Shown: positions 1 through 64,000 of the stretch, one piece after another
Numbering within the stretch: the stretch's first letter is position 1
Layout of the letters: every line of letters begins with the position of its first letter
From: Candidatus Scatosoma sp.
Lineage (GTDB): Bacteria; Bacillota; Clostridia; Christensenellales; Borkfalkiaceae
DNA: 64,000 nt
Reading direction: 5' to 3'
Assembly: GCA_045533485.1 (NCBI GenBank)
Contig: JAZSHX010000019.1
Coordinates: forward strand, 8,300 to 72,299
Notes under the pieces: model-generated
Told to the model about the DNA's origin: nothing
Seen by the model: only the letters and a program-made list of their open reading frames with translations
Database searches by the model: none
Made by a program: the position numbers and the translations under genes

Positions 1-60
1 CGCTTTATTTTCAAACGTGTAACCAAGCTTTTTTTCTATCTCTGCGTAGGGCAGTTTCAT
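1..60 (-). CDS. rnc: ribonuclease III, first 20 codons only (gene continues past the left edge)
   Basis: Reverse complement of 1..60 reads MKLPYAEIEKKLGYTFENKA, the conserved RNase III N-terminus (LE.KLGY.F.N). Its ATG overlaps the plsX stop as ATGA. Absent from the ORF track because it is truncated. Confidence 0.5.
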   Translation of the reverse strand, partial: MKLPYAEIEKKLGYTFENKA

Positions 61-1106
61 GCGTTTGCCTCACTGCCTTGCGCCGCAAGCGCAATTTCGT
101 CCATATCGATGCCGTCCAGCATCGCTTTGATTTTATCGGGCAAATTGCCGCGAGCCGCCGCCGCCGCTTGTTCTATACACACGGAGAAGCCGCGCGCCTT
201 GGAATTGCCATGCCCTTTAACAACGGGTTTGGTAAGCCCCAAGAACGTTGCGCCGCCCTTGCCTTCATAATCCATCGACTTTTTAATGTTTTTAATAACA
301 CCGCTCGAAACAACCGCGCCAAGCATCGTGAAAATATTGCGTTTGAATTCGTTTTTCATAATGGTAGAAATGGCTTTCGCACAGCCTTCCACCGATTTGG
401 TGGCAATGTTACCCGTGAAACCGTCGCAAACCATAACGTCGATATCGCCGTACATCAAATCACGCCCTTCTACGTTGCCTACATAGCGGATACAGTCAAT
501 CTTTTTCAAAACTGCGTTGGTTTCCTGTTGCAGGGCAAGCCCCTTGTGGTCTTCCGTACCGTTATTCAACAGCCCCACCTTGGGATTTTCCACGCCGAAT
601 ACCGTTTGCGCGTACGCCGACGCCATCAGCGCAAAATGCACCAAGTTGATGGGCTTGCACTCTAAGTTCGCGCCGCAATCGCAAATGAGCGTGGGTTCTC
701 CGCGGTAGTTGGGGATAGCAGGACAAAGCGCAGGACGGGAAACCCCCTTGATGCGCCCCAAGATAAGCACGCCTGCCGTAAGCACTGCGCCCGTCGAACC
801 GGACGAAACCAACCCGTCCGCTTTGCCGTCTTTGAGCAAGCGGAACGCAACCACAAGAGAAGAATCTTTCTTGGTTTTCACCGCTTTCGTCGGCACTTCT
901 TCCATCGTAATCACTTCCGTCGTATGTACGATTTCCAAGCGCGAAGCGTCATATTTGTATTTTGCAAGCTCCGCTTTGATTTGCGCTTCGTCGCCCGTCA
1001 AAATCAAGCTCAGCTCCTTATCTTCGTTTAACGCTTTTACGCAGCCTTGCACCTGCTGTGCAGGTGCAAAATCGCCGCCCATCGCGTCTACTACGATTTT
1101 TACCAT
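57..1106 (-). CDS. plsX: phosphate acyltransferase PlsX
   Basis: ORF 57..1130. MVKIVVDAMGGDFAP N-terminus and SSGSTGA motif are typical of PlsX. Start moved to ATG 1106, preceded by AAGGAG. Confidence 0.95.
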   Translation of the reverse strand: MVKIVVDAMGGDFAPAQQVQGCVKALNEDKELSLILTGDEAQIKAELAKYKYDASRLEIVHTTEVITMEEVPTKAVKTKKDSSLVVAFRLLKDGKADGLVSSGSTGAVLTAGVLILGRIKGVSRPALCPAIPNYRGEPTLICDCGANLECKPINLVHFALMASAYAQTVFGVENPKVGLLNNGTEDHKGLALQQETNAVLKKIDCIRYVGNVEGRDLMYGDIDVMVCDGFTGNIATKSVEGCAKAISTIMKNEFKRNIFTMLGAVVSSGVIKNIKKSMDYEGKGGATFLGLTKPVVKGHGNSKARGFSVCIEQAAAAARGNLPDKIKAMLDGIDMDEIALAAQGSEANA

Positions 1107-1119
1107 ATTTTTTTTCTCC

Positions 1120-2514
1120 TTAAAATTCAAGATTAGATACCGTTCTGGGGAAGGGAATTACGTCGCGGATATTTGCAACGCCCGTCAAGTACATAACCAT
1201 TCTTTCAAAGCCCAAGCCAAAGCCCGCGTGGGTTGCGCCGCCGTACTTTCTAAGGTTGAGATACCAGTCTTCCGCAGGCACGCCGCATTCTTGCATTCTT
1301 TGCTTTAATTTATCGTAATCGTCTTCTCTTTGCGAACCGCCGATAAGCTCCCCTACGCCGGGCACGAGCAAGTCTGCCGCCGCCACCGTTTTTCCGTCGG
1401 GGTTTTGCTTCATATAATAGGACTTGATTTCCTTGGGATAATCGGTCAGGAACAACGGCTTTTTATACACTTGTTCCGCCAAGAAGCGTTCGTGTTCGCT
1501 TTGTAAATCCTTGCCCCAGAAAATATTTTTATCGTCGAATTTGTCCGCGTTTTTCTTCAAAATTTCAATGGCTTCCGTGTAAGAAAGGCGCACGAAATCG
1601 TTGTTTTCCACGTTGTCTAAGCGTTCCAAAAGCTCTTTATCTACAAATTGATTTAAGAAGTTGAGCTCGTCGGGGCAAGTGGTGCGCACGTGGTGAATAA
1701 TAAATTTCACCATATCTTCCGCAACGTCCATATCCCCTTTCAAATCGCAAAACGCCATTTCCGGCTCAATCATCCAAAATTCCGCCGCGTGACGGGACGT
1801 GTTGGAGTTTTCACTGCGGAAAGTAGGGCCAAACGTGTAAATGTTGGAAAACGCCATCGCAAACGTTTCACCGTGCAGTTGCCCCGAACCCGTTACGCTT
1901 GCTTTTTTGTTGAAGAAATCCTTTTTATAATCTACGCCGTCTAAATTTTTCGCCTTTGCAAGCGCGTCTAAATCCAGCGTGGTGATTTGGAACATACCGC
2001 CCGCGCCTTCGCAGTCGCTGCCCGTAATAATGGGCGTATGCACGTACACAAACCCTCTATCGTTGAAGAATTTATGAATAGCGAACGCCGCTTCGCTTCT
2101 AATTCTAAACACTGCGCCGAACAAGTTGGTTCTAGGGCGCAGGTAGGCAATTTCGCGCAAAAATTCTACGGAGTGGCGTTTCTTTTGTAAAGGATAATCG
2201 GGCGTCGATTCCCCTTCTACGTAAATTTCTTCCGCCTTGATTTCATAGGGTTGTTTATTTTCAGGCGTGAGCACTACCGTACCTTTTACGATAAGCGCCA
2301 TACCCACGTTGCCTTTGGCAATTTCGTCGTAGTTTGCAAGATTTGCTCTTTCAAACACGATTTGCGTGCTCTTAAAACAGCTGCCGTCATTGAGTTCGAT
2401 AAAGCCGAACGCCTTGGAATCACGAATAGTTCTTGCCCAGCCTGCAACGGTGACCGTTTTACCGCCGTACGCTTGCAATTCTTCGTTGAGTTGTTTGAGT
2501 TGAATTCTATCCAT
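1120..2514 (-). CDS. asnS: asparagine--tRNA ligase
   Basis: 464 aa. N-terminal OB fold ([23 protein letters not shown]) and class II core ending [15 protein letters not shown]. Length and motifs fit AsnRS. Confidence 0.93.
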
Positions 2515-2590
2515 ACTAAACCTGCCTTTCGTTTGGGAAAAACGCTACTTTTTACGTATACGTAAACACTTCCCGATTTTATACATAGTC

Positions 2591-2619
2591 ATTATACCAT
2601 TTTTCCCATAAAAAGACAA
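2591..2619 (-). promoter_or_regulatory. sigma-A type promoter for asnS (TTGTCT-17-TATAAT with TG extension)
   Basis: Minus-strand TTGTCT (2614..2619), 17-nt spacer, TGgTATAAT (-10 at 2591..2596), about 75 nt upstream of the asnS ATG. Confidence 0.5.
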
Positions 2620-2633
2620 GCGCTTGGACGCAT

Positions 2634-3428
2634 TTATTCGCCCGTATTCTCAATTTTTTTAACGATTATGCCCTGTATAGGTTGATAAACGTCTTCGCGC
2701 AGGCGCTTGCGCGCAACCAGCTTATCGCCGAAATACCGTTCTAAATACGCTTCGCTTTTCACACCGTTCTTTGGCGAACGCAAAATTTGCTCTGTTTCCC
2801 CCTGCTTTACGATAGGCGCAGGCGGTACAATTTCCTCTAAAACGTTGGACACGATTTCATATCTATACCCGTCGCGCGTCCCCAAAAAGCTTACGCATAG
2901 CCGCCCGTCCTTTGCCGTGGCAATCAACCGCACGGGAAAGGGATGGGGGTTGGTAAAGCGCAAATCGCTTTGCGACGAAACCATAGCGTCGCGCGACGGC
3001 GACACATAGCCCACACGCAAGGAGTGCGGATGAAATTCCGTCACCGCCAAGCCCGATTTCAACGCCGCATTGTACACCGTGGTGCTCACTTGGCAAACGC
3101 CGCCGCCCACCCCCAAAACGTATTCCCCGTTGACGATGATTTTCGCTTGCTTAAACCCTGCTTCGTTCGTGCGCCGCCCCACCGTTTGATTGAAAGAAAA
3201 ATCGCCGTACGCCTGCACGGTAATGCCACTGATAAGCCCTGCCGCGATAGCGATATTTTGCGAACGGGCGCTTTCCGTTTTGTCGTAATACGTGGTGTAG
3301 GACGCAATCGTTTCAAACGTATACGCACGCGCGCAAACGCAAGGAAAAGGAAAAAAAAGCCAACAAAAAAACGCGCTTGAAAGCAAAAGCGCGCAATTTT
3401 TTTTGAAATGGCGAAAGCGTTTTTTCAT
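2634..3428 (-). CDS. VanW domain-containing protein (membrane anchored)
   Basis: ORF 2634..3503. N-terminal hydrophobic anchor after MKKRFRHFKK, and a VanW-like core (GGGVCQVSTTVYNAALKSGL..EFHPHS). Start moved to ATG 3428. Confidence 0.8.
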   Translation of the reverse strand: MKKRFRHFKKNCALLLSSAFFCWLFFPFPCVCARAYTFETIASYTTYYDKTESARSQNIAIAAGLISGITVQAYGDFSFNQTVGRRTNEAGFKQAKIIVNGEYVLGVGGGVCQVSTTVYNAALKSGLAVTEFHPHSLRVGYVSPSRDAMVSSQSDLRFTNPHPFPVRLIATAKDGRLCVSFLGTRDGYRYEIVSNVLEEIVPPAPIVKQGETEQILRSPKNGVKSEAYLERYFGDKLVARKRLREDVYQPIQGIIVKKIENTGE

Positions 3429-3569
3429 ATCTTGCCCCCCTTGTATATGTACCGTCAAAAACATAGGGGCAGGTACGCGTTGAAAAATATTCAATGCGTA
3501 CATGGTATACTTGTTTTACTTTTTCTACTATGTGACAATTACACAGAAAATATGCGCAAATTAAGTGTT

Positions 3570-4655
3570 TTACGGCTTAATCGCGCCTTTTTCTATGCGG
3601 ATTTTATTGCAATCTTTTGTTTGCAACACTCTTTCTGCGTGCGTGCAAGTCAAAAGCGTTTGTACACCCGAAATGCACTGCAACAATTTCTTCCTGCGCG
3701 GCAAATCCAGCTCGCTCATCACGTCGTCCAAAATCAAGATAGGCGTTTCCCCCGAAACTTCCTTGAATATTTCCAGCTCGGCAAGCTTTAACGCCAAAGC
3801 GCAGGTGCGCGTTTGTCCTTGCGACGCATACGATTTTGCATCGACGCCCGAAATGGCAACCGACAAATCGTCGCGGTGCGGTCCTACCGTCGTAAAGCCA
3901 AGGCGCAAATCCTTTTCGTAATATCTTTCCAGCTTACCTAAAAGCGACTTGGCAATTTGCTCTTCCGTGCCTTGGTATCCCCCTTCCAACTTGACGGTCA
4001 GCTCTTCCGCGTTATCCGTCAAAAACGCGTGCATTTTTTGCGCGTAAGGGGCTAATTTTTCCAAAAATTCCACACGCTTTTTAATGATAACCGCCGCGTA
4101 TTTACAAAGCTGTTCATCCCAAACGGGCAATGTATCCAAAACCAGCGTAACGTCAGGATTTTTCAAAAGCGCGTTGCGTTGGTCCAAAATTTTATTGTAG
4201 CGCAAAAGCGCCGTGTAATAGGCAGGCGAAGTTTGCGCGATAGACAAGTTCATAAACCGACGGCGTTCGTCCGGCCCGTCTTGAATTAAACGCAGTTCCC
4301 CAGGAGAGAAAAATACACTGTTGACGTGCCCCATCAAATCGGCGTTTTTGTTGATTTTGCTGCCGTTGACGCGGATTTCCCTGCCGTTTTCACGAATAAT
4401 CGCCTGCAAGGTGACGTTGCCGTATTTATTTTCCGCTTCGGCGGTGATCACCGCTTGCTCCGCGCCCATTTTAATCAGCTGTTTGTCGTGGCGAATACGC
4501 AGCGACGCGCCCGTACAAAGGTAGAAAACGGCTTCGGCGCAGTTGGTTTTACCCTGTGCGTTTTTTCCAAAAAGCACGTTCAAACCACGTTCAAACGTAA
4601 ACGTTTCCCACTGATAATTTCTAAAATTTTGCAAGAATAATTTTTTTATTTGCAT
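3570..4655 (-). CDS. recF: DNA replication/repair protein RecF
   Basis: MQIKKLFLQNFRNY N-terminus, Walker A GKNAQGKTN and C-terminal LILDDVMSELD. Start taken at ATG 4655 rather than the upstream TTG. Confidence 0.93.
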   Translation of the reverse strand: MQIKKLFLQNFRNYQWETFTFERGLNVLFGKNAQGKTNCAEAVFYLCTGASLRIRHDKQLIKMGAEQAVITAEAENKYGNVTLQAIIRENGREIRVNGSKINKNADLMGHVNSVFFSPGELRLIQDGPDERRRFMNLSIAQTSPAYYTALLRYNKILDQRNALLKNPDVTLVLDTLPVWDEQLCKYAAVIIKKRVEFLEKLAPYAQKMHAFLTDNAEELTVKLEGGYQGTEEQIAKSLLGKLERYYEKDLRLGFTTVGPHRDDLSVAISGVDAKSYASQGQTRTCALALKLAELEIFKEVSGETPILILDDVMSELDLPRRKKLLQCISGVQTLLTCTHAERVLQTKDCNKIRIEKGAIKP

Positions 4656-4789
4656 AATCTTGAATAACCCGCCCAAAATCGCTTTCTTTTCCGCGCGATT
4701 TGTATTATAATTATATCAAATAATTTAGAAAATTACAAGGTATAAACAGCGAAAAGGTAAAAAATAATTTACACAAGGGGAAAAACGAC

Positions 4790-6124
4790 ATGGCAGAACA
4801 TTCGCAATTACAATTTGTGTGGAAACAAATTTCCGAACGGGCGCAAAATATCATTCCGCCCATTTCCTACAATCACTTATTCAAGGATTTGGAGCCGGTA
4901 GATATTGCCGGCAGGAAAATCGTACTCAAATGCCCCACCGAAATCAACGCTATGTCCATTTCCACGAAATTTGCAGACGCGTTGAAAACGGCGATCGTGA
5001 AAAGCGAATGCGGCGTAGTCGATTTCCGTTTATACGTAGAAGGCAGCGACACGTTCACGTTGGAAGCGGAAGAAGACGCGTTCGGCGCGTTCCCCCCGTC
5101 GCCTATCAATAAGCAATTCACGTTTGATTCGTTCGTAGTCGGCCCCGGGAGCAAGCTTGCCTACGCGGCGGCAAAAGCCGTAGCGGAAGCCCCCGGCGCG
5201 GTGTTCAACCCCCTGTTTATCTACGGAGAATCGGGGCTTGGCAAAACGCACCTTATGCACGCCATCGCCAACGAAATCGAAAAGAAATCACCCGAAAAGA
5301 AAGTGCTTTACACCACTTGCGAAAATTTCTTAAACGAATTTATCGATTCCATCACGCAAAAAAGCGGCGCGCGGTTTAGACTGCATTACCGCAACGTAGA
5401 CGTTTTGATGATTGACGACGTGCAGTTTTTGAAAAACAAAACGCAAGTGCAGGAAGAATTTTTCCACACCTTCAACGAATTGTCGGCGCAAAACAAGCAA
5501 ATCGTACTCACCTGCGACCGTCCGCCCAAGGAAATCGCAACGTTGGAAGACAGACTTCGCACGCGCTTTGAAGGCGGTATGATTGCGGATATTCAACCCC
5601 CTTCGCAGGAAACGAAAATCGCCATTTTGAAACGCAAGGCACTGGATAGAAAGTGCATCGTCCCCGAAGAAGTGCTTGACTTTTTGGCAAGCGATTCCGG
5701 CCACGACGTAAGAACGCTGGAAGGCAGATTGACGAAAGTGATTTTCGCAAGCCGTTTGCACGAAGAGCCCATTTCGCTCTCCCTTGCCAAGCTGGCTTTG
5801 TCGGAAGCGGTCAACGACACGGAAGAACAGGAAGACGTCACGCCCGAAAAAATCATCGCGGCGGTTTGCGGCTATTTCAAGCAAAGAAAGGAAGACTTGC
5901 TTGGCAAAGGCAAGAAAGCAGACTTAGTAAAAGCGCGCCAAATTTGCGCGTATTTAATGTGCGAAATGCTCTCCCTGCCCCTTGTATCGGTAGGCAACGC
6001 GCTGGGCGGCCGCGACCACACGACGATTATGTATGCGCGCGATAAAATGGAAAGCTTGCTCAAATTAAACGAAAAAATCGCAAAAGAAATCGACGATATT
6101 AAAAATATCGTACTCAAACAATAA
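4790..6124 (+). CDS. dnaA: chromosomal replication initiator protein DnaA
   Basis: 444 aa. AAA+ Walker A GESGLGKTHL, and domain IV (ARQICAYLMCEML..GGRDHTTIMYA). AAGGGGA ribosome-binding site upstream. Confidence 0.95.
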   Translation: MAEHSQLQFVWKQISERAQNIIPPISYNHLFKDLEPVDIAGRKIVLKCPTEINAMSISTKFADALKTAIVKSECGVVDFRLYVEGSDTFTLEAEEDAFGAFPPSPINKQFTFDSFVVGPGSKLAYAAAKAVAEAPGAVFNPLFIYGESGLGKTHLMHAIANEIEKKSPEKKVLYTTCENFLNEFIDSITQKSGARFRLHYRNVDVLMIDDVQFLKNKTQVQEEFFHTFNELSAQNKQIVLTCDRPPKEIATLEDRLRTRFEGGMIADIQPPSQETKIAILKRKALDRKCIVPEEVLDFLASDSGHDVRTLEGRLTKVIFASRLHEEPISLSLAKLALSEAVNDTEEQEDVTPEKIIAAVCGYFKQRKEDLLGKGKKADLVKARQICAYLMCEMLSLPLVSVGNALGGRDHTTIMYARDKMESLLKLNEKIAKEIDDIKNIVLKQ

Positions 6125-6130
6125 AAAAGT

Positions 6131-8008
6131 ATGTCAAAAGTCACGGTGGAATTTTTAGAATATGCCGCGGAAGCGGTCGTTGTAGGCGCAGGTCACGCAG
6201 GTTGTGAAGCTGCGCTTGCTTTGGCGCGCACGGGCATTAAAACGGCGCTTCTTACGCTCAATTTAGACAGCATCGCGTTTTTGCCCTGCAATCCGTCCAT
6301 CGGCGGCACGGCAAAAGGGCATTTGGTGCGTGAAATCGATGCGCTGGGCGGTCAAATGGGCATCGTAGCCGACGACACCGCCTTGCAAATTCGAATGCTC
6401 AACGTCGGCAAAGGCGCGGCAGTGCAATCCTTACGCGCGCAGTCGGACAAAAACGCCTACCACCGCGCGATGAAGCAGGTGCTGGAAAACACGGAAAATT
6501 TACGCGTAATGCAGGCGGAAGCGACGGAAATTTTAACGGAAAACGGCGCGGTAAGCGGCGTAAAAACCAACTACGGCGGCATTATCACCTGCAAAGCGGT
6601 TATTCTTTGTACGGGCGTGTACTTAAACGGCGAAACGATCACGGGCGAAGTGGTACAAAAATCCGGCCCGAACGGTTTTGCGCCTGCCAACCATTTGACG
6701 GACAGCTTGATAAAGCTTGGCTTCAACGTGCGCCGTTTCAAAACGGGTACGCCTGCACGCTTAGACGGCAAAACGCTTTCGTATGAAAAGTGCGAAATTC
6801 AAAACGGCGACACGGACGTTTATCCGTTTTCCTTTATGCACGATAAAACGCCCGAAAGCAAGCTGCCCTGCTATTTAACCTACACCAACCAAACCACGCA
6901 CGATATTATCCTGCAAAACTTAGACCGCTCCCCCTTGTATAACGGCACGATTTCATCGACAGGCCCCAGATACTGCCCGTCCATCGAAACCAAGGTCGTC
7001 CGTTTCAAGGACAAGGAACGCCATCAAATTTTCTTAGAGCCCGAAGGCGCGGACACAAACGAAGTGTACGTGCAAGGGCTGTCTACGTCCATGCCCCACG
7101 ACGTACAGCACGCGATGTACAACTCCGTGGCAGGGCTGGAAAACGCCGTGTTTACGCGTTACGGCTATGCGATTGAATACGACTGTATCGACACCTTAGA
7201 CGTGTTGCCGACCTTGGAATTTAAGAAGGTACAAGGCGTTTACACGGCAGGTCAAATCAACGGCACGTCGGGCTACGAAGAAGCGGCGGCACAAGGGCTG
7301 ATGGCAGGCTTGAACGCGTCGCTGAAACTGCGCGGACTCCCCCCCTTTATCCTGCGCCGCGACGAAGCGTATATCGGAGTGCTTATCGACGATTTGGTAA
7401 CCAAAGGCACGGACGAGCCCTACCGTATGATGACTTCGCGCGCGGAGCATAGAATTTGTCTGCGCCAAGACAACGCCGATTTCCGCTTGACGGAGAAAGG
7501 CAAGCAGGTGGGTTTGGTCACGGAAGAACGCTATCAAAGATATCTGCAAAGAAAGGAAAAATACGAACAGTTACTCACTTCGTTGCGTACACGCCTGCCC
7601 CAAAAGGACGTTGCGCCGTTTTTGGAGCAGTACGGCTACGACAAGCCCTGCGGCGGCGTTTCGTATGCGGATATGTTAAAACGCTCCATTTCCTTAAAGG
7701 ATATTATGGCGCATTTCCACGTGTTTGAAGAATACGATAAAAACGTGTTGGAAACGGCGGAAATCACCGTCAAATACGAAGGGTACTTAAAACAGGGCTT
7801 GGAAATGATAGAACGCGCCAAGCGCTTGGAAGAAAAAACCTTGCCTGCCGATTTGGATTACGACCAAATTTTAGGGCTTAGGTTGGAAGCACGGGAAAAG
7901 CTCAACCAAATCAAGCCGTTAAACCTTGGCCAAGCAGGCAGAATTTCGGGTGTCAACCCTGCGGACGTGTCCGTGTTGATGGTTTGGCTTTCTACGCAAA
8001 AACAATAA
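6131..8008 (+). CDS. mnmG: tRNA uridine-5-carboxymethylaminomethyl synthesis enzyme MnmG (GidA)
   Basis: 625 aa. FAD-binding GAGHAGCEAALA, with typical MnmG length and C-terminal helical domain. Confidence 0.95.
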   Translation: MSKVTVEFLEYAAEAVVVGAGHAGCEAALALARTGIKTALLTLNLDSIAFLPCNPSIGGTAKGHLVREIDALGGQMGIVADDTALQIRMLNVGKGAAVQSLRAQSDKNAYHRAMKQVLENTENLRVMQAEATEILTENGAVSGVKTNYGGIITCKAVILCTGVYLNGETITGEVVQKSGPNGFAPANHLTDSLIKLGFNVRRFKTGTPARLDGKTLSYEKCEIQNGDTDVYPFSFMHDKTPESKLPCYLTYTNQTTHDIILQNLDRSPLYNGTISSTGPRYCPSIETKVVRFKDKERHQIFLEPEGADTNEVYVQGLSTSMPHDVQHAMYNSVAGLENAVFTRYGYAIEYDCIDTLDVLPTLEFKKVQGVYTAGQINGTSGYEEAAAQGLMAGLNASLKLRGLPPFILRRDEAYIGVLIDDLVTKGTDEPYRMMTSRAEHRICLRQDNADFRLTEKGKQVGLVTEERYQRYLQRKEKYEQLLTSLRTRLPQKDVAPFLEQYGYDKPCGGVSYADMLKRSISLKDIMAHFHVFEEYDKNVLETAEITVKYEGYLKQGLEMIERAKRLEEKTLPADLDYDQILGLRLEAREKLNQIKPLNLGQAGRISGVNPADVSVLMVWLSTQKQ

Positions 8009-8019
8009 GGGGAAACTGT

Positions 8020-8952
8020 ATGGTAAAATATTCAATCGTCGTGCCTGCTTATAACGAAGAACAATCGTTGCAGCTTTTCTACGACGCCGTAACGCCGAAA
8101 ATGGACAGTTTGGGCGAAGAATACGAAATGATTTTCGTAAACGACGGCAGCAGGGATGCAACGAAAGACATTTTACGCGCGCTTTGCGAAAAGGACAAGC
8201 GCGTGAAAGCGGCGAACTTTTCACGCAATTTCGGGCAACAAGCCGCCCTGCTTTGCGGACTGCGCCTTGCCCAAGGTCAAGCGGTAATCGCTATGGACGC
8301 CGATTTGCAAGATCCGCCCGAAGTGGCACTGCAAATGATAGAAAAATGGAAGGACGGCTACCAAGTGGTACACGGCAAACGCCGCGCAAGACAAGGCGAA
8401 AGCGCGTTCAAAAAACGCACCGCGTCCCTTTTTTATAAAATGGCGCGCAAATGGACGAATATCGATATTCCGCAATCGGTGGGCGATTTCAAGCTGTACG
8501 ACAGAGCCGTGGTAGACACCATTTTGTCGCTACCCGAACACGATCGGCTTTTGCGCGTGCAAACGGCGTGGGTGGGCTTTTCGCAAACGGAAGTGGAATT
8601 TGACCGCCCTGAGCGCATCGCAGGTCAAACGCATTACACCTTGAAAAAGATGCTTGCGCTTGCCAAAGCAGGCATTTTCCCCAACACCCAAAAAACGCTT
8701 TCTTTGCCCTTAAAAACGGGCATTGCGCTGACGGCTTTAAGCGTGTGCTGTTTCGCCGTTTTCGCCGTTTTAGCGTGCGCAAACGTGTGGTTTGGCGGTT
8801 TGACGGCGTGGCTGTTCCCTGCTATCGGTTTGGCGACGGGCTTGATTTTATGCGGACAGGGTATGGCGAATATCCACGTGGGCATGATTTATAAGGAAGT
8901 GCAAAATCGGCCGCAATATATCGTGGACGAAACGTTTAATTTGGATAAATAA
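8020..8952 (+). CDS. family 2 glycosyltransferase, GtrB/polyprenyl-phosphate glycosyltransferase-like, with C-terminal TM helices
   Basis: ORF 7984..8952. VVPAYNEE, NDGSRD and DADLQDPPE motifs plus two C-terminal hydrophobic helices. Start moved to ATG 8020 (AAGGGGA upstream). Confidence 0.88.
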   Translation: MVKYSIVVPAYNEEQSLQLFYDAVTPKMDSLGEEYEMIFVNDGSRDATKDILRALCEKDKRVKAANFSRNFGQQAALLCGLRLAQGQAVIAMDADLQDPPEVALQMIEKWKDGYQVVHGKRRARQGESAFKKRTASLFYKMARKWTNIDIPQSVGDFKLYDRAVVDTILSLPEHDRLLRVQTAWVGFSQTEVEFDRPERIAGQTHYTLKKMLALAKAGIFPNTQKTLSLPLKTGIALTALSVCCFAVFAVLACANVWFGGLTAWLFPAIGLATGLILCGQGMANIHVGMIYKEVQNRPQYIVDETFNLDK

Positions 8953-8957
8953 TATAA

Positions 8958-8990
8958 GCCGCCTTTTTTTTATCGAAAGGCGGTTTTTTT
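8958..8990 (+). terminator. rho-independent terminator after the GT2 gene
   Basis: CCGCCTTT / AAAGGCGG stem followed by TTTTTTT. Confidence 0.8.
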
Positions 8991-8991
8991 G

Positions 8992-9030
8992 GGATTCTAT
9001 CACTTCACTGCGTTCCATTCCAGAATGACA
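8992..9030. repeat. copy of a ~40-nt intergenic repeat (family F: GAGATTCTATCGCTCCACTGCGTT.CGCTCCAGAATGACA)
   Basis: GGATTCTATCACTTCACTGCGTTCCATTCCAGAATGACA closely matches the copies at 12641..12680. Confidence 0.75.
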
Positions 9031-9204
9031 ATCCTCCCTTTTTCTCACGCAAGGTAAGGTGAGCCTTGCGTTCGGTCACCGCAAACGCGCCCTATGCGTT
9101 TGCTCATCTCGTCCCTAAAAAGCGTTATCAACGCTTTTCTTTACGGGCAACTCGTCCCCCTTTGCACAAGGGAAGGCATTTATTTACGAGCAACTGATAA
9201 CCCA

Positions 9205-9241
9205 TAACTAAAACGACCGCGGTGGAAAAATCCACCGCGGT
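9205..9241 (-). terminator. terminator of the Big_2 surface-protein gene
   Basis: ACCGCGGTGGA / TCCACCGCGGT stem (11 bp), followed on the minus strand by CGTTTTAGTT. Confidence 0.6.
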
Positions 9242-9291
9242 GTTTCTCATCACGCCCTTAAACAAGCGTTTTTATCTTTTGTGTTTTTTGC

Positions 9292-11622
9292 TTATTCCGC
9301 ATCTGCAAAGTTAAGCGTAACGTCGCTATACGTATATGTGGTATTTGCAATACGCGCCATCGTACCGTTACCATCGGAATCATAGTTCGCAATCAAACGA
9401 AGCCCAATTGTAACAACGGAATACTGACTACTAATAGTGTTCGCTTTCGGCGTACCATCTGCTTCGAAATAATTAAAGTAAGTTTCTGCCTTAATTGTAA
9501 GCGTTACCGTGCCATCTTCATTAATAACGGGCGTACTGTCAATATTGTGACATTGATAATTATTTGCCGAACCGTCATTATACCACAAAATGTTGCAGGT
9601 ATACGTATGGTTGCTATGTGCTACAAATTCTGCAATCTTATATCCTTGCGCAGTCAACTTAAACGAAACAGATTCTGCACCCTTCGCTACGAATACATAC
9701 TTTAACCAACCTGCACTAAAACCAGTCGCACAGTTGTTGCCCGTCATCAAGAACGAAGCACTATTTAAGTCGGATTTAACGGTGGTGGTATCTACTCTCG
9801 TATCAAAATACGTTGCATCCAGCATTGTAACGTTCGGTGTCACATCGTCAATATAACCGCCCTTTACATAGCTTCCATTCGAAACATAAATACCAAAGCC
9901 CACGTAATTGATATCCGTACCGCTCAAAAGCTTACCATCCGTACCAAAAGCCGTATGATATTGCGCCGCCGTAAGCGTATTCAAGAAATATCCACCGTCT
10001 GCAACGTAAACTTGCGTTCCCGCTGTAATTTGCGAAGCAGTAAAGCTATTCGCGTATACTCTAAAACTATGCGTTGTCGTTGCACTCGCATCAGAAGAAT
10101 ACCACTTAAATCGCAACGAAGACGCTTGTAATTCGTTGAATACGTAATGCAAGTAGCTGGAGTCAACTACAAATCTGTTCTGCGAAGTATTAGAATCAAC
10201 TTTAACCGCATAATTACCATTTGCCGCCGTGGTCGCTACCGCCGTTGCAGCCATTGCACCAGCCGAAGTACCGCCTTGGATAGCCGCATTTGCTTTGCCA
10301 TCTTCAAAATTAATCGTGTCTACCGTATAATCGCCCATTTGGATATCATCGAAATACAAAATTTCAGGCGTAACGATATTTTGTGCTGCTGTTACGTTAT
10401 CTCCCGTGAACGCGATACGCATACAATGATTATATTCATTGCGTAACATTACATTCCAAAAATCTCTGTTATAGGAGAGCGTAAACTTATACAACGTTTC
10501 TTCGCCGTTCTGTACGGGAGAACCTTCTGCATAAAACATATTAGTACTGTTATAGCCATATAACATTTGGTAAGGAGAACCGTTCGCATTGTCATACAAA
10601 TAACGAATGTATGGAACATCAGAATAAATCGTCCACGTGAAATAGTCGTGTTCTTCAAAAATCCAGTTGATATAGTCTACGTTAAATGCAAATTTAGGAT
10701 TTTGAATATACTGTTCACCATTAAATGTACATTCTTTGACGTTTAATACTTTGTTGTTATCGGCAAGCGTTACAATTTCCCAATTAGTATTTCCGTTTAC
10801 ATTTGCCAAAGGAGAAACGGTTGCTTCGCCTTCAAAGCCGTATTTTTCGCCCCAAGTGCTTACGATTTCGCAAACCGTACCTGCGCCGCCCATAACTGCG
10901 TTGATTTTCGCTTTGCCTACGCCCGTTACCGTCACTTTACCATTGTTATCTACGGTTGCAACGCTGTCGTCGGACGAAGACCACATAACGCTATATCCGG
11001 CAGGCGTCGTCGTTGCCGTAAGCTGCACGGTTTCGCCAACTTCCGCTTCGATGCTTTGTCCGTCTTGTTCGCCAAGCGAAATTGCGCTGACAGCATTTGC
11101 CACGAACGCGTCTAATTGCGTGTCTACCGCGCCGCCTGCCAAAACTTTCGAAGCCGTTTTCGCGATGCTGGTCGTTGCTTCGTTGGACGTATGTACCACT
11201 TCGCCGTTTACTTCTACGTACGAAACAGCCGTAACTTCCGTCACGTAATCGCTTGCAGGGATTTCCAAAAGCACTGCGTTCCAGCCCGTGCTGTCCGTGC
11301 GCCAGTTGGTTGCAGGTACTTTCACTTGATAGGGAACTGCGTTGCCGTCGGGGTTTTGTTCCGTTACCACGCTGGACGTGAACGAAAGCACCGTGTAGCA
11401 TTCGGTGTTTTCCGCGCCTTTCAAATATTCGGGGCAGTCCACCTTAAATCTCAAACCCGTGGGGTTATTCACCGAGCCGTCGCCAAGACGTACAGCCGAT
11501 TCGGAAATTTGGAATTTAGTCCAGTCGGTTTCCGCTTGTGCGGTCACGTTTGCCGCGCCTACGCCTGCGCAAAGCGCCGCTGCAAAAGCCAAGGATGCTA
11601 CTAACGTAATTTTCTTTCTCAT
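9292..11622 (-). CDS. secreted protein with signal peptide, bacterial Ig-like (Big_2) domain and repeated beta-rich, CBM-like regions
   Basis: ORF 9292..11664. Start at ATG 11622 (AAGGAGGA 9 nt upstream). Signal peptide MRKKITLVASLAFAAALCAGVGA..AQA. Big_2 signature VQLTATTTPAG..WSSSDDSVATVDNNGKVTVTGVGKAKI. No LPXTG or C-terminal anchor. AT-richer than its neighbours by eye. Confidence 0.85.
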   Translation of the reverse strand: MRKKITLVASLAFAAALCAGVGAANVTAQAETDWTKFQISESAVRLGDGSVNNPTGLRFKVDCPEYLKGAENTECYTVLSFTSSVVTEQNPDGNAVPYQVKVPATNWRTDSTGWNAVLLEIPASDYVTEVTAVSYVEVNGEVVHTSNEATTSIAKTASKVLAGGAVDTQLDAFVANAVSAISLGEQDGQSIEAEVGETVQLTATTTPAGYSVMWSSSDDSVATVDNNGKVTVTGVGKAKINAVMGGAGTVCEIVSTWGEKYGFEGEATVSPLANVNGNTNWEIVTLADNNKVLNVKECTFNGEQYIQNPKFAFNVDYINWIFEEHDYFTWTIYSDVPYIRYLYDNANGSPYQMLYGYNSTNMFYAEGSPVQNGEETLYKFTLSYNRDFWNVMLRNEYNHCMRIAFTGDNVTAAQNIVTPEILYFDDIQMGDYTVDTINFEDGKANAAIQGGTSAGAMAATAVATTAANGNYAVKVDSNTSQNRFVVDSSYLHYVFNELQASSLRFKWYSSDASATTTHSFRVYANSFTASQITAGTQVYVADGGYFLNTLTAAQYHTAFGTDGKLLSGTDINYVGFGIYVSNGSYVKGGYIDDVTPNVTMLDATYFDTRVDTTTVKSDLNSASFLMTGNNCATGFSAGWLKYVFVAKGAESVSFKLTAQGYKIAEFVAHSNHTYTCNILWYNDGSANNYQCHNIDSTPVINEDGTVTLTIKAETYFNYFEADGTPKANTISSQYSVVTIGLRLIANYDSDGNGTMARIANTTYTYSDVTLNFADAE

Positions 11623-11768
11623 TGCCACGTTTCCTCCTTGCTGTTTGCGTTGCCGGGGAACCAAACACCGTTGTCCCCGTTGCTGTCCGTGAATTCCGCC
11701 GACGCTGTTAAAACGTCTGCATCGTCAAGGATAAGCAATTTGAGTTCAAAAGCTTCATACTTTCTCAT
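11619..11768 (-). CDS. 49-aa acidic small ORF translationally coupled (ATGA) to the Big_2 protein gene
   Basis: Hand translation gives MRKYEAFELKLLILDDADVLTASAEFTDSNGDNGVWFPGNANSKEETWQ. AAGGAGGA lies 10 nt upstream of its ATG. Its TGA overlaps the downstream ATG, and its last codons encode the downstream SD. Too short for the ORF track. Confidence 0.45.
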   Translation of the reverse strand: MRKYEAFELKLLILDDADVLTASAEFTDSNGDNGVWFPGNANSKEETWQ

Positions 11769-11946
11769 TTTCTTATATCCTCCTTGATATAAAAATTTTT
11801 TTATTTTTTACTGCTTTCAATATGCGCCACTTGACGGCAGTAAATTTTCTCTTATAAGTGTTTGCTTGTGCTTGTTTGTACAAGCACAAGGGAGCGCTCC
11901 CACACGATTTTTATACCAAAATGGAAATATGCCCCTTAATAGAAAT

Positions 11947-11975
11947 ATTATACCACTTTTTATTTTCACAATCAA
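11947..11975 (-). promoter_or_regulatory. sigma-A type promoter for the small-ORF/Big_2 operon (TTGATT-17-TATAAT, TG-extended)
   Basis: Minus-strand TTGATT (11970..11975), 17-nt spacer, TGgTATAAT (11947..11952). Gives a ~170-nt leader. Confidence 0.5.
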
Positions 11976-12159
11976 TGGCTTTTTATTACCCATATTTGGA
12001 CTACAAACACGCTATTTGTTTGTTTTTAACATATTTTCTTGTGATTTTGCGAAAAAATAACGGATTTTATGGGAAATCGGCTTGTTTTTTGTTGGTTTTG
12101 TGATAAAATTGTTAAGTGACAAACGGCATTTTTAGGATATATTGCCCGAATATGGACTA

Positions 12160-12188
12160 TTGTCAATTTACGTGTGTTATGTTATACT
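12160..12188 (+). promoter_or_regulatory. sigma-A type promoter for the XRE regulator (TTGTCA-17-TATACT)
   Basis: TTGTCA 12160..12165, 17-nt spacer, TATACT 12183..12188. The leader contains a 9-bp hairpin AGCTTTGCC/GGCAAAGCT. Confidence 0.5.
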
Positions 12189-12277
12189 TTTATATGCACG
12201 CGTTACAATATAATAAGCTTTGCCAAAAACCGTGAAACAGCGCGGCAAAGCTAATAAAAACCAAAGGAGAAAAAAAT

Positions 12278-12484
12278 ATGATTGTATACGATAAACTGTG
12301 GAAAACAATGAAGAAGAAAGGGGTGTCGCAATATAAGCTTATCCACACCTACAACATTTCTTCTGGGCAACTGGACAGACTGCGCAAAAACGAAAATATC
12401 AGCACGCACACGCTTAACGAACTTTGTTCTATTTTACAATGCGACGTTGGCGATATCGCTTCGTACGTGCCCGATGAAAATTAA
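12278..12484 (+). CDS. XRE/Cro-C1 family helix-turn-helix transcriptional regulator (68 aa)
   Basis: LWKTMKKKGVSQYKLIHTYNISSGQLDRLRKNENISTHTLNELCSILQCDVGDI is a classic short HTH_XRE protein. AAAGGAGA ribosome-binding site. Confidence 0.85.
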   Translation: MIVYDKLWKTMKKKGVSQYKLIHTYNISSGQLDRLRKNENISTHTLNELCSILQCDVGDIASYVPDEN

Positions 12485-12507
12485 ATGCAATTTTACACGG
12501 AAGAAAA

Positions 12508-12544
12508 CCCCCCCCCTTTTTCGCAAAGGGGGGCTTTTGTTTTG
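12508..12544 (+). terminator. rho-independent terminator after the XRE gene
   Basis: CCCCCCTTT / AAAGGGGGG stem followed by CTTTTGTTTT. Confidence 0.7.
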
Positions 12545-12560
12545 CTCCCTTTTGCACTAT

Positions 12561-12739
12561 TGTCACCCTGGAGCCTTAGCGATAGGATCTCTCCCAACAC
12601 TGTCACTCTGGAAGGAGTGTAACGACTGATAGAGTCTTAAGAGATTCTATCGCTCCACTGCGTTTCGCTCCAGAATGACAATACGGGAAGCGTGGCGTTC
12701 CGCTCCAGAATGACACAGGCGCGATACTCCAAAATGACA
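12561..12739. repeat. cluster of five family-F repeat copies, two inverted and three direct
   Basis: TGTCACCCTGGAGC.. (12561) and TGTCACTCTGGAAG.. (12601) are inverted relative to ..GCTCCAGAATGACA (12641..12680), ..CGCTCCAGAATGACA (12690..12714) and ..ACTCCAAAATGACA (12719..12739). Confidence 0.75.
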
Positions 12740-12751
12740 AGAAAAGCATTT

Positions 12752-12792
12752 TCTAAAAAATCAAAAACGGCGTAGCTTGGTTGCTACGCCGT
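12752..12792 (-). terminator. terminator of pnp (stem usable on both strands)
   Basis: ACGGCGTAGC / GCTACGCCGT 10-bp stem, with a T-run on the minus strand (TTTTGATTTTTT) and TTTTCATTTT on the plus strand. Confidence 0.75.
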
Positions 12793-12810
12793 TTTCATTT
12801 TGTTTTTTGT

Positions 12811-14913
12811 TTAGTCCATCTTTTCAAGCAAACGAAGGTCGATGCCCTTTTCGCCGATTTTGATGATTTCTACTTTTACTTTGTCGCCGATGTTGAGCAC
12901 GTCTTCCACTTTGTTCACTCTCTTTTCGGAAAGCTTGGAAATGTGGATCATACCGTCCTTGCCGGGTGCAAATTCAACAAATGCGCCAAGCGTGGAGAGT
13001 ACGCGAACAACTACGCCAACGAACATATCGCCCACTTCGGGATCGTGTGCAATGCTTTCCACAATCGCTTGCGCGCGTTTTGCGTTTGCGATGTCGCCGA
13101 AGCATGCGATACATACCGTACCGTCTTCTTCGATGTCAATCTTCGTGCCCGTTTGTTCGATAATCTTGTTGATAACCTTACCTTGCTTACCAACAACGTC
13201 GCCGATTTTTTCAGGGTTGATTTTGAACGTTACAATCTTAGGTGCATACAAGGAAAGTTCTTCCGCTACCGTAGGGATACATTCAAGCATCTTGCCCAAA
13301 ATGTGCTTTCTTGCTTGTTGTGCTTGCGCGATTGCATCAAGCATGATTTCTTCGGAAATACCTTTGATCTTGATATCCATTTGGATTGCCGTGATACCCT
13401 TGTCCGTACCTGCTACCTTGAAGTCCATATCGCCAAGGAAGTCTTCAAGACCTTGAATATCCGTCAAGATAACGTATTTGCCCGTTTCGGGATCTTTTAC
13501 AAGCCCCATTGCACAGCCTGCTACGGGTGCGGTGATGGGAACGCCTGCGTCCATGAGAGCCATCGTCGAACCGCATACCGATGCCATCGACGAAGAACCG
13601 TTGGACGAATAGATATCCGATACTACGCGGATTGCATAGGGGAATACGGAAGGATCGGGAATCACGGGAACAAGCGCGCGTTCTGCAAGTGCGCCGTGAC
13701 CGATTTCACGTCTGCCGGGGGAACGGAGCGCTTTTGCTTCGCCCGTCGAATAGCCGGGGAAGTTGTATTGATGCATATATCTCTTTTCTTCTTCTTCGTC
13801 AAGGCCTTCCATGCGTTGCGCTTCGCCAAGCATACCAAGCGTACACGTCGTAAGCGCTTGCGTTTGACCGCGTGTGAACACTGCCGAACCGTGTACTCTG
13901 GGCAAAATGCCGTGTTCGCACCAGATAGGACGAACTTCGGTAAGCGTTCTGCCGTCGGGACGGATACCCGTGTTGAAGATTTTGCTGCGAACGATGTTCT
14001 TTACAATATAATAAATGGAATCTTTCACTTCGCGCATATTGTCGGGATAAATTTCCGCGAAATGTTCGATGATTTCCGCTTCCGCCGCCGCTTGACGGGC
14101 TTGTCTTTCTTGACGATCGAACGTGTCAAGCGCCGCCGTCAATTTTTCCGTTGCGTATGCTTTCACTGCGTTGTCGATATCTTCGGGGATATGGTAGAAT
14201 TCCATTTCCTTCTTGGGTTTACCTGCCGCAGGTACGATTTCGTCAGCGATCCAAGCGCAGATTTTCTTTATTTCTTCGTGGCCGAACATGATTGCGCCAA
14301 CCATTTCCGCGTCGGTAACTTCGTTTGCGCCTGCTTCAATCATCAAGATTGCGTCGGACGTACCTGCCAAGTTCAAATGAATGGTGCTCTTCGCTCTTTC
14401 TTCTACGTTGGGGTTGATCACGTATTGACCGTCTACACAGCCCACAACTACCGAACCCGTAGGGCCTGCCCAAGGAATATCGGAGATGGAAAGCGCGATG
14501 GACGAACCGATCATCGCCAAAGGTTCAGGCGAAATGTCGGGATCTACGGAAAGCGCCGTCGCTACAACGACTACGTCGTTGAAAATTCCTTTCGGGAACA
14601 AGGGACGGATAGGTCTATCGATCAAACGGCTGGTCAAGATTGCCTTGTCGGATGCTCTGCCTTCGCGTTTTTTGAAGCCGCCGGGGATTTTACCTACGGC
14701 GAACATTTTTTCTTCGTAGTCTACGGACAAGGGGAAGAAATCCATACCTTCTCTTGCCGTTTCACTCATACATACGGATACGTGTACCGCCGTGTCGCCG
14801 CAGCGTACAAGGCACGCGCCGTTTGCTTGTTCTGCATACTTGCCGATTTCTACTACCAGTTCTTTGCCTGCGTAGTTGGTTTTGAACGTTTTGCTGTTTT
14901 CTAATGCTGGCAT
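12811..14913 (-). CDS. pnp: polyribonucleotide nucleotidyltransferase (PNPase)
   Basis: ORF 12811..14940. Two RNase PH domains, KH (GKQGKVINKIIEQTG) and a C-terminal S1 domain. Start moved to ATG 14913 (AAGGAG 8-9 nt upstream). Confidence 0.95.
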   Translation of the reverse strand: MPALENSKTFKTNYAGKELVVEIGKYAEQANGACLVRCGDTAVHVSVCMSETAREGMDFFPLSVDYEEKMFAVGKIPGGFKKREGRASDKAILTSRLIDRPIRPLFPKGIFNDVVVVATALSVDPDISPEPLAMIGSSIALSISDIPWAGPTGSVVVGCVDGQYVINPNVEERAKSTIHLNLAGTSDAILMIEAGANEVTDAEMVGAIMFGHEEIKKICAWIADEIVPAAGKPKKEMEFYHIPEDIDNAVKAYATEKLTAALDTFDRQERQARQAAAEAEIIEHFAEIYPDNMREVKDSIYYIVKNIVRSKIFNTGIRPDGRTLTEVRPIWCEHGILPRVHGSAVFTRGQTQALTTCTLGMLGEAQRMEGLDEEEEKRYMHQYNFPGYSTGEAKALRSPGRREIGHGALAERALVPVIPDPSVFPYAIRVVSDIYSSNGSSSMASVCGSTMALMDAGVPITAPVAGCAMGLVKDPETGKYVILTDIQGLEDFLGDMDFKVAGTDKGITAIQMDIKIKGISEEIMLDAIAQAQQARKHILGKMLECIPTVAEELSLYAPKIVTFKINPEKIGDVVGKQGKVINKIIEQTGTKIDIEEDGTVCIACFGDIANAKRAQAIVESIAHDPEVGDMFVGVVVRVLSTLGAFVEFAPGKDGMIHISKLSEKRVNKVEDVLNIGDKVKVEIIKIGEKGIDLRLLEKMD

Positions 14914-15090
14914 TGTTGTAAATTCTCCTTTTCTTTTCATTCTTTTTTGTTCTTGTCCATCTATACGACCTTCGTATAAACGGTGATCCCGATATACGGT
15001 TTACGGCGGATTTATGCCTGAACCCGTCCGTAAATTCCCCCTATACCGACAAAAAAGAGCGAGTGAAAACCCGCCCTTTTACGTGCTTTG

Positions 15091-15345
15091 TTACTTTCTC
15101 AAACCCAATGCTTCGATGATAGCTCTGTATCTTGCGATGTCTTTTTCTTTCAAATAATCCAAAAGACCGCGACGTTTACCTACCATCTTCAAAAGACCGC
15201 GACGGGAGTGATTGTCTTGCTTGTGTTGCTTCAAATGTTCGTTGAGATGGTTGATTCTTGCCGTCAACAAAGCGATTTGAACTTCGGGCGAACCAGTGTC
15301 GCCTTCGTGGGTTGCATGTTTTACAATAATTTCTTTCTTTTCCAT
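15091..15345 (-). CDS. rpsO: 30S ribosomal protein S15
   Basis: 84 aa. [45 protein letters not shown] is canonical S15, in the usual position upstream of pnp. Confidence 0.97.
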
Positions 15346-15491
15346 TTCTTTTTATCCTCCTATGGAATTTAACCCGTTATGCTAAGGGAAACGTGGAGAT
15401 TCGTATCTCTTGGCATACGTTAGCACTATTTTACCATAAACCGCGTATAAAGTAAATTGATTTTACGCCTTTTTTATGCTTTTTTTAGCAA

Positions 15492-16868
15492 TTATTCAAA
15501 AAATTTGCGTTTTTTTGCCACGTTTTCATCGATATTTTCGATATACGTCCTTAAATCCTTTTGCGTTCCCAAGCGTTCAATGCGCCCTTCCGCGTTATAC
15601 ACGCGCTTGGAAATGGCGTTCGCGCCGACCGCTAAATTGTCCGCCGTTTCTTCCATTACGTCGATATTGTACACGCACGCCTTGCCCGCTTTCGTCCAGC
15701 CCACGTTTTCGTTGTTGCCTGCTTGGTATTTTTGACGGTACATATAATAGGGTTGGTATCCGCTGTTTTTTAGAATTTGTCTGGATGCGCCTATCATTTG
15801 CGATATATCGTCGTTTTCAATGTACTGCGTTTCTTCCTTTAATTTCGCCCCCGATTTTAAGGATAAACAATGCACCGTGATATTGTCCGCGCCCGTTTGC
15901 ACGGCTTTTTCCACACCGCTTGCAAACGTGTCGGGCGTTTCGTCCGTCAGCCCTGCGATTAAATCAATATTGACGGTGAAGCCGTATTTTTCGCTAAGCG
16001 CATACGCGTGATAAAAATCTTCGATCGTGTGCTTTCTGCCTATTTTTTGCAAAGTTTGGTTGGAAAACGTTTGCGGATTGATACAAATTCTGTTGACGCC
16101 GTACGCTTTCAACAGCGCCAGCTTTTCTTCCGTGAACACGTCGGGACGGCCTGCTTCTACCGTGTACTCCACTCCCTTGCCGTGTTTCTCAAAAATGGGC
16201 GCAATCGCCTGCAAAACCTGCTCCAAATCCTGCGTTTCCAGCGCAAACGGCGTACCGCCGCCCACGTATACACTACGCAGATTTTTGACGCTTTCTTCCG
16301 CGTAAATCAACTCTTTTTTCAAGCATTCGATATAGGCAGGTACGAGGTGACGGGTTTTTTCGATGGGCGCGGTGATAAAGGAACAGTACGCGCATTTGGT
16401 CGGGCAAAAAGGCAAGGAAACGAACAAATCGGTGTTGCCGTCTTGCTTTTGATAAATCCCCTTTTGCGCCTGCAAAATATCTTCCACCAAACGAATATTT
16501 CCTTGTTGCACGTACATGCTTTGGAAAAGCTTTTTGAAATCTTCTCCGCGCTCCAACTCACTGTACGCAAGCTTGGTGGGACGAATACCCGTCAACGCGC
16601 CCCAAGGCATTTTTTGGTCGTATTTATCGCTTAAAATTTCGTATAAATGCAGTTTGGCAAAACGGCGTTCCAAGCGCTTTAAGATAAGGTCATTTTCTAT
16701 AACCGCCCTATCGGCGAACGAATATTCTTTGCCGTCCACGTTGAATGCGTTATAAAACACGCCGTTTTCGCAGTGAAAGGCGTGTGTGATTTGCGCAGGA
16801 CGGTCTTTGAACAGCCGTGCTACATCTAATATTTCATTTTCCAAAAATGCGCAGTTGCTTGTCAGCAT
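15492..16868 (-). CDS. hemZ: HemN-related radical SAM protein (HemZ-type coproporphyrinogen dehydrogenase-like)
   Basis: 458 aa. Radical SAM CxxxCxxC (FCPTKCAYCSF) within a HemN-like core, with a long N-terminal extension as in HemZ-type proteins. Confidence 0.75.
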   Translation of the reverse strand: MLTSNCAFLENEILDVARLFKDRPAQITHAFHCENGVFYNAFNVDGKEYSFADRAVIENDLILKRLERRFAKLHLYEILSDKYDQKMPWGALTGIRPTKLAYSELERGEDFKKLFQSMYVQQGNIRLVEDILQAQKGIYQKQDGNTDLFVSLPFCPTKCAYCSFITAPIEKTRHLVPAYIECLKKELIYAEESVKNLRSVYVGGGTPFALETQDLEQVLQAIAPIFEKHGKGVEYTVEAGRPDVFTEEKLALLKAYGVNRICINPQTFSNQTLQKIGRKHTIEDFYHAYALSEKYGFTVNIDLIAGLTDETPDTFASGVEKAVQTGADNITVHCLSLKSGAKLKEETQYIENDDISQMIGASRQILKNSGYQPYYMYRQKYQAGNNENVGWTKAGKACVYNIDVMEETADNLAVGANAISKRVYNAEGRIERLGTQKDLRTYIENIDENVAKKRKFFE

Positions 16869-16876
16869 ACCAGTCC

Positions 16877-17497
16877 TTATAAGTCCGCTAAAAAGGGATT
16901 GTGTTTCTTTTCTTGAAGAAGCGTCGTTTGTTCGTTATGCCCTGCATATACGGGCATATCGTCCAACGCGGTTAAACGACGTAAGCTTTGCTGTAAAAGC
17001 GACAAATTGCCCGTAGGAAAATCCGTTCTGCCGATGCTTTGACAAAAGAGCGTATCGCCCGTGAACAAATACCTGCCCCCATCGTTTGTCGTGATAAGAT
17101 AGCAAACACTGCCCTGCGTATGCCCCGGCGTATGCAGGGTTTTTACGCGAATTCCGCACAGCGTTTGTTCTTCGTTATCCGCCAGCGTCCCATCGATTTT
17201 GAACGGCGTTCTCGGTGCGCCGAACGCATCGAAAAGGTCGGCGGCTGTGCCGATAAGCGGTTTTTCCTGTTCACCGCAAAGCACCTTTGCGCCCGACTGC
17301 TGCAACGCCGCCACACCGCCTACGTGGTCGAAATGACAGTGCGTTAACAACACGTATTCCGCTTTTAAGCCAAGCTTGATAAGCTCACTTTCTACGCGCA
17401 GCTGCGACGGATCGATTACGATTGCCGTTTGATTGTTTTGCGTGAGCACGTAGGTGTTTGCGCCAAAGCCACGCGGAGAGATTTGGATGATTTGCAT
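16877..17497 (-). CDS. MBL-fold metallo-hydrolase (hydroxyacylglutathione hydrolase-like)
   Basis: ORF 16877..17554. HxHxDH motif THCHFDHVGG. Start moved to ATG 17497 (MQIIQISPRG). Confidence 0.88.
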   Translation of the reverse strand: MQIIQISPRGFGANTYVLTQNNQTAIVIDPSQLRVESELIKLGLKAEYVLLTHCHFDHVGGVAALQQSGAKVLCGEQEKPLIGTAADLFDAFGAPRTPFKIDGTLADNEEQTLCGIRVKTLHTPGHTQGSVCYLITTNDGGRYLFTGDTLFCQSIGRTDFPTGNLSLLQQSLRRLTALDDMPVYAGHNEQTTLLQEKKHNPFLADL

Positions 17498-17554
17498 ATT
17501 ATTTTCCTTGATATACGTTAAAACGTGGAGAGTGCGGCAGTTTGCCGCAAACAT

Positions 17555-17799
17555 CGGGTTGTACCCGACGGGAGTTTACAAATAGTAAACGAGCAAGGAG
17601 AACACCGATTTGGTGCAAAGACACGCCCTTTTATACACGTTTCGCCTGTAAAAAGCGATTTTGTATTCCGTTAAAACGGGGAGATACAAGCAAGACAAGG
17701 CAACCGCGGCTTTCCCGACGGGAGCGTACATAGACGTACGTGACCAAGGGAAAACGCAAGGTTAACGCTGTATTGCGAAGTATATACGCGTTTCGCCGT
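17555..17799. repeat. two tandem copies of a ~105-130-nt structured intergenic repeat (family R)
   Basis: 17555..17658 and 17672..17797 both align with 32333..32475. Shared blocks are AAGCAAGACAAGGCAACCGCGG.TTTCCCGACGGGAG, an inner 5-6-bp hairpin, and AAGGTTAACG..GTATTGCGAAG.ATATACGCGTTTCG. Confidence 0.8.
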
Positions 17800-19944
17800 T
17801 TAAGACAAAGAAGTAATGCGGTGGACTTCGTATATACGCTTATCCGCCTGCATCTTCTTGATAAGCATATCCACTTCGGCAATATCGGTAAGGGAGATGG
17901 ACGCTTCCAAAATCGCGTCGCGGTTTTTGTCAATTCTGCCGTTGACTGCGGTGATGGAAAGCTTCAATTCACTCACCACCGACGAAAGCACAGACAGCGC
18001 CGCGCCCTGTTCGGTTGCGCGAATAGAAATGTTGGCGTTGTAGCGTTGCTTCGTACCTGCCGCCACCTGCCACGTTGCAGGAAGCAATCGGCTTTTCTCT
18101 ACGCCCTTGACGTTGGGGCAATCGTGACGGTGAATAACCACACCGCGCCCACGCGACGTATAGCCAACCACTTCGTCCCCGGGCACGGGCGAACAGCAAC
18201 CGGCAAACCGCACCAGCATACCTGCTTGTCCGTTGACAAGGATACCGCCGGGGTTTTTATTTACGCCGCCTGCATGCACTTCAAACGCCATCGGTTTTTC
18301 CTTGCGGTAAAAATCAATCAGCTTGAAAATAATTTGGTTGACGGAGATAGAGCCGTAGCCCACAGCCGCGAACAATTCATCCGTTTCCCCAAAGGAAAAG
18401 CGTTCGGACAGCCGCTTAAAGCTTTCCGCCGTGAGCAAATTCGACAGTGTAAAACCGCGTTTCTTCGCTTCTTCGTCCAGCTTCAACTGGCCGATACGGA
18501 TATTTTCTTCTTTGAGTTCATTTTTATAAAATTGCTTAATTTTCGCTTTTGCGCTGGACGATTTGATAAATTTCAACCAGTCGCGCGAAGGGCCTTTGGA
18601 GTTGGGCGAAGTGATAATTTCCACCACGTCCCCTACCTGCAAAGTGGTCGTCAAAGGCACAATTTTGGAATTGACGCGCGCGCCCGTACAGCGATTGCCC
18701 ACTTCGGAGTGGATTGCGTACGCAAAATCAATCGGCGTCGCTTCGGGGGGCAGGGAAATAACCTTGCCGCGCGGCGTGAACACCAACAATTCGTGGCTGT
18801 ACAGCTCCACTTTGAGCGCGTCGATAAACTCACGCGAGTCCTTCAAATCACCTTCCCATTCCATCACTTCTCTAAGCCACGTCAAGCGTTTTTCAAAGTT
18901 GTTGGTGGTTTCTTCCGTTTTGCCTTCCTTATATTTCCAGTGTGCCGCGATACCGAATTCGGCAACCTTGTGCATCTCTTCGGTACGGATTTGAATTTCA
19001 AAGGGCTGGCCGAACGTCGTCATAACCGTCGTGTGCAACGACTGGTATTTGTTGGGCTTGGGGGTTGCGATATAATCCTTAATTCTGCCGGGAATAGGCT
19101 TCCATTTTTCGTGGATAGCGCCAAGCACGGTGTAGCAAGCGCGCACGTCGGAAACGATAACGCGCACTGCCGTTAAGTCGTAAATTTGGTCAAGGGTTTT
19201 GCCCTTGTTCTTCATCTTTTTATAAATAGAATAGAAATGCTTGGGGCGACCGAACACTTCCCCCGTTACGTCCCCTTCCTGCATCAAAAGCTTGATTTCT
19301 TCGACGATACGGCTGACAAATTCCTTGCGTTCGGACAGCCGTTCGCGAATATTATACACCAGATCTTCATACGCTTCGGGATCTAAATATTTCAAGCACA
19401 AATCTTCTAATTCGCACTTGATTTGTGAAATACCCAAACGACCTGCAAGGGGCGCGTAGATGTCCAGCGTTTCGCCTGCCATACGCTGCTGGCGTTCGTA
19501 CGAAAGGAAATTGAGCGAACGCATATTGTGCAATCTGTCCGCAAGTTTAATGATGATAACGCGCACGTCTTTCGCCATTGCAACGAAAATTTTACGGAAA
19601 TTTTCCGCATCCGCATCTTCTTGCGATTTAAATTCGATTTTTTCCAGCTTGGTAACGCCGCTGACAAGCCCCAACACTTCTTCGCCGAATTCACGCTGAA
19701 TATCTTCCGCCGTAGCGGGCGTGTCTTCAATAACGTCGTGCAAAAGCGCCGCCGCCACCGTCGCCGCGTCCAAACCTAAATCCATCAAAATTTCCGCCAC
19801 TGCGCACGGGTGAATAAAATACGGTTCACCGCTGGCACGTTTTTGACCGCTATGCGCATTTTCGGCGTAATTATACGCACGGATAAGCATTTCTTCATCC
19901 GCAAGCGCGTACAATTCTTGAATTTTGCTAAGCGTCGTTTGCAT
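17800..19944 (-). CDS. relA: bifunctional (p)ppGpp synthetase/hydrolase RelA/SpoT (Rel)
   Basis: 714 aa. HD hydrolase motif (LLHDVIEDT), RelA/SpoT synthetase domain, and TGS and ACT regions. Confidence 0.95.
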   Translation of the reverse strand: MQTTLSKIQELYALADEEMLIRAYNYAENAHSGQKRASGEPYFIHPCAVAEILMDLGLDAATVAAALLHDVIEDTPATAEDIQREFGEEVLGLVSGVTKLEKIEFKSQEDADAENFRKIFVAMAKDVRVIIIKLADRLHNMRSLNFLSYERQQRMAGETLDIYAPLAGRLGISQIKCELEDLCLKYLDPEAYEDLVYNIRERLSERKEFVSRIVEEIKLLMQEGDVTGEVFGRPKHFYSIYKKMKNKGKTLDQIYDLTAVRVIVSDVRACYTVLGAIHEKWKPIPGRIKDYIATPKPNKYQSLHTTVMTTFGQPFEIQIRTEEMHKVAEFGIAAHWKYKEGKTEETTNNFEKRLTWLREVMEWEGDLKDSREFIDALKVELYSHELLVFTPRGKVISLPPEATPIDFAYAIHSEVGNRCTGARVNSKIVPLTTTLQVGDVVEIITSPNSKGPSRDWLKFIKSSSAKAKIKQFYKNELKEENIRIGQLKLDEEAKKRGFTLSNLLTAESFKRLSERFSFGETDELFAAVGYGSISVNQIIFKLIDFYRKEKPMAFEVHAGGVNKNPGGILVNGQAGMLVRFAGCCSPVPGDEVVGYTSRGRGVVIHRHDCPNVKGVEKSRLLPATWQVAAGTKQRYNANISIRATEQGAALSVLSSVVSELKLSITAVNGRIDKNRDAILEASISLTDIAEVDMLIKKMQADKRIYEVHRITSLS

Positions 19945-19977
19945 ATCTATCTTTTCCTTCGTTTATCGTTTCCTTGA

Positions 19978-22311
19978 TTATTCGTCCTGCGCGTTTTGCA
20001 AAGCGCAAACCTTGTTATAAACAGCCGAGTCGGTAAGCTCCGCTTTCACACCGCGGTATATCGTCAATTTTCCGTCTGTAAACGCCACCAGCCCCAGCTC
20101 CTTAAATACGGTTAAAGCAAAAATCAGCTGTATGGGCGTAAACCCAAACCCGTCCATAAGCGCCGCTATTTCTTCTATGCTGTTGCCGTACAAGGCGTTG
20201 ACTTCCTTGCGCAGCAATGCAAAAATATCCAGCATATACGCACGGGAAACGTCAATGTTTTCCAGCATTTTATAACCGCAAATATCGCCGTTGACCGTTA
20301 CGTTTTTATCACGCAGGAAAGGCAAATGAAAATCGGTCGGCGTATCCAAAAAGATAAAATCTCTAAATCCCGACAAATCCGCGTCGGGCGCAGGCGATAC
20401 GATTAAAGCGTTGGAAACGTCCCTTGACGACGGGTAAAACAAATCGCAGTTACACTCGTCCAGCTCCGGATAAAAACGTAGCGTACGTCTATCCGACGCA
20501 ATCATACAAAGCCCGTAGGAGCATTCCTTACGCTTTTGCGCAATAAGGGCTTTGATTTCTTCCGTCGTTTTTTGCTCACACGTAAGCGGTACGGCTTTTA
20601 AGGACAGCCGTTGCATTACGTTGGAGAAAATACGCTCTGCCGTTTTTCTGCCCGTTCTACCGTCGTATAGCAAATCGCGCACCAACCCTTTTACATATTC
20701 TCTGTTTTTATAGCGCGACGTGGTGATTTCAAAGACCATTTGCTTGCGCACGTCGCTTTCGATAATTTTCAAATTTTTCGCACCCGAAAAATAGGTAAGC
20801 TCGATACAATCGTTTTTTACAGACAAGTGCGGAGAACCGTTTTTAAGCGGTCGCGCCATACATGCCCCCATCGAAATACTAAAAAGCGGTCGCCTATTGC
20901 CTACGCCGTACGGTTCAAGTGCCATCAATTCTTTGGCGAATTTTTCCGACACGGGGCCCGTAATTTCCGCGCTGATTGCTATCGTTTGTTCAAAATCTTC
21001 ACGGGTATGCGTTCTGCCGATTTCCGCGTCCAGCGCACGCTCCAAAGCGTCGAATTTGTCCTGATGCACGTTGACGCCTGCCGCTTGCGCGTGACCGCCA
21101 AACTCTTCAATATACTGAGAACAGTTTTTCAGCGCCGTGAAAATGTTGATACAGTCAATACTGCGCGCGCTACCCTTTAACATCTCGCCGTTATGCACGA
21201 ACAAGAGCGTGGGACGGTTATATTCTTCCGCGATACGCGCCGCTACGATACCGATAAACCCTGCATTCCAGCTTTCGTCGGAAAGCATAATTACATTGCC
21301 GTACGCGCCTTTTTCAAGAATTTTGCGTTTTGCCGACGCGTATAAATCGTCACAGCATTTTTGGCGTTCGCCGTTATAGGCGCACAATTTCACGCACAAA
21401 TCGTACACTTCCGCGTCTTTTTCCACTGTGAATAGCTGAAACGCCGCCATCGCGTCGCCCATTCTGCCAGCCGCATTGATACGGGGCGCAAGCGTGAACG
21501 CAAGCGTTTGCGCGGAAATAGCGTCGTAGGTTTTCCCGATAAGCCCTGCAAAGCAAGGACGGATATGCCTATTCATAAGCGCAAGCCCTTCCGTAACGAT
21601 ATCGCGGTTTTCACCCACTAAGGGTACGCTGTCCGCAACGGTTGCAAGCGCCGCAAAATCCAAATATTCGTACGCCTTTTCGCCAAGTAGCGCGCACGCC
21701 ACCTTAAACGCAACCCCTGCGCCACAAAGATTGTCATAGGGATATTCGTCCTGCAATTTCGGGTTAATCACCACACAATCGGGTAAAATTTCCGGCAGCT
21801 CATGGTGGTCGGTTACAATTACGTCCGACCCAAGCTCATAGATATATTGCGCTTCTTTGGCGTTGGAAATACCGCAGTCCACCGTGATAAACAGTTCGGG
21901 GTTACACTCTTCAAAAATGCGGTCGATAAAATCTATCGAAAGCCCGTACCCATCTGTGCGTTCGGGAATATACACGTGCGCGTCAATACCAAACGCGCGC
22001 AAGGCGTGGTACATAATGGTACTCGCGCAAATGCCGTCCGCGTCATAATCGCCGAAAATAGCAACCGTTTTGCCTTCGTCGCGCGCTTGAGTAATTATTT
22101 CCACCGCTTGTTGCATACCTTGCATCAAGAAAGGGGAAAGGAAATTGTCTTTGGACGGGCGCATAAACCGACGAATTTTTTCCGCCGTATCGACGCCGCG
22201 CGCATATAAAATGCGCAACGTTTGTTCCGTCAAACCCGTCGCCATAGCCAGCTCGGAAATGATATGCAGTTGTTCCGCTGTAAAGCTATACGCTGAAACG
22301 AGTTTTTTCAT
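19978..22311 (-). CDS. recJ: single-stranded-DNA-specific exonuclease RecJ
   Basis: 777 aa. DHH family motifs (IFGDYDADGICAS, VTDHH) and a DHHA1 region (GGHAQAAG). Confidence 0.93.
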   Translation of the reverse strand: MKKLVSAYSFTAEQLHIISELAMATGLTEQTLRILYARGVDTAEKIRRFMRPSKDNFLSPFLMQGMQQAVEIITQARDEGKTVAIFGDYDADGICASTIMYHALRAFGIDAHVYIPERTDGYGLSIDFIDRIFEECNPELFITVDCGISNAKEAQYIYELGSDVIVTDHHELPEILPDCVVINPKLQDEYPYDNLCGAGVAFKVACALLGEKAYEYLDFAALATVADSVPLVGENRDIVTEGLALMNRHIRPCFAGLIGKTYDAISAQTLAFTLAPRINAAGRMGDAMAAFQLFTVEKDAEVYDLCVKLCAYNGERQKCCDDLYASAKRKILEKGAYGNVIMLSDESWNAGFIGIVAARIAEEYNRPTLLFVHNGEMLKGSARSIDCINIFTALKNCSQYIEEFGGHAQAAGVNVHQDKFDALERALDAEIGRTHTREDFEQTIAISAEITGPVSEKFAKELMALEPYGVGNRRPLFSISMGACMARPLKNGSPHLSVKNDCIELTYFSGAKNLKIIESDVRKQMVFEITTSRYKNREYVKGLVRDLLYDGRTGRKTAERIFSNVMQRLSLKAVPLTCEQKTTEEIKALIAQKRKECSYGLCMIASDRRTLRFYPELDECNCDLFYPSSRDVSNALIVSPAPDADLSGFRDFIFLDTPTDFHLPFLRDKNVTVNGDICGYKMLENIDVSRAYMLDIFALLRKEVNALYGNSIEEIAALMDGFGFTPIQLIFALTVFKELGLVAFTDGKLTIYRGVKAELTDSAVYNKVCALQNAQDE

Positions 22312-22422
22312 TAGAAATCCTTTTTATACACCCCTTTTGATAAGCCAAGTACGCAAATTAAACGGGCGGGATGCGGCATTATGCCACCCCCGCCCACTGT
22401 TTATGCTATTGATATCCCGATT

Positions 22423-23385
22423 TTATTCTTCATCGGTCGCTTTCTTTGCGCCGACGTAACCGGATTTGTTGCGCGATGCCGCAAGCTTTGCCTGTCTGTC
22501 AAGCAAGGGTAATTGCAATGCAGGTACGACAAAGAGCGTTACCGCCGCGCTTACCAACAAGCCGATCAAAGAGCAAAGCGCAAACCAACGCACCGCCCAC
22601 GTAGCAATCGCGCCAACCAAAACGAGCGCGCCGCCCAAAACCGCAACGGTTGCAAGCGTTTCTTTTTCCGCCACTGCGTTGACTACTTTTTCTTCTACGC
22701 CAGCGTCCGTTTCGTCCGCTACGAGCTTGTTTACGCCAAGAATGGCAAATACAGCCGCAAGCAAAGGCGCAACCGCGCAAGCATACAATACGGATGCCGT
22801 TACGGGAATGCGCACAAGCAAGATAAGCGCAACCGTCACCACCGCCGTAAGCAAAATACCGGAAACGGTCGTGATAGCATGCACCAAACCGCGGCGAATC
22901 CACGTATATGCGAATGCAAGAGCCGCGAACGCTACCACGGCAACTGCCGCGCGAACAATCGTCGCAGGCGCAATCACCGTTTGTACGGTTTCTTTTGCCG
23001 ATTCTATCATAATAAACGCGCCGTCGTAAGCTGCGTCCGCAAACGCCGTTTTCAATGCTTTCGTTGCTTCTTCTACGTTTGCGTCCTTATCCAACACGTA
23101 CATAAGTTCGCAATCGTCGCCGCTCATTTGGCTTTCGTATACGTATTTTACGTCCAAATCCTTGAACGCGTCTTCGCAAACTTCTTCCACTTTTTCACGC
23201 TTGCTTTCGTCACGGTAGTACACCGCGCTCATTTTCACGGTTACCGTCGTTTGGTCGCTCATACGCGTCGCCGCATTTACGCCGAAGATTGCCGTGAACA
23301 CCGTTGCAAGCGCAACAATAACCACCATTACAAGGCACAATAACGAAAGCTTTTTCGTCGTTTTAGTTAAAAGCTTATTCATCAT
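22423..23385 (-). CDS. secF: SecF-like protein-export membrane protein (divergent)
   Basis: ORF 22423..23394. One N-terminal TM, an extracytoplasmic domain, then about five TM helices as in SecD/SecF. Sits between a secD-like gene and recJ. Start probably ATG 23385 (GGGAGG 9 nt upstream). Canonical SecF motifs are weak. Confidence 0.65.
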   Translation of the reverse strand: MMNKLLTKTTKKLSLLCLVMVVIVALATVFTAIFGVNAATRMSDQTTVTVKMSAVYYRDESKREKVEEVCEDAFKDLDVKYVYESQMSGDDCELMYVLDKDANVEEATKALKTAFADAAYDGAFIMIESAKETVQTVIAPATIVRAAVAVVAFAALAFAYTWIRRGLVHAITTVSGILLTAVVTVALILLVRIPVTASVLYACAVAPLLAAVFAILGVNKLVADETDAGVEEKVVNAVAEKETLATVAVLGGALVLVGAIATWAVRWFALCSLIGLLVSAAVTLFVVPALQLPLLDRQAKLAASRNKSGYVGAKKATDEE

Positions 23386-24946
23386 CTTCGTCATCCTCCC
23401 TTACAAAGCGGAAATATTTATACTTATTCTTGCTAGCAGAAAGATAGGTGAAGTTGATGAAACGCGCCCACAACAGGTTGATAAACGCCGCCGTCGCCAC
23501 GCAAAGGATTGCTTGAAGAGCAAACGTATACACACCTGCCGCACCGATAAGAAGCGTAAGCGCTGCAAGCGCCGCCAAGGCATACACGTCCACCACCGTC
23601 CAAAGCGTTTTCTTGTAGCCGCCTTTCACAGAAGATTCCACCGTTTTACCTGCGTCGAATTCTGCCTTAATCGCTTTATAAACGTGATATTGCATTACGT
23701 TTACAAGCGCCATACCTGCAAGGAAGATAAGCACCGTACCCAGCGACACTTCAAACACGCCGCCCGTGATAAACGCAAAGCAAAGCGCCGTTACAATCAA
23801 GTAGGAAAGCGTTGCGTATGCGCTTACGCCGCCAAATCTGCCCATTTTCACGATAGGCAATACGAGCATTGCAAGAATTGCCACGCCAAGCGCGATATAC
23901 AAAAGCGTCAATGCGTTTTCGCTGTACAAAGGCGCGAACGTTCTCACTGCGCCAAGCTCAAACGTGATATCAAATTCGCCGCCAACAAGCGTGGATTCCA
24001 ACAAAATTTCAAAGGTTTCCACGTAATCTTTATGGATACCGTCTACGGGCATTACGCGCACGGTGTTGTTGTGCATAATGTTGTCCTTGTAAATGCTTGC
24101 GATTTTTTCTTCACCGTTCATAATATCCAGCGTTACCGCGGAAGAGCTGTCCGTTTGCGCATCCGACGAAGTCAATTCGTCCTTGATACCGTTGAGCATT
24201 TCTTTGCCGGCTTTGGTAAATTGAATTTCCAAATACGCCACTTTGCCCATATTCATGGTTTTTACGGACATTTTCTTGATCAAATCGCTTGCGTTTGCAT
24301 CCGTATCTTTCAATTCGTCAATCACTTCCCCGCCCTTTTGCAAAGAGAACGCACCCGTCTTTGCAAACGACGTCAAAACAGCGCTTGCCTTTTCGGTGTT
24401 TTCCGATCTGGGAAGCTCCACGCGGATTGCATACCCGTCCACTACCGCAACGCGGTAATCGGCGTACGCTTTCGCTTGATAACGGTCTTTGATTGCTTGT
24501 ACCGCGCTATCAAACGTTGTTTGGAAGTTGGGCGTTATCACCATAACGTCCTTGCCGTCTGCGTCCTTGTCGCTGACAACGATATTCAAAGCGTCGTCCG
24601 TGCTAAACCACAAGTTAGAACCTGCCACTTGCGCATACGCGCTTACATACTCGTCCAACTCGTTTTCTGCTTCTTCTTTTTCTTCGCCTTCTTCTGCCGA
24701 CGCTACCGCTTCCGTAAGTGCCGCGAAATCGCTTTCGTATTCACTTGCGGAAATTACTCCTTCCGGATAGTAATACACGTAGTAGCCGCCGCCAAGATCC
24801 GTGCTAAGGTCATACTGTTTCACTGCGGGATTCCACTTCTTTGCCGTACCGGGGATAACAAAGCTGGGGAACGCGGTGATAAAGCATAACACAGCGATTA
24901 CGATGGTAAGTAATGTCATAAGTACCACCGATTTCTTCTTGCCCAT
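23375..24946 (-). CDS. secD: SecD-like protein-export membrane protein (divergent)
   Basis: ORF 23375..25030. Start at ATG 24946 (AGGAGG upstream). N-terminal TM, DLSTDLGGG resembling the SecD LGLDL.GG motif, a large extracytoplasmic domain, and a C-terminal 6-TM block with the loop AIKAEFDAGKTVESSVKGGYKKT. Confidence 0.72.
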   Translation of the reverse strand: MGKKKSVVLMTLLTIVIAVLCFITAFPSFVIPGTAKKWNPAVKQYDLSTDLGGGYYVYYYPEGVISASEYESDFAALTEAVASAEEGEEKEEAENELDEYVSAYAQVAGSNLWFSTDDALNIVVSDKDADGKDVMVITPNFQTTFDSAVQAIKDRYQAKAYADYRVAVVDGYAIRVELPRSENTEKASAVLTSFAKTGAFSLQKGGEVIDELKDTDANASDLIKKMSVKTMNMGKVAYLEIQFTKAGKEMLNGIKDELTSSDAQTDSSSAVTLDIMNGEEKIASIYKDNIMHNNTVRVMPVDGIHKDYVETFEILLESTLVGGEFDITFELGAVRTFAPLYSENALTLLYIALGVAILAMLVLPIVKMGRFGGVSAYATLSYLIVTALCFAFITGGVFEVSLGTVLIFLAGMALVNVMQYHVYKAIKAEFDAGKTVESSVKGGYKKTLWTVVDVYALAALAALTLLIGAAGVYTFALQAILCVATAAFINLLWARFINFTYLSASKNKYKYFRFVREDDEDDE

Positions 24947-25118
24947 TTGGTGCCTCCTAATGTGTTTTCGGGGTATACCCCGATTGCAATAATACTTCTT
25001 TATTATAAACCTTTTTATCCGCGCAGTCAAGCTATAACAACGCGGATAAACAATTTTTTTGTTTGTTTTTTACGTTTTTGCCCGTTCGTTAACGGCAAAC
25101 GCGCTTTTATGCTTGTCC

Positions 25119-26444
25119 TTAACCCTTGAGCTTCTTAGTGGCTAAAATGTGCATAGCGCACTCCACGCGCTTTTTCATCATGGCGCAGGTCGTTTGATAG
25201 GGCTCGTCGATGTCGCCGTTGAAATGATAATTGTTTGCACTGCAACCGCCAGAACAAATGAATTTTGCAAAGCAATTTTCACATTTCTTTCTCGTAAACA
25301 AGCAGGAATTTTTGAATTTTTCACGAAGCTCGGGACGCGTAATGCCTTCCGTGACGCTGCCCATTTTGAAATTGCTGTCGCCGGCAAACTGATGACAGGG
25401 ATACAAATCGCCGTTGGGGGTTACGGAGAAATATTCGTTGCCTGCCCCACACGCGGAAACGCGCTTGGAAAGACAGGGTCCGCCTTCCAAATCAATGTTG
25501 AAATGGAAGAAATTGAAACCGTTGCCGTTGTTATGGCGCTCTAAATACGCTTCGCAAAGCGTTTCGTATTCCTTTTCGATTTCAGGCAAATGCTCGTCCT
25601 TAATTTGCAAATCGGGAATTTCCGTCACTACGGGTTCCATCGAAATGCTGTCTACGCCTTGATCGGCAATAAACAAAACGTCCTTGGAAAAATCCAAATT
25701 TTTCGCCGTAAACGTACCGCGCACATAGTAGCTTTTGTTTCCGCGAAGTTGAATAAATTTCTTAATTTTATCGATAATCAAATCAAACGTGCCCTTGCCG
25801 TTGATAGATTTGCGGATCGCGTCGTGCACTTCCTTTCTGCCGTCCAGCGAAAGCACCACGTTTTCCATTTCTTCGTTGAAAAAAGCAATCGTTTCGTCGT
25901 TTAAAAGCAGCGCGTTGGTCGTCGTGGTGAATAAGAACTTTTTGCCCGCTTTTGCGCCCTGCTCTTTGGCGTAATACACCGTTTGCTTCAAAACGTCCAA
26001 ATTCATAAGCGGTTCGCCGCCGAAAAAGTCCATTTCCAGCACCTTTCTGTTCCCAGAGTTGGCAATCAAGAAATCCACCGCCGCCTTTGCCGTTTCCAAG
26101 GACATACTTTCGCGTTTAGAGTGGTACGCCCCTTCGTCCGCAAAGCAATAACGGCAACGGAAATTGCAATCGTGGCAAATGTGAATACAAAGCGCCTTGA
26201 TTTCGCTGGACTTCATGGGATACGCTTTCACTTCGTCCTTGAAAAGCAAGCCCTGCTCTTGTAAAGCTTGACTGTCTTCTATCGCTTCTGCAATTTGTTC
26301 GTCCGTCAAATAGGTGATATCGATATCCGCGCCTTCGTGTTTGGCTTTCAAATAATCGGCAGTGGGTTTGTCGCATTCATGCAAAGCGCCGCTGCCTACG
26401 TCATAGATATAATTTTTGTTCCTGTAATTAAATACGTGTATCAT
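25119..26444 (-). CDS. scfB: radical SAM/SPASM thioether-forming SCIFF peptide maturase
   Basis: 441 aa. CxxxCxxC (CNFRCRYC) and C-terminal SPASM cysteine clusters (CGAGNEY..PC, CENC..CSGGC). Directly downstream of the SCIFF precursor gene. Confidence 0.9.
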   Translation of the reverse strand: MIHVFNYRNKNYIYDVGSGALHECDKPTADYLKAKHEGADIDITYLTDEQIAEAIEDSQALQEQGLLFKDEVKAYPMKSSEIKALCIHICHDCNFRCRYCFADEGAYHSKRESMSLETAKAAVDFLIANSGNRKVLEMDFFGGEPLMNLDVLKQTVYYAKEQGAKAGKKFLFTTTTNALLLNDETIAFFNEEMENVVLSLDGRKEVHDAIRKSINGKGTFDLIIDKIKKFIQLRGNKSYYVRGTFTAKNLDFSKDVLFIADQGVDSISMEPVVTEIPDLQIKDEHLPEIEKEYETLCEAYLERHNNGNGFNFFHFNIDLEGGPCLSKRVSACGAGNEYFSVTPNGDLYPCHQFAGDSNFKMGSVTEGITRPELREKFKNSCLFTRKKCENCFAKFICSGGCSANNYHFNGDIDEPYQTTCAMMKKRVECAMHILATKKLKG

Positions 26445-26510
26445 AATGCTCGTTCCGGATTTTTACTTCTGCGTACGCGCGCGCATTATGCGCATACGGG
26501 CGCACGCGGC

Positions 26511-26540
26511 AAAAAAAGGCGCGGAAAAGTTCGCGCCGTC
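26511..26540 (-). terminator. intra-operon terminator/attenuator between scfA and scfB
   Basis: GGCGCG / CGCGCC stem followed by TTTTTTT on the minus strand, about 30 nt after the scfA stop. Confidence 0.7.
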
Positions 26541-26570
26541 TTTTGCGGTTTTCGACAGTTGGTCGAAGGA

Positions 26571-26723
26571 TTATTTACGTTCGATTTTTTCTTCGCGCGT
26601 AATTCTTTCGCAGGATTGATTACCTACCGTGCAGCTGGTTTTGCAAGCCGATTGACAGGTGCTTCTGCATTCGCCGCAAGCGGTCACTTTCTTATCTGCG
26701 GGTTTCGCGATGGTCTTAATCAT
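26571..26723 (-). CDS. scfA: SCIFF (six cysteines in forty-five residues) ranthipeptide precursor, 50 aa
   Basis: Hand translation gives MIKTIAKPADKKVTACGECRSTCQSACKTSCTVGNQSCERITREEKIERK. The block CGEC.(S/T)(T/S)CQSACKTSCTVGNQSCE is the SCIFF signature. GGAGG ribosome-binding site. Absent from the ORF track (<60 aa). Confidence 0.92.
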   Translation of the reverse strand: MIKTIAKPADKKVTACGECRSTCQSACKTSCTVGNQSCERITREEKIERK

Positions 26724-26757
26724 AACAGTCCTCCGTGTTTTTGGATTTTATGTTACT

Positions 26758-26786
26758 ATTATAATACACTTTTTATGAAATTGCAA
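26758..26786 (-). promoter_or_regulatory. sigma-A type promoter for scfA (TTGCAA-17-TATAAT)
   Basis: Minus-strand TTGCAA (26781..26786), 17-nt spacer, TATAAT (26758..26763), about 35 nt upstream of the scfA ATG. Confidence 0.55.
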
Positions 26787-26819
26787 GCGCTTTACGGCAG
26801 TTTTTTCGTTTTTTCGCGT

Positions 26820-27200
26820 TCAATCGCGTTTTATATTGACGGCAAGCGCGCCAAACACGCCGCCCGTGAGCATCGCCAAGCCAAATTCGGCAAAAATCAA
26901 CCACGTAAGCGAAAAGACGCCGCCCAGTGCGGAAAAGGTCAAAAAGGACAGCGCCGTGAACAACGCGCCTATACCAAGCCCTTGTAACCAGCCCTTTTCG
27001 CCGCGCACGCATAAAAACGCGCCCAACGCCACCGACAGCACTTTAATGGTTTGATTGACGGGGCGCACCCACTTATCGGGCACTGCCGTCGCCGTTTTAA
27101 TGCTTGCAAAAATAATTACTGCCAAAAGAGAAAAGGACAAAGCCAAGCCCACGCCTTTGGCGATTTGGAAAAATACGTTACCCGTTCGTTCGTTTTGCAT
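26820..27200 (-). CDS. small integral membrane protein (TIGR04086/YrzE-like candidate)
   Basis: 126 aa with four hydrophobic helices. Occupies the slot between yajC and SCIFF that this family takes in many Clostridia (recalled from memory, not searched). Confidence 0.6.
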   Translation of the reverse strand: MQNERTGNVFFQIAKGVGLALSFSLLAVIIFASIKTATAVPDKWVRPVNQTIKVLSVALGAFLCVRGEKGWLQGLGIGALFTALSFLTFSALGGVFSLTWLIFAEFGLAMLTGGVFGALAVNIKRD

Positions 27201-27251
27201 AAAAAATACCTCCGCATTATCGTATGCGAAGGCATTTTCGTTTAGACCTTT

Positions 27252-27650
27252 TTATTCTGCTTTGGGTTCTTCCGCAGGCGTTTCTTCCACGGGAGCTTCG
27301 TCCTTCACAGTTTCCGTTGCAGGTGCTGCCACGGGCGCTACGGCATCCGTTTGATAAATCGCTTGTTTATCGAATTTAATATATGATTTACCGCTCTTTT
27401 CCGTACCCGTTTCGATAACGAACGTGTTGTCGTCTTCACAAACTTCTACGACTACGCCGCAAATACCGCCGATGGTTTTCACCTTATTGCCCGGTTTCAC
27501 TGCGTTGAGCGTTTTCATTTGTTCTTCTTGTCTTTTCTTTTGGGAACGACGGCTAAACACCATCATCGCTACCATAGCGGCAATCAACACCAACAAGAAA
27601 ATCCACGTACCGTTGTTTCCAGCTTCCGCGTCTAATAAATTGAACAACAT
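27252..27650 (-). CDS. yajC: preprotein translocase subunit YajC
   Basis: ORF 27252..27677. Single TM followed by RRSQKKRQEEQMKTLNAVKPGNKVKTIGGICGVVVEV, the YajC signature. Start moved to ATG 27650 (AAGGAG upstream). Acidic/Pro-rich C-terminal tail. Confidence 0.88.
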   Translation of the reverse strand: MLFNLLDAEAGNNGTWIFLLVLIAAMVAMMVFSRRSQKKRQEEQMKTLNAVKPGNKVKTIGGICGVVVEVCEDDNTFVIETGTEKSGKSYIKFDKQAIYQTDAVAPVAAPATETVKDEAPVEETPAEEPKAE

Positions 27651-27712
27651 ATCTCTTTCTCCTTCACTTTCGCGCAAAGCGTCTTTCGCGCGCTTATTTC
27701 ATAGATATTACC

Positions 27713-27741
27713 ATCATACCTTTTTTTTACACTTTTTGCAA
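27713..27741 (-). promoter_or_regulatory. sigma-A type promoter for yajC (TTGCAA-17-TATGAT)
   Basis: Minus-strand TTGCAA (27736..27741), 17-nt spacer, TATGAT (27713..27718). Confidence 0.45.
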
Positions 27742-27779
27742 GCGATTTAATCACATTTCACGTATTTTTCATTGAAATT

Positions 27780-29381
27780 TTAGTTTAAACCTTCAAAAAT
27801 TTCCACGCCGCGTTTTTTCAGCCACAGCCAAAGCACTACGCTCGCCGCCGCCATTGCAAAAATAGCAAACGCCAAATACACCATAACAGGCGCGGTTGTA
27901 AACAATTTACCAAAAAGGAAATTACCGCCCAAAACAAGCCCTGCAATCCCCCAGCCGACAAACATAGACACCAGCACGGATAAGCTTTGTTTTACCGCGA
28001 CTATCTCACTCGTCCATTTTAAGTTAGGTAATTTTAAATTGATGGCAAGTCCCGAAAGCGCCGTTAAAAGCGTTACTGCGGAAAGCGCAAGCACCGCCAT
28101 CAGCGTGGCAAAAACACCCAGATGGAAAATGATACCCACCGCAATCATACTCACCCAAAGCGGAATTGCCGTAACGGCGCAATGCAACGCGATTTTCGCC
28201 AAAAATACCGTCGTTGTGCTCACGGGCATAGAGCGAAGCACCCACAAGCTTTCCCCTTCTAAGGAAACGGACGACGCCGTGATTACGTTGGTGGTGGCGA
28301 TAAAGCACGCAACCAGCGTGATAATGGCGGCGATTACCTGTTTGTCGCCGCTCCACGCGTTAATGCTTGCGCGCATATTGCCGTCAATCAACATATACCC
28401 CACGAAAACGAGCGCGATCACACCGCCCAAACCACAGTTGAAAAATATCATAGCGTTGCCGAAAAAGCGCTTGCTTTCCTTGATAAACAGCGCAAAAAAT
28501 TGCGAACGGACTTTTGCGGTTTTTTCTTTGTACTTCGCGCGCAAATCGCCGCGTTTCATGGTCGCAAGCGGAATGAACGTAGCCGAAACCAACAAATATC
28601 CCAACGCGAAAAGTCCCAAGAAAATAGCCGTGAACACGACCATGGGTACCCATTCGCCCATTGCGGCAAGCCCTAATTGCCAAAACGGATACAACGCCAC
28701 TTTCAGCGTTTGCCCGATTTGTTCGCCGTGTACAAGCACGTAATTTAACCCGTCCTGCAACTTGGAAAAGCCGACAGAATAGGCGATCATAAACGCGAAT
28801 AAACCGATAATCGTCACTAAATTTTTCGCAGGCAAACGCACGGTAATCAGCGCCAACAACCAACCGATTAAACAGCCCAGCGCAAGCGTACCAAACGGCA
28901 TCACCAGCAATACAAGCAAACAACCGACTATCGCCGAAAAGGTTACGCCCACTACGGTAAAATAGCATATCATTGCAGGGATACACGTCATCGTAATCAA
29001 AAGCAATGCAAGCAAATATTGCCCGATCATACGGGTGAGCAATATCATCCACGACGGAATGGGCATCGAGAATAATAATTCGTTATCCTTTGCGTCGTAT
29101 ACCTGCGATTTCACCATAAAGATAACCAGCACACTGCTTATGGAAAAGCCCATGGAGGTGAGTAAGGCAAAATACACCCAGCCCAACCCCGCCAGCACCA
29201 GCGGTTCGCACATGGAATTACTCAAATCCCAAAATAAATACACTACCGCGCCTACGGCATAGACAATCAACGCGCCGATTAAAACAGCCATCCACGGTTT
29301 ACGCTTTTCCGCCTTTTTCCCTTCAAAGGAAAAGGTAGAAAACATTTGTAAAAACTGCTTTTTAATAAGCGCCTTAAACAT
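27780..29381 (-). CDS. polytopic ABC exporter permease (putative ABC-2/ABC_export type)
   Basis: 533 aa, hydrophobic throughout with many predicted helices and no ATPase motifs. 8-nt overlap with the upstream ATPase gene. Confidence 0.75.
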   Translation of the reverse strand: MFKALIKKQFLQMFSTFSFEGKKAEKRKPWMAVLIGALIVYAVGAVVYLFWDLSNSMCEPLVLAGLGWVYFALLTSMGFSISSVLVIFMVKSQVYDAKDNELLFSMPIPSWMILLTRMIGQYLLALLLITMTCIPAMICYFTVVGVTFSAIVGCLLVLLVMPFGTLALGCLIGWLLALITVRLPAKNLVTIIGLFAFMIAYSVGFSKLQDGLNYVLVHGEQIGQTLKVALYPFWQLGLAAMGEWVPMVVFTAIFLGLFALGYLLVSATFIPLATMKRGDLRAKYKEKTAKVRSQFFALFIKESKRFFGNAMIFFNCGLGGVIALVFVGYMLIDGNMRASINAWSGDKQVIAAIITLVACFIATTNVITASSVSLEGESLWVLRSMPVSTTTVFLAKIALHCAVTAIPLWVSMIAVGIIFHLGVFATLMAVLALSAVTLLTALSGLAINLKLPNLKWTSEIVAVKQSLSVLVSMFVGWGIAGLVLGGNFLFGKLFTTAPVMVYLAFAIFAMAAASVVLWLWLKKRGVEIFEGLN

Positions 29382-30099
29382 GTTCGCCCCCTGCCTTTTC
29401 CGCTATTTCCAAAAATACGTTTTCTAAGCTGGTATCCCCTTTCACTTCGTCCATGGTACCTGCTTTTATCAATTTACCGCCCTTGATAATCGCCACTTTA
29501 TCACACAGCTTTTCCGCCACTTCCAACACGTGCGTGGAGAAGAAAATGGCGCATCCGTTGTCGCAAAGCTCACGCATTACACCCTTCACTGCGTGCGCCG
29601 CTTTGGGATCAAGCCCCACGAACGGTTCGTCCATCACGATTAATTTCGGGCTGTGCACAAGCGCCGCGATAATGGCAAGCTTTTGCTTCATACCGTGCGA
29701 ATAGGAAGAAACTTTTTGCGCCAAATCGTTCGTCAATTCAAACAAATCGCCGTATTTTTTAATGATGGCTTGACGGGTATCTGCAGGCACTTTGTAAATA
29801 TCCGCCACGAAATTGAGATAGCCGATACCCGACATAAAGCCGTACAAATCGGGGTTATCGGGAATGTACGCAATTTGCTTTTTACAAGCGAGCGCGTCCT
29901 TTTTCACGGACACGCCGTCCACGTAAATTTCCCCTTCTTCAAAGCCCAAAATACCACAAACAGCTTTTATCGTCGTGGTTTTCCCCGCGCCGTTGTGGCC
30001 GATAAATCCGTAAATTTCCCCTTTTTGAATATGCAAACTTACGTTGTCTACCGCCTTTTTATCGCCGTAGGATTTGCTCAAATTTTCAATTCTTAACAT
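29374..30099 (-). CDS. ABC transporter ATP-binding protein
   Basis: 241 aa. Walker A GHNGAGKTT, signature-like YSHGMKQKL, Walker B LIVMDEP. Confidence 0.93.
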   Translation of the reverse strand: MLRIENLSKSYGDKKAVDNVSLHIQKGEIYGFIGHNGAGKTTTIKAVCGILGFEEGEIYVDGVSVKKDALACKKQIAYIPDNPDLYGFMSGIGYLNFVADIYKVPADTRQAIIKKYGDLFELTNDLAQKVSSYSHGMKQKLAIIAALVHSPKLIVMDEPFVGLDPKAAHAVKGVMRELCDNGCAIFFSTHVLEVAEKLCDKVAIIKGGKLIKAGTMDEVKGDTSLENVFLEIAEKAGGEHV

Positions 30100-30133
30100 A
30101 ATTCCGCTCCATAGTTATATATTTGATATTAAA

Positions 30134-30162
30134 ATGATATCACTTTTTATAAATATTGTCAA
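30134..30162 (-). promoter_or_regulatory. sigma-A type promoter for the ABC ATPase/permease pair (TTGACA-17-TATCAT)
   Basis: Minus-strand TTGACA (30157..30162), 17-nt spacer, TATCAT (30134..30139). Confidence 0.5.
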
Positions 30163-30187
30163 GTATTTTTTACAAAAAAAATTAAGA

Positions 30188-30219
30188 AATTAAAAAGCAG
30201 GCAAAAATCACCTGCTTTC
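30188..30219 (-). terminator. terminator of tgt
   Basis: Minus strand AAAGCAGG / CCTGCTTT stem running into TTTTTAATTT. Confidence 0.6.
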
Positions 30220-30230
30220 GTGTATCTATT

Positions 30231-31430
<1,200 letters not shown>

Positions 31431-31501
31431 TCAATTTTACTGCGCATTTATTTGACACTTGTGCGTAAAAAGCGGTATAATGTTGGTTGGAGAGTAAAAT
31501 T

Positions 31502-32263
31502 ATGTTATTTAATTATCACACGCACACAAAACGCTGTAATCACGCGCAGGGCGAAGAAAGAGAATACGTAGAACACGCCGTCAAAAGCGGTTTGAAAACG
31601 CTGGGTTTTTCCGACCACGCGCCCTACGTATTTCCCGACACCGATTATCAATCGTCGTTCCGTATGAAACAGGACGAACTGTTTGCGTATGCGGAAACGG
31701 TGCGCGCACTTGCTAAGGAATATCAAAAGGACATCCGTATTCTTTGCGGTTTTGAGCTGGAATATTATCCCGATTTCCACAAGCAAGAAATGGCGTTTTT
31801 GTCGCAAATAAAGCCCGATTATTTGTTGCTTGGTCAGCATTTCGTCGGCAACGAATTTTCTAAATTGAATTCGACGGGCATTACAACGGACGATTTTGCG
31901 CTCACCTTGTACGTAACGCAGGTGCTTGCAGGGCTTGCCACGGGCAACTTTTTGTATTTGGCGCACCCCGATATTGCCGGCGTTTCCTGCTCCCCCGAAG
32001 TGGTAGACAGAGAATACCGCCGTTTGTGCGAAGGCGCAAAGCGTATGGGCATCCCCGTGGAAATCAACTTTTTGGGAATACGCGATAAGCGCCGTTATCC
32101 CAGCGAAAGGTTTTTTCAAATTGCAGGCGAAGTGGGCACGAGCGTGATTTTCGGCTCGGACGCGCACGAACCGTGGGTAGTAAACGATACGGAAAGCGAA
32201 AAAATCGCTTGGGACATGGCGAAACGCTTGGGCTTAAAGGTAATAGATAAACCGATATTGTAA
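31502..32263 (+). CDS. PHP-domain histidinol-phosphatase family protein (HisJ-like)
   Basis: ORF 31487..32263. MLFNYHTHTKRCNHA and GFSDHAP motifs. Start at ATG 31502. Confidence 0.85.
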   Translation: MLFNYHTHTKRCNHAQGEEREYVEHAVKSGLKTLGFSDHAPYVFPDTDYQSSFRMKQDELFAYAETVRALAKEYQKDIRILCGFELEYYPDFHKQEMAFLSQIKPDYLLLGQHFVGNEFSKLNSTGITTDDFALTLYVTQVLAGLATGNFLYLAHPDIAGVSCSPEVVDREYRRLCEGAKRMGIPVEINFLGIRDKRRYPSERFFQIAGEVGTSVIFGSDAHEPWVVNDTESEKIAWDMAKRLGLKVIDKPIL

Positions 32264-32277
32264 AGATATTGTATAGA

Positions 32278-32312
32278 TAAAAACTCCGTTGTTCACAACG
32301 GAGTTTTTTGTT
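32278..32312. terminator. bidirectional terminator between the convergent HisJ-like and ABC exporter genes
   Basis: CTCCGTTG / CAACGGAG stem flanked by an A-run upstream and TTTTTT downstream. Confidence 0.75.
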
Positions 32313-32332
32313 TGATGAAGTTGTTTTCATAT

Positions 32333-32475
32333 AACGTCAAAACGGGTAGATGCAAGCAAGACAAGGCAACCGCGGATTTCCCGACGGGAGTTTACTTGGG
32401 CGTAAACGAGCAAGAGGAAACGTAAGGTTAACGAAGTATTGCGAAGCATATACGCGTTTCGTTTGTAAAAAGCAG
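32333..32475. repeat. family R structured repeat, best-preserved copy
   Basis: Aligns along its length with 17672..17797 and partly with 17555..17658 and 49190..49322. Lies between the ABC gene stop (32476) and the terminator. Confidence 0.8.
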
Positions 32476-34464
32476 TTACTCTAACTCAAACGCGCCCGTG
32501 TAGAGTTGATAATACGTGCCTTTTTGTTGAATAAGCTGTTCGTGCGTGCCGCGTTCGATAATTTCGCCGTGATCCAGCACCATGATGGCATCCGAGTTAC
32601 GCACGGTCGAAAGACGGTGCGCGATAACGAATACCGTTCTGCCGTGCATAAGTTTATCCAAACCGTCCTGTACCAGCGCTTCCGTACGCGTATCGATAGA
32701 CGAAGTAGCTTCGTCCAAAATCATTACGGGGGGATCGGCAACCGCCGCGCGTGCAATAGACAAAAGCTGTCTTTGTCCTTGCGAAAGGTTTGCGCCGTTG
32801 TTGGTAAGCTGCGTTTGATACCCTTCGGGCAAACGGCAAATAAAATCGTCCGCGTTGGCAAGCTTCGCCGCCGCAATACACTCTTCGTCCGTTGCGTTCA
32901 ATTTCCCGTAGCGGATATTATCCATAACCGTGCCCGTAAACAGGTTTACATACTGCAAAACGATACCCAAGGAACGGCGCAAATCGGCTTTACGGATTTT
33001 CGTGATATTGATACCGTCGTAGCGAATTTTCCCGTCCGCAATATCGTAGAAACGGTTGATAAGGTTGGTAATCGTCGTTTTGCCTGCGCCCGTCGCGCCC
33101 ACAAACGCGATTTTTTGCCCGGGCTTTGCATACAGAGAAACGTCTTTCAGCACCTGCTTTTCGGGCGTGTACCCAAAGTCTACGTTTTCCATCACGATAT
33201 CGCCTTGCAGCTTGGTATACGTCGTCGTGCCGTCGTCTTTATGGTAATGCTTCCACGCCCAAACGCCCGTGTGCTTATCCGTTTCCGTCACATTGCCCTG
33301 TTCGTCTTCTTTGGCGTCCACAAGCACTACGTACCCGTCGTCTTGTTCGGGCTGTTCGTCCATCAGCGTGAATACACGGCTTGCGCCTGCCAAGCCCATC
33401 GCAATCATAGACACTTGTTGCGACATTTGGTTGATAGACATCGTGAAGTTTTTACTCATACTCAAAAAGGCGATCAAGATACCCACGCCAAGGGGCGCAA
33501 TGCCGTGGAAAATACTGCTAAACCCGATATTCGGTACAGCCGTTGCCAGCATAATACCGCCGACTATCGTCAAAAGCACGTAATTGAAATTGCCCACGTT
33601 GTTCAAGATAGGGCCTAAAATATTGCCGTAGGTGTTGGCCTTCACGCTGTCGCTGTTGAGCTGGTCGTTGTGTTTGTCGAAATCTATTTTGGCTTGTTCT
33701 TCGTGCGTGAATACCTTCACCACCTTTTGCCCTTTCATCATTTCTTCCACAAAACCTTCCGTTTTTGCAAGCGAACGCTGGCGCGACACCATATATTTGG
33801 CGCTGTTGCCGCCGATACGCTTAATCAAGAAGGTCATAAGGAAGGTCGCCGCCGCCACGATCAGCCCCAGCCAAATGCTGTACCAAATCATAAGCGCCAC
33901 GGAGAATACCAAGCGCAAAGAGTTTGTGATAAGCGCAGGGATAGATTGCCCGATAAGCTGACGCGTTGCGTCCGTATCGTTGGTGTAGGTACTCATAATT
34001 TCCCCGTGCGCGTGCGTATCGAAATACTTGATAGGCAGCGCTTGCATTTTTGCAAACATTTCCGCGCGCAGCTTATACAGCATACCCTGCGTAATGCCTG
34101 CCATAATGCGGTGATAGAAAAAGCTAACGATTACGACCAACCCGTACATGCTTGCCATGAGCGCAATCGCGGTGAACAGTTCTTTCTTTACCGCCGCGTA
34201 GCCGTTTGCCACGCCCTTGGGTATAATATCGTCAATCAGCGTTTGTAAAAACACCGTGCTGACCAAGGAGCTTAACGAATCGATAACGATACACGCAAGC
34301 ACCAACGTAAGCCGCCATTTGTATTGACCAAACAGCATTTTCAATAAACGCTTAAACGTACCTTTTTTGATTGCGCCTTTGGGCATTTTCGGCATGCCCC
34401 TACCGCCGCCGCGCATGGGCGGCATAGGACGCGATTGTTCGTGTTTTTGTTGCGCTTCCGCCAT
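32476..34464 (-). CDS. ABC exporter, fused permease/ATPase (type B, multidrug-like), subunit 2
   Basis: 662 aa. N-terminal 6-TM exporter domain. Walker A GATGAGKTT, signature LSQGQRQLL, Walker B ILDEATSSID. Confidence 0.92.
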   Translation of the reverse strand: MAEAQQKHEQSRPMPPMRGGGRGMPKMPKGAIKKGTFKRLLKMLFGQYKWRLTLVLACIVIDSLSSLVSTVFLQTLIDDIIPKGVANGYAAVKKELFTAIALMASMYGLVVIVSFFYHRIMAGITQGMLYKLRAEMFAKMQALPIKYFDTHAHGEIMSTYTNDTDATRQLIGQSIPALITNSLRLVFSVALMIWYSIWLGLIVAAATFLMTFLIKRIGGNSAKYMVSRQRSLAKTEGFVEEMMKGQKVVKVFTHEEQAKIDFDKHNDQLNSDSVKANTYGNILGPILNNVGNFNYVLLTIVGGIMLATAVPNIGFSSIFHGIAPLGVGILIAFLSMSKNFTMSINQMSQQVSMIAMGLAGASRVFTLMDEQPEQDDGYVVLVDAKEDEQGNVTETDKHTGVWAWKHYHKDDGTTTYTKLQGDIVMENVDFGYTPEKQVLKDVSLYAKPGQKIAFVGATGAGKTTITNLINRFYDIADGKIRYDGINITKIRKADLRRSLGIVLQYVNLFTGTVMDNIRYGKLNATDEECIAAAKLANADDFICRLPEGYQTQLTNNGANLSQGQRQLLSIARAAVADPPVMILDEATSSIDTRTEALVQDGLDKLMHGRTVFVIAHRLSTVRNSDAIMVLDHGEIIERGTHEQLIQQKGTYYQLYTGAFELE

Positions 34465-36236
34465 TATTCGTCACCCCCTTCCGTTTGTCTGCTTTTCGTT
34501 TGCGCTTCGTAAATTTCACGGTAAACGTCGCTGGTTTGCATCAACTCTTCGTGCGTGCCTTTCGCGATAATTTGACCGCCGTCCAAAACGATAATACAAT
34601 CGGCGTGTTCCACCGACGCCACGCGTTGCGCAATGATAATTTTCGTCGTATCGGGGATTTCTTTGGTGAACGCGTTTCTAATCAACGCGTCCGTTTTCAT
34701 ATCCACCGCCGACGTAGAGTCGTCCAAAATGAGCACTTTGGGCTTTCTCAATAAAGCACGCGCGATACAAAGCCGTTGCTTTTGACCGCCCGAAACGTTA
34801 GAACCGCCCTGTTCGATATAGGTATCGTACCCGTCGGGGAACGCGCGGATAAATTCGTCCGCCTGTGCAAGCTGGCACGCACGCACGATTTCTTCGTCCG
34901 TAGCGTTTTCATCGCCCCAACGCAAGTTCTCTTTGATCGTGCCTGCGAACAATACGTTCTTTTGCAGAACGACCGCCACTTCCTTTCTAAGTACGTCCAG
35001 CTTATAATCCTTTACGTTAACGCCGCCCACGTACACGTTGCCTTCCGTAGCGTCGTACAAACGGGAAATGAGCTGGATAAGCGTCGTTTTCGACGAGCCC
35101 GTACCGCCTAAAATACCGACGGTCGCGCCCGACGGAATATCTAAATTGATAGTAGACAGCGCCCATTTATTTGCCGTTTGCGAATACTTAAACCCAACGT
35201 TTTCAAAACGCACGCTGCCGTCCTGCACGTTATCAACGCCGTTTTCCTTTTCCACGATATCACTGTCTTCGTTGAGCACTTCCGCGATACGGCGCATGGA
35301 CTCAAACGACATCGTGAGCATAACGAAAATCATGGAGAACATCATGCACGCCGACAAAATTTGTATGCCGTAAGTGATTACCGCCGAAAGTTCGGTGGGC
35401 ATAAAATCGCCGCTAACCGTACCCGAACCGATGATGGTCTTTGCACCAAGATAGGAAATGAGCACCGCAGCAAAGTTGATAAAGAACACCATAATCGGGT
35501 TATTGAGCGCAAGGATTTTTTCCGCTTTCGTGAAATCGTTGCGTACCTGCCCTGCCGCTTTTTCAAATTTTTCCACTTCGTAGTCTTCACGCACAAACGC
35601 CTTGACTACGCGTACGCCGCCCACGTTTTCCTGCACGGAATTGTTCAGCGCGTCGTACTTTTTGAAAATGCGCTTGAAAAGCGGCATAACGATACGCGCG
35701 ATACCGAAAATCGCACAAGCCAAAACGGGCACGATCACCACGAAAATCCACGCAAGCTTTGCGTTGATGGTAAAGCTCATAATGATGGCGAACAAAAATT
35801 GCAAGGGCACGCGAATGGCGATACGCAAGCTCATTTGATAGGATTGCTGTACGTTGGTCACGTCCGTCGTCAAACGGGTTACCAGCGACGACGTGGAAAA
35901 TTTATCCACGTTGGCAAAAGAGAATTTTTGCACTTTATAGAACAAATCGTGGCGCAGGTTGGTGGCAAACCCACAGCTTGCCTGCGCGGCAAACTTACCT
36001 GCAAACGCCCCCGACAGCATCGACATCGCCGCTAAAACGATAAGCGCCGCGCCATAAGTTAAGATATGCGCCAACGCTCCGTCGCCCAACAGCTTACTTT
36101 CATTGATCATTTGCGCCATCAAAAAGGGAATTAAGCATTCGCAAAATGCTTCTATCGCCATAAAGCAGGGCGTTATCAAGGACGGCTTTTTATATTGCCG
36201 CACGCTTCCCAAAAGCGTTTTAATCGTTTTAATCAT
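34464..36236 (-). CDS. ABC exporter, fused permease/ATPase (type B, multidrug-like), subunit 1
   Basis: 590 aa. 6-TM domain. Walker A GGTGSSKTT, signature VSGGQKQRL, Walker B LILDDSTSAVD. 1-nt overlap with the downstream partner suggests a heterodimer. Confidence 0.92.
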   Translation of the reverse strand: MIKTIKTLLGSVRQYKKPSLITPCFMAIEAFCECLIPFLMAQMINESKLLGDGALAHILTYGAALIVLAAMSMLSGAFAGKFAAQASCGFATNLRHDLFYKVQKFSFANVDKFSTSSLVTRLTTDVTNVQQSYQMSLRIAIRVPLQFLFAIIMSFTINAKLAWIFVVIVPVLACAIFGIARIVMPLFKRIFKKYDALNNSVQENVGGVRVVKAFVREDYEVEKFEKAAGQVRNDFTKAEKILALNNPIMVFFINFAAVLISYLGAKTIIGSGTVSGDFMPTELSAVITYGIQILSACMMFSMIFVMLTMSFESMRRIAEVLNEDSDIVEKENGVDNVQDGSVRFENVGFKYSQTANKWALSTINLDIPSGATVGILGGTGSSKTTLIQLISRLYDATEGNVYVGGVNVKDYKLDVLRKEVAVVLQKNVLFAGTIKENLRWGDENATDEEIVRACQLAQADEFIRAFPDGYDTYIEQGGSNVSGGQKQRLCIARALLRKPKVLILDDSTSAVDMKTDALIRNAFTKEIPDTTKIIIAQRVASVEHADCIIVLDGGQIIAKGTHEELMQTSDVYREIYEAQTKSRQTEGGDE

Positions 36237-36711
36237 GTTTGCTTTCTCCTTTCTTGTTTTTTACGCAACATTTACACGGCTCTTCCTTGCCGTCCGTCAC
36301 GTTTTCGTATACGCGCTGTAAAAACCCGAAAAGCATCGCGCGCTCTTCTTCGCTAAACCCTTTCAAAAGCAGGTCTTCCATCTCCTTGCGGTGGGCGCGC
36401 ATCGCACGGAAATTGCTCCACTCCTTTTCCGTGAGCTTGACAACCTTTGCACGTCTGTCGGCAGTGCTTTGCTCTATTTCCACAAGCCCTTTTTCCTGCA
36501 AACGGGAAACCAGCCCGAACACCGTTGCGTGCGTGCAATCCAAAAACTTTTCGATATCGCGCATCGTCACTTCTTTGTCTTCGCATTTGTGCAAATACCA
36601 CAAAACCTTGCCCTGCGAAAAGGTAAATTCACGCTTACGCGCGCTTTCGTTGGCGCGTTTTTCCAGCTTTTCGCTTATCTTCTTTAAGTACATGCCTACG
36701 TGTTCACTCAT
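36229..36711 (-). CDS. MarR family transcriptional regulator
   Basis: 160 aa. Winged-helix region FTFSQGKVLWYL...MRDIEKFLDCTHATVFGLVSRLQEKGLV..DRR. First gene of the marR-ABC-ABC operon, with an 8-nt overlap. Confidence 0.9.
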   Translation of the reverse strand: MSEHVGMYLKKISEKLEKRANESARKREFTFSQGKVLWYLHKCEDKEVTMRDIEKFLDCTHATVFGLVSRLQEKGLVEIEQSTADRRAKVVKLTEKEWSNFRAMRAHRKEMEDLLLKGFSEEERAMLFGFLQRVYENVTDGKEEPCKCCVKNKKGESKHD

Positions 36712-36737
36712 ATTTTTCTCCTTTTATACACTCTTTT

Positions 36738-36766
36738 ATTATATGTAGCATGCTACAAAATGTCAA
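36738..36766 (-). promoter_or_regulatory. marR operon promoter (TTGACA-17-TATAAT) with a perfect 14-bp palindrome TGTAGCATGCTACA in the spacer (candidate MarR operator)
   Basis: -35 at 36761..36766 and -10 at 36738..36743. The palindrome at 36744..36757 fills the spacer. Confidence 0.6.
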
Positions 36767-36806
36767 CCGTTTGCACGGGAATATATACAACTTTTCACAA
36801 AATTTT

Positions 36807-36844
36807 CATAAAGAAAACGGACTGCCTTTTTACGGGCAATCCGC
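36807..36844 (-). terminator. terminator of LRR lipoprotein A
   Basis: Minus strand GCGGATTGCC / GGCAGTCCGT stem (with G-U pairs) followed by TTTTCTTTAT. Confidence 0.7.
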
Positions 36845-36864
36845 TTTTTAATGTATTCGTTTCT

Positions 36865-39861
36865 TTACAATGTTACTGTTCCGTCGTTGCAAACCACCTG
36901 CGTCGCAGGTACGCCTCGATTCCATCCATAACCTTTCTCAATCGCGTCCCATTCTTCTTTCGTACCATTAAACGTCAGGCTTGTTAGGATACAATCTTCA
37001 AACGCCCACCTACCAATGGTTTCTACACTGTCAGGAATGGTTACACGCGTTAAACTGTCACACGTATTGAACGCACCATCGCCAATCGTCGTTACACTGT
37101 CGCCAATAGTCACACTTGTTAAATTGCTACAAAACGCAAATGCGTAATAGCCAATCGAAGTTACACTGTCGGGGATAACGATGGCTTTTATCTTGTTATT
37201 TTCATAAAACGCCTGTTGATAAATACTTTTCACGGGCAGCCCGTTATAGGTATCCACAATGACAACATCCGTTGCCGTACCCGTATATCCAGTTACCATC
37301 GCATACGTGCCATCATCGGAAACTTGATATTGCAAACCATCCGTGCCTTGCAACAACGTCTTGGTGAAAATAATTTGCAAATCAGCAGATACGCCTTGAT
37401 TCCAATTTTCACCTTTCACAATCGCATCCCATTCTTCTTTTGTACCATCAAACGTAATGCTTGTTAAGTTTTTGCAATCCGCGAATGCATATTCGCCAAT
37501 AGAAATTATACTATTAGGAATTTCAAAGCTTGTTATATTAGTACAACCCTTAAATGCACCACCAGCAATAACCTTTGTTTCTTCATGGATAACATACGAA
37601 TACAAATTTTTATTTTTCGCATACAATACAGCATGATGTTCATTGCCTTCGTTGCCTAAATATGCAACATTGAGATAAATAGCAGGATAAAAACTATACA
37701 AGTATTCGGTAAGTATTGCATTATATGCAATATTTATTACACTATCGGGGATAATGATATTTTCCAAGCTAGAGCCATAATAGAAGGCATTTTCGGCAAG
37801 TGTCGTCACGCCATCAGGAACAATAAAGATATCTTCATAATAACTGGAAGCTAAAATAAGCGTTTTCCCGTCTTTTGTATATACACTACCATCTATTGAC
37901 TTGTATTTCGCATTATTCTCCGATATCGTTATATACAAAGACCAACACCAACCAAATTGCTCTCTTCCAATCCATTCTACACTATCACCGATAAAAACCG
38001 TACCCAATGATTCACAATGAGAAAATGCCCCAACGCCAATTGTTTTTACGCCGTTCCCGATTATTACATCAGATAAAACCATATTCTCAATAAACGCATA
38101 AGCACCAATTGAAATTACACTGTCAGGAATCACTAATTGCCCATGGTTACAACCAGCGAACGCATAATCACCTATTATCTTGACCCCATTCGGTATGTTT
38201 ACCGTAGAAATCCACCCAGTAGAAAAAGCATGATTATTAATAACTTGAATACTATCAGGAAGCATCACGCTCAACCATTCATGACCGCGATAAAATCCCC
38301 CGCCATTCCCAATGTGTGTTACCGGCACCCCATTATAAGTGCTAGCAACTCTGATCCGTGTTGCTGAACCTGTATAGCTTGTTGCAATTGCATAAGTACC
38401 ATCCGAAGAAATACAATATTCTATCCCTTCCGACGCCTTAATCAACATTTTGCAAACTGTACACACACCTTCTGCATCCAACGAGTGTTCTCCATAACCT
38501 TTTACCTTCGAACAATCTTTACATTCATACCAGTGATAAAAATCATCCAACGTATACGTTGTAAACCATGCGTGCGTATCAACAATCGCCGTGTAATTAT
38601 TTTTTATTTGTTCGCCACATTTACCACACGTTTTCACATCATAACCTTGCGTGGTACAAGTCGGCGCAACCGTTGTCACCTCGCCCCACTTATGTCCTGC
38701 CATAACGTAATTACTCTTTTCTTCCGTTCCGCACACACCGCAGGTTTTGGTGTCATAACCGTCCGTGGTACAGGTAGCCGCAACCGTTGTTGTTGCTCCC
38801 CACGTATGTCTTGCATTTACAAAATTCGTCTTTTCTACGTAATCGCAACGCGTACAAGGCGTTTGCGTGTAGCCGTCCGTTGTGCAAGTGGGCGCAACCG
38901 TCGTCGGCGTTCCCCACTTATGCCCTGCGGAAACGTAGTTTTCTTGCACTGCCGTTCCGCACGTTGTACACGTCTTGCTGTCATATCCTTGTTCCGTGCA
39001 AGTAGGCGCAACCGTCGTCACTGCGCCCCAAGCATGGTTATTCGAAATCGCCGTGTAGTTGTTCTTCACTTCTTCTCCGCAGGTTGTACACACCTTCACG
39101 TCATAACCCTGCACCTTACAGGTAGCCGCAACCGTTGTTGTTGCTCCCCATTTGTGTCCTGCTGGTACAACGTTTTCTTTTTTTACTTCACTGCAAGCCG
39201 TACAAGGCGTTTGCGTGTAACCGTCCGTCGTACAAGTGGGCGCAACCGTCGTCGGCGTTCCCCACTTATGCCCTGCGGAAACGTAGTTTTCTTGCACTGT
39301 CGTTCCGCACGTTGTACACGTCTTGCTGTCATATCCTTGTTCCGTGCAAGTAGGCGCAACCGTCACTACCGCGCCCCAAGCATGGTCGTTGCTGGTTGCC
39401 GTGTAGTTGCTTTTCACTTCTTCTCCGCATACACGACACGCCTTTTTATCATAACCTTGGTCTTTACAGGTAGGCGCAACCGTCACTACCGCACCCCACG
39501 CATGCGTTGCGTCCACGTGATTTTCTTGCACTGTCGTTCCGCAGACGTCGCAGGTTTTTTCATCATACCCCTGCTCCGTGCAAGTAGGCGCAACTTTCGT
39601 CACTTCGCCCCACGTATGTCTTGCCGGTACGAAATTTTCCTTTGCTTCTTCGCCACAGCTTGTACAAACTCTTGCATCGTAGCCATCTTTTGTACAGGTA
39701 GGCGCTACCGTGGTAGGGTTACCGTAGGTATGTACGTGCGGCGCATTCTCAATTTCGTAATTGCTATACGAATAATACGCTGAGCACGACGCCAAACCGC
39801 TAATCGTCAACGCCGAAAACAGCGCTACCAAGCATAACTTTAACCATTTTTTGCCTTTCAT
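36865..39861 (-). CDS. large surface lipoprotein A: lipobox signal peptide, 10 tandem His/Cys modules plus cap, two BspA-type leucine-rich-repeat blocks
   Basis: ORF 36865..39897. Start at ATG 39861 (GGAG upstream). Signal MKGKKWLKLCLVALFSALTISGLASC (lipobox LASC). Ten repeats of H.WG....VAPTC...GY....C..CG. LRR_5-like repeats (IPDSV..IG..AF..C..L). C-terminus FNGTKEEWDAIEKG.GWN...VVCNDGTVTL is paralogous to 43613..46855. Confidence 0.9.
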   Translation of the reverse strand: MKGKKWLKLCLVALFSALTISGLASCSAYYSYSNYEIENAPHVHTYGNPTTVAPTCTKDGYDARVCTSCGEEAKENFVPARHTWGEVTKVAPTCTEQGYDEKTCDVCGTTVQENHVDATHAWGAVVTVAPTCKDQGYDKKACRVCGEEVKSNYTATSNDHAWGAVVTVAPTCTEQGYDSKTCTTCGTTVQENYVSAGHKWGTPTTVAPTCTTDGYTQTPCTACSEVKKENVVPAGHKWGATTTVAATCKVQGYDVKVCTTCGEEVKNNYTAISNNHAWGAVTTVAPTCTEQGYDSKTCTTCGTAVQENYVSAGHKWGTPTTVAPTCTTDGYTQTPCTRCDYVEKTNFVNARHTWGATTTVAATCTTDGYDTKTCGVCGTEEKSNYVMAGHKWGEVTTVAPTCTTQGYDVKTCGKCGEQIKNNYTAIVDTHAWFTTYTLDDFYHWYECKDCSKVKGYGEHSLDAEGVCTVCKMLIKASEGIEYCISSDGTYAIATSYTGSATRIRVASTYNGVPVTHIGNGGGFYRGHEWLSVMLPDSIQVINNHAFSTGWISTVNIPNGVKIIGDYAFAGCNHGQLVIPDSVISIGAYAFIENMVLSDVIIGNGVKTIGVGAFSHCESLGTVFIGDSVEWIGREQFGWCWSLYITISENNAKYKSIDGSVYTKDGKTLILASSYYEDIFIVPDGVTTLAENAFYYGSSLENIIIPDSVINIAYNAILTEYLYSFYPAIYLNVAYLGNEGNEHHAVLYAKNKNLYSYVIHEETKVIAGGAFKGCTNITSFEIPNSIISIGEYAFADCKNLTSITFDGTKEEWDAIVKGENWNQGVSADLQIIFTKTLLQGTDGLQYQVSDDGTYAMVTGYTGTATDVVIVDTYNGLPVKSIYQQAFYENNKIKAIVIPDSVTSIGYYAFAFCSNLTSVTIGDSVTTIGDGAFNTCDSLTRVTIPDSVETIGRWAFEDCILTSLTFNGTKEEWDAIEKGYGWNRGVPATQVVCNDGTVTL
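38446..39738 (-). repeat. tandem array of ~114-120-nt coding repeats (His/Cys modules), including a near-identical internal duplication with 348-nt period
   Basis: Eleven consecutive 38-43-aa modules in the protein. DNA around 38885..39016 and 39233..39364 is almost identical; I saw one mismatch in about 130 nt by eye. Confidence 0.85.
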
Positions 39862-40045
39862 AAACCAATCTCCAAATAAAAAAGTGCCGTTTACCAAACG
39901 ATAAACGACACTGCATAAGTGCCTTTATCGCTTAGTTGCGACACTAACTCAAAAATAACCCATAGTGAAAGGTTTTATAGAAACGCGAAAAAGGTACACT
40001 TTGCCTAAAAGTATACTTCCACTATGCGTTATTAAGTTAGGTCGC
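39862..40045 (-). promoter_or_regulatory. structured 5' leader A: nested helices P1-P3, alternative antiterminator/pseudoknot pairings and an intrinsic terminator (candidate riboswitch-like attenuator)
   Basis: Hand folding of the minus-strand transcript. P1 is 40032..40045 with 39938..39952. P2 is 40020..40026 with 39961..39967. P3 is GUAUACUU/AAGUGUAC. Terminator arms 39882..39892 and 39902..39912 are followed by a U-run. Every helix is kept by compensatory changes in the paralogous leader at 46856..47037. Confidence 0.6.
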
Positions 40046-40051
40046 ATTTTC

Positions 40052-40080
40052 ATTTTACCACTTTTTTCTTATTTTTGCAA
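40052..40080 (-). promoter_or_regulatory. sigma-A type promoter of leader A (TTGCAA-17-TAAAAT)
   Basis: -35 at 40075..40080, 17-nt spacer, -10 at 40052..40057. The predicted start coincides with the 5' base of P1. Same geometry as 47044..47072. Confidence 0.6.
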
Positions 40081-40090
40081 GCGTTTTGCA

Positions 40091-40123
40091 TATAAAAACA
40101 GTCGCGTCAATACGACGCGACTG
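40091..40123 (-). terminator. terminator of the yhaO/yhaN-like operon
   Basis: CAGTCGCGTC / GACGCGACTG 10-bp stem followed on the minus strand by TTTTTATA. Confidence 0.8.
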
Positions 40124-40136
40124 CCGCTATTTGCGT

Positions 40137-42398
40137 TTAGCGTATTCGTCTTTCTTCTTTACAGGTGCAGTAAATAATTTGATATTTTTTTGCCAGCCGT
40201 TGCGCCATCCGCTTGGCAAGCGCGGTCGTCGTGTCGTCCAAATGCACGAACGGATCGTCGAAAAGCAGTACGGGCGGTTCGCCTGCGTACACCGCTTCGA
40301 TAAGCGCCAAGCGCATACAAAAACCTATCAATTCTTGCGTGCCTTGGCTGTAATACGCAAGGTCGCGCAACACGCCGTTTTGCTCCAACAGCGGCGTGCC
40401 GTCCGCCGTAAATTTCAAAGCGGCGGTAAAATCCGTTTTCAATTCCGCAAGCAATTTCGCGCTAATGCTTTCCACGGGCTGTAAGTACCGCGCAGCCATA
40501 TTTTCACGGGCGCGCTCCAAAAGTGTTTTCGCTGTTTGCAAAGCGCTGAAACGGCGTTCCAAACGCGCTTTTTCCGCAAGCAGCTGCGCTTCTTCCGCTT
40601 TATAATCGGCAAGCGAATACGCCTTTTGTTCCAGCGCCGCCACGCTGGCTTTCACGTTCGCAATCTCCATAAACGCCGCGCGCTCGTCCGTTTCCAACGC
40701 CGCAATCCGTTTTTTTAACTCTTCCACGTCCGCCATAGCGTACATATCGGCGGACATAGAGTCCGCAGACGCACTCTCCTTGGGCAAGCTTTCGCACGCC
40801 GAAACGGCAAGCTCCCGTTCTTGATATTCTTCTTGGTACGCTTCGCACTTTTCTTTGAGCGACGAAAGCGCCGCGCGGTAATCGTACGTTTCCGCAAACG
40901 CGAAATTGCTCAAAAAGCTCTCAATCGCCCCTTTCAGTTCTTCCGCGCGCCGTTGCCGATTACTCTTTTCTTCTATCAGCTGTTGAATATGCTCGTTTTC
41001 CAAAGCACTGTTTTGCAACTCAATTTGCAACCTGTCAAACTCACGCTGTACTTCCCGATAACGGCGGTTTAATTTTTTATCCTTGAACTTTTTACGGCGA
41101 AACGGGAATTTCCAAAACTTCGTGGAAAATACCGTTTCCAAAAATATCCACGCAATAAAACCGCCGCCCAAGCCCACTAACGGCCAACCGACCACGGGCA
41201 AGCTTTCGATTTGCGTTGCGCCGATCAGCGTGGCGATGAGTGCCAAAAGCAGTTTGAGCGTACCCATCTTTTGCTTTTGCTCGCTGGCGTTTGCTTCGCG
41301 TTGCACGTCGCGGAACGCTTTGCGCGCTTGCTGGTGCTGTTCGTCCAGCATTTGCTCAAACGATTGCAATTCCTTTTGACAGGTATGGTAGGCGTCCAAC
41401 AGCCCCTTGTATTCTTCCTGCTTCCGTCCTTGTTCGTACGATTGCGACTGTTGCGTTTCAAACCACGCAAGCAAATCGTAATACTCTCTCACGGCGTTTT
41501 CTATCCCTTCCACGTTGACCGTCAAGGGATTATTTTGCCCGAAAAACGCCTGTAATTTCGCAAGCTTTTCATCCGCGCGCGCTATGCGGCGTTGTAAATC
41601 CTGCCGTTCCATACGCGCGGCAATCCGCGTACTGTTTTGCATTTGCTCATCGCGCAAAGCGGAGAACTTTTGCAAATCCGCCTGCGTTTTGGCAAGCGAC
41701 GCGTTGAGCTCCTGCAACCGTTTCTGCGCGCCGTATAAATCGATAGCCGCCTGTTGACAATCGCGTTTTTGCGCTTCCAACTGATACAGACGCGCGTCGA
41801 TTTGGTCCAAAAGTCCGTTCTTAGGCGCACGTTTTCCGCGCAGTTTGCTTTCCGCCTGTTCCAAGCGTTGCAACGCCGTTTGCGCACCGCTTTGTTTGTC
41901 GTTTTCCACCGACAAAAGCGCAATCAACCGCGCTTTCGTGTCTTCGGGCAAGCCCTGCGCCGTCATTTCCCCGTGCGCGATATACGCCGTCCTATGATAG
42001 CTTTCTTTATTGATGCCCAAAATCAATTCGCCCAAATTTTCCACGTTTTCGCCAAACGCATAGGCAGGCAAATTGTTCTTATCGTACAACTTCACGGTAT
42101 CCATCGACGGCGTTTTTCCAAATGTGCGCTCTATACGATACGTTTCGTTTCGATAGGAAAAAGTCAAGCTTCCGCCGTACGTTCCCCCTTGGAACGGTTG
42201 ATATTTTTGGCGAATATCGTCCGCGACCTGCTTTCCGCGCGACGCATCCATACCAAAGAGCATACTTTCAATAAACGTGATAAGCGTCGTTTTGCCCCAG
42301 CCGTTGTCTTGCTTGATTTCCACAACGTCCTTGGATAAATCAAACGCTTGATTGATAAACTTACCAAACGCCGTAATATGGCAGGAAATCAGCTTCAT
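40137..42398 (-). CDS. SMC/Rad50-like AAA ATPase (YhaN/SbcE-like) with a central hydrophobic hairpin
   Basis: 753 aa. N-terminal P-loop NGWGKTT, long Q/E/K/L-rich coiled coil, two hydrophobic helices at about aa 380-424, and a C-terminal Walker B-like LLFDDPFVHLDD. Confidence 0.82.
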   Translation of the reverse strand: MKLISCHITAFGKFINQAFDLSKDVVEIKQDNGWGKTTLITFIESMLFGMDASRGKQVADDIRQKYQPFQGGTYGGSLTFSYRNETYRIERTFGKTPSMDTVKLYDKNNLPAYAFGENVENLGELILGINKESYHRTAYIAHGEMTAQGLPEDTKARLIALLSVENDKQSGAQTALQRLEQAESKLRGKRAPKNGLLDQIDARLYQLEAQKRDCQQAAIDLYGAQKRLQELNASLAKTQADLQKFSALRDEQMQNSTRIAARMERQDLQRRIARADEKLAKLQAFFGQNNPLTVNVEGIENAVREYYDLLAWFETQQSQSYEQGRKQEEYKGLLDAYHTCQKELQSFEQMLDEQHQQARKAFRDVQREANASEQKQKMGTLKLLLALIATLIGATQIESLPVVGWPLVGLGGGFIAWIFLETVFSTKFWKFPFRRKKFKDKKLNRRYREVQREFDRLQIELQNSALENEHIQQLIEEKSNRQRRAEELKGAIESFLSNFAFAETYDYRAALSSLKEKCEAYQEEYQERELAVSACESLPKESASADSMSADMYAMADVEELKKRIAALETDERAAFMEIANVKASVAALEQKAYSLADYKAEEAQLLAEKARLERRFSALQTAKTLLERARENMAARYLQPVESISAKLLAELKTDFTAALKFTADGTPLLEQNGVLRDLAYYSQGTQELIGFCMRLALIEAVYAGEPPVLLFDDPFVHLDDTTTALAKRMAQRLAKKYQIIYCTCKEERRIR

Positions 42399-43480
42399 AA
42401 CGCAATCTCCTCCCCTGCAAGCGCCTGCAACCCGATTTCCAGCACTTCCGCGCGGAAATCTTCGTTCATCTCATACCTGCCCACTTCTCTTATAAATTCT
42501 CCGCGCTCCGTCACGTCGTTTGCGTACGCCTGCGCGTCGATAAGAAGCCGCGATTCGTCCAGCACCTTCGCGTCGAAAAATATCTCTTTCAGCTTTTGCG
42601 TGAGCATAGCCGTATCCTTGCGCAAGCCCTGAAGGTATCTTCCGCAAAGCACGATTTTCACCAGCATATTTTTATCGATACCGCGCACTGCGCCAAGTAC
42701 CGCTTTTTCCACGTCGAAATACGTTTTACAAGCGGAAATATCCACGCGTACGGGCAAAATTTTGCGCGTAGCAAAGGAAAGGAACTTTTCCCCCACAAGC
42801 TTGCCGTTTTCCACTTCCAAAAGGAAAAATCCGCGATCGCCTTCTTCATCGTAACCGCGCCCTTCGGGGCAACCGCAATAGCGGTATTTTCCGCGCCCGT
42901 CCAAACGCTCCGCCTGCAAGGTGGGCTTATGTATATGTCCCAGCGCCAAATAATCAATATGCTTGTTTTGCAAGTACGCAAGCGGAATTTCGTCGTCCGT
43001 TTGCGCGTATTCCTTCACGACAGCGCCGTGTAAGAGCATAATGTTAAACGCGCGCGCGTCTAATTGCAAGGGCGAAGAAAACGCAGAAGAAAAATTGCTC
43101 GCGTCCGCGCCCGTCAGCACTACGTTTTCCCCTAAAGCGTATTGACAAAATGTGTTTTGATGGGAAAACAAATGCAAATTTTGCGGTAAGTGCGCAGGCA
43201 ACGCCACCTTTTTATCGTGATTGCCCGACACGTAGAAAAATTGCACGGGGCTTGCGCTTTCGATAAGCGAAAACACTTCGCCTTTCACCTGTGCCGATAC
43301 GTCGTTTTCGTCGAATAAATCGCCGGCAATCAGCACTGCGCCAACGCCGTTGGTTTTACAATACGCGCAAAGCTTGGCAAACCCGTCTAAAATTTCCGCT
43401 TTGCGAAGCAGCGCTTTATCCCTTGGCAACCCGACGAACGCCGAACCGATATGTATATCCCCCGTATGTACGATGCGCAC
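42395..43480 (-). CDS. metallophosphoesterase DNA-repair exonuclease (SbcD/YhaO-like)
   Basis: 361 aa. Motifs GDIHIG, GDLFD, GNHD, GHIH. GTG start. 4-nt overlap with the ATPase gene. Confidence 0.86.
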   Translation of the reverse strand: MRIVHTGDIHIGSAFVGLPRDKALLRKAEILDGFAKLCAYCKTNGVGAVLIAGDLFDENDVSAQVKGEVFSLIESASPVQFFYVSGNHDKKVALPAHLPQNLHLFSHQNTFCQYALGENVVLTGADASNFSSAFSSPLQLDARAFNIMLLHGAVVKEYAQTDDEIPLAYLQNKHIDYLALGHIHKPTLQAERLDGRGKYRYCGCPEGRGYDEEGDRGFFLLEVENGKLVGEKFLSFATRKILPVRVDISACKTYFDVEKAVLGAVRGIDKNMLVKIVLCGRYLQGLRKDTAMLTQKLKEIFFDAKVLDESRLLIDAQAYANDVTERGEFIREVGRYEMNEDFRAEVLEIGLQALAGEEIAL

Positions 43481-43540
43481 GGCTTTACCCCCTTTTTGTA
43501 TGCTATCGTTTCTATTATAGCACGAATTTTCACGAAAGTA

Positions 43541-43590
43541 AATAAAAAACAGGAAATTTCCCCAAAAGGAGTTTTTTCCTGTTTTTTTTG
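43541..43590. terminator. bidirectional terminator downstream of LRR lipoprotein B
   Basis: ACAGGAAA / TTTCCTGT stem flanked by an A-run and a T-run. Confidence 0.72.
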
Positions 43591-43612
43591 TTGTGTTATT
43601 TAAACTGTGTGG

Positions 43613-46600
43613 TTATAACGCCACCGTGCCGTCGGTGCAAACGACTTGTTTGACGGAAAGTCCATACGACCAGTTAACACTCTTACCAACAGCGTTCCAT
43701 TCTTCGATAGTCCCGTTGAATTTCAAGCTGGTGACAGCGGAACAGCCTTCAAAGGCATACCCTGCAATCACTTTCGTGTTTTTATGGATGGTATACGTTG
43801 TTAACTTCGTGTCGGAAACGTCCATCAACGCCGCAAAGGCATTGTTATCGTTGCCCAAATACTTGCAATTACCGTACGCAGTATACTGCAACGAATACGT
43901 ATTACTAAATGCATAACTGCCAATCGAAACAACGCTGTCAGGGATAACCACACTGGTTAAGCCACCACAATAATTGAAAGCCATTTCGCCGATAGACGTA
44001 ACACCGTCGGGTATCACCACTTCCCTTAAAGCGTAGCAGTTAGCGAAAGCATACGCGCCGATAGAGGTGACACTGTTAGGAATAACCACGCTGGTCAATT
44101 GATTACATTGGAAAAATGCATACGGTTTAATTTCCGTCACGCCTTCGGGAATCACCAAATCCGTAACAAGCTGATTGTTGATATATAATCTCGTCACTCC
44201 ACCATCGCCAAAGAAACTTGCGTTATGCTCTTTTACCGTAATATTACACCAACCTGCAACGTCCCCTTTATAATATACGTTTTGGACATAACACCTATAA
44301 AGAGCATAATCACCAACGGAAACAAGACTTGCGGGAACGGTAAGATTCGTTATGCCTACACTGTTGCCGTTATCAGAGGAGAACGCATACATTGCGATAT
44401 TTTCCACGCCGTCGGGAATAACAAAGTCCGTTCTGTGACCGTAACCGATGGCATAGCGCACAAGCGTTTTTCCGTCCTTTGTATACAGGTTTCCGTCAAT
44501 CGATTGATATGCCGTGTTGCTTTCGGATACAGCTATATTTTTCAAGCCGTAGCATGCATAGAAAGCCAGTTCCCCAATCGTTTCTACGCCAGCGCCAATC
44601 TGTATGCTTGTTACGGCTGTACACCCGTAAAACGTCCTTGCTCCCAACGTTGTAACGCTGTCGGGAATGACAATCTCCGCCAATGCGGAACAATTATAGA
44701 ATGCATCCTCGCCAATGGAAATAACGCCTTCGGGAATACTTATATTCGTTAAATTTTTGCAACCTGAAAAAGCGCCGCCTGCTATTACCTTGGTCTTTTC
44801 ATGCAACGTGTACGAGGATAAATCCGTGCTGGTAACCCCCATCAAGAAATAGAAATCGTTGCCGTCCACACCCAAATATTTACAATTTGCATATTCGGTA
44901 TAAGAAATTCTACAGTTATAAAATACGCGACTGCCAAGAGAAACAATACTCTCAGGAAGCTCTACGTTGGATAAAGCGCAATATGCAAACGCATCATAAC
45001 CGATAGAAGTAACACTGTCGGGAATAACAACACTACTTAAAGTTTCACAACGATAGAAAGCAGAATTGCCAATGGTCGTAACACCGTAAGGAATTACCAT
45101 TTCCTTTATACCTGTACAAGAATAAAATGCACAAGCTCCAATCGTTTCAACGCCGCTGCCCAGCGTTACGTTTTTCATTAAGCGACAATCACGGAATGCC
45201 TCAACGCCAATTGTTTTCACGCTGGCGGGAAGTACCAGCTCCGTCAAATCACAAGACCAGAATGCATGATAGTCAATCGTTTTTACGCTATTGCCCCACG
45301 TTATGCTGGTTAAGCCGCTATCCGAAAACGCATAACCGCCAATCGTTTCAACGCCGTTGCCAAGCGCTACACTTTTTAAAGCGCTACAGGAAGTGAAAGC
45401 ATATTGGGCAATCGTCTTTACGCTGTCGGGAATAACAACGGCTGTAATTTTTCTGTTTGAAGAAAATGCGTTTTTGGAAATACCCGTCACCGGTACGCCG
45501 TTGTATGTATCGGCAATTTTCACTTTCGTTGCCGTACCTTCATAACCCGTCACTTCCGCATACGTACCGTCCGCGGAAAGCGTATATACAACACCTACCG
45601 TTTCCGTAATAGGTTGACCGCAAAGCGTACAAATATCGTTTTCGCCGTATACGTGCTCTTCCTTTTCTTGGGTTGCGTCACACTTTTGGCATGCATACCA
45701 GTGATACGTGCCGTCCGCCGTATACGTATTTGCCCAAGTATGCTGCGCGTCTACGAAGTTATTTGTCGTTTCCGCTTCGCAAACGGTACATTTAACCACG
45801 TCGTAGCCCCGTTCGGTGCAAGTGGGCGCTACCGTGGAAACGGTTTCCCATGCGTGGTTGTCCGTTACTTCCGTATAATTGCTCTTTTGCGTCGCTTCGC
45901 AATTTATGCACGTTTGCAAATCATAGCCCTGCTCTGCGCAAGTAGGCTCTACCGTCACCGCTTCGCCCCACGTATGTCCGCCGTGTTTCCACTCAATATC
46001 GCTACACGTTGCGCAAATTCTGGACAACAGCGTTTGTTCGCAAAATACGTTTTCCGTAGCGCCAAAAGCTACCCATTCGCCCCAACTATGTACATGCTCT
46101 TCTTCCTTGGGCATTTCCACCGTTTGCCAAGTTCCGTTGGAATAATAGATTATTAAGTTTCCATCTTTATCTATTTCAACTTTGGTTATGCTGACGCCCT
46201 GCTCGCCTTGGTCGCCCTTGTCACCCTTTTCGCCTTGGATGCCTTGCTCACCTTGGTCGCCCTTATCACCCTTGTCGCCTTTCTCGCCTTGGATGCCCTG
46301 TTCGCCTTGGATGCCTTGTTCGCCCTGGTCGCCCTTGTCACCCTTTTCGCCTTGGATGCCTTGTTCGCCTTGGTCGCCCTTATCACCCTTTTCGCCTTGG
46401 ATGCCCTGCTCGCCTTGGTCGCCCTGGTCGCCTTTTTCACCCTTTTCGCCCTGGATGCCTTGCTCACCTTGGTCGCCTTTATCACCCTTTTCACCTTGGA
46501 TGCCTTGTTCGCCTTTCAGCCATGCTAAAAAATCCGCTTGCGTGCCGCTATGCCCGTTCGCAAGCCAAATTTCATAGGCAGATTGTCCATCCGCCCCGTT

Positions 46601-46855
46601 TATGCCGTCTTTACCATCCGCGCCGTCTTCCCCTTGAATGGTCGCGAGCCAAATTTCATACGAAAGCGGTGTTTCCCCCTGCGCTTCCACGTATACGACG
46701 TACTGTTGGTACACGGCTTTGATTTGTTCGTCCATTTGAACGCCATTTACGCTTGAAGAAGATTTATCCCCCACATCACAGCCGCCAAGGGCCAAGCCCG
46801 CGCCAAACATACTCATAAGTGAGAGCGCAAGCGTCAAGATTTTTTTGCCTTTCAT
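43613..46855 (-). CDS. large surface lipoprotein B: lipobox signal peptide, collagen-like G-X-Y region, His/Cys modules plus cap, BspA-type LRR blocks
   Basis: 1080 aa. Signal MKGKKILTLALSLMSMFGAGLALGGC. Two YEIWLA motifs. About 35 G-X-Y triplets (GEKGDKGDQGEQGIQ units). Modules H.WGEAVTVEPTC..GY....C..C. LRR_5-like repeats. C-terminus FNGTIEEWNAVGKSVNW...VVCTDGTVAL. Confidence 0.9.
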   Translation of the reverse strand: MKGKKILTLALSLMSMFGAGLALGGCDVGDKSSSSVNGVQMDEQIKAVYQQYVVYVEAQGETPLSYEIWLATIQGEDGADGKDGINGADGQSAYEIWLANGHSGTQADFLAWLKGEQGIQGEKGDKGDQGEQGIQGEKGEKGDQGDQGEQGIQGEKGDKGDQGEQGIQGEKGDKGDQGEQGIQGEQGIQGEKGDKGDKGDQGEQGIQGEKGDKGDQGEQGVSITKVEIDKDGNLIIYYSNGTWQTVEMPKEEEHVHSWGEWVAFGATENVFCEQTLLSRICATCSDIEWKHGGHTWGEAVTVEPTCAEQGYDLQTCINCEATQKSNYTEVTDNHAWETVSTVAPTCTERGYDVVKCTVCEAETTNNFVDAQHTWANTYTADGTYHWYACQKCDATQEKEEHVYGENDICTLCGQPITETVGVVYTLSADGTYAEVTGYEGTATKVKIADTYNGVPVTGISKNAFSSNRKITAVVIPDSVKTIAQYAFTSCSALKSVALGNGVETIGGYAFSDSGLTSITWGNSVKTIDYHAFWSCDLTELVLPASVKTIGVEAFRDCRLMKNVTLGSGVETIGACAFYSCTGIKEMVIPYGVTTIGNSAFYRCETLSSVVIPDSVTSIGYDAFAYCALSNVELPESIVSLGSRVFYNCRISYTEYANCKYLGVDGNDFYFLMGVTSTDLSSYTLHEKTKVIAGGAFSGCKNLTNISIPEGVISIGEDAFYNCSALAEIVIPDSVTTLGARTFYGCTAVTSIQIGAGVETIGELAFYACYGLKNIAVSESNTAYQSIDGNLYTKDGKTLVRYAIGYGHRTDFVIPDGVENIAMYAFSSDNGNSVGITNLTVPASLVSVGDYALYRCYVQNVYYKGDVAGWCNITVKEHNASFFGDGGVTRLYINNQLVTDLVIPEGVTEIKPYAFFQCNQLTSVVIPNSVTSIGAYAFANCYALREVVIPDGVTSIGEMAFNYCGGLTSVVIPDSVVSIGSYAFSNTYSLQYTAYGNCKYLGNDNNAFAALMDVSDTKLTTYTIHKNTKVIAGYAFEGCSAVTSLKFNGTIEEWNAVGKSVNWSYGLSVKQVVCTDGTVAL
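46196..46513 (-). repeat. imperfect 45-nt tandem coding repeat (collagen-like GEKGDKGDQGEQGIQ units with 9-nt indels)
   Basis: Protein aa 115-220 is uninterrupted G-X-Y. The DNA shows the repeated block ccttggtcgcccttgtcacccttttcgccttggatgccttg. Confidence 0.9.
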
Positions 46856-47037
46856 TGTTTTCCTCCAAAAAATAAAAAGTGTCGCCTTAACGAATAAGAC
46901 GACACTGACAAAAGTGGCTTATCCGCTAAAGTTGCGACACTCAATTAAAATCTAATCGTACAAAAGATTTATGTAACGCAAATAAGGTACACTTATGCCC
47001 TATAAGTATACTTTTGTACGTATTTAATTGAGTTCGC
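46856..47037 (-). promoter_or_regulatory. structured 5' leader B, a diverged paralogue of leader A with the same fold and terminator
   Basis: P1 is 47023..47037 with 46934..46949. P2 is 47011..47020 with 46957..46966. P3 is GUAUACUU/AAGUGUAC. Terminator arms 46878..46889 and 46895..46906 are followed by a U-run, then GGAGG SD and ATG. Confidence 0.6.
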
Positions 47038-47043
47038 AGTTTC

Positions 47044-47072
47044 ATTTTAGCACTTTTCTTTGCATTTGGCAA
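47044..47072 (-). promoter_or_regulatory. sigma-A type promoter of leader B (TTGCCA-17-TAAAAT)
   Basis: -35 at 47067..47072, 17-nt spacer, -10 at 47044..47049. Confidence 0.6.
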
Positions 47073-47092
47073 GCGTTTGAAAGAACTTTGCG

Positions 47093-47130
47093 CGAAAAAA
47101 AACCGCCTTGGCGAAATAAACAAGGCGGTT
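47093..47130 (-). terminator. terminator of the Na/Pi transporter gene
   Basis: AACCGCCTTG / CAAGGCGGTT 10-bp stem followed on the minus strand by TTTTTTCGCG. Confidence 0.8.
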
Positions 47131-47146
47131 GAAAATTTATTTAGTT

Positions 47147-48817
47147 TTAGATAAGCTCGGCTTTTCTTGCTTCGCTTTGTGAACCCGTAGGGTTCAAAAT
47201 ACTGAAACCTACGTTGACAAGGTGGTCGGCTACACGTTCCAGCCCGGCAACCGTCGACGAGAAGTACGCCGAAAGCTCAACTTTACAGTTTCCTTCCGCA
47301 AGACGCGTAAAGTGGCTTGCCGTCAACGTGCGTTTCATTTCGTCCACTTGGTTTTCAAGCTCGGTCAATTCGCCAAGGCGCGTGCTCTTGTTATCGTCGA
47401 ACGCTTCGCTTGCAATTTCAAACATACGCAGGATTTTGCCGTGCATTTCCTTTAAGTCTGCAAGCGCATTTTCCGAGAAAGACAACCCTTCCGCCGCCAT
47501 TTGCGTGCCGATTTCGTGGAAGTTTTCCGCGTGGTCGCCAACGCGTTCTACGTCGTTTAATACGTGGAAATACGAACCGATTACCTTTTCGTCGCCTGCG
47601 GCTACAAGGGGGGAAAGCTTGATTAAGTATTTGGAAAGCGCATGGTTGGTGAAGTCGATAATTTCTTCGTTTTCGTAAATGGCTTTGCCGTTTGTATCGG
47701 AGCCCGTGAAAATGGCGTTGAACGATTTTTCAATATTTTCACGCGCAAGCGCCGCCATATATTCGATTTCTTTTTTCACCTGCATCATAGCAACGGGCGG
47801 CGTTTTGAGTAAGCGTTCGTCGACGTATTTGAAATGGCGTTGATTTTCTTCAACGGGTTTATCTTTGATAACGCGCATAGCAAGCTTGACAATCGACGGA
47901 ATAAAGCTGATAAGCAAGAAGGTGGTTGTCACGTTGAAGATTACGTGGAACCAAGCAAGCTGCATTTGCGGATTGTTCGGCATAAACGCTTGCAGGAAAT
48001 TGATTGCCGGGTGTTTGAAAATCCAAATTAAGATGGTAAACAGCATCGAACCGACCGTTTTACAGAATACGTGAATAAACGCCGTGCGTTTTGCGTTGAC
48101 GCCTGCGCCCACGCATGCAAGGAGCGCCGTTGCACACGTACCGATGTTGGAGCCGATAACCAAGAACAGCGCTTCTTCCAGCCCAAGCGCGCCTGCGCCG
48201 ACCATCGTGATGAAAATACCCGTTGCCGCCGAAGAGCTTTGGATGATTGCCGTGAATACCGCACCAAGCAAAACAAGAATTAAAGGGAAGCTCATATCCC
48301 TAAATAAGTTTTGGAAGAAATTGATGATCGCTTGTCCGCCTTCCGTAGTTGTATCAAACGCGTTGCCCATAAGATTGAGCCCCACGAAAATCAAACCAAA
48401 GCCGCTTAAAATTTCGCCTACTTGTTTGATTTTTTGCGATTTGAAGAAGGTCATTATGACGCCGACAAACGCCAAAAGCGCCAACCAGTCGGAAATACCA
48501 AGCGATTTTAAGGATACGATGATGCCCGTTATCGTCGTACCGATGTTACCGCCCAAAATAATTGCGGTGGCTTGGTACAAGGTCATAATCCCTGCGTTTA
48601 CAAAACCGATGACCATAACGCTGGTTGCCGATGAGCTTTGGATAATCGCCGTTACCCCCGCACCGATACCAACCCCTGCCAAGCGGTTGTTGCTGATTTT
48701 GCCAAGCAGGGTTTTCATACCCTTACCTGCACTCTTTTCCAGTCCGTCGCCAAGCATATTCATGCCTGCGATAAACACGCCCACACCTGCGAGCAATAAT
48801 AAGAAACACGTTAACAT
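47147..48817 (-). CDS. Na/Pi cotransporter family protein with C-terminal PhoU-like domain
   Basis: ORF 47147..49042. Start at ATG 48817 (AAGGAGGG upstream). Duplicated IQSSSA(T/A) motifs in the membrane domain. Helical PhoU-like C-terminus (ERVGDHAEN, LERVADHLVN). Confidence 0.88.
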   Translation of the reverse strand: MLTCFLLLLAGVGVFIAGMNMLGDGLEKSAGKGMKTLLGKISNNRLAGVGIGAGVTAIIQSSSATSVMVIGFVNAGIMTLYQATAIILGGNIGTTITGIIVSLKSLGISDWLALLAFVGVIMTFFKSQKIKQVGEILSGFGLIFVGLNLMGNAFDTTTEGGQAIINFFQNLFRDMSFPLILVLLGAVFTAIIQSSSAATGIFITMVGAGALGLEEALFLVIGSNIGTCATALLACVGAGVNAKRTAFIHVFCKTVGSMLFTILIWIFKHPAINFLQAFMPNNPQMQLAWFHVIFNVTTTFLLISFIPSIVKLAMRVIKDKPVEENQRHFKYVDERLLKTPPVAMMQVKKEIEYMAALARENIEKSFNAIFTGSDTNGKAIYENEEIIDFTNHALSKYLIKLSPLVAAGDEKVIGSYFHVLNDVERVGDHAENFHEIGTQMAAEGLSFSENALADLKEMHGKILRMFEIASEAFDDNKSTRLGELTELENQVDEMKRTLTASHFTRLAEGNCKVELSAYFSSTVAGLERVADHLVNVGFSILNPTGSQSEARKAELI

Positions 48818-48940
48818 TTTTTCCCTCCTTTTCTTTTGTTTTTGTGTGTTTCGCACTCCTTCTTGGAGCCGTTGTAAAAAAAATTTACCTATTTCGCCAT
48901 TTAACAGTATAGCACAAACCCAAAAAAAACGCAAGCAAAT

Positions 48941-48974
48941 GAAAGAAAAAATCGGGCGGTGTTTTTTGCCCGAT
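48941..48974 (-). terminator. terminator ending the PHP/small-protein transcript
   Basis: ATCGGGC / GCCCGAT stem followed on the minus strand by TTTTTTCTTTC. Confidence 0.65.
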
Positions 48975-49002
48975 TTTTTGGAAATGCTTTTATGTTTTTT
49001 AT

Positions 49003-49322
49003 ACTGCGTAGATACGCACGCAAGCGCGACAAAGTATTGCAAGTGCGTGATGTATCTTTACGCTTAATCAACCGAAGAAAAACGAAGCCCCGTGCGACGG
49101 GGTGCGACACCTTTCTATCTTTCTAAAATCGCTTTATGGGGCTTGATTGCAAATCAAAAGCGACTGTGTAATGTACCGCTATGCACTTTCAACCGAAGAA
49201 AAACGAAGCAAGACGCACGCAAGACAAGGCGCACGAGTATTTTTCGCAGGGAGTTTACTTGCTGTAAATGACCAAGAAAAAACGCAGTGCAACGACGTAT
49301 TGCACCGCGTATTCTTCGTTTT
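49003..49322. repeat. array of degenerate family R repeat units in a ~350-nt 3' UTR
   Basis: 49190..49322 aligns with 32333..32475 (GCAAGACAAGGC, GGGAGTTTACTTGCTGTAAA, CGTATTGCACCGCGTATTCTTCG). CAACCGAAGAAAAACGAAGC occurs twice (49068, 49189). 49003..49075 resembles the 3' half of the unit. Confidence 0.6.
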
Positions 49323-49532
49323 TTACCAGTCTTGTTTTTTAAGGGACTTATCCTTTACGTCATCGTAGAACGCGAAATAGCGTTCCTTAAACGCTTCTTT
49401 GGTTAAGGGAACGGGCTGACCGCCTGCTTGCATTTCGTCAAGCATTTCTTGCAGTTCGTCGGGCGTGAAATCGGCAAAATCCGTTTCTTCGCCAAGCGAT
49501 TGAAATAATTTCAAAATATCTAATTGCGACAT
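49323..49532 (-). CDS. small acidic hypothetical protein (69 aa)
   Basis: ORF with a GGGGGAAG ribosome-binding site, starting 10 nt after the PHP gene stop. No motif that I recognise. Confidence 0.55.
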   Translation of the reverse strand: MSQLDILKLFQSLGEETDFADFTPDELQEMLDEMQAGGQPVPLTKEAFKERYFAFYDDVKDKSLKKQDW

Positions 49533-49541
49533 ACTTCCCCC

Positions 49542-50384
49542 TTATATTTCCACCTTGATATATTCGCCGCGGCAAGGCACAGTCAAATAGGTAAACCCGA
49601 TTTCTTTGAGCATTTGCACCACTTGTTCTCTATTTCGTAAAATGCTTTGTTTGCTGTGCGCGTCACTTGCATAGGAAACCTGCCTACCGCCCAGCTCAAA
49701 ATACCGCTTCAAAACGTCGGGGCAGGCAAAACACAGCTCCCCCGAACCGTTGGCGGACGCGTTGACTTCTAAAATTTTATTTTTTTGGATAATCGTTTGG
49801 AGTACGCGGTCAAACGCTTTGGGAAAATCTTGATAGCGCATCGCTTTGTCTTGATAGGGCGCGTAGCGGACGGGATAGCCCAAATGCCCCACGATATCGT
49901 AATGATACGGCACGTCTAAGCTTTGCAAAACCAGCTGTAAATATTCTTCGTACACTTGCTTTTTATCGCGCAAAATTTGCTTGCCGTTTTCATCCGTTTT
50001 ATAATAGGGCGTTTGGTGATAATAATCGACTTTATCCCTTAAATGTATGCTGTTTACGACAAAGTCCGGTTGGCGTTTTTGCACGGTGATCGCATACCTG
50101 CCCTGCACGGACACGTCTTTATCGTAGCCAAATTCCACCCCGACAAGCACGTTCATAACGCCTGCGTAATCTTCTTGCAGGTGGCGCGCTGCGTGGAAAT
50201 ATTCTTCTTCGTCAATCAAGGGCAAATCTTCGCTTAAATTTTCGCCGTAATCGACGTGCTCCGCTACGCCGTAAAACGCTACGCTTTGCGCGCAAGCGGT
50301 TGCAAGCATTTCGGTAAGCGGCGAAACGCCGTCGCAGGAAAATGCGGAGTGCGTGTGCACGTCCGTCAACATTGTTCGTTTCAT
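49542..50384 (-). CDS. PHP-domain phosphoesterase (histidinol-phosphatase family)
   Basis: 280 aa. N-terminal DVHTHSAFSCDG and further His/Asp metal-ligand motifs (GVAEHVDYG, SDAHS). Confidence 0.82.
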   Translation of the reverse strand: MKRTMLTDVHTHSAFSCDGVSPLTEMLATACAQSVAFYGVAEHVDYGENLSEDLPLIDEEEYFHAARHLQEDYAGVMNVLVGVEFGYDKDVSVQGRYAITVQKRQPDFVVNSIHLRDKVDYYHQTPYYKTDENGKQILRDKKQVYEEYLQLVLQSLDVPYHYDIVGHLGYPVRYAPYQDKAMRYQDFPKAFDRVLQTIIQKNKILEVNASANGSGELCFACPDVLKRYFELGGRQVSYASDAHSKQSILRNREQVVQMLKEIGFTYLTVPCRGEYIKVEI

Positions 50385-50650
50385 ATCTACTACCTTTTAT
50401 TTTCTATGCGCTTATTATAGCACAGTTTGTCCGCTTTTTCAAGCACATAGCGCGTTTATGCGTGATTTGGCAGGGAAAATTTTTCCTTGGCTGTTATCAT
50501 TTGCCGTTTTTCGTCCGTTTTTGCTTGCTATCCCCTGTATTTTCCTGCGTTGGAAAATTTTATGCGTTGCTTTTTTGCCTTTTCTTCTTTTATAATAGGC
50601 ATATCGTCGGTTTCGCGACGAAAAAAACCTATGTATAAGGAGAAAAACGT

Positions 50651-51529
50651 ATGAAAAACAATAAGAAAACCTTACTTTGCGCAGTGCTTGCGCTGACGCT
50701 TGCACTGCCAACGGCGCTGGTTGCGTGCAACAAAAACGATCAAGCGGAAATTTTACCGCCCGATGAAGTGGTAACCCCGTTACCCGAAGAAGATCAAACG
50801 CCGAACGTACCCGAAAACGAAACGGTTACGCCCGACGTACAGCCGGAACAAACGCCTACCCCCGAACCTGAACCTGAGCCTACGCCGCAGGTTTCCTATG
50901 CGCGTTACATACGTTGCACGGGAAACAACGTAAATATACGCTCAGGCGCAGGAACTTCGTACGCAGTGCTTGGCTCTGCGGAAAAGAACACTACCTATGC
51001 CATCGTGGGGCAAACGGGGGACTGGTATCAAACGTATTACCGCGGAAAAACGGCGTATATTTCCACTTCCTACGCCGCTGTGCTGACGCTGGAAAAGAGT
51101 GATAATCAAAAGGTGGAAAGCGTGATTGAAGAAGGATATAAGCTGATCGGTGTGCCGTACGTGTACGGCGCGGTGCGTTTGCACGACGGAAACGGTAACC
51201 TTTTGCAAGGGTTTTCCGCGCAAAAATTCGACTGCTCTTCCCTGGTGCAATATATGTTTTACAAGGGCGCGAACGTTAACTTGCAGGTGACTACGCGGAC
51301 GCAGGTGGTTCAGGGCAAGCCCGTGAAAAAAGCCGATTTACAACGCGGCGATTGCTTGTATTTCACCAACGAAAGCCGTCAGCATTTGACGGGCGTCAAC
51401 CGCGTCGGGCACGTGGCGGTGTATCTTGGAAACGATTATATCCTGCACACGGCGTCCGATTACGCGCGTATAGAAAAAATGACCGCCGCGCGGTGGAATT
51501 ATTATCTCGAAGCACGGCGGTTTGTATAA
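50651..51529 (+). CDS. NlpC/P60 (C40) cell-wall peptidase lipoprotein with SH3b-like domain
   Basis: Lipobox LVAC, Pro/Glu/Thr-rich linker, SH3b-like NVNIRSGAGTSYAVLG..GDWYQ, catalytic Cys FDCSSLVQYMF and His GHVAVYLG..ILH. Confidence 0.9.
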   Translation: MKNNKKTLLCAVLALTLALPTALVACNKNDQAEILPPDEVVTPLPEEDQTPNVPENETVTPDVQPEQTPTPEPEPEPTPQVSYARYIRCTGNNVNIRSGAGTSYAVLGSAEKNTTYAIVGQTGDWYQTYYRGKTAYISTSYAAVLTLEKSDNQKVESVIEEGYKLIGVPYVYGAVRLHDGNGNLLQGFSAQKFDCSSLVQYMFYKGANVNLQVTTRTQVVQGKPVKKADLQRGDCLYFTNESRQHLTGVNRVGHVAVYLGNDYILHTASDYARIEKMTAARWNYYLEARRFV

Positions 51530-51561
51530 AGTTTTATAAGGCGACGTGACAAAGCCAAGCG

Positions 51562-52320
51562 TCACTTTTGTTCGGGGGTGGCGGCTACGGTGCATAAATA
51601 TACGCACTTTGCGCCTGCGCCTAAAAGCAGCTTTGCGCAGGCGTTGCCCGTCGCGCCCGTAGTGAGCAAATCGTCGACAAGCAGTATGCTTTTGCCCTTG
51701 CAAAATTTGCGTTTGTGAACGTGGTATGCGCCCTCCGCGTTTTTAAAGCGTTCGGCGGCGGATAGGTGCTTTTGCATATATTCGTCGCGGCGTTTCAACA
51801 GCGTTTGCGTATCCAGCGTGCATGCTATCCCTGCGTTTTGCAGGGCGCGATGCAGGGAAATTGCCAGCTCTTCCGCTTGGTTGTAGCCGCGCTCCTTTTG
51901 CCGTTTTTCCGTCAAAGGCACGGGCAAAAGCAGCCACTGAGTTTGTTGCATTTCGCTTAAAGAAAGCTTGTCTATCAGCGTTTTACAAAGCGCTTCGCCA
52001 AAGTACCACGAAAGGTAGCGTTTGCCGTTTTTGAAGCCGTTGAGCGTTTGCGCCGCCAGTCCTTCGTAAGGAAAAGCGGAAAAGGCGGCGGTAAAGCTTG
52101 GCAGGTTGCTTTTGCAGGCAAGGCACGCGCCGTCCGTCACCACTGCCCTGCCGCATTTGGGACAGGTTTTGCCGTCGTTTTTTACAAGCAAGCCGTCGCA
52201 CTCTTGACAAATACGGTGAGTGGGATAATCGAACAGCTCCGCGCCGCAAATATCGCAGGTGTAGCCGCGCGCGGACGCTTTTTCACGCAGGCGGTTGAGC
52301 CATTTGGTGAGTTTAGACAC
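51562..52320 (-). CDS. comFC: ComF family protein (ComFC-like phosphoribosyltransferase fold)
   Basis: N-terminal Cys clusters (CDICG..CQEC, CPKCG..CLAC) and C-terminal PRTase motif ILLVDDLLTTGAT. Confidence 0.86.
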   Translation of the reverse strand: MSKLTKWLNRLREKASARGYTCDICGAELFDYPTHRICQECDGLLVKNDGKTCPKCGRAVVTDGACLACKSNLPSFTAAFSAFPYEGLAAQTLNGFKNGKRYLSWYFGEALCKTLIDKLSLSEMQQTQWLLLPVPLTEKRQKERGYNQAEELAISLHRALQNAGIACTLDTQTLLKRRDEYMQKHLSAAERFKNAEGAYHVHKRKFCKGKSILLVDDLLTTGATGNACAKLLLGAGAKCVYLCTVAATPEQK

Positions 52321-52323
52321 AAT

Positions 52324-53298
52324 TTACTCCCCTTGCGCGGATTGCGTTTGTTGCGCTTTTTCCGCGTCTTTTTTGCGTTCGTATTTGACAAGCGCGTACG
52401 CGCCGATAACGCCAAGCGCAAACAGCACTACGCCCAAAATCAAATCGTACACGACGACGCCGTTTTGCGCCCAAGCGGTGTACACGGCAAGCATATCGCC
52501 ATTGCAAAACATAGCGAAAATAGAGCCAAGCGACAAGCCGACAATCATACAATAGGCGGTGATGCGAGATTTTGCGAATACGCGCGTGAGCAGGTTGGAA
52601 AGCAATAAAATACCGCCGAAAAAGCCGACCGCCAAGCCGCTGTATATCAAGAAAATAGCGGGGTTACTTTGCCAGTATGAAAAGCTGACGCTGTTGACCA
52701 GCGTTTGAAACCAGCCCACGGACATTAAAATGGCACTGGCGGAAAGTCCGGGGACGATTTGCGTTACGCCGCAAGCCGCGCCGATAAAAAGCGCCGCAAA
52801 CGGTTGCCAAATTTTTACCGCCATAAAGGTGTCCGCGTTTTGTTGCTCGGTAAATACGAACGCGCTTAAACAGCCCACCAACAAGGGAATAGCCAGCCCG
52901 ATAGCGAAAAGCAGTATGCGTTTTTTGGTCTTTTCCGCGGTCTTAATTTCCGCGAAAACTGCCGGAAACGCGCCGACCATAAGCCCTGCGAACAGGCAAA
53001 CGACGGCAAAGGGTAAAATGGCAATCAATTTTCTTACGGCGATAAAGCCAAGCAAAACACCTAATACGCCGCCGATGCCGATGGGCAGTAAAAATGCAAA
53101 GCATTTTTTGAACTGCTTAAACAGGTTGCCAAGCGCGTATAAAAACTGATCGTATAATTTGAAAATGATGGCGACGGTGGATCCGCTGATGCCCGGTACG
53201 ATCACCGCAAGACCGATGAAAAACCCAAGCAACGTGCTTTTGCACCACGTTTTTTTGTTGTATTTGATTAAGGCGATTTGTAAACTTTGTTCGTTCAT
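52324..53298 (-). CDS. DUF368 family polytopic membrane protein
   Basis: 324 aa, highly hydrophobic. Duplicated PG(I/L)S(G/A)S motifs (VPGISGSTVAII, VPGLSASAILM) typical of DUF368. Confidence 0.82.
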   Translation of the reverse strand: MNEQSLQIALIKYNKKTWCKSTLLGFFIGLAVIVPGISGSTVAIIFKLYDQFLYALGNLFKQFKKCFAFLLPIGIGGVLGVLLGFIAVRKLIAILPFAVVCLFAGLMVGAFPAVFAEIKTAEKTKKRILLFAIGLAIPLLVGCLSAFVFTEQQNADTFMAVKIWQPFAALFIGAACGVTQIVPGLSASAILMSVGWFQTLVNSVSFSYWQSNPAIFLIYSGLAVGFFGGILLLSNLLTRVFAKSRITAYCMIVGLSLGSIFAMFCNGDMLAVYTAWAQNGVVVYDLILGVVLFALGVIGAYALVKYERKKDAEKAQQTQSAQGE

Positions 53299-53464
53299 AT
53301 TCGTCTCCTTTTTCCTACCTTTCTATTATAGCCCAAAAAAAGCGTTAGGTCAACGGCTTATACGAATTTTTCCGCACTTTTTGCGGAAAATCGCTCAAAT
53401 CAGTCAATTTTCCGCCCTTTTTCGCATATACAATAGACTGTGACACGATATAAATTACGTCAAC

Positions 53465-54490
53465 GTGGGTGAAAATATGAATTACGTGAAAAAAATGTGT
53501 ATTTTACGGCAGTTAAAGCAAGGGTTTTCGGGGGATGGAAAAACGCTTTCGGGATTAGTCAAGATTGAACAGTACGGAAAAAATCTTGCCGTGGAAGTGT
53601 CTATCATCAATTTCGCGCCCCTTGCGCTGGGGGAATATTATTGCTTGCTTTCCGATGGGAAAGGCAAGACGGAAATGCTTGCCCTGCGCGGAAAAAGTAT
53701 TTTTAATATTTTGTCCGATTTGGATATTTCCCGCGGATTTTGCGCGGTGGTTTGCTACGTGAAAAACGACGTTGTGCCCATCGCGTACGGTATCAACGGC
53801 AACGGCGCGTATGACTGGAAAACCATACTCAACGCAACCCTGCCCCCCGTCTTTCCGCAAAAACAGGCACAAACACCGACGAAAATGCAGGTGCAGGAAC
53901 AGGCGATTACACAATCGGTTTTGCCTAAGCCGACCACGGTAGAAATTGCCGCAAAAAGCGATTACGATGACGAAGCGGTTGTGCAGGAAAATTATTTTAA
54001 GGAGCAAAAGGAAGATGGACAAGAGCTGTTTCAAGAAGCTGTCGGCGATGTACGTGCTGAAAGCGCAACTCAAAGCCAAGGAGAGAAAGAAGGGGCTGAC
54101 CTTGCGGAAAATGACGATGCTGACGACGTACGCCACCCGTTTAAGACGGACGGGGACGGATATTATCACGCGGTAAAGGCGGAAATTGACGAATTGTTTA
54201 GCTTGCACCCCAAGGACGATACGTTGAAAGACGCTTTTTCGTGCAGCGCGTGGGTGCGCGTGAAAGGGGAAGCGGAAGATCCCGAATATTTGGTGGGCGT
54301 TGTGTACGACGACGGCGCGGCGAAGTATATTTGCTATGCGCTCAAAGCGGACGATAAGGACAATCCGCCAACGGAAATCCGCGACGTTTGCACGTTTGTG
54401 CCCGTTTCCTGCTTGCAGGGCGCAAAAGGTTTTTTCGTTATTTTCCAAAGTGCCGCGACGGGTGAGTGCATAAAACCGCAAAAAATTTGA
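53465..54490 (+). CDS. hypothetical protein with two globular ends joined by an acidic low-complexity linker
   Basis: 341-aa ORF (GTG 53465, alternative ATG 53477). Its composition is normal, whereas the overlapping antisense ORF is R/F-rich. No recognisable motif. Confidence 0.65.
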   Translation: MGENMNYVKKMCILRQLKQGFSGDGKTLSGLVKIEQYGKNLAVEVSIINFAPLALGEYYCLLSDGKGKTEMLALRGKSIFNILSDLDISRGFCAVVCYVKNDVVPIAYGINGNGAYDWKTILNATLPPVFPQKQAQTPTKMQVQEQAITQSVLPKPTTVEIAAKSDYDDEAVVQENYFKEQKEDGQELFQEAVGDVRAESATQSQGEKEGADLAENDDADDVRHPFKTDGDGYYHAVKAEIDELFSLHPKDDTLKDAFSCSAWVRVKGEAEDPEYLVGVVYDDGAAKYICYALKADDKDNPPTEIRDVCTFVPVSCLQGAKGFFVIFQSAATGECIKPQKI

Positions 54491-54508
54491 TTTTTTGCTT
54501 GCATTTGC

Positions 54509-54537
54509 TTGACTTTCCACATACGCGCGTGTATACT
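54509..54537 (+). promoter_or_regulatory. sigma-A type promoter for the ECF S-component gene (TTGACT-17-TATACT)
   Basis: TTGACT 54509..54514, 17-nt spacer, TATACT 54532..54537. Confidence 0.5.
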
Positions 54538-54568
54538 TTATGGTATATTTTTATCACAAGGGTGGGTT

Positions 54569-55129
54569 ATGCAAAGGAAATACGCGCTTTTACAATATTC
54601 TTTGGCGAAACGGCTGACGTTTACCGCCGTGTTTGCCGCGCTTTGTTTTATCGGTACGTTTATCATCACTATCCCCTTGCCCAACGGATATTTTAACGTA
54701 GGCGACGTGTTCGTTTTGCTGTCGGGGTGGCTTTTAGGACCTATTTACGGCGCGATTGCCGCCGCCGTGGGAAGCGCGCTTGCCGACCTTTTAAGCGGTT
54801 TTGCCATTTATGCCCCTGCGACTTTTATTATCAAGGGCTTGGACGCGGCTATTGCGTGGCTGCTTTGGAAAACGGTTAAGCTGGTTTGGAAAAAGCAATC
54901 GCTCGACGCACTTTGCCGTGTTATTTCCGCCGTTGCCGCGGAAACGGTGATGGTGTTTGGATATTTTGTTTTTGAATGCGCGCTGTATTCGTTTGCCGGC
55001 GGCGCGGCTGCCCTTTTGGGTAATGCTATGCAAGGTGCGCTTTGCACCGTTTGCGCCGTTTTGCTTATTAGCGCGCTTTGCGTCGTACCGTCCGTTAAAA
55101 AATTGTTTCCGCCGTTAGACGACAAATAA
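54569..55129 (+). CDS. ECF transporter substrate-specific (S) component, substrate unknown
   Basis: ORF 54509..55129. Start at ATG 54569. About 6 TM helices. N-terminal pattern LTFTAVFAALCFIGTFI..IPLPNGYFNVGDVFVLLSG is typical of ECF S components. No riboswitch fits in the short leader. Confidence 0.75.
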   Translation: MQRKYALLQYSLAKRLTFTAVFAALCFIGTFIITIPLPNGYFNVGDVFVLLSGWLLGPIYGAIAAAVGSALADLLSGFAIYAPATFIIKGLDAAIAWLLWKTVKLVWKKQSLDALCRVISAVAAETVMVFGYFVFECALYSFAGGAAALLGNAMQGALCTVCAVLLISALCVVPSVKKLFPPLDDK

Positions 55130-55140
55130 TTTCTATACAA

Positions 55141-55183
55141 AAAAATTTCCACCCGATTTTGCAAAAAATCGGGTGGATTATTT
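55141..55183. terminator. bidirectional terminator between convergent genes
   Basis: CCACCCGATTTT / AAAATCGGGTGG 12-bp stem flanked by A- and T-runs. Confidence 0.72.
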
Positions 55184-55561
55184 TTACTTTTTAATACCAA
55201 AGAAATCGGGGTTGTCGCTTTGCCACTCTCTTTCCAGCATTTGCGCCGTCCATTGACGCACGTCGTTTATCGTTGCTTTGGAAAAGAAATGCTTGCGCTT
55301 AAACGCTTTGTATTCCTTTTTATACAGCTTGGTCAAATCGGGGAAAGCGTACTGACCGCCGCCGTAAAACATCAAATTCAGCTCATACCTGCCTGACGTT
55401 TCGCGGAAATCAAAGTAGTCTTTTCCACGGCGAAAACGGCAAATGTACACGCAGGACGAATCGCCGCCCTTTTCGTGGAAATATTCAAACGTGAAACCGC
55501 GTTCACTTAAAAACGCCGCGTTATACGCTTTGATCACGTCTGCCATAGCCATGGTTTGCAC
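55184..55561 (-). CDS. hypothetical protein (125 aa)
   Basis: ORF only. Ordinary composition, start uncertain (three in-frame ATGs at the N-terminus). Confidence 0.5.
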   Translation of the reverse strand: MQTMAMADVIKAYNAAFLSERGFTFEYFHEKGGDSSCVYICRFRRGKDYFDFRETSGRYELNLMFYGGGQYAFPDLTKLYKKEYKAFKRKHFFSKATINDVRQWTAQMLEREWQSDNPDFFGIKK

Positions 55562-55582
55562 TGCCGTTTCCCCCTTGTTTTG

Positions 55583-57412
55583 TTATTCGCTGAGCGTGGC
55601 TTTAATTCTTCGAATACCGCTTGCACACGACTGTTCTTTGGCGATTTTGAATTTACCCAAAACGCCCGTGCTTTCTACGTGCGGTCCACCGCAAATTTCC
55701 TTGGAAAATTCGCCGATTGTGTACGTTTTTACCTTTTCGCCGTACTTGCTTTCAAAAAGCCCCGTAAAGCCTTCCGCTTTCGCTTCTTCTAAAGAAACTT
55801 CTTTCATCACTACGGGCAGGTTTTGCGCAATCACTTCGTTGACCATATCTTCCACCGCTTTGATTTGTTCCGCGGTCATGGGTTGCGGATAGTTGAAATC
55901 AAAGCGCAATCTTTCTTCCGTGATGTTCGAACCCTTTTGGTTGACGTCGGGAGAAAGCACTTTTTTCAGCGCCGCGTGCAAAAGGTGCGTTGCCGTGTGT
56001 AATTTGGTGGTCGCTTCCTTGTGGTCAGCCAAACCGCAGGCAAATTTTTGTTCGCTGCCTGCTTTACTCTTGCTTTGGTGTTCTTCAAACGCCGCTTTGT
56101 AACCGTCTACGTCCACGTCCAAGCCGCGTTCTTTCGCCATTTCCGTGGTGATTTCCACGGGGAATCCGTAGGTGTCGTAAAGGTGGAACGCTTGCTTGCC
56201 GTTGATACGCGTTTCGGGCACGTACGCAGGGTCTTTTTGGCTCATAAACGCGTTCTTTCTTTCGATACCGTTGACGCACTTTTCAAATTCCTTCAAGCCC
56301 TGTTGCAAGGTTTTGTTGAATTTTGCTTCTTCTTTATTGAGTTCTTCCGCTATCTTGTCGCGGTTGATATCCAGTTCGGGATATACGCTCTTATATTCTT
56401 CGATGAACGCCGCGGAAATTTTCGCCAAGCTGCCTTCGGGTAAGTCGATTTTTCTGCCGAAACGCACGGCACGGCGAATAATACGGCGCAAAATGTAGCC
56501 TTGGTCGGTGTTGGAAGGTACGATACCCTTTTCGTCGCCAAGCATAAAGGTTGCCGTTCTGGTGTGATCCAAAAGCACGCGGAACGCCTTGGTCACTTCT
56601 TCGCTTTCGCCGTAGTGCTTACCCGTCAGCTCTTCAATCGCTTTGATGGCGTTTTCAAACACGTCCGTTTCGTACACGCTGGATTTGCCGTTCAAAACGC
56701 AAAGCGCGCGTTCTAAGCCCATACCCGTGTCTACGTTCTTTTGCGAAAGTTCGGTAAAGCTGCCGTCCGCTTGCTTGTTAAAGCGCATAAATACGTCGTT
56801 CCAAATTTCAAGGAACGCGCCGCAGTTGCAATCGGGGTTACAGGTAGGCGAACATTTGGGCTTACGGATAACGAACATTTCCGTGTCCGTGCCGCAAGGA
56901 CCGGTCAAGCCGGCAGGTCCCCACCAGTTGTTTTCACGGGGCATAAAATAGATATTTTCCTTTTTAATCCCTGCTTTTTCCCAAAGCGCCGCCGCTTCGT
57001 CGTCACGGGGAATCGTATCGTCGCCGCCAAATACCGTCACCGCGATTTGGTCGGAAGGAATATTCAAATAGTCCTTACCCGTCAAAAATTCATAGCTCCA
57101 AGGAATCATTTCTTCCTTAAAATAATCGCCAAGCGACCAGTTGCCAAGCATTTCGAAGAAGGTACAGTGTCTTTCGTCACCCACTTCGTCGATATCACCC
57201 GTGCGCACGCATTTTTGCACGTCCGTCAGGCGGTTGCCTGCAGGGTGCTTTTCGCCCAAAAGATAAGGCACGAGCGGGTGCATACCAGCCGTAGTGAAAA
57301 GTACGGTGGGATCGTTTTCGGGAATCAAGGACGCCGACGGAATTACTTTATGGCCTTTGTCCTTGAAAAAATTGAGATACATTTCTCTTAAATTTTGTCC
57401 GGTATATTTCAT
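55583..57412 (-). CDS. alaS: alanine--tRNA ligase, short form lacking the C-Ala domain
   Basis: 609 aa. AlaRS catalytic core (FTTAGMHPLVPY, FEMLGNWSLGDYFK) and editing-site motifs HTATHLLH and CGGPHV. The protein ends just after GIRRIKA. Confidence 0.88.
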   Translation of the reverse strand: MKYTGQNLREMYLNFFKDKGHKVIPSASLIPENDPTVLFTTAGMHPLVPYLLGEKHPAGNRLTDVQKCVRTGDIDEVGDERHCTFFEMLGNWSLGDYFKEEMIPWSYEFLTGKDYLNIPSDQIAVTVFGGDDTIPRDDEAAALWEKAGIKKENIYFMPRENNWWGPAGLTGPCGTDTEMFVIRKPKCSPTCNPDCNCGAFLEIWNDVFMRFNKQADGSFTELSQKNVDTGMGLERALCVLNGKSSVYETDVFENAIKAIEELTGKHYGESEEVTKAFRVLLDHTRTATFMLGDEKGIVPSNTDQGYILRRIIRRAVRFGRKIDLPEGSLAKISAAFIEEYKSVYPELDINRDKIAEELNKEEAKFNKTLQQGLKEFEKCVNGIERKNAFMSQKDPAYVPETRINGKQAFHLYDTYGFPVEITTEMAKERGLDVDVDGYKAAFEEHQSKSKAGSEQKFACGLADHKEATTKLHTATHLLHAALKKVLSPDVNQKGSNITEERLRFDFNYPQPMTAEQIKAVEDMVNEVIAQNLPVVMKEVSLEEAKAEGFTGLFESKYGEKVKTYTIGEFSKEICGGPHVESTGVLGKFKIAKEQSCASGIRRIKATLSE

Positions 57413-57447
57413 AGATAGTTACCTGCTTTGTTGTAAATTTCTTTTCT

Positions 57448-57476
57448 ATTATATATCGGTATATATATTTTGTCAA
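57448..57476 (-). promoter_or_regulatory. sigma-A type promoter for alaS (TTGACA-17-TATAAT)
   Basis: -35 at 57471..57476, 17-nt spacer, -10 at 57448..57453. The leader is only about 30 nt, with no room for a T-box. Confidence 0.55.
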
Positions 57477-57562
57477 GTAAACGCACGCAAAATACAAAAA
57501 AATACGGGGAATTTTCGTTACCTTACCACCGATAAGCGTAGCGTGTATTCAGTTTTCCAAGG

Positions 57563-57590
57563 CATAAAAAAAGCCGACTGCGGTCGGCTT
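57563..57590 (-). terminator. terminator of the GH28-like gene
   Basis: AAGCCGAC / GTCGGCTT stem with T-runs on both strands. Confidence 0.8.
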
Positions 57591-57597
57591 TTTTCTT

Positions 57598-59121
57598 TTA
57601 TTTTACCGTTAAAACGCTTTCGGGAACTCCGCTTAACGTAATCCCCATTTCGTCTTTCGTAAGCTTTTTACCATTCAAGACAACGTTTTCCACTTTTATG
57701 TTTGCAAAATATGCCGTGTCTACGTAATTGCTAATCGCCATACGGGCACACTTGCTGCCGCACGTAGCCATGATCTTTTCATCGGCGTATATCGTGATAT
57801 CTTTCACCGTGATATCGTGTACGCTGGCGTAATTTTTATCGCTTTTAGGCAAGCCCAACTGCATTTCCTTTACAAAGCCTTGATAGATGGCTTGATCTCG
57901 AAAACGACGGTTCTTGATGTTCAAAAATTCCGATATCTTCACTTGGTCTTGCGCCGTATACACCTGCTCGTCCGTGTGTTGATACACTTCCGCCGTGTAA
58001 AAGCTTTCCAGCTCCAAACGGATATTTTCAAAGGTAATATCGTGTACCTCAGCACAATCGCCGTTGGCAATATCACACGCCACCGCAGCACCGCGGATAA
58101 CGTCGCAATTTCGAAACGTAATATTTTTGTACTCACAACACATCGTTTCCAGCCCGATTTCGCACGTTTTACCCCAGTCGCACCAAAGCACGCAATTCTC
58201 AAACAGCATATCCGTGCAGTTTGTTTCCCAGTACCTATCAATCCCTTTCACGGTAATGCTATCATCAAAAGAGTGTATAAAGGAATTTTTTATGGTGATG
58301 CGTTGGCTATTCACCAAATCGGCGCCGTCCGCATTATACCGCCATTGCCCAAATACGTTGATACCGTCAATGTCCACGTCAAAACAATGGAAAACATTGA
58401 TACACCAAATAGCGGAATTTGTAAACCCAACGCCTTGGATTTTTACGTTTTGACAATCGTACAACTTCAAATTACCGTTGGTGTACGGTTCATAATCGGC
58501 TTTGCCACAAAAACGTTCTTCACCGCTATCATCGAAAATACCGTTGCCGTAGATATGGATATTTTCCGCGTTCTCCGCAAAAATACAGCCGTATACGTAC
58601 GCGTCTTTTTCTAAGTACACACTCTCATTCGATTTGAGCGTAATCTTTCCTGGAAAGTGCACACCCTTGTCAAAATAATAGGTGACGCTTTCTTTGTTTT
58701 CACAAGGCACGGGCTTGTTATTAAAGATGTACAAACAGCCGTGATAATCATCAAGCTCCAACACGTACCCACCGCTTTCTTTGAGCGTGAACGCAACTCT
58801 GCCCCCGTCCTTTTGCATTTTTACGTTTTTGGAATAGGGCTTTAACAGTATTTTTTTATACGCTGTTTTTGTGAGCGGCTCTACTTCAATTTTAATCTCT
58901 TCGTCGGAAATCAAATTGACAAACGATGCCCTTTCCGTTTGCGCTACGGGACGTTGAAATCCCGGCCAAACCCTGTTAAAAGGATAAGCCGAAATACGGC
59001 AGGTATAAACGGGCACTTCTTGTCCGTTCACGTATACTTTATAATCGGCGGAAATGCTTGGTGTGTTACAAAGAAAATTTGACTTTGTCCATTCGTGCTT
59101 AAACGTGGAAAAAGTAACCAT
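57598..59121 (-). CDS. right-handed beta-helix glycoside hydrolase, GH28-like
   Basis: 507 aa. NADGADL and SFDDSITVKG resemble the GH28 NTDG and DD motifs. Repetitive I/V-x-N-x beta-helix pattern. No signal peptide. Confidence 0.7.
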   Translation of the reverse strand: MVTFSTFKHEWTKSNFLCNTPSISADYKVYVNGQEVPVYTCRISAYPFNRVWPGFQRPVAQTERASFVNLISDEEIKIEVEPLTKTAYKKILLKPYSKNVKMQKDGGRVAFTLKESGGYVLELDDYHGCLYIFNNKPVPCENKESVTYYFDKGVHFPGKITLKSNESVYLEKDAYVYGCIFAENAENIHIYGNGIFDDSGEERFCGKADYEPYTNGNLKLYDCQNVKIQGVGFTNSAIWCINVFHCFDVDIDGINVFGQWRYNADGADLVNSQRITIKNSFIHSFDDSITVKGIDRYWETNCTDMLFENCVLWCDWGKTCEIGLETMCCEYKNITFRNCDVIRGAAVACDIANGDCAEVHDITFENIRLELESFYTAEVYQHTDEQVYTAQDQVKISEFLNIKNRRFRDQAIYQGFVKEMQLGLPKSDKNYASVHDITVKDITIYADEKIMATCGSKCARMAISNYVDTAYFANIKVENVVLNGKKLTKDEMGITLSGVPESVLTVK

Positions 59122-59132
59122 ACCACACCTCC

Positions 59133-59798
59133 TTATATCAACGTGGACAACGCTTTGAAAATTGCTTTTGCGATTTCTTCCATACCCGCATCGCTGGGAT
59201 GCGCCGCAACGCCTTTATGTTCAAAAAGCCCCAACGCCATGTTTTTTTCATCCACCGCAAACGCGCAATCTATACAAATATCGCCGCGTTCCTTTGCGTA
59301 TGATTGCAATATTTTTTCCATAAACCCATTTTTCCAAAAGGTCGTGGTGAAAATTACCTTGCTTTGCGCAGGACAAATATATTCGATAAAGTTTTTCAAG
59401 GCCTGCTCAAAAAACGGATAGTCCGCTTGACACACGTTTTCCCCCAAACGGAAGATAACGACGTCTGCTTGAAAATCTTTATCTTCTTGATAATCAAGCA
59501 AACAATCTTCTTGCGTAAATCCCCTTTCCCATGCAGAAGCATGCCGTACGCGCAACAACACGTCCCTTCCGCTTGCTTTAAGCATCGCAAATAAGCGGTG
59601 TACGTAATCCTTTTCAGGTGCACTCGCCGCCATGCCGTGGTCGTGAATCCAACCGATTTCAGGTTTTGGGCCGTGGCGCGTAATAGAATTGCCAACGATT
59701 AAAATGCGTGTCTTTGCGTTTTGATTGCCATAATAACTAACCATCGCCGACGCTTTCACTTGATTGTCCGCCGCAACGGTGTTTACAATTTTTGTCAT
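59133..59798 (-). CDS. SGNH/GDSL family hydrolase (esterase)
   Basis: ORF 59133..59870. Start at ATG 59798 (AAGGAG upstream). Block I is ILIVGNSIT. No signal peptide. Confidence 0.8.
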   Translation of the reverse strand: MTKIVNTVAADNQVKASAMVSYYGNQNAKTRILIVGNSITRHGPKPEIGWIHDHGMAASAPEKDYVHRLFAMLKASGRDVLLRVRHASAWERGFTQEDCLLDYQEDKDFQADVVIFRLGENVCQADYPFFEQALKNFIEYICPAQSKVIFTTTFWKNGFMEKILQSYAKERGDICIDCAFAVDEKNMALGLFEHKGVAAHPSDAGMEEIAKAIFKALSTLI

Positions 59799-59893
59799 AA
59801 GCCGTCTCCTTGCATGCGTTACGTAAATTATAACACACACCGAAAAAGAAGTCTTGTCTTTTTTAAACATGTTGTTGTAAAAACTTGTGGTTT

Positions 59894-61345
59894 TTAAACG
59901 TTCTTCGTCAATTCATAGCCCGTTTTGCTGTCCTTGACCGTATAGCCCATTTCCGCAAGTTTTGCTCTAAGCTCGTCGCTCTTTACCCAGTCTTTATTTA
60001 CGCGCGCTTGCCATCTTTCTTCGGCGATTGCCGTCACTTCTTCGGGGATGGCGGAAGCCGTTTTGCTTTCGTACCAAGCCACGTATTCGCTTGCGTTCTT
60101 TTTGAACATACCAAGTAGCGCGTACGTTTTCTTGATTTGCACTGCGCCTGCCAGCGCCGTGAAGAAATCGCCCGTTTTGCCTGCGGCAAGCAATTTTTTC
60201 ATTTCCTTGAAATACCCGAACAGGTTGGAAAGCGCAAGCGCCGTGTTGAAATCGTCGCCCATACAAGCGTTAAATTCGCCATCGATTTTTTCCGCAAATT
60301 CCGCCGCGCGCTTGGTGTCGTCAGCGTCTAACGTAAGCTCCATACCGCGCAATTTTTCCGTTGCTTTATCGACGGTTGCAAGCGTTTGATAGAACTCATA
60401 CAAATGCTTTTCCGCTTCAGGGAATAAATCGTCCGTTACGTTGATATCGTTGCGGTAGTTGGTTTGGAGCAGTGCAAACTTGATGGCTTCGTTGGAATAT
60501 TTGTCCAAAAGCTCGTTTAACAGCAAGCTGTTGCCAAGCGACTTGCTCATTTTTTGGCCGTTGACCTTGATAAGCCCGTTATGCGTCCAGTATTTGACAA
60601 ACTGCTTGCCCGTGAGCGCTTCCGTTTGCGCAATTTCGTTTTCGTGGTGGGGGAAAATCAAGTCCCTGCCACCGCCGTGGATATCGATTTGGTCGCCAAA
60701 CGCCGCGCGGTTCATCGCGGAGCATTCGATATGCCAACCCGGTCTGCCCTTGCCCCAAGGCGAATCCCAGCAAATTTCTCCTTCCTTCGCACTCTTCCAA
60801 AGCGCGAAATCGTACGCGTTTTTCTTGTCGTCGTCGTTGTCTACGCGCACGCCGTCAAGCGCGTCTTCCACGTTGCGGTTGGAAAGCTTGCCGTAGTCCT
60901 TAAAGGACGCTACGTCGAAATACACGTCGCCCTTTTGCGTTGCGTAGGCGTGGCCTTTGTTGATAAGCGTTTGCGTAAAATCGATGATATTGTCGATATT
61001 TTGCGTTGCTTTTAACCACACGTCGGGGTCGTCCACTTGGAATTTTTCCATTACGCCGTTGATATTTTCAATCATTTTCGCCGCGTATACGTCCGCAGGA
61101 ATACCCGTTTCGTGGGATTTGGCAATGATTTTATCGTCTACGTCCGTGTAGTTCCTTGCGTACGTGACGTTATAACCCATTTTCTTTAAGAACTTGCGCA
61201 TAATATCGTAGATAAGCGCTTGATAACCGTGCCCGATATGCGCTTCGCCCGATACCGTAATACCGCACGCGTACATTTTTACGTCGTTGCCGTTTAAGGG
61301 TACAAATTCTTCTTTTCTTTTGGTGTAGGAATTGTAAACTTTCAT
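59894..61345 (-). CDS. cysS: cysteine--tRNA ligase
   Basis: 483 aa. HIGH (AHIGHG), KMSKS, and the zinc-binding Cys pattern of CysRS. Confidence 0.95.
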   Translation of the reverse strand: MKVYNSYTKRKEEFVPLNGNDVKMYACGITVSGEAHIGHGYQALIYDIMRKFLKKMGYNVTYARNYTDVDDKIIAKSHETGIPADVYAAKMIENINGVMEKFQVDDPDVWLKATQNIDNIIDFTQTLINKGHAYATQKGDVYFDVASFKDYGKLSNRNVEDALDGVRVDNDDDKKNAYDFALWKSAKEGEICWDSPWGKGRPGWHIECSAMNRAAFGDQIDIHGGGRDLIFPHHENEIAQTEALTGKQFVKYWTHNGLIKVNGQKMSKSLGNSLLLNELLDKYSNEAIKFALLQTNYRNDINVTDDLFPEAEKHLYEFYQTLATVDKATEKLRGMELTLDADDTKRAAEFAEKIDGEFNACMGDDFNTALALSNLFGYFKEMKKLLAAGKTGDFFTALAGAVQIKKTYALLGMFKKNASEYVAWYESKTASAIPEEVTAIAEERWQARVNKDWVKSDELRAKLAEMGYTVKDSKTGYELTKNV

Positions 61346-61404
61346 TTTTTTTCTTCCTTTTTATTGACTTTTTTATATTTCGTTGCATACCTGGTATGCG
61401 CATT

Positions 61405-62064
61405 TTACTTTTTTCTTGCTTCTTCTGCTTGCTCTGCCAAGCGTTTTGCCAGCTCTTCTTTCTCCGCCGCTTGCTCCGCGTTAATCTCCGCGTTAAGCGC
61501 AGCAACCGCTATGATACCGTCGCGCGGCGTGGGTTCTTGGTCGGGGATACGGATACGCACGATTCTGCCCGGTACGCCGACTACGGTTGCATACGGCGGC
61601 ACTTCTCTAAGCACCACTGCGCCTGCGCCGATTTTTGCGCCCTTGCCAACGGTGAAGCCGCCAAGCACTTTCGCGCCTGCCGACAGCGTTACGTTTTCCA
61701 TAATCGTAGGGTGGCGTTTGCCCTGTTCCTTACCCGTACCGCCCAGCGTTACGCCTTGGTAAATGACCGTCCCTTTATGCACTTCCGCCGTTTCGCCGAT
61801 AACGACGCCTGCGCCGTGGTCGATAAATACGCCCCCTTCTATTTTTGCCGCAGGATGAATTTCAATACCCGTTAAAAAACGGGCGAATTGACTGATCATA
61901 CGCGCCAACAGTTTGAGCTTGATTTTGTGAAAAAAATGCGCGACGCGGTGCCACGATAAGGCGTGTACGCCCGAATAGGTGAGCAGGACTTCCAGCCCGT
62001 AGCGCGCCGCAGGGTCGTTGCGTTTCGCCGCTTTGATATCTTCGCGTAAATTCTTAAACCACAT
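61405..62064 (-). CDS. cysE: serine O-acetyltransferase
   Basis: 219 aa. N-terminal SATase helices and hexapeptide repeats (GVFIDHGAGVVIGETA, GVTLGGTG). Upstream of cysS as in Bacillus. Confidence 0.92.
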   Translation of the reverse strand: MWFKNLREDIKAAKRNDPAARYGLEVLLTYSGVHALSWHRVAHFFHKIKLKLLARMISQFARFLTGIEIHPAAKIEGGVFIDHGAGVVIGETAEVHKGTVIYQGVTLGGTGKEQGKRHPTIMENVTLSAGAKVLGGFTVGKGAKIGAGAVVLREVPPYATVVGVPGRIVRIRIPDQEPTPRDGIIAVAALNAEINAEQAAEKEELAKRLAEQAEEARKK

Positions 62065-62369
62065 AATTTTCTCCTAAAAACGGTCACTTAATAAAAAACC
62101 GCCCTTACATTATACGCTAGTATAACGTAAAGGCGTGTTACCGCTGTTCCACTTTACTTCAAAAAGCTTTCGCTTTTCCTTTGTCGCCCTGTCACGGGGG
62201 CGCGCCGCGGGGATTAACCCGTCCTCAAACGCAAAAACGCACTTTCGTTTGCCCTGCTTGCGTTGCTTTGTTTTCAGCCAACGACAAAACTCTCTGTTGT
62301 GCAAGGGTTGCAAACTACTCTTTTTTTGCTCGGTATTCATTTTATTATCGCTTGTCTTTGCGACTTGGT
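62065..62369 (-). promoter_or_regulatory. T-box leader, cysteine-specific (specifier UGC) controlling cysE-cysS
   Basis: Minus strand shows Stem I with an AGAGAG bulge and a specifier loop CGAAAGUGCG, with UGC at 62239..62241. T-box sequence AAAGUGGAACAGCGGUAAC (62138..62156), whose UGGA fits the U73 discriminator of tRNA-Cys. Terminator CGCCUUUAC/GUAAGGGCG plus a U-run (62093..62135). Confidence 0.8.
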
Positions 62370-62375
62370 TCTCTT

Positions 62376-62404
62376 ATTATAGCACGGCTTTTTAGAAAAA
62401 GCAA
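62376..62404 (-). promoter_or_regulatory. sigma-A type promoter of the Cys T-box leader (TTGCTT-17-TATAAT)
   Basis: -35 at 62399..62404, 17-nt spacer, -10 at 62376..62381. Confidence 0.5.
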
Positions 62405-62408
62405 CTGT

Positions 62409-63038
62409 TTACGCGATGTTTTCCAGGAATAAATATTTGATTTTATATTCGTCCAAAACTGCTTGCATCATATCCGCGTTGAATACTTTTCGAGTAAGCA
62501 GGTATGCGATCACGACGTCTTTTTCGATGGAATAATCAAAATCGTATCCGTACGCGTTGAGCATTTTTTGCGTGTCGTCCGTTGTGAAATTCCCTAAAAT
62601 CGCCAAGCTAAAAATCAAATTTTTAGAAGGTAAAAATTTGCCCTTGCGGATATTGTTCCAAACTTCTTTTTCAATTTGCAAGCCGTCGACGGTATCTACG
62701 TCCATTTTATAAAGCTTCAAAAGTGCTATAAACGTTTGGTGCGCGATTTTGTATTGCTCGCGCTTGCGTAAGCGTTTGAAAAGCTTAACCGTGTTAAAGG
62801 AAAAAGATATCGTTTTATCCGTGATTTTTTCTTTGAGCTGTCTTAACAAATCTTCGGCGTTTTCTTGCAAAGAAAGGCGCATCGTGTTTGCCGGTAAGGT
62901 GTAGGCGCGCATTTTGCCGTTTTGCATTTCCGAACGCTGCATAAGCGGCATTTTATATCCTTTTAATACGCAAATTTTATCGTAACCTTCGTAATATTCA
63001 CAAAAAAATGCGTCTAAATCGGCAATAAGTTCCCTCAT
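62409..63038 (-). CDS. hypothetical protein, AT-rich gene, possible C-terminal HTH-like region
   Basis: 209-aa ORF. The segment KGKFLPSKNLIFSLAILGNFTTDDTQKMLNAYGY resembles an XRE-type HTH, but weakly. Visibly more AT-rich than its neighbours. Confidence 0.6.
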   Translation of the reverse strand: MRELIADLDAFFCEYYEGYDKICVLKGYKMPLMQRSEMQNGKMRAYTLPANTMRLSLQENAEDLLRQLKEKITDKTISFSFNTVKLFKRLRKREQYKIAHQTFIALLKLYKMDVDTVDGLQIEKEVWNNIRKGKFLPSKNLIFSLAILGNFTTDDTQKMLNAYGYDFDYSIEKDVVIAYLLTRKVFNADMMQAVLDEYKIKYLFLENIA

Positions 63039-63282
63039 AACGTTTCCTTCTTTTTTAAGCGTATTGCCATTATACCATTTTTATAAAAAAAAGGCAAGCG
63101 TTGACGTGTCGTTTTTTGTGTGCATATTTTCGCGAAATGTGAAAATTTTGTGTTAATTTTGTTCATTTTTTCGGGATTTTGTAAAAAATATCAAAAAAAA
63201 TAACATTTTTGCTTTCATTTGCTTGCTTTTTTGTTTTTTTTGTGGTAAATTGATTGCAACTAACAAAAGGAGTGACGCGCAT

Positions 63283-64000
63283 ATGAAAAAAGCACGTATT
63301 GTAGAAATTGCAGAACTTATCGACAAACGCGGCAAACTTTCTTTAGCCCAACTTGGCGAACACTTCCCCAACGTCTCCCAAATGACTTTGCGGAGAGATT
63401 TGTTAACACTGGAAGAAGACGGAAAGATTATCCGCGTTCGCGGCGGTGCTATGTCCGTAAAAGACGTACAAAAAACTTCCGGTGAACCTTACGTGAAAAA
63501 AACGGCTACCCACACCGACGAAAAAATCGTGATTGCGGAAAAGGCAGCCGCTCTTGTAGACGAAGGTGTGTCTATTTTCCTTGACGCCGGCTCTACGGCG
63601 TTGTACCTTGCCAAAGAATTGCCCGATATCCCTTGCAACGTGTTCACAAACGGCCTTGCCGTTGCCACGGAGCTTGCAAAAAAGAAAAATATTATGGTCA
63701 ATCTGCTGGGCGGTCCGCTTATCAAGGATAATTTATCCACCGCTTCGTCTTTCTCGTCTATGTACTTTGCGGATATGAATTTTGAGCTTGCTATCATTGC
63801 GGCTGCAGCTTTCACCCCCGAAAACGGGTTTTCCTGCGGGACGCAGCTGGAAGCCGACCTTTTCAAACTTATTTGTAAAAAAGCGAAATTTACTTATTTG
63901 ATGCTGGACAGCTCAAAAATCGGCAAAATTAAGCCCTATACCTTTGCACATACGGAAGATATCAACGTGCTCATCACGGATAACGACTTCCCCGTAGATT
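63283..64000 (+). CDS. DeoR family transcriptional regulator (3' end beyond the window)
   Basis: Hand translation from ATG 63283 (AAAGGAG upstream) gives MKKARIVEIAELIDKRGKLSLAQLGEHFPNVSQMTLRRDLLTLEEDGKIIRVRGGA, followed by a DeoR C-terminal sugar-binding domain (IFLDAGST). Open to the window end. Confidence 0.88.
   Translation, partial: MKKARIVEIAELIDKRGKLSLAQLGEHFPNVSQMTLRRDLLTLEEDGKIIRVRGGAMSVKDVQKTSGEPYVKKTATHTDEKIVIAEKAAALVDEGVSIFLDAGSTALYLAKELPDIPCNVFTNGLAVATELAKKKNIMVNLLGGPLIKDNLSTASSFSSMYFADMNFELAIIAAAAFTPENGFSCGTQLEADLFKLICKKAKFTYLMLDSSKIGKIKPYTFAHTEDINVLITDNDFPVD

Follow-up and report, generated by a model that had tools for sequence, protein, structure and literature searches.

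Two genes for surface lipoproteins lie on the minus strand of the window, i.e., the whole 64,000-nucleotide stretch of Candidatus Scatosoma sp. DNA that was analysed (Table 1). Lipoprotein 1 is laid out in the order lipobox signal peptide, ten 38–40-aa units of the form H-x-W-G...PTC...C-x-x-C, cap, and BspA-type leucine-rich repeats (LRRs). Its open reading frame, 36865..39897, specifies 1010 aa when counted from a TTG at 39897; the true start is probably the ATG at 39861, giving 998 aa, with a GGAGA Shine-Dalgarno sequence 7 nt upstream. Read by eye, the N-terminal sequences of both proteins, MKGKKWLKLCLVALFSALTISG-LASC in lipoprotein 1 and MKGKKILTLALSLMSMFGAGLA-LGGC in its paralogue, lipoprotein 2 (lipobox A-L-G-G-C), follow the lipobox pattern [LVI][ASTVI][GAS]C, and the lipidated Cys of lipoprotein 1 is ORF residue 38. 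The lipobox makes the module extracytoplasmic and the domain order places it between a lipid anchor and an LRR head, in both respects as the preliminary description had proposed. The LRR matches (PF13306) are above the gathering threshold in both proteins, at 235 bits for lipoprotein 1 and 410 bits for the paralogue against a cut-off of 27.7. A plus-strand ORF, 38485..39783, was rejected as a gene, being a shadow of the repeat.

Each unit of lipoprotein 1 carries H1, W3, P11-T12-C13, G17, C23-x2-C26 and N-[YF], with His1, Cys13, Cys23 and Cys26 at fixed spacing in all ten. An HMM of the unit, searched against the six-frame translation of the window, matched every unit with i-E values of 1e-19 to 1e-22 and, in the rest of the window, matched the paralogue alone. 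Motif parse and HMM thus bear out the ten tandem His/Cys units first described from the sequence, as well as the distinct cap with its described ligands, and the span originally given, 38446..39738, runs from H54 to just past C482. Two details needed correction: an H-x-W-G opening holds for the units generally, but unit 1 reads H-T-Y-G, and the paralogue does have the same cap, but preceded by three units rather than two, since the first (aa 256–293) is divergent. The cap occupies aa 442–482 (nt 38452..38574), with ligands H442, H455, C459, C462, H471, C479 and C482, the first five of which do not vary among 14 aligned sequences of 'HW-type' units. This two-part cap also occurs twice in a homologue, P0140.

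At the DNA level the repeat is picked up by TRF with periods of 114 and 348. Units 3–5 and 6–8 form two 348-bp copies with 82% DNA identity (96% between units 4 and 7) and, apart from this block duplication, the units are 50–70% identical to one another. The array therefore shows signs of growth via block duplication, the three-unit event being recent.

Table 1. Features of the two lipoprotein genes (nucleotide positions in the window; aa, ORF residues).
Feature	Position	Strand	Basis
Surface lipoprotein 1 gene	36865..39861	-	ORF list; GGAGA RBS; Pfam LRR_5 1.7e-70 in C-terminal half
Signal peptide MKGKKWLKLCLVALFSALTISGLAS followed by C, lipobox L-A-S-C	39784..39861	-	Read by eye from translation
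Array starter H54-V-H56	39730..39738	-	Array-start and compensation statistics in homologues
Ten tandem 38/40-aa units, aa 56–441	38575..39732	-	Unit HMM; AF2; covariation
Block duplication, units 3–5 vs units 6–8	38809..39504	-	TRF period 348; unit identity matrix
Cap, first half: HW-type unit, aa 442–470, H442-A-W...Y-H455-W-Y-E-C459-K-D-C462	38488..38574	-	HW-type alignment; AF2; IgA protease profile match
Cap, second half: minimal terminator H471-x7-C479-x2-C482, aa 471–482, without donor	38452..38487	-	Ligand book-keeping; cap recurrence
BspA-type LRR head, ~aa 495–1010	36865..38415	-	Pfam PF13306 LRR_5, four stretches, 235 bits
Lipoprotein 2, 1080 aa: lipobox, collagen-like region, three units and cap, LRR_5 head	43613..46855	-	ORF list; Pfam LRR_5 1.8e-124, Collagen 5.8e-20
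Collagen-like G-X-Y triplets between lipid anchor and beads	46195..46515	-	TRF periods 9/45/54/99; Pfam Collagen; NCBIfam Lcl/Scl-like partial matches
Bead segment of lipoprotein 2: starter H254-V-H256, units aa 256–371, cap aa 372–412	45620..46096	-	Motif parse; unit HMM matches 45743..45976

Probable ligand sites between neighbouring units

The one His and three Cys of a unit were originally read as a single zinc-ribbon-like site, which would make each 38-aa unit a self-contained zinc ribbon or knuckle, binding one zinc with its own His1, C13, C23 and C26 and joined to its neighbours by ordinary linkers. The fixed spacing in all ten units agrees with this, as do sub-threshold Pfam matches to YhfH, Zn_Ribbon_TF and Zn_Ribbon_1, although that of YhfH is marginal (summed score 27.1 against a threshold of 27, no single domain passing). 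Covariation among ~4,400 units contradicts it, both in 120 homologues (set 1) and in an independent set of 150 giant proteins (set 2). The presence of C13 in unit n-1, termed here the donor, is strongly linked to that of the triad formed by His1 and CxxC in unit n, with an odds ratio of 61 for all pairs of set 1, 13 after de-duplication at 60% (p=6e-4), and 9 in set 2 (p=8e-6). Within its own unit, C13 shows no positive association with His/CxxC (odds ratio 0.04–1.5; in set 1, 0.04–0.8; in set 2, 1.2, not significant).

Loss of the donor is, in addition, commonly offset in the following unit. In set 1, a Cys or His stands at -2 of His1(n) in 25/33 cases where the donor is absent but in 1/353 where it is present (p=2.6e-31), and two of the eight donor-less exceptions have H-x-C instead; the corresponding figures in set 2 are 30% and 0.9% (p=1e-16). 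Donor-less junctions with no substitute at either -2 or +2 amount to ~5/33 in set 1 and 37/53 in set 2; some of them are anchoring errors, but three-ligand or metal-free junctions probably also exist. In whole subfamilies, such as the P0019 group, complete sites alternate with abolished ones, so folding and chaining of the units cannot require metal at all junctions.

The array ends tell the same story. In ~23 of 29 non-fragment arrays of homologues, the first His1 is preceded at -2 by [H/C], while last units keep His1 and CxxC and lack the donor Cys in 39/43 unique cases of set 1 and 40/42 of set 2, as against a donor presence of ~86% overall. The same observations led to the rejection of a re-phased site, {C13, C23, C26 of n-1 + His1 of n}, which predicts that C23 and C26 are useless in last units and that first units need no His; C13 alone is dropped from the former, and the latter gain a ligand beside His1.

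Book-keeping of the ligands closes solely in the inter-unit register. Lipoprotein 1 has 34 Cys and 14 His, a total of 48 or exactly 12 x 4, and lipoprotein 2 has 13 Cys and 7 His, the 20 ligands of five four-ligand sites; with sites inside single units, H54 would be left unused and the cap would be one ligand short. Covariation, compensation, terminal-unit statistics and book-keeping converge on a four-ligand Cys/His site between units, made up of the PTC Cys of unit n-1 and the His1 and CxxC of unit n, as far as such sequence-based evidence reaches, and render a site within each unit extremely improbable. In lipoprotein 1, the extra His at -2 would stand in for the absent donor to give a first site {H54, H56, C78, C81}. 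Sites 2–10 would each be {C13(n-1), H1(n), C23(n), C26(n)}, site 11 would be {C414, H442, C459, C462}, and H455 would then serve as donor to site 12, {H455, H471, C479, C482}.

Cys-rich repeats outside the cell usually carry disulfide bonds. In this exported protein the Cys could instead be paired or free in an EGF-like spacer that binds no metal, with the His conserved for another reason. The 58 degenerate 'xCCx' units that keep only C13 and C23 fit this idea, as these could pair or be metal-free. A disulfide-braced repeat has an even number of invariant Cys paired within the module and does not require His, whereas these units have three Cys and an invariant His, conserved as strongly as the Cys. 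Four ligands meet at each junction, a compensating His appears when the donor is lost, and both Cys-to-His and His-to-Cys changes are seen at ligand positions: C-x5-H replaces C-x2-C in at least 52 units, HW-type units have a His donor, and four units are HHCC. Such Cys-to-His swaps fit metal ligands, not disulfides, so the metal-site-like character suggested at the outset is upheld. Thiolate–zinc sites outside the cell are chemically fragile. They are plausible here only because of the strict anaerobiosis of the hosts, Clostridia of gut and rumen that were also searched for with a degenerate DNA pattern encoding PTCTEQGYT. This lifestyle likewise speaks against disulfides, as does the reported lack of disulfides in the homologous IgA protease (IgAse) despite its 24 Cys (PMC12237041). 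A metal-free array with disulfide-bonded or free Cys is considered very unlikely.

Relationship to IgA protease and other known modules

In searches of the window proteins and six top family members against Pfam and NCBIfam, the repeat itself remained uncovered, the matches being to flanking domains along with sub-threshold zinc-ribbon noise. The whole array used as a single phmmer query found no match among PDB sequences, and only profiles reached the IgAse of Thomasclavelia ramosa. A cap-type profile (unit 10 plus cap, and HW-type units) matched 9qa6_A at E=4.5e-25 over domains 858–970 and 1071–1136, and a three-unit profile did so at E=2.5e-4. The profile similarity to ZBD1 (E879–T1008) and ZBD2 (G1101–T1171) is significant, and the cap-type units are clearly homologous, by sequence, to these domains (= CTD2/CTD4). 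The view that the module could be assigned to no domain therefore stands for Pfam and NCBIfam but not for the cap-type units, and the characterised repeat that had been named as counter-evidence was half found, the IgAse domains being themselves predicted and unnamed in the databases checked.

Two 2025 papers drew on AlphaFold models and SAXS to describe ZBD1/2 (CTD2/4) as a zinc-linked, rod-like "periscope" fold, predicted and hitherto uncharacterised (PMC12237041, PMC12415215). The subdomains are predicted to be three-stranded up-and-down sheets arranged end to end, one of which distantly resembles the TFIIS zinc domain, and AF3 models put tetrahedral Cys/His sites at the subdomain interfaces (PMC12237041), a further point against sites within single units. 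CTD2 was a fully extended rod by SAXS (PMC12415215). No metal analysis of ZBD or CTD2–CTD4 was found in the literature, where the evidence consists of AF2/AF3 models and SAXS of CTD2, and the authors state outright that a first experimental structure is still missing (PMC12237041, PMC12415215). A literature search on tandem or extracellular zinc-ribbon repeats, on Cys-rich repeats with dockerins, and on periscope proteins with zinc gave nothing relevant beyond these papers.

The IgAse (family M64, UniProt Q9AES2, construct of PDB 9qa6) has in common with lipoprotein 1 the predicted four-ligand Cys/His interface sites, an H-x-H starter, HW-type units and a donor-less last unit, and it too is a surface-anchored protein of a gut Firmicute for which a stalk role has been proposed. 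When the donor/triad grammar is applied to its domains, 9 His and 11 Cys are counted, equal to the published totals. The differences lie in the architecture: IgAse has two short, heterogeneous modules of 2–3 subdomains with an Ig-like barrel between them, C-terminal to the enzyme, mostly H2C2 sites and a sortase-motif anchor, whereas in lipoprotein 1 ten HC3 'PTC' units form a long homotypic array that, together with the cap, lies N-terminal to the LRR head, the protein being anchored through a lipobox. The family, its distribution and the donor/triad rule are absent from the IgAse papers (PMC12237041, PMC12415215).

Similarities to better-known modules are more limited. With classical zinc ribbons (the TFIIS C-terminal domain, TFIIB, rubredoxin-like knuckles, the Pfam zinc-ribbon families) the units share a C-x-x-C knuckle at a β-hairpin tip and four Cys/His ligands. 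A classical zinc ribbon, however, has two C-x-x-C (or C/H) knuckles on two hairpins of the same domain that bind one zinc, whereas these units have one knuckle each, the site being completed by a lone His before strand 1 and the neighbour's Cys; it is inter-domain, and the module occurs outside the cell, repeated in long tandem arrays. In RING, LIM and tandem treble-clef domains, the ligands of consecutive sites are likewise interleaved along the sequence, here in the order C13(n-1)...[C23, C26 of n-1]...H1(n)...[C13(n)]...C23, C26(n), but those domains are compact, intracellular and bind two zincs, unlike an open-ended chain of sites along a rod, and no sequence or fold similarity to them was found. 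Periscope proteins, according to Whelan et al., are reportedly long arrays of highly similar tandem repeats, variable in number between strains, that form a rod-like stalk. Such periscope or single-layer stalks (SasG/Aap G5–E, Rib, SHIRT) resemble the array in having small, β-rich tandem repeats without a conventional hydrophobic core and in projecting a functional head from a Gram-positive surface, as is proposed here. They differ in fold and sequence, and the units of lipoprotein 1 are not near-identical; Pfam gave no G5, Rib or SHIRT matches in the window proteins. In Aap, zinc bridges two molecules via His/Asp/Glu sites. Neither a G5 signature nor intermolecular sites of that kind characterize the present units, where the predicted zinc is intramolecular and fully coordinated in Cys-rich sites by Cys and His alone.

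Predicted structure and a proposed rod

In the suggested AlphaFold check, AF2 gave confident three-strand units for units 8–10 (pLDDT ~97; strands at 3–9, 17–23 and 29–35 of each unit), and a hairpin for the cap when supplied with the HW-type alignment (pLDDT ~90). The relative orientation of the units is not confidently predicted because the pTM is 0.56–0.60, and Foldseek found no fold match in the PDB, with none at E<0.1. If the predicted strands pair up-and-down as in the IgAse subdomains, then C13 would adjoin the following unit, at the end of the sheet opposite to His1, C23 and C26, an arrangement that again disfavours a site within one unit.

These results can be combined into a model in which the units are beads, i.e., small three-stranded β-sheets with no hydrophobic core of their own, joined head to tail through tetrahedral metal sites of His and Cys, each common to two beads and most likely occupied by structural Zn(II). 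The triad would come from bead n, with His1 immediately ahead of strand 1 and the C23-x-x-C26 knuckle where strand 2 turns into strand 3, and the fourth ligand from bead n-1, whose P-T-C loop holds the Cys at the distal end of the sheet. The chain would be opened by the extra His two residues ahead of the first His1 (H-V-H) and closed by the two-part cap, a His-donor HW-type bead followed by the donor-less H...CxxC terminator. In lipoprotein 1 this would amount to 12 sites over ~430 residues and a rod of ~35 nm, as scaled from the published IgAse model. With the lipid-anchored N-terminus at the membrane, the rod would cross the cell wall and hold the BspA-type LRR binding head outside it. That the segment is a rigid stalk of this kind, composed of core-less three-stranded beads with inter-bead His/Cys metal sites, a starter and a two-part cap, for the display of the LRRs, is given a probability of roughly 0.7. 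Within this model, the identity of the metal as zinc, the rigidity of the rod and its action as a spacer and not as a binding surface are inferences; the stalk role itself is suggested by domain order and analogy.

The array might also be functional in its own right, as a zinc-dependent switch or reservoir that changes in rigidity or length with the zinc supply, in connection with host nutritional immunity, or as an adhesive, ligand-binding surface beside the LRRs. This would suit the twelve predicted metal sites per molecule, the giant homologues with more than 60 beads and more than 60 predicted metal sites, and two homologues, P0147 and P0253, in which Pfam recognises no domain alongside the beads. 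On the other hand, conservation outside the ligands is confined to T12, G17, P11 and aromatics at 3, 18 and 34, with variability elsewhere, as expected of a spacer, and surface positions of the unit are poorly conserved. A fully coordinated Cys/His site has no free position through which to bridge or exchange, and the promiscuous fusion to unrelated catalytic, anchoring and binding domains is typical of spacers. Such a function is judged rather unlikely, and it would add to the structural model of a stalk rather than replace it.

Distribution and implications

The distribution of the motif, which the preliminary description had recommended profiling, proved to be wide: the three-unit profile matched at least 71,662 protein clusters (50% identity), mostly from gut and rumen Clostridia. 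A signal-peptide-like N-terminus was seen in 197 of 264 Met-starting proteins, and homologues have the module fused exclusively to extracellular domains (SLH, dockerin, cohesin, CWB2, GH25, CAP, Big_2, fn3 and LRR_5). The bead module is very abundant yet unnamed, and the sole earlier notice of it is as a predicted domain of a single IgAse. It is put forward tentatively, as a possibility that goes well beyond the individual locus, that this family ranks among the largest extracellular ones left without annotation in Clostridia of gut and rumen, and that it embodies a distinct principle, in which open-ended, inter-domain Cys/His zinc staples with a starter and a terminator turn core-less sheets into a rigid rod that is viable outside the cell only under anoxia, its integrity as a stalk being dependent on zinc and redox state.

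The bead family merits a Pfam/InterPro entry, and the grammar of units and cap supplies clean construct boundaries for a first experimental structure. Should the model be correct, one rule would suffice to read a very large share of the giant surface proteins encoded by uncultured Clostridia of gut and rumen, among them adhesins, cellulosomal and S-layer-anchored enzymes, lysins, CAP proteins and IgA proteases: the number of beads gives an estimate of the length of the stalk, H-x-H marks where the rod starts, and a donor-less unit where it ends. The model would also provide a testable case of structural zinc–thiolate sites outside the cell, which are rare and probably restricted to anaerobes. 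The model suggests that the stalk would collapse under zinc limitation or oxidation. If this is true, then adhesion, IgA cleavage, and cellulosome and S-layer display would hinge on zinc and redox state in the lumen, and the surface architecture of anaerobes would be tied directly to host nutritional immunity and to contact with oxygen.

Organization of the two lipoproteins

For the surface lipoprotein gene, whose product is here called protein 1, the ATG at 39861 is the most likely start codon, downstream of a GGAGA Shine-Dalgarno sequence, and a 15-residue linker lies between the lipidated Cys region and H54-V-H56, next to the repeat array. Translation, a unit HMM and Pfam LRR_5 all agree with the preliminary description that ten His/Cys units precede LRRs in an exported lipoprotein and that the array ends in a distinct cap. 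The H-x-W-G motif given there for every unit needs correction for unit 1, which reads H-T-Y-G. His1, Cys13 (in P-T-C), Gly17 and Cys23-x-x-Cys26 are in register in all ten units, each of which scored an i-E of 1e-19 to 1e-22 when the unit HMM was run against the six-frame translation; within the 64-kb window, the only matches outside protein 1 were in the paralogue. A plus-strand ORF opposite the repeat (38485..39783; 432 aa, Arg/Cys-rich) was rejected as a gene, being a shadow ORF that arises from the codon pattern of the repeat.

The array is also visible at the DNA level in TRF, including a period of 348 bp. Units 3–5 and 6–8 share 82% DNA identity, with units 4 and 7 being 96% identical, and the codon differences between the two three-unit copies comprise 17 synonymous and 22 non-synonymous changes. 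The unit lengths follow a 38-38-40 aa rhythm that matches this three-unit block, and the array appears to have grown by blocks of three units.

Features of the two lipoprotein genes and proposed metal sites of protein 1
Feature	Location	Strand	Basis
ORF of protein 1	36865..39897	minus	ORF list
Signal peptide, MKGKKWLKLCLVALFSALTISGLAS/C, lipobox L-A-S-C	N-terminus of protein 1	minus	read from translation
Ten tandem units, 38 or 40 aa each	aa 56-441, nt 38575..39732	minus	motif parse
Three-unit block duplication, units 3-5 vs 6-8	38809..39504	minus	TRF period 348, unit identity comparison
Cap, ligands H442, H455, C459, C462, H471, C479, C482	aa 442-482	minus	motif parse
BspA-type LRR head	C-terminal to cap	minus	Pfam LRR_5, 1.7e-70
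Proposed site 1: H54, H56, C78, C81	protein 1		inter-unit register
Proposed sites 2-10: C13(n-1), H1(n), C23(n), C26(n)	protein 1		inter-unit register
Proposed site 11: C414, H442, C459, C462	protein 1		inter-unit register
Proposed site 12: H455, H471, C479, C482	protein 1		inter-unit register
Paralogue lipoprotein: lipobox, collagen-like region, H254-V-H256, three units, cap, LRR_5 head	43613..46855	minus	ORF list, Pfam
Collagen-like G-X-Y triplets, ~45 (GEKGDKGDQGEQGIQ...)	46195..46515, paralogue aa ~75-225	minus	Pfam Collagen 5.8e-20

The paralogue has the identical cap type and a larger LRR_5 head. It had been credited with two canonical units before the cap, but there are three, the first being divergent. 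Its collagen-like stretch, situated between the lipobox and the beads, gave partial NCBIfam matches to the Lcl and Scl adhesins, and such a sequence would imply that the stalk also has a trimeric segment, in line with the rod of beads. Between the two paralogues (40137..43480, minus strand) are genes for an SbcC-like AAA_23 ATPase (753 aa) and an SbcD-like metallophosphoesterase (361 aa), which overlap by 4 nt and have no obvious functional link to the lipoproteins. Another large putative surface protein of 790 aa with a Big_2 domain (9292..11664, minus strand) has no zinc-bead units.

Register of the predicted metal site

The His and three Cys of each unit were previously assumed to form one site. 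This was examined by comparing consecutive units among 1,136 units anchored in 120 homologues (set 1). The presence of C13 in unit n-1 predicts an intact triad (His1 plus the third ligand) in unit n, with an odds ratio of 61 across all pairs and of 13 after 60% de-duplication (p=6e-4), but C13 is not predictive of the triad of its own unit (odds ratio 0.04 to 0.8). When the donor C13(n-1) is absent, a Cys or His commonly occurs two residues before His1(n): 25 of 33 such pairs have it, compared to 1 of 353 de-duplicated pairs with the donor present (p=2.6e-31), and two of the eight exceptions have H-x-C instead. This extra ligand is a compensatory substitution. The ends of arrays follow the same pattern, with H-x-H or C-x-H at about 23 of the 29 non-fragment array starts in a tally of those listed for the set 1 homologues, and with 39 of 43 unique array-terminal units lacking C13 while retaining His1 and CxxC.

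Every one of these trends recurred in a second, independent set (set 2), made up of 150 giant proteins. The inter-unit odds ratio was 9 (p=8e-6) and the intra-unit ratio 1.2, which is not significant; compensation was seen in 0.9% of cases with the donor and 30% without it (p=1e-16), and the donor was missing at 40 of 42 array ends, compared to 6% of all units. With no positive association between C13 and the triad of its own unit in either set, the single-unit site is not sustained. Taken together, the inter-unit association, the compensation and the array ends point to a predicted metal site common to two beads, consisting of the donor of unit n-1 and His1, C23 and C26 of unit n. A site shifted in phase, {C13, C23, C26 of n-1 + His1 of n}, was rejected, since it can account neither for last units in which CxxC is retained and C13 alone is lost nor for the ligand added beside His1 in first units. 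Cys and His are interchanged at ligand positions (C-x5-H for C-x-x-C, and a His donor in the cap-like HW-type units), which argues for metal ligation over disulfides.

The inter-unit register consumes every ligand of protein 1, 34 Cys and 14 His making up 12 four-ligand sites, and the only His left over is H127, at a non-ligand position. The paralogue closes likewise, its 13 Cys and 7 His filling 5 sites. The intra-unit register, if applied to protein 1, leaves H54 orphaned and the cap one ligand short. By the book-keeping of sites 11 and 12, the cap is predicted to be two shortened beads, an HW-type bead with His455 as donor followed by a minimal, donor-less terminator. This two-part cap is found twice in the homologue P0140, and many arrays contain scattered HW-type beads or open with one, which then carries H-x-H.

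A subfamily comprising P0019, P0028 and some 25 nearly identical homologues has two kinds of unit in alternation: H-x-C-C, which lacks the donor, and x-C-C-x, which lacks both His1 and the third ligand. By the inter-unit rule, complete junctions would take turns with abolished ones, a natural experiment on metal-free junctions, and this alternation suggests that such junctions are tolerated.

A widespread family related to an IgA protease

No Pfam-A or NCBIfam model covers the repeat in the window proteins, where only sub-threshold zinc-ribbon noise was obtained, and likewise none does so in six of the strongest family members. The module had been considered unassignable to a named family, which holds for these databases but overlooks homology to the IgA protease (IgAse) of Thomasclavelia ramosa. 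A profile of the cap-type unit matched 9qa6_A at E=4.5e-25 (residues 858-970 and 1071-1136), and the three-unit profile matched it at E=2.5e-4. These regions have been named ZBD1 and ZBD2, and in AF3 models they consist of three-stranded sheets with up-and-down connectivity, with putative zinc sites of tetrahedral geometry where the subdomains meet (PMC12237041); SAXS of CTD2, which corresponds to ZBD1, revealed a fully extended rod (PMC12415215). Neither PMC12237041 nor PMC12415215 includes a metal analysis or atomic structure of ZBD1 or ZBD2, and a further IgAse paper terms these regions merely beta-sheet domains. Applied to the IgAse sequence, the donor/triad rule gives five sites from 9 His and 11 Cys, totals equal to those published (PMC12237041). 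The single three-Cys/one-His site was assigned to ZBD2 (site 8; PMC12237041, Fig 1C legend), but the rule places it in ZBD1, since no more than four Cys fall within the aligned part of ZBD2, while ZBD1 has seven.

The family is very large. More than 4,408 matches were obtained among 8,000 candidates in a word-seeded search, and an exhaustive HMMER search of 1.84 billion cluster representatives with the three-unit profile A1 retrieved 71,662 proteins at E<=1e-3, 46,092 at <=1e-10 and 18,081 at <=1e-30. The largest members reach 7,583 aa with more than 60 units, and a signal-peptide-like N-terminus is present in 197 of 264 members with a Met start. Fusion partners among the homologues are all extracellular (SLH, dockerin, cohesin, CWB2, GH25, CAP, NAGPA, SH3, fn3, Big_2 and LRR_5). 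Some homologues (e.g., P0004, P0011, P0038 and P0140) carry a short bead of 26-28 aa, G-H-T-x-G-x2-A-T-C-x2-D-Q-T-C-x2-C-G, or the knuckle variants C-x-C, C-x4-C and C-x5-H; the donor/triad logic is retained in all of these length and knuckle variants. Among GTDB species representatives, a degenerate DNA pattern for PTCTEQGYT found more than 120 loci, essentially all in MAGs of Clostridia from gut or rumen (Oscillospiraceae, Lachnospiraceae, Acutalibacteraceae, Christensenellaceae and Ruminococcaceae). The source of the window is itself related to Candidatus Scatosoma, its PNPase being 93% identical. One locus, L128, is labelled as from an uncultured Bacteroides MAG, which could be a binning error or a horizontal transfer outside Bacillota.

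Predicted structure and role of the proposed stalk

An AF2 model of units 8-10 plus the cap, built from an alignment of unit triplets (58 rows), gave a pLDDT of ~97 for the units, each with three strands at positions 3-9, 17-23 and 29-35. In a second model, of unit 10 and the cap with 14 HW-type relatives, the pLDDT of the cap rose to ~90 and a hairpin bears the C459..C462 knuckle. Foldseek found nothing significant in the PDB for either model. If the strands form an up-and-down meander, as in the IgAse subdomains (PMC12237041), then His1, C23 and C26 would lie at one end of the bead and C13 at the opposite end, adjoining His1 of the next bead.

The fold had already been noted in a single enzyme in 2025, so it is not new in kind. 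Searches of a limited literature collection found no paper on the family at large, on long homotypic arrays or on a starter/donor/terminator grammar, and a family-wide donor/triad rule was not met in the literature that could be searched. What we rate as new is that a lipoprotein adhesin carries an HC3-type array of this length, with a defined cap, belonging to a known fold that is barely characterised, and in detail the finding is more interesting than the preliminary description proposed.

The best-supported reading of the array is a metal-stapled stalk, with zinc as the predicted metal. Core-less, three-stranded beads would be rigidified by a shared four-ligand Cys/His site at every junction, the metal most probably being structural Zn(II). 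Outside the ligands, conservation is limited to P11, T12, G17 and aromatics, the remainder being variable, and such structural-only conservation fits a spacer. The published model of ZBD1 spans ~110 Å for 129 residues (PMC12237041); scaled from this, the 429-residue segment of protein 1 would be ~35 nm long, which may be enough to bring the LRR head from its lipid anchor across the Gram-positive wall.

Follow-up and report, generated by a model that had tools for sequence, protein, structure and literature searches.

A candidate riboswitch-like leader family preceding surface lipoprotein genes in uncultured gut Clostridia

Two genes for BspA/LRR lipoproteins lie within the window, a 64,000-nt stretch of a Candidatus Scatosoma sp. 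contig (JAZSHX010000019.1) that was analysed as a whole, and each of them is preceded by a leader RNA of ~165 nt that runs from a promoter through a P1-P2-P3 hairpin and a linker to a terminator and a Shine-Dalgarno (SD) sequence. This arrangement raises the question of whether the leaders switch the genes behind them on and off and, if so, by what kind of mechanism. On the reading that we favour, while holding it with evenly divided confidence, the leader is a two-copy member of an uncatalogued family of riboswitch-like transcription attenuators in which a pseudoknot would sequester the antiterminator strand and thus turn expression off.

The first of the two leaders, copy A, occupies positions 40046..39874 of the minus strand, upstream of gene A (36865..39861, minus strand), which encodes a 998-aa lipoprotein with the lipobox LASC, Cys-rich repeats and BspA-type LRR_5 domains. 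The canonical promoter TTGCAA-17-TAAAAT proposed in the first-pass annotation was recovered in place by a sigma-70 promoter scan, on the minus strand at 40052..40080, with the -35 box TTGCAA at 40080..40075, a 17-nt spacer and a TG-extended -10 box TAAAAT at 40057..40052, so that transcription would start at or next to the first bases of P1. Given that the upstream gene sbcC has its own terminator at 40125..40097 and that the consensus promoter is located at a fixed 5-nt spacing from P1, the leader is, judging by these signals, a transcription unit of its own.

All parts of copy A lie on the minus strand. The P1 5' strand (40032..40046) consists of the near-invariant UGCGAC (P1a) and CUAACUUAA (P1b), and is followed by the P2 5' strand (40017..40026, CAUAGUGGAA), which was delineated by folding and co-variation, and by the P3 hairpin (39994..40016; GUAUACUUU, loop UAGGC, AAAGUGUAC), which contains an invariant U.G wobble. 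Next comes the J3/2 bulge (39971..39993), composed of the putative pseudoknot 5' strand CUUUUUCGC (39993..39985) and the conserved segment GUUUCUAUAAAACC, and then the 3' strands of P2 (39961..39970, UUUCACUAUG) and P1 (39937..39952; UUGAGUUAG, a bulged U and GUCGCA). The linker, or switching strand (39918..39931, GCGAUAAAGGCACU), has two potential partners, J3/2, with which it would form the pseudoknot, and the 5' arm of the terminator, with which it would form the antiterminator. The intrinsic terminator (39874..39912) is a 13-pair hairpin (39912..39883) with the run UUUUUAUUU behind it, and the SD sequence GGAG (39873..39870) and the start codon (39861..39859) complete the leader. Every feature that had been described for the minus strand of this copy was found where it had been placed, with one amendment: the terminator hairpin indeed ends ~10 nt before the SD, but the U-tract itself abuts the GGAG.

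Copy B (47038..46868, minus strand) repeats this layout in front of gene B (43613..46855, minus strand), a 1080-aa BspA/LRR lipoprotein with the lipobox LGGC, collagen-like repeats and LRR_5 domains. Its promoter (47044..47072, minus strand) combines TTGCCA, a 17-nt spacer and a TG-extended TAAAAT. The sensor domain (46933..47038, minus strand) includes P1 (47038..47023 with 46949..46933), P2 (47019..47012 with 46965..46958) and P3 (47011..46987), and the J3/2 pseudoknot strand CUUAUUUGC extends over 46986..46978 of the same strand. The switching strand GCGGAUAAGCCACU (46913..46926, minus strand) can form either a 9-bp pseudoknot with CUUAUUUGC or an antiterminator with CUUAUUCG plus AGUG. The intrinsic terminator (46868..46906, minus strand) is a 12-pair hairpin (46906..46878) with a U-run, followed on the minus strand by the SD sequence GGAGG (46866..46862) and the start codon (46855..46853). 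Thus, in both copies, as expected of an attenuator, a dedicated promoter is followed by a hairpin and U-run located between the predicted start site and the SD.

RNAfold recovered the nested P1/P2/P3 hairpin in both copies, at -65.6 kcal/mol in copy A (z = -7.5) and -54.2 kcal/mol in copy B (z = -5.4), and none of 200 shuffled sequences folded as well in either case; the minimum-free-energy structure contains the antiterminator in copy A and the terminator in copy B. The two copies are 80% identical, and the differences noted between their paired strands leave the pairing intact: P1 contains two fully compensatory changes, P2 is paired in both copies despite entirely different sequences (CAUAGUGGAA/UUUCACUAUG vs GUACAAAA/UUUUGUAC), and the pseudoknot strands differ by one U-A to A-U swap. 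Copy B, which scores 156.5 bits against the family covariance model, is the diverged but pairing-preserving second copy that had been claimed. Within the window, the conserved P3 core pattern has exactly two occurrences (0.00 expected by chance), and searches with blastn, nhmmer --max and the covariance model R1 across the window and the flanks of 45 loci detected no further copies, that is, only the two in the window and one per locus. Weak hits of the covariance model on the reverse strand are the mirror image of the hairpin.

Beyond the window, two pattern scans, one of genomes and one of metagenomes, yielded ~40 distinct homologues, which come from gut MAGs of Christensenellaceae, Ca. Scatosoma and 'Clostridia bacterium' and from metagenomes; the genome set was ascertained on P3 only. 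Every host of this leader family is an uncultured MAG, and the taxonomic range is narrow. One match from the metagenome scan (L023) was discarded as a chance occurrence within GC-rich coding DNA. In all members with upstream sequence available, the promoter has the same architecture and its -10 box lies exactly 5 nt from UGCGAC, and all complete members possess the terminator, with a mean hairpin energy of -16.0 kcal/mol.

The helices are kept across this family, as the first-pass annotation, which called for such a search, required. In the covariance-model alignment of 38 sequences, 94.9% of the cells pair and 26 of the 41 pairs show changes on both sides (0/500 shuffles), with a co-variation score of 0.455, compared to 0.164 for shuffled alignments (0/500) and at most 0.10 for slid controls. 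A structure-blind MAFFT alignment produced a similar picture, with 94.0% of the cells pairing and double changes in 16 pairs (0/500). Co-variation is strong in P1 (9 co-varying pairs in alignment A4), P2 (8 of the 8 modelled pairs) and the terminator (6 of the 9 stem pairs); the P3 stem is nearly invariant in the main clade, and its distal pairs co-vary. MAFFT left the register of P1b inconsistent, since a bulged U in some sequences gives way to a 1x1 loop in others, and the register was settled by the covariance-model alignment together with an alignment-free test in which cognate duplexes were compared with non-cognate ones (P1b, -8.0 vs -3.0 kcal/mol; P2, -8.9 vs -2.4; 0/2000 permutations for each). 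Conserved U.G and G.U pairs, for example, in P3 (37 of 37) and in the terminator (27 of 38), can be accommodated only by the minus-strand transcript. Conservation also extends to unpaired positions, namely J3/2, with the consensus CunuUUcGCnnUayannAAAuCUU, and the G of the P3 loop; GUGUCGCArC at the P1 3' strand is at least 90% conserved, and the linker has the consensus GCGAnnAAGGCAC. The family accordingly combines a structured sensor with co-varying helices and conserved unpaired nucleotides, as riboswitches do. A local linker hairpin, AGCGAA/UUUGCU, can form in many members and is absent in those with UUUAC; we treated it as optional.

The distribution of this conservation does not all favour a small-molecule sensor. 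Much of the conservation falls in stems (P1a, P3 and the terminator stem) instead of junctions. Such a pattern would be expected of a family of narrow range that radiated recently, or of an RNA recognised by a protein, more than of the classic riboswitch aptamers, and the sensor has the shape of a rod-like hairpin, not of a compact multi-helix junction. We therefore considered that the same RNA switch might respond to a dedicated RNA-binding protein or another macromolecule, in the manner of PyrR, TRAP, LicT/SacY or ANTAR, that would recognise the P3 stem-loop and/or P1a and co-ordinate a surface-protein regulon. The invariance of sequence within helices (P3 GUAUAC/GUGUAC with its fixed U.G, and P1a UGCGAC/GUCGCA), next to P1b and P2 that co-vary freely, would suit such an effector, as would the rod-like sensor, the multi-copy character of the family, the coherent but non-metabolic regulon and the narrow taxonomic range. 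Leaders of this kind usually have a cognate regulator gene nearby, but at the 45 loci the neighbours differ and no conserved regulator gene adjoins the leaders; the MarR gene that follows gene A, for instance, does not recur. Furthermore, no binding motif of known antiterminator proteins was seen by inspection and no Rfam model of their leaders matched, and P3 is quite different in L039 and L040, which nevertheless keep the platform. On balance, a protein effector seems to us rather unlikely.

The genes downstream of the leaders give the family its physiological context. Lipoproteins account for 26 of the 39 downstream genes, mostly with LRR_5, Flg_new and Big_2 domains and also with DUF5050 and cohesin surface domains; about a third of the downstream genes encode products other than surface proteins, including a TIR-TPR protein, an SPFH protein, a GH31 enzyme and small uncharacterised proteins. 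Because this cargo does not make up a metabolic pathway, it suggests no obvious ligand. A search of the non-lipoprotein cargo for a clue to the ligand with PADLOC and NCBIfam detected only an IetA/CDC48-like AAA ATPase in L040 and was uninformative.

The core of the proposed switch is the linker, for which two mutually exclusive partners had been suggested, the terminator 5' arm and the bulge inside P2. This logic holds family-wide, with cognate-specific complementarity in both cases: the linker pairs better with its own terminator 5' arm than with those of other members (-12.7 vs -10.3 kcal/mol; 0/2000 permutations) and better with its own J3/2 (-9.6 vs -8.4 kcal/mol; 0/2000), and the control pairing, J3/2 with the terminator arm, gave no signal in the same test. 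Individual members illustrate how the pairings are maintained. L002 and L015 have joint changes in J3/2 (UUUUGC), the linker (GCAAAC) and the terminator arm (GUUUGC); L005 and L007 have joint changes in the linker (GGCGC) and both terminator arms (ACGUCG/CGACGU); L039 retains a 9-bp antiterminator, AUUAAGAAA/UUUCUUAAU, of quite different sequence; and the pseudoknot of L040, UACGUUUUGC/GCGAAACGUA, is a perfect duplex of 10 bp that differs from the consensus by 4-5 compensations. By these comparisons of sequences, the antiterminator is clearly supported, as a structure that is exclusive with the terminator and apparently maintained by selection, and the pseudoknot more moderately so, below the nested helices. 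On fixed alignment columns, 86.0% of the pseudoknot cells pair, compared to 83.7% in shuffled alignments (2/500), and its double-change pairs were matched by 103 of the 500 shuffles; the strands pair easily because both are U-rich or A-rich. L004 and L010 have three central mismatches in the pseudoknot, which is also weak in L039. Thus, of the claim that a pseudoknot-sequestered antiterminator makes this a typical attenuator design, the competing, cognate-specific pairings stand, and the sequestering pseudoknot is modestly supported on fixed columns. The mean energies of the pseudoknot (about -9.6 kcal/mol), the antiterminator (about -13.5; -12.7 in the cognate duplex test) and the terminator (-16.0) would fit a kinetic switch.

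The same alternative pairings bear on the possibility that nothing is sensed at all, such that the 5' hairpin is an mRNA stabiliser and the terminator a constitutive, leaky attenuator that keeps the basal expression of costly surface proteins low, or that the terminated ~165-nt leaders are trans-acting sRNAs. In favour of this, the predicted 5' end of the transcript falls right at the foot of a very stable helix, as is the case for 5' stabilisers, and the terminator is thermodynamically the most stable state of the platform. A stabiliser, however, would have no need of the conserved 24-nt bulge or of a linker co-varying with two alternative partners, and the 11-14 bp antiterminator is kept by the co-ordinated changes in L005/L007, L002/L015 and L039, which imply selection for the alternative state. 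We consider an element devoid of sensing improbable.

Repeated sequence words within the leader also admit a switch of the opposite sign. The terminator 5' arm repeats the P1 3' strand (GUGUCG), which counts against the favoured reading and permits a chain of 1:2/2:3/3:4 pairings similar to the trp attenuator, with the P1 3' strand (GUGUCGC) as segment 1, the linker (GCGA..CAC) as segment 2, and the 5' and 3' arms of the terminator as segments 3 and 4. With P1 closed, for example, by a bound effector, the linker would be free to form the antiterminator and the gene would be on; with P1 open, its 3' strand would take the linker, and the terminator would turn the gene off. The match between segments 1 and 3 takes the form (A/G)GUGUCG, and the linker GGCAC likewise repeats CGGCAC of the terminator 3' arm; within the genome set (ascertained on P3 only), 21 of the 22 loci carry GUGUCGC in P1 and 18 carry GUGUCG in the terminator, and RNAalifold proposed a hairpin in which UCGC of the P1 3' strand pairs with GCGA of the linker. 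This hairpin is broken by the linker GCAA of L002 and L015, a change that is compensated in J3/2 and in the terminator arm. Moreover, P1 should zip shut before the linker is synthesised, the chain assigns no role to the conserved, complementary J3/2 strand, and it lacks co-variation evidence because the relevant bases hardly vary. A switch of this sign thus appears to have little chance of being the correct one.

Under the favoured reading, with the pseudoknot as the OFF state, transcription would start at the first bases of P1, and the long, irregular P1a-P1b-P2-P3 hairpin would zip up co-transcriptionally, leaving the conserved J3/2 bulge of ~24 nt between P3 and P2. The linker, emerging next, could form the pseudoknot by pairing with J3/2 or the antiterminator by pairing with the terminator 5' arm, never both. 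If the sensor and the pseudoknot were stabilised, the linker would be locked, the terminator would form, and the polymerase would stop ~10-30 nt before the SD (OFF). If the pseudoknot were not stabilised, the more stable antiterminator would take over once the terminator 5' arm had been made, and the lipoprotein gene would be expressed (ON). Computation supports the elements on which this scheme draws, that is, the promoter, the helices, the terminator, the competing pairings, the family's conservation and its link with surface-protein genes. We infer the existence of a stabiliser, most likely a small-molecule or ion effector, and the OFF sign of the switch.

The leader might still have turned out to be a divergent version of a described RNA. 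Rfam 15 comprises 4227 covariance models, including all named riboswitch classes, T-box, r-protein leaders, PyrR, ykkC, ydaO, c-di-GMP-I/II and preQ1, and at the gathering threshold it had no match in the whole window or in 18 homologous loci totalling 131.7 kb, which bears out the initial impression that the fold belongs to no named riboswitch or leader family. At E<=10, the two copies had only unrelated, sub-threshold matches at chance level, none common to both: rli42 (on the opposite strand), snoRNA and miRNA models, and L10_leader (on the terminator of the neighbouring gene). A T-box leader was rejected given that no Rfam T-box model matched at the thresholds used and that the family consensus contains no T-box sequence. 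Of the protein-dependent antitermination leaders (RAT/LicT, ANTAR two-hairpin, PyrR and TRAP), those represented by Rfam models had no matches in the window or in the 18 homologous loci, the ANTAR and TRAP motifs being checked by inspection only. A leader peptide was dismissed because the ATGs in the -10/P1 region of copy A are not kept in other family members, and a phage origin because a scan of viral_contigs returned no matches. Our literature search found no published description of the leader family; matching sequence strings were not found in the searched supplements of PMC8040213, and PMC8632094 and PMC11109978 do not mention any LRR, BspA or lipoprotein-associated motif. The family is previously uncatalogued and not in Rfam 15.

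To call the leader a candidate undescribed riboswitch-like element is a claim of appropriate strength: the two computable outcomes that could have spoken against it, a match to a described family and homologues that lose the helices, did not materialise, and the caveats concerning the pseudoknot, ligand binding and the sign of the switch stay in place. More tentatively, and in our view somewhat less likely than not, the family could be a new riboswitch class with a new fold, a rod-like P1-P2-P3 element with a bulge-to-tail pseudoknot, through which a small molecule, for example, a second messenger or a metabolite of the cell envelope, would turn off the repertoire of BspA-type, adhesin-like lipoproteins in Christensenellaceae-like bacteria. 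These Clostridia are prevalent among gut commensals, hardly any of their gene regulation is known from experiments, and their BspA-type LRR lipoproteins are a likely interface with the host, mucus, other microbes and phages. If the proposal is correct, a single signal co-ordinates the surface repertoire at the level of transcription elongation via a multi-copy RNA switch, and identification of that signal would add either a riboswitch class or a new RNA-binding regulator, along with a handle on the timing of adhesin display. Because the element is compact, with its own promoter and terminator and clear alternative pairings, it is directly testable in vitro even though the hosts are uncultured.

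Among known systems, the closest mechanistic parallel is with transcriptional OFF riboswitches, such as preQ1-I of Bacillus subtilis queC, in which a pseudoknot sequesters the antiterminator strand. As in preQ1-I, the 3' tail of the sensor and an internal single strand would form an H-type pseudoknot, and the same tail would otherwise serve as an antiterminator competing with a terminator just upstream of the SD. Unlike the 34-nt preQ1-I, however, the sensor described here spans ~110 nt and is rod-like, with a 24-nt bulge, shows no sequence or covariance-model similarity to it, and has a regulon of surface lipoproteins rather than a biosynthetic pathway. The leaders share with 1:2/2:3/3:4 attenuators and T-box leaders a succession of mutually exclusive helices, the last of them an intrinsic terminator, and sequence words that recur in the alternative partners, but contain no leader peptide ORF, Specifier loop or T-box sequence; instead, the upstream part is a conserved structured domain with a putative pseudoknot. 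The c-di-GMP-I and c-di-GMP-II riboswitches, which control adhesins, pili and flagella in Clostridioides difficile (reviewed in PMC11477304), are likewise cis-acting leaders of Clostridia with terminator platforms, present in many copies per genome before surface and adhesion genes, and in view of this likeness one may reasonably guess that the effector is a second messenger; the folds and conserved nucleotides are unrelated, however, and neither family matches at E<=10. In their overall make-up, a conserved, co-varying 5' leader joined to an expression platform, the leaders resemble the orphan riboswitch candidates in the Weinberg and Breaker-lab collections and in Fremin & Bhatt 2021 (PMC8040213).

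On the minus strand of the window, two genes for LRR lipoproteins (A and B) are each preceded by a leader with the promoter, nested P1/P2/P3 helices and terminator that the first-pass annotation had described, and the second leader (copy B, 47072..46853) comprises the same set of parts as the first (copy A). In copy A, the -35 box TTGCAA (40080..40075) is followed by a 17-nt spacer and a TG-extended -10 box, TAAAAT (40057..40052), and the hairpin starts 5 nt past the latter with UGCGAC (40046..40041). P1 joins 40046..40032 to 39952..39937, P2 joins 40026..40017 to 39970..39961, and P3, with the loop UAGGC, occupies 40016..39994, followed by a 23-nt bulge, J3/2 (39993..39971), between P3 and the 3' strand of P2. 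Downstream lie the linker strand GCGAUAAAGGCACU (39931..39918) and a 13-pair terminator hairpin (39912..39883), with a U-run that abuts the GGAG Shine-Dalgarno sequence (SD); the gene starts with the ATG at 39861. RNAfold predicts the nested hairpin for A (z = -7.5) as well as for B (z = -5.4); the two copies are 80% identical and differ in a compensatory manner, with two double changes in P1, a wholly different P2 sequence that keeps the pairing, and a U-A to A-U swap in the linker-J3/2 pseudoknot. Because sbcC, which lies upstream, has a separate terminator (40125..40097), each leader with its gene forms its own transcription unit. When the promoter part was used as a low-stringency blastn query, several intergenic sites elsewhere in the window matched (27707..27748, 31402..31437, 15457..15491, 61399..61449 and 63213..63242). 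The A-rich spacer with the AGTGnTAnAAT extended -10 box seems to be the form that strong promoters of this organism generally take, not a leader-specific feature.

Scanning a single genome per species with a pattern drawn from P3 alone yielded 22 loci, all in MAGs from goat, sheep, deer and human-type gut samples, labeled Christensenellaceae, Candidatus Scatosoma, 'Clostridia/Clostridiales bacterium' and, once, Oscillospiraceae. The whole element (promoter, P1, P2, J3/2, GUGUCGCA(A/G)C, linker, terminator and SD) is present in 22/22, and UGCGAC invariably lies exactly 5 nt after the -10 box. Metagenomes, scanned with a pattern from the P1 3' strand and the terminator alone, added 22 true loci and one chance match, so that the distinct family sequences from both scans number about 39. 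P3 carries compensated changes in loci L024 and L026, and is unrelated in sequence in L039 and L040, where the architecture is retained. No further copies were detected in the window or locus flanks with nhmmer and the covariance model R1, and a scan of viral contigs found no family member.

Two loci, L025 (7540-7693, plus strand) and L030 (646-798, minus strand), have lost the distal half of P3, that is, the loop and 3' arm (GUAUACUUACCUUUUUCGC). The promoter, P1, P2 and J3/2 are kept, as are the linker and terminator, and the Flg_new lipoprotein gene that follows is intact; this is either a natural P3-deletion variant or an assembly artifact seen in two samples. A leader with its zinc-ribbon-TIR_2-TPR gene recurs in near-identical form in MAGs of different hosts and species bins (L005, 849-3521, and L007, 2499-5165, both plus strand), and the 161-nt leader and promoter are identical between L013 and L020, whose coding regions diverge past the signal peptide. 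These cases hint that modules of promoter, leader and signal peptide are transferred horizontally or exchanged in cassette-like fashion.

In a structure-blind MAFFT alignment of 29 sequences, 94.0% of the cells pair, compared with 84.3% in shuffles and 36-54% in slid controls, and both-sided changes occur in 16 pairs, the observed value being reached by 0/500 shuffles. The covariance-model alignment shows helices that are conserved and co-varying across 38 sequences: 94.9% of the cells pair, double changes affect 26 of the 41 pairs (9 co-varying pairs in P1, 8/8 in P2, 6/9 in the terminator and 3/9 in P3), and the co-variation score of 0.455 exceeds that of shuffles (0.164; 0/500) and of slid controls (0.10 or less). 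Because such an alignment leans towards its own structure, we added an alignment-free test, in which each RNA's 5' strand was paired either with the 3' strand of that RNA or with those of other members; cognate strands pair better in both P1b (-8.0 versus -3.0 kcal/mol) and P2 (-8.9 versus -2.4 kcal/mol; 0/2000 permutations for each). Conserved wobble pairs, U.G and G.U, fix the transcribed strand; at one position in P3, for instance, such a pair occurs in 37/37. The consensus reads uGCGA - P1b - P2 - GUAUaCUu..G..aAGUGUAC - CunuUUcGCnnUayannAAAuCUU - P2' - P1b', continuing after P1b' with GUGUCGCArC - nnnGCGr..CAyUuUry - GUGUCG...CGrCACUUUU.

The analysis shows all of the sequence elements, together with how they are conserved and how their complementarities compete, a competition that centers on the linker. 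With the terminator 5' arm, the copy A linker forms 13-14 bp, which the minimum-free-energy fold uses, and across the family this proposed antiterminator favors cognate strands (-12.7 versus -10.3 kcal/mol; 0/2000). Joint changes occur in L005 and L007 (linker GGCGC, both terminator arms ACGUCG/CGACGU) and in L002 and L015 (J3/2 UUUUGC, linker GCAAAC, terminator arm GUUUGC), and L039 has a 9-bp version, AUUAAGAAA/UUUCUUAAU; we consider the antiterminator well supported by these comparisons. The claim of a pseudoknot between the linker and the 5' part of J3/2 is supported by the cognate test (-9.6 versus -8.4 kcal/mol; 0/2000), where J3/2 and the terminator arm, paired as a control, give no signal, and by L040, with a perfect 10 bp, UACGUUUUGC/GCGAAACGUA, but on fixed alignment columns it rises only modestly above shuffles (85-86% versus about 83% paired, double changes in 4 pairs). 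Given this modest signal, the homopolymer-like character of both strands and the central mismatches in L004 and L010, we grade the putative pseudoknot as moderately supported. A trp-attenuator-like 1:2/2:3/3:4 chain of opposite sign would draw on the GUGUCG of the P1 3' strand, repeated in the terminator 5' arm, and on a UCGC/GCGA hairpin proposed by RNAalifold; that hairpin is broken in L002 and L015, where the pseudoknot and antiterminator are compensated, and we regard such a chain as improbable.

The leader repeats some of its own sequence words. The terminator 5' arm begins with the heptamer (A)GUGUCG (39912..39906 in copy A, 46906..46900 in copy B), which the P1 3' strand also contains (39944..39938 and 46940..46934, respectively). 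In the linker, GCGA recurs from the 5' terminus, and GGCAC from CGGCAC of the terminator 3' arm; these words hold in 18-21 of the 22 loci of the P3-ascertained genome set. They suggest that the leader has alternative pairings beyond those in the three-state model, and such sharing among alternative partners would explain why the P1 and terminator stems are frozen in sequence.

The best-supported reading of the whole chain, on which our confidence is evenly balanced, is an OFF switch with an effector-stabilized pseudoknot. The leader hairpin would zip shut during its synthesis, and the emerging linker could pair immediately with the waiting J3/2 bulge. An effector would stabilize the pseudoknotted fold, leaving the terminator 5' arm partnerless until the 3' arm is made, and transcription would terminate; otherwise, the longer antiterminator would displace the pseudoknot and the gene would be read. 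The mean energies (pseudoknot about -9.6, antiterminator hairpin -13.5, terminator hairpin -16.0) suit a kinetic, co-transcriptional decision. In this scheme, we infer the transcription start site, the existence of the effector, its chemical nature and the sign of the switch. An RNA-binding protein driving the same switch would fit the rod-like leader and the sequence-invariant stems P1a and P3, but the neighborhoods contain no recurrent regulator gene and P3 diverges in L039 and L040, which makes this version rather doubtful. We give as little weight as to the opposite-sign chain to a stabilizer that senses nothing, coupled with a leaky terminator, or to an sRNA acting in trans.

Among the 39 extracted downstream ORFs, 26 encode a lipoprotein signal peptide with a lipobox (L017 being a false positive) and two more an N-terminal membrane anchor. 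According to Pfam, LRR_5 (BspA type) is present in at least 14 of the genes, other domains being Flg_new, Flg_new_2, Big_2, DUF5050+MBG, DUF6273, cohesin and collagen repeats. The minority cargo consists of the zinc-ribbon-TIR_2-TPR protein (L005, L007), an SPFH/Band_7_1 protein (L021), a GH31 glycosidase (L036, L037), a double zinc-ribbon protein (L027), an AAA ATPase bearing a lipobox (L040) and small proteins without a family (L026, L028, L042, L041, L010); PADLOC and NCBIfam searches of the cargo added nothing useful. Judging by these predicted products, the regulon belongs mainly to the cell surface and envelope and not to a metabolic pathway, so that gene context names no ligand. At L017 (2651-2815, plus strand), where leader and terminator are complete, the next gene, for an HTH_3 / TcdA-TcdB-like glycosyltransferase-domain protein, lies beyond a stretch of about 248 nt in which no ORF is preceded by an SD; the leader may be an orphan or an sRNA-like copy, or a small gene may have been missed.

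Gene B contains, within a bacterial LRR lipoprotein, an array of about 36 units with a 9-nt period (Gly-X-Y), which encodes collagen-like triple-helix repeats (PF01391; 46195..46515, minus strand), whose higher-order periods of 45/54/99 nt suggest recent expansion or contraction. Gene A has 114- and 348-nt repeats (38769..39601, minus strand) encoding about ten Cys-rich ~38-aa modules (H.WG...TVAPTCT.QGYD.K.C..CG), for which Pfam offers no good model, only weak YhfH and DUF7565 matches; similar 'HTH...C..C' modules open many leader-associated lipoproteins in other genomes. The sbcD-sbcC operon (Metallophos, then an AAA_23/SMC_N protein; 40137..43480, minus strand) between genes A and B, and the MarR regulator and two ABC exporter genes after gene A (36711..32476), have no apparent link to the leader.

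No Rfam 15 model matches the leader in the window, in either copy or at the homologous loci, in agreement with the initial impression that it is no named riboswitch or leader family. A literature search found no description of it. Nor do its sequence strings occur in the supplements of the largest catalogue of structured RNAs in the human microbiome; with 200/408 files covered, this is weak evidence. As far as Rfam 15 and the searched literature show, this is an undescribed family and, on comparative sequence grounds, a real, conserved, co-varying cis-regulatory RNA with a predicted terminator/antiterminator/pseudoknot platform. With its unusual regulon and understudied lineage, it would strike riboswitch specialists as a high-quality orphan candidate. 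In its working, the leader would resemble transcriptional OFF riboswitches of the preQ1-I type, in which a pseudoknot likewise captures the antiterminator strand, and in its biology, the c-di-GMP riboswitches, which are multi-copy and control clostridial surface structures; judged by its sequence, it belongs to neither of these families and is a new class with a familiar type of mechanism.

Follow-up and report, generated by a model that had tools for sequence, protein, structure and literature searches.

The window, by which we mean the whole 64-kb stretch of DNA analyzed here, encodes on its minus strand two large lipoproteins with LRR_5 domains. Gene B (43613..46855) encodes a 1080-amino acid lipoprotein that carries a lipoprotein signal and matches the BspA-type LRR_5 domain at E = 1.8e-124, and a long collagen-like GEKGDKGDQGEQGIQ repeat lies N-terminal of its LRR_5 domains. 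Gene A (36865..39861) encodes a 998-amino acid lipoprotein that combines LRR_5 domains with about ten tandem Cys-rich repeats of about 37 amino acids (TVAPTCTxQGYDxKxCxxCG...). An exact look-up of the 1080-amino acid protein returned no record, and its closest homologue is 41% identical. After gene B on the same strand, an SbcD-like metallophosphoesterase (361 amino acids) and an SbcC/AAA_23-like ATPase (753 amino acids) are encoded at 40137-43480, with a gap of 132 nt (43481-43612) from gene B and a strong terminator (40125-40097) at which the pair stops. These two genes may be co-transcribed with gene B and hence may stand under the control of the leader described below.

Upstream of gene B lies leader B, an RNA of about 165 nt with its own promoter and intrinsic terminator (46866-47072, minus strand). 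The promoter (47044..47072, minus strand) consists of the -35 element TTGCCA (47072-47067), a 17-nt spacer and an extended -10 element, TGcTAAAAT, in which TAAAAT occupies 47049-47044 with the TG just upstream; the 5' end of the leader, UGCGAACUCAAUUAAA, is located about 6 nt downstream of the -10. The arrangement TTGACA-17-TG-n-TAAAAT was found upstream of most homologues too. As a hairpin (AACCGCCUUG...CAAGGCGGUU) followed by U8, at about 47135-47097, closes the upstream Na/Pi-cotransporter gene, leader B is a separate transcription unit, and the terminator of a preceding gene was found before both of the leader promoters in the window. Weak Rfam matches to PyrR and LhrC at 47095-47203 were rejected, being merely this terminator of the Na/Pi-cotransporter gene. 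At the other end, a Shine-Dalgarno sequence (GGAGG) lies between the terminator of leader B and the ATG at 46855, which is 18 nt downstream of that terminator.

The leader B RNA (46866..47038, minus strand, as are all elements that follow) runs from the 5' end of P1 (UGCGAA...) through the U-tract of the terminator; covariance model (CM) R2 matches it at 46873-47038 with 116 bits (E = 1.4e-23), and its minimum free energy (MFE) of -52.8 kcal/mol corresponds to z = -6.4 relative to shuffled sequence. P1 is formed by UGCGAACUCAAUUAAA (47023..47038) and UUUAAUUGAG-U-GUCGCA (46933..46949), both read on the sequence and assigned through covariation in the final alignment, A8. P2 is formed by CGUACAAAAG (47011..47020; from sequence and fold) and CUUUUGUACG (46957..46966; from sequence, fold and A8 covariation), and the P3 hairpin, GUAUACUUAU-AGGGC-AUAAGUGUAC (46987..47011), is a conserved stem in the alignment, with G47011 assignable to P2 or to P3. 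The J3/2 internal loop holds strand d (CUUAUUUGCGUU, 46975..46986), the putative 5' strand of a pseudoknot, for which the pairing sequence is CCUUAUUUGC (46987-46978). In the tail, strand d' (GCGGAUAAG, 46918..46926) is complementary to d, or to the 5' arm of the terminator. The predicted antiterminator hairpin (CGGAUAAGCCACU ... AGUGUC-G-UCUUAUUCG, 46891..46925) has an energy of -10.8 kcal/mol in leader B, and the intrinsic terminator AGUGUCGUCUUA/UAAGGCGACACU (46866..46906) comprises a 12-bp stem (46906-46878) with a 5-nt loop, followed by the U-tract. An earlier reading of this stretch made from the sequence only had listed the promoter TTGCCA-17-TAAAAT and these elements and pairings, and every one of them is present on the minus strand.

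A short module, GACA(Y), recurs three times in the leader, at the 5' end (UGCGACA), in the tail (GGACAU or GGCAC) and in the 3' arm of the terminator (GCGACAC), and its complement, GUGUC, is present twice. The corresponding sites in the window are 47033-47038, 46933-46940, 46900-46906 and 46878-46884 (minus strand), with matching positions in all homologues. It follows from this recurrence that P1 and the terminator have the same basal helix, with the two strands exchanged.

Leader A is the sole other copy within the window and is 73% identical to leader B. With its promoter it spans 39878..40080 (minus strand), with TTGCAA-17-TAAAAT at 40080-40052, the RNA at 40046-39878 and the terminator at 39912-39883; it scores 133.5 bits with the CM and folds with z = -7.5 relative to shuffled sequence. 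Both leaders end in what defines an intrinsic terminator, namely a G+C-containing hairpin directly before a U-tract. A structural alignment of the two copies contains nine pairs in which both sides changed and pairing was kept, three pairs with a one-sided change and 26 identical pairs.

In order to find homologues, the best protein homologue of gene B (41% identity) was followed to its contig, L136, where the leader recurs with P1 and P2 sequences of its own. Blocks common to leaders A, B and L136 were then combined into a DNA pattern for scanning a one-genome-per-species collection, which yielded 56 loci, 55 of them genuine and one a chance match (Desulfosarcina). The genuine loci all belong to gut MAGs labelled Clostridia, Clostridiales, Christensenellaceae or Candidatus Scatosoma (which NCBI places in Clostridia incertae sedis), the source guts being those of ruminants, chickens and humans, and many genomes hold two to four copies. 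A metagenome scan with strand d left unconstrained gave 11 loci only, including four new haplotypes and one chance match, and one further member (L206) was found on the contig of another LRR homologue. The resulting set of 59 distinct sequences comprises the 55 genome loci, which by a count of record titles stem from roughly 38 species-level MAGs, and a few metagenome contigs. CMs retrieve all members with E between 1e-15 and 1e-38, and by CM there is a single leader copy per fetched locus, none intragenic or randomly oriented. LRR genes without the leader were also observed (L205, L208). Short DNA patterns run against viral contigs gave chance matches only, without blastn similarity to the leaders.

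The family falls into two subtypes, type I (...GCAACUAAGCGAUAAAGGCAC...), to which both window copies belong, and type II (...GCAGCAAAGCGAGAAGGACAUUUUUAC...). A GC-richer variant with 50% G+C was observed at L196:5646-5802 (plus strand) and L201:3282-3438 (minus strand); here the hairpin at the terminator position, GGUGCCGCC/GGCGGCACC, is followed by CUUUAC without a clear U-tract; about 60 nt farther downstream comes another hairpin, and this one has a U-tract. In two other MAGs, a longer structured leader of about 220 nt with a terminator precedes collagen/LRR lipoprotein genes (L137:9673-9895 and L207:2740-2962, both plus strand), and these two have GCCAAAC.../...GUUUGGCGAC and GGAGUUUGCGUUUUU in common. 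As neither gave a CM R2 match at E <= 0.001, they were rejected as family members and treated as a separate leader, which may constitute another class of leader for genes of this type.

When the unaligned leaders were given to MAFFT and RNAalifold, just P3 and the terminator were recovered, since the strands of P1 and P2 were misaligned. A CM was therefore built from one sequence and its MFE structure to produce an alignment (A5), from which the CM was rebuilt to yield A8 with all 59 distinct sequences. In A8, 94.8% of the cells at paired positions hold standard pairs, compared to 74.9% in column shuffles and 35-50% when the partner strand was slid by one to three columns. Both sides have changed in 40 of the 55 pairs (30.7 in shuffles, 21-26 when slid) and in 568 individual cells (158 and 114-137, respectively), and the covariation score is 0.507 (0.168 and 0.077-0.109). 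None of 500 shuffles reached the observed values on any of these measures, and the covariation that had been proposed from two copies thus withstood the larger alignment. As A8 was fitted to the model structure, these values carry some circularity, which the slid controls and folds made without any alignment mitigate and do not remove. In the alignment-free MFE folds, the base of P1 formed in 59/59 sequences and P3 in 46/59, with 24-35 bp around P3, and z averaged -7. A conserved, structured aptamer-like domain with covariation, as expected of a riboswitch, is therefore seen both in A8 and in the alignment-free folds.

Individual helices differ in how they have changed. P2 is wholly variable in sequence with its pairing kept, and all 19 of its pairs covary in A8; P1 covaries in 11 of 14 pairs (96.9% paired), with a near-invariant basal UGCGA/UCGCA across the family. 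The P1 3' strand segment GUGUCGCA had been fixed by the search patterns, yet its 5' partner, UGCGAC, which was left free, is conserved as well. The terminator covaries in seven of 12 pairs; the conservation of its stem is far above that usual for terminators. In P3, three of ten pairs covary and the others are invariant or changed on one side, including an internal U.G pair present in 59/59 sequences and A-U, C-G and U-A pairs that are invariant or nearly so. In addition, the 5' strand of type II members is of near-constant length, with GUGUA beginning at position 52-54 in almost all, which fits a tertiary constraint. The sequence-only reading had claimed a functional structured RNA in place of a passively duplicated upstream region, and the compensated pairs of P1, P2 and the terminator across the 59 homologues bear this out. 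Its conserved single-stranded segments GCGUU, GUGUCGCA and the GG of the P3 loop likewise hold family-wide. Its statement that every proposed helix is compensated was too strong: this is true of P1, P2 and the terminator and was not found for the pseudoknot, where two double changes equal the shuffle mean at low power.

For the pseudoknot, d (A8 columns 64-72) and d' (columns 157-165) are paired in 93.3% of cells, compared to 49-72% in slid registers and 92.1% in column shuffles. Both strands vary very little, and neither the number of double-changed pairs (2; shuffle mean 2.0) nor the covariation score, which was equalled by 51 of 500 shuffles, stands out significantly from the column shuffles, in a comparison of low power, since most of d was fixed by the genome pattern. 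The U-A to A-U swap that had been read from leaders A and B is real between those two and does not extend to the family as a whole: of the 11 sequences in which the swapped position is A (A67-U162 in A8), four pair and seven are mismatched. Energetically, the d:d' duplex averages -10.6 kcal/mol vs -5.0 kcal/mol for shuffled tails, and in leader B it reaches -10.0 kcal/mol vs -3.8 kcal/mol. In metagenome sequences with the d variant UCUUUUCGC, the tail carries GCGAGAGG or GCGGGAG, and 7-8 bp are kept via one-sided changes. The complementarity of d and d' is, judging from these sequence comparisons, real and conserved, and the pseudoknot would form physically through this pairing. Because d' begins 5-8 nt past a rod of about 30 bp made of P1 and P2, the rod would probably have to bend at the conserved P1/P2 bulge, or the P1 base to fray, for the pseudoknot to form.

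The same tail strand takes part in the predicted expression platform. When the tail was folded without the 3' arm of the terminator, about 49 of 53 sequences paired d' and its flank with the loop and 5' arm of the terminator, which agrees with the retention of an antiterminator proposed earlier for leader B, and this predicted antiterminator always employs d', the strand that also serves the pseudoknot. Mean energies are -16.5 kcal/mol for the terminator and -12.6 kcal/mol for the antiterminator. In fixed registers, the inner helix of the antiterminator is 92.6% paired and the outer helix of type II is 88% paired. The differences between the two types are coordinated, GAUAAAG occurring with CUUUAUC and GAGAAGG with UUUCGU, and thus d' and the terminator arms t and t' change together. 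Folding predictions and complementarity accordingly point to a mutually exclusive terminator and antiterminator that share a strand with the aptamer, as in riboswitches. An alternative antiterminator between the UGCGAC 5' end and the GUGUCG arm of the terminator was considered and rejected, as the 5' end does not follow the arm variants GUGCCG and GUGCUG.

The genes behind the leaders are largely of one kind. LRR_5 domains were detected in 29 of the 50 proteins downstream of leaders, many of which are truncated at locus ends, and about 40 of the 50 begin with a signal peptide and lipobox Cys. The remaining proteins have collagen-like, Flg_new, Big_2 or TIR_2 domains, or no known domain. The TIR_2 domains occur in two leader-associated proteins (among the loci of alignment A6) and are unusual beside surface lipoproteins. 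At two loci, a short RiPP-type precursor-like peptide was observed after the leader: as the first ORF at L171:2558-2707 (minus strand; MDKIKYQKPELYWVKLEDEDIITTS..., 50 amino acids), and right after the leader at about 1000-1170 of L165 (plus strand; MYETPKLQVIAFE...). In most loci, 16-60 nt separate the U-tract from the first ORF, and the gap to the start codon, usually 16-40 nt, leaves no space for a second promoter. Unlike a transporter or biosynthetic operon, this regulon does not indicate a metabolite. Made up of surface proteins and some unrelated genes, it would fit the output of a second messenger and names no ligand.

Comparison with known RNAs gave no assignment to a described class. 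Rfam 15 (4227 covariance models) yielded no matches at the gathering threshold across the whole window, and at E <= 10 on leader B, leader A and the type II leader L183 yielded chance hits only (miRNA, snoRNA and sRNA models, 13-25 bits, well below thresholds). A search of the full-text literature for this leader motif found no description. Like the c-di-GMP riboswitches (class I GEMM and class II), the leaders are termination-platform 5' leaders before surface and adhesion genes, with several copies per genome, and a pseudoknot, which is putative here, is employed by the class II c-di-GMP riboswitch. They differ in architecture, one long hairpin interrupted by a single asymmetric loop in place of the two-hairpin GEMM fold or the kink-turn fold of class II, and in a predicted default polarity that would be OFF on binding. 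On the isolated leaders, relaxing the threshold to E <= 10 still gave no match to the c-di-GMP-II riboswitch (RF01786). A motif grep for GGDEF and HD-GYP over the ORFs of the window found none, a result that carries little information.

Other attenuators share parts of this design. In the ZTP/pfl, NAD+-II/pnuC, SAM-II/V and preQ1-II riboswitches, a 3' tail pairs with an internal-loop or junction strand and is shared with the expression platform. The tail of the present leader would likewise pair back to an unpaired strand and be shared with the predicted expression platform, but its putative pseudoknot is 8-10 bp long, U/purine-rich and separated from its partner by a helix of about 30 bp, and no sequence or CM similarity to these riboswitches was found. 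The resemblance to T-box leaders lies in a long, structured, multi-copy Firmicutes leader with competition between terminator and antiterminator; there was no match to the T-box model (RF00230) and no specifier loop or T-box sequence in the leaders, and aminoacyl-tRNA or amino-acid genes are not among the genes downstream of them. As in the four-segment trp/his attenuators (1:2, 2:3, 3:4), three exclusive pairings (d:d', d':t, t:t') would set whether a terminator forms before the gene. Unlike in those attenuators, segment 1 (d) lies inside the internal loop of a stable 30-bp hairpin and there is no leader peptide ORF, neither a conserved start codon nor a conserved ORF being visible in the aligned leaders; ribosome stalling is therefore excluded as the sensor. 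The long, almost unbranched hairpin also differs from most metabolite aptamers.

Taken together, leader B is likely a member of an uncatalogued family of cis-acting 5' leaders that control transcriptional read-through to BspA-type LRR surface lipoprotein genes. The best reading of the leader is a riboswitch-like transcription attenuator, that is, a new RNA family of a regulatory kind already known. Termination would be regulated as follows. Each copy has a sigma-70-type promoter of its own, with the transcript beginning at or a few nt from P1, and folds into a hairpin of about 30 bp in which P1 is followed by a bulge on the 3' side, then by P2, an asymmetric internal loop and finally P3. On the 3' side of that loop lies the C-U-rich strand d (CUUUUUCGCGUUAYAA), to which the purine-rich tail d' (GCGAGAAGG or GCGAUAAAGG), 5-8 nt past P1, is complementary. 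The alternative pairing of d' with the terminator 5' arm and loop would create the antiterminator, leaving d:d', d':t and t:t' as the options. An effector on the P3/J3-2 core may lock d:d', upon which the terminator would form and end transcription (OFF) at a point some 16-40 nt short of the start codon; release of d:d' would allow d' to pair with t, no terminator would form and the lipoprotein gene would be transcribed.

As to the effector, a small molecule or second messenger appears somewhat more likely than a protein. The hypothesis of a riboswitch-type aptamer is favored by the large conserved core (P3, J3/2, tail and P1 base) and the conserved helix lengths. In its most specific form, which we put forward as a tentative possibility, the leader would be a new orphan riboswitch class, in which an aptamer made of P1, P2, P3 and the loop-tail pseudoknot binds a small molecule and switches off the whole regulon of adhesin-like BspA-type LRR lipoproteins in uncultured gut Clostridia that bear the labels Ca. 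Scatosoma or Christensenellaceae. The CD2831 and CD3246 adhesins of C. difficile are under the control of class II c-di-GMP riboswitches (PMC11477304), and by analogy a nucleotide second messenger is an attractive candidate ligand.

An attenuator that depends on a protein (or on a tRNA or sRNA) would explain several of the same observations. Here a clade-specific factor would bind P3 and J3/2 and, by occupying d, determine whether d' can pair with the terminator arm, and binding would lead to read-through. Such a factor would be consistent with a P3 stem that is conserved in sequence (U.G in 59/59) instead of covarying, with the unusually conserved terminator stem GUGUCG/CGACAC that repeats the P1 base, with the long unbranched hairpin architecture, with a regulon of surface proteins and not metabolic genes, and with a narrow range confined to MAGs labelled Ca. 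Scatosoma, Christensenellaceae or Clostridia. However, conservation covers a large region (about 60 nt) and includes helix lengths, more than is required by known protein-binding sites such as PyrR, RAT and ANTAR. A non-systematic look at the loci noticed no candidate regulator gene and no conserved neighbor gene, and neither a leader peptide ORF nor T-box features were found. We regard this explanation as rather unlikely, though one to be taken seriously beside the small-molecule riboswitch.

The remaining explanations deny the leader a role in controlling the gene behind it. A promoter, a stable structure and an intrinsic terminator would equally suit an independent trans-acting sRNA gene that lies upstream of lipoprotein genes by chance, and terminated transcripts are expected in either case. 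This is improbable, as the orientation is always that of the next gene at a distance of about 16-60 nt with no space for a second promoter, several diverged copies per genome each precede a different gene, and a conserved antiterminator would be purposeless in a plain sRNA gene. Even less credible, to the point of being almost negligible, is a passively duplicated promoter/5' UTR cassette or REP/MITE-like repeat without function at the RNA level. Multiple copies, long inverted repeats and the position of the window copies 7 kb apart before paralogous genes are what such a duplication would produce, but P1 and P2 have fully diverged in sequence and remain paired, where drift would have destroyed the pairing toward the shuffled (74.9%) or slid (35-50%) values. 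Strand and distance to the downstream ORF are fixed, and the solitary, never intragenic or randomly oriented copies at the fetched loci speak against a repeat element.

The riboswitch-like attenuator remains the preferred reading. In these abundant uncultured gut Clostridia of ruminants, chickens and humans, BspA-type LRR lipoproteins dominate the predicted surface and adhesion proteins, and to our knowledge nothing has been reported on their regulation in this group. A shared and strongly conserved attenuator ahead of many of their genes implies that a single common signal sets the repertoire of the cell surface. If that signal is a small molecule, a new riboswitch class would be added to those known, and identifying the signal would open the host-interaction and colonization biology of this clade to experiment.
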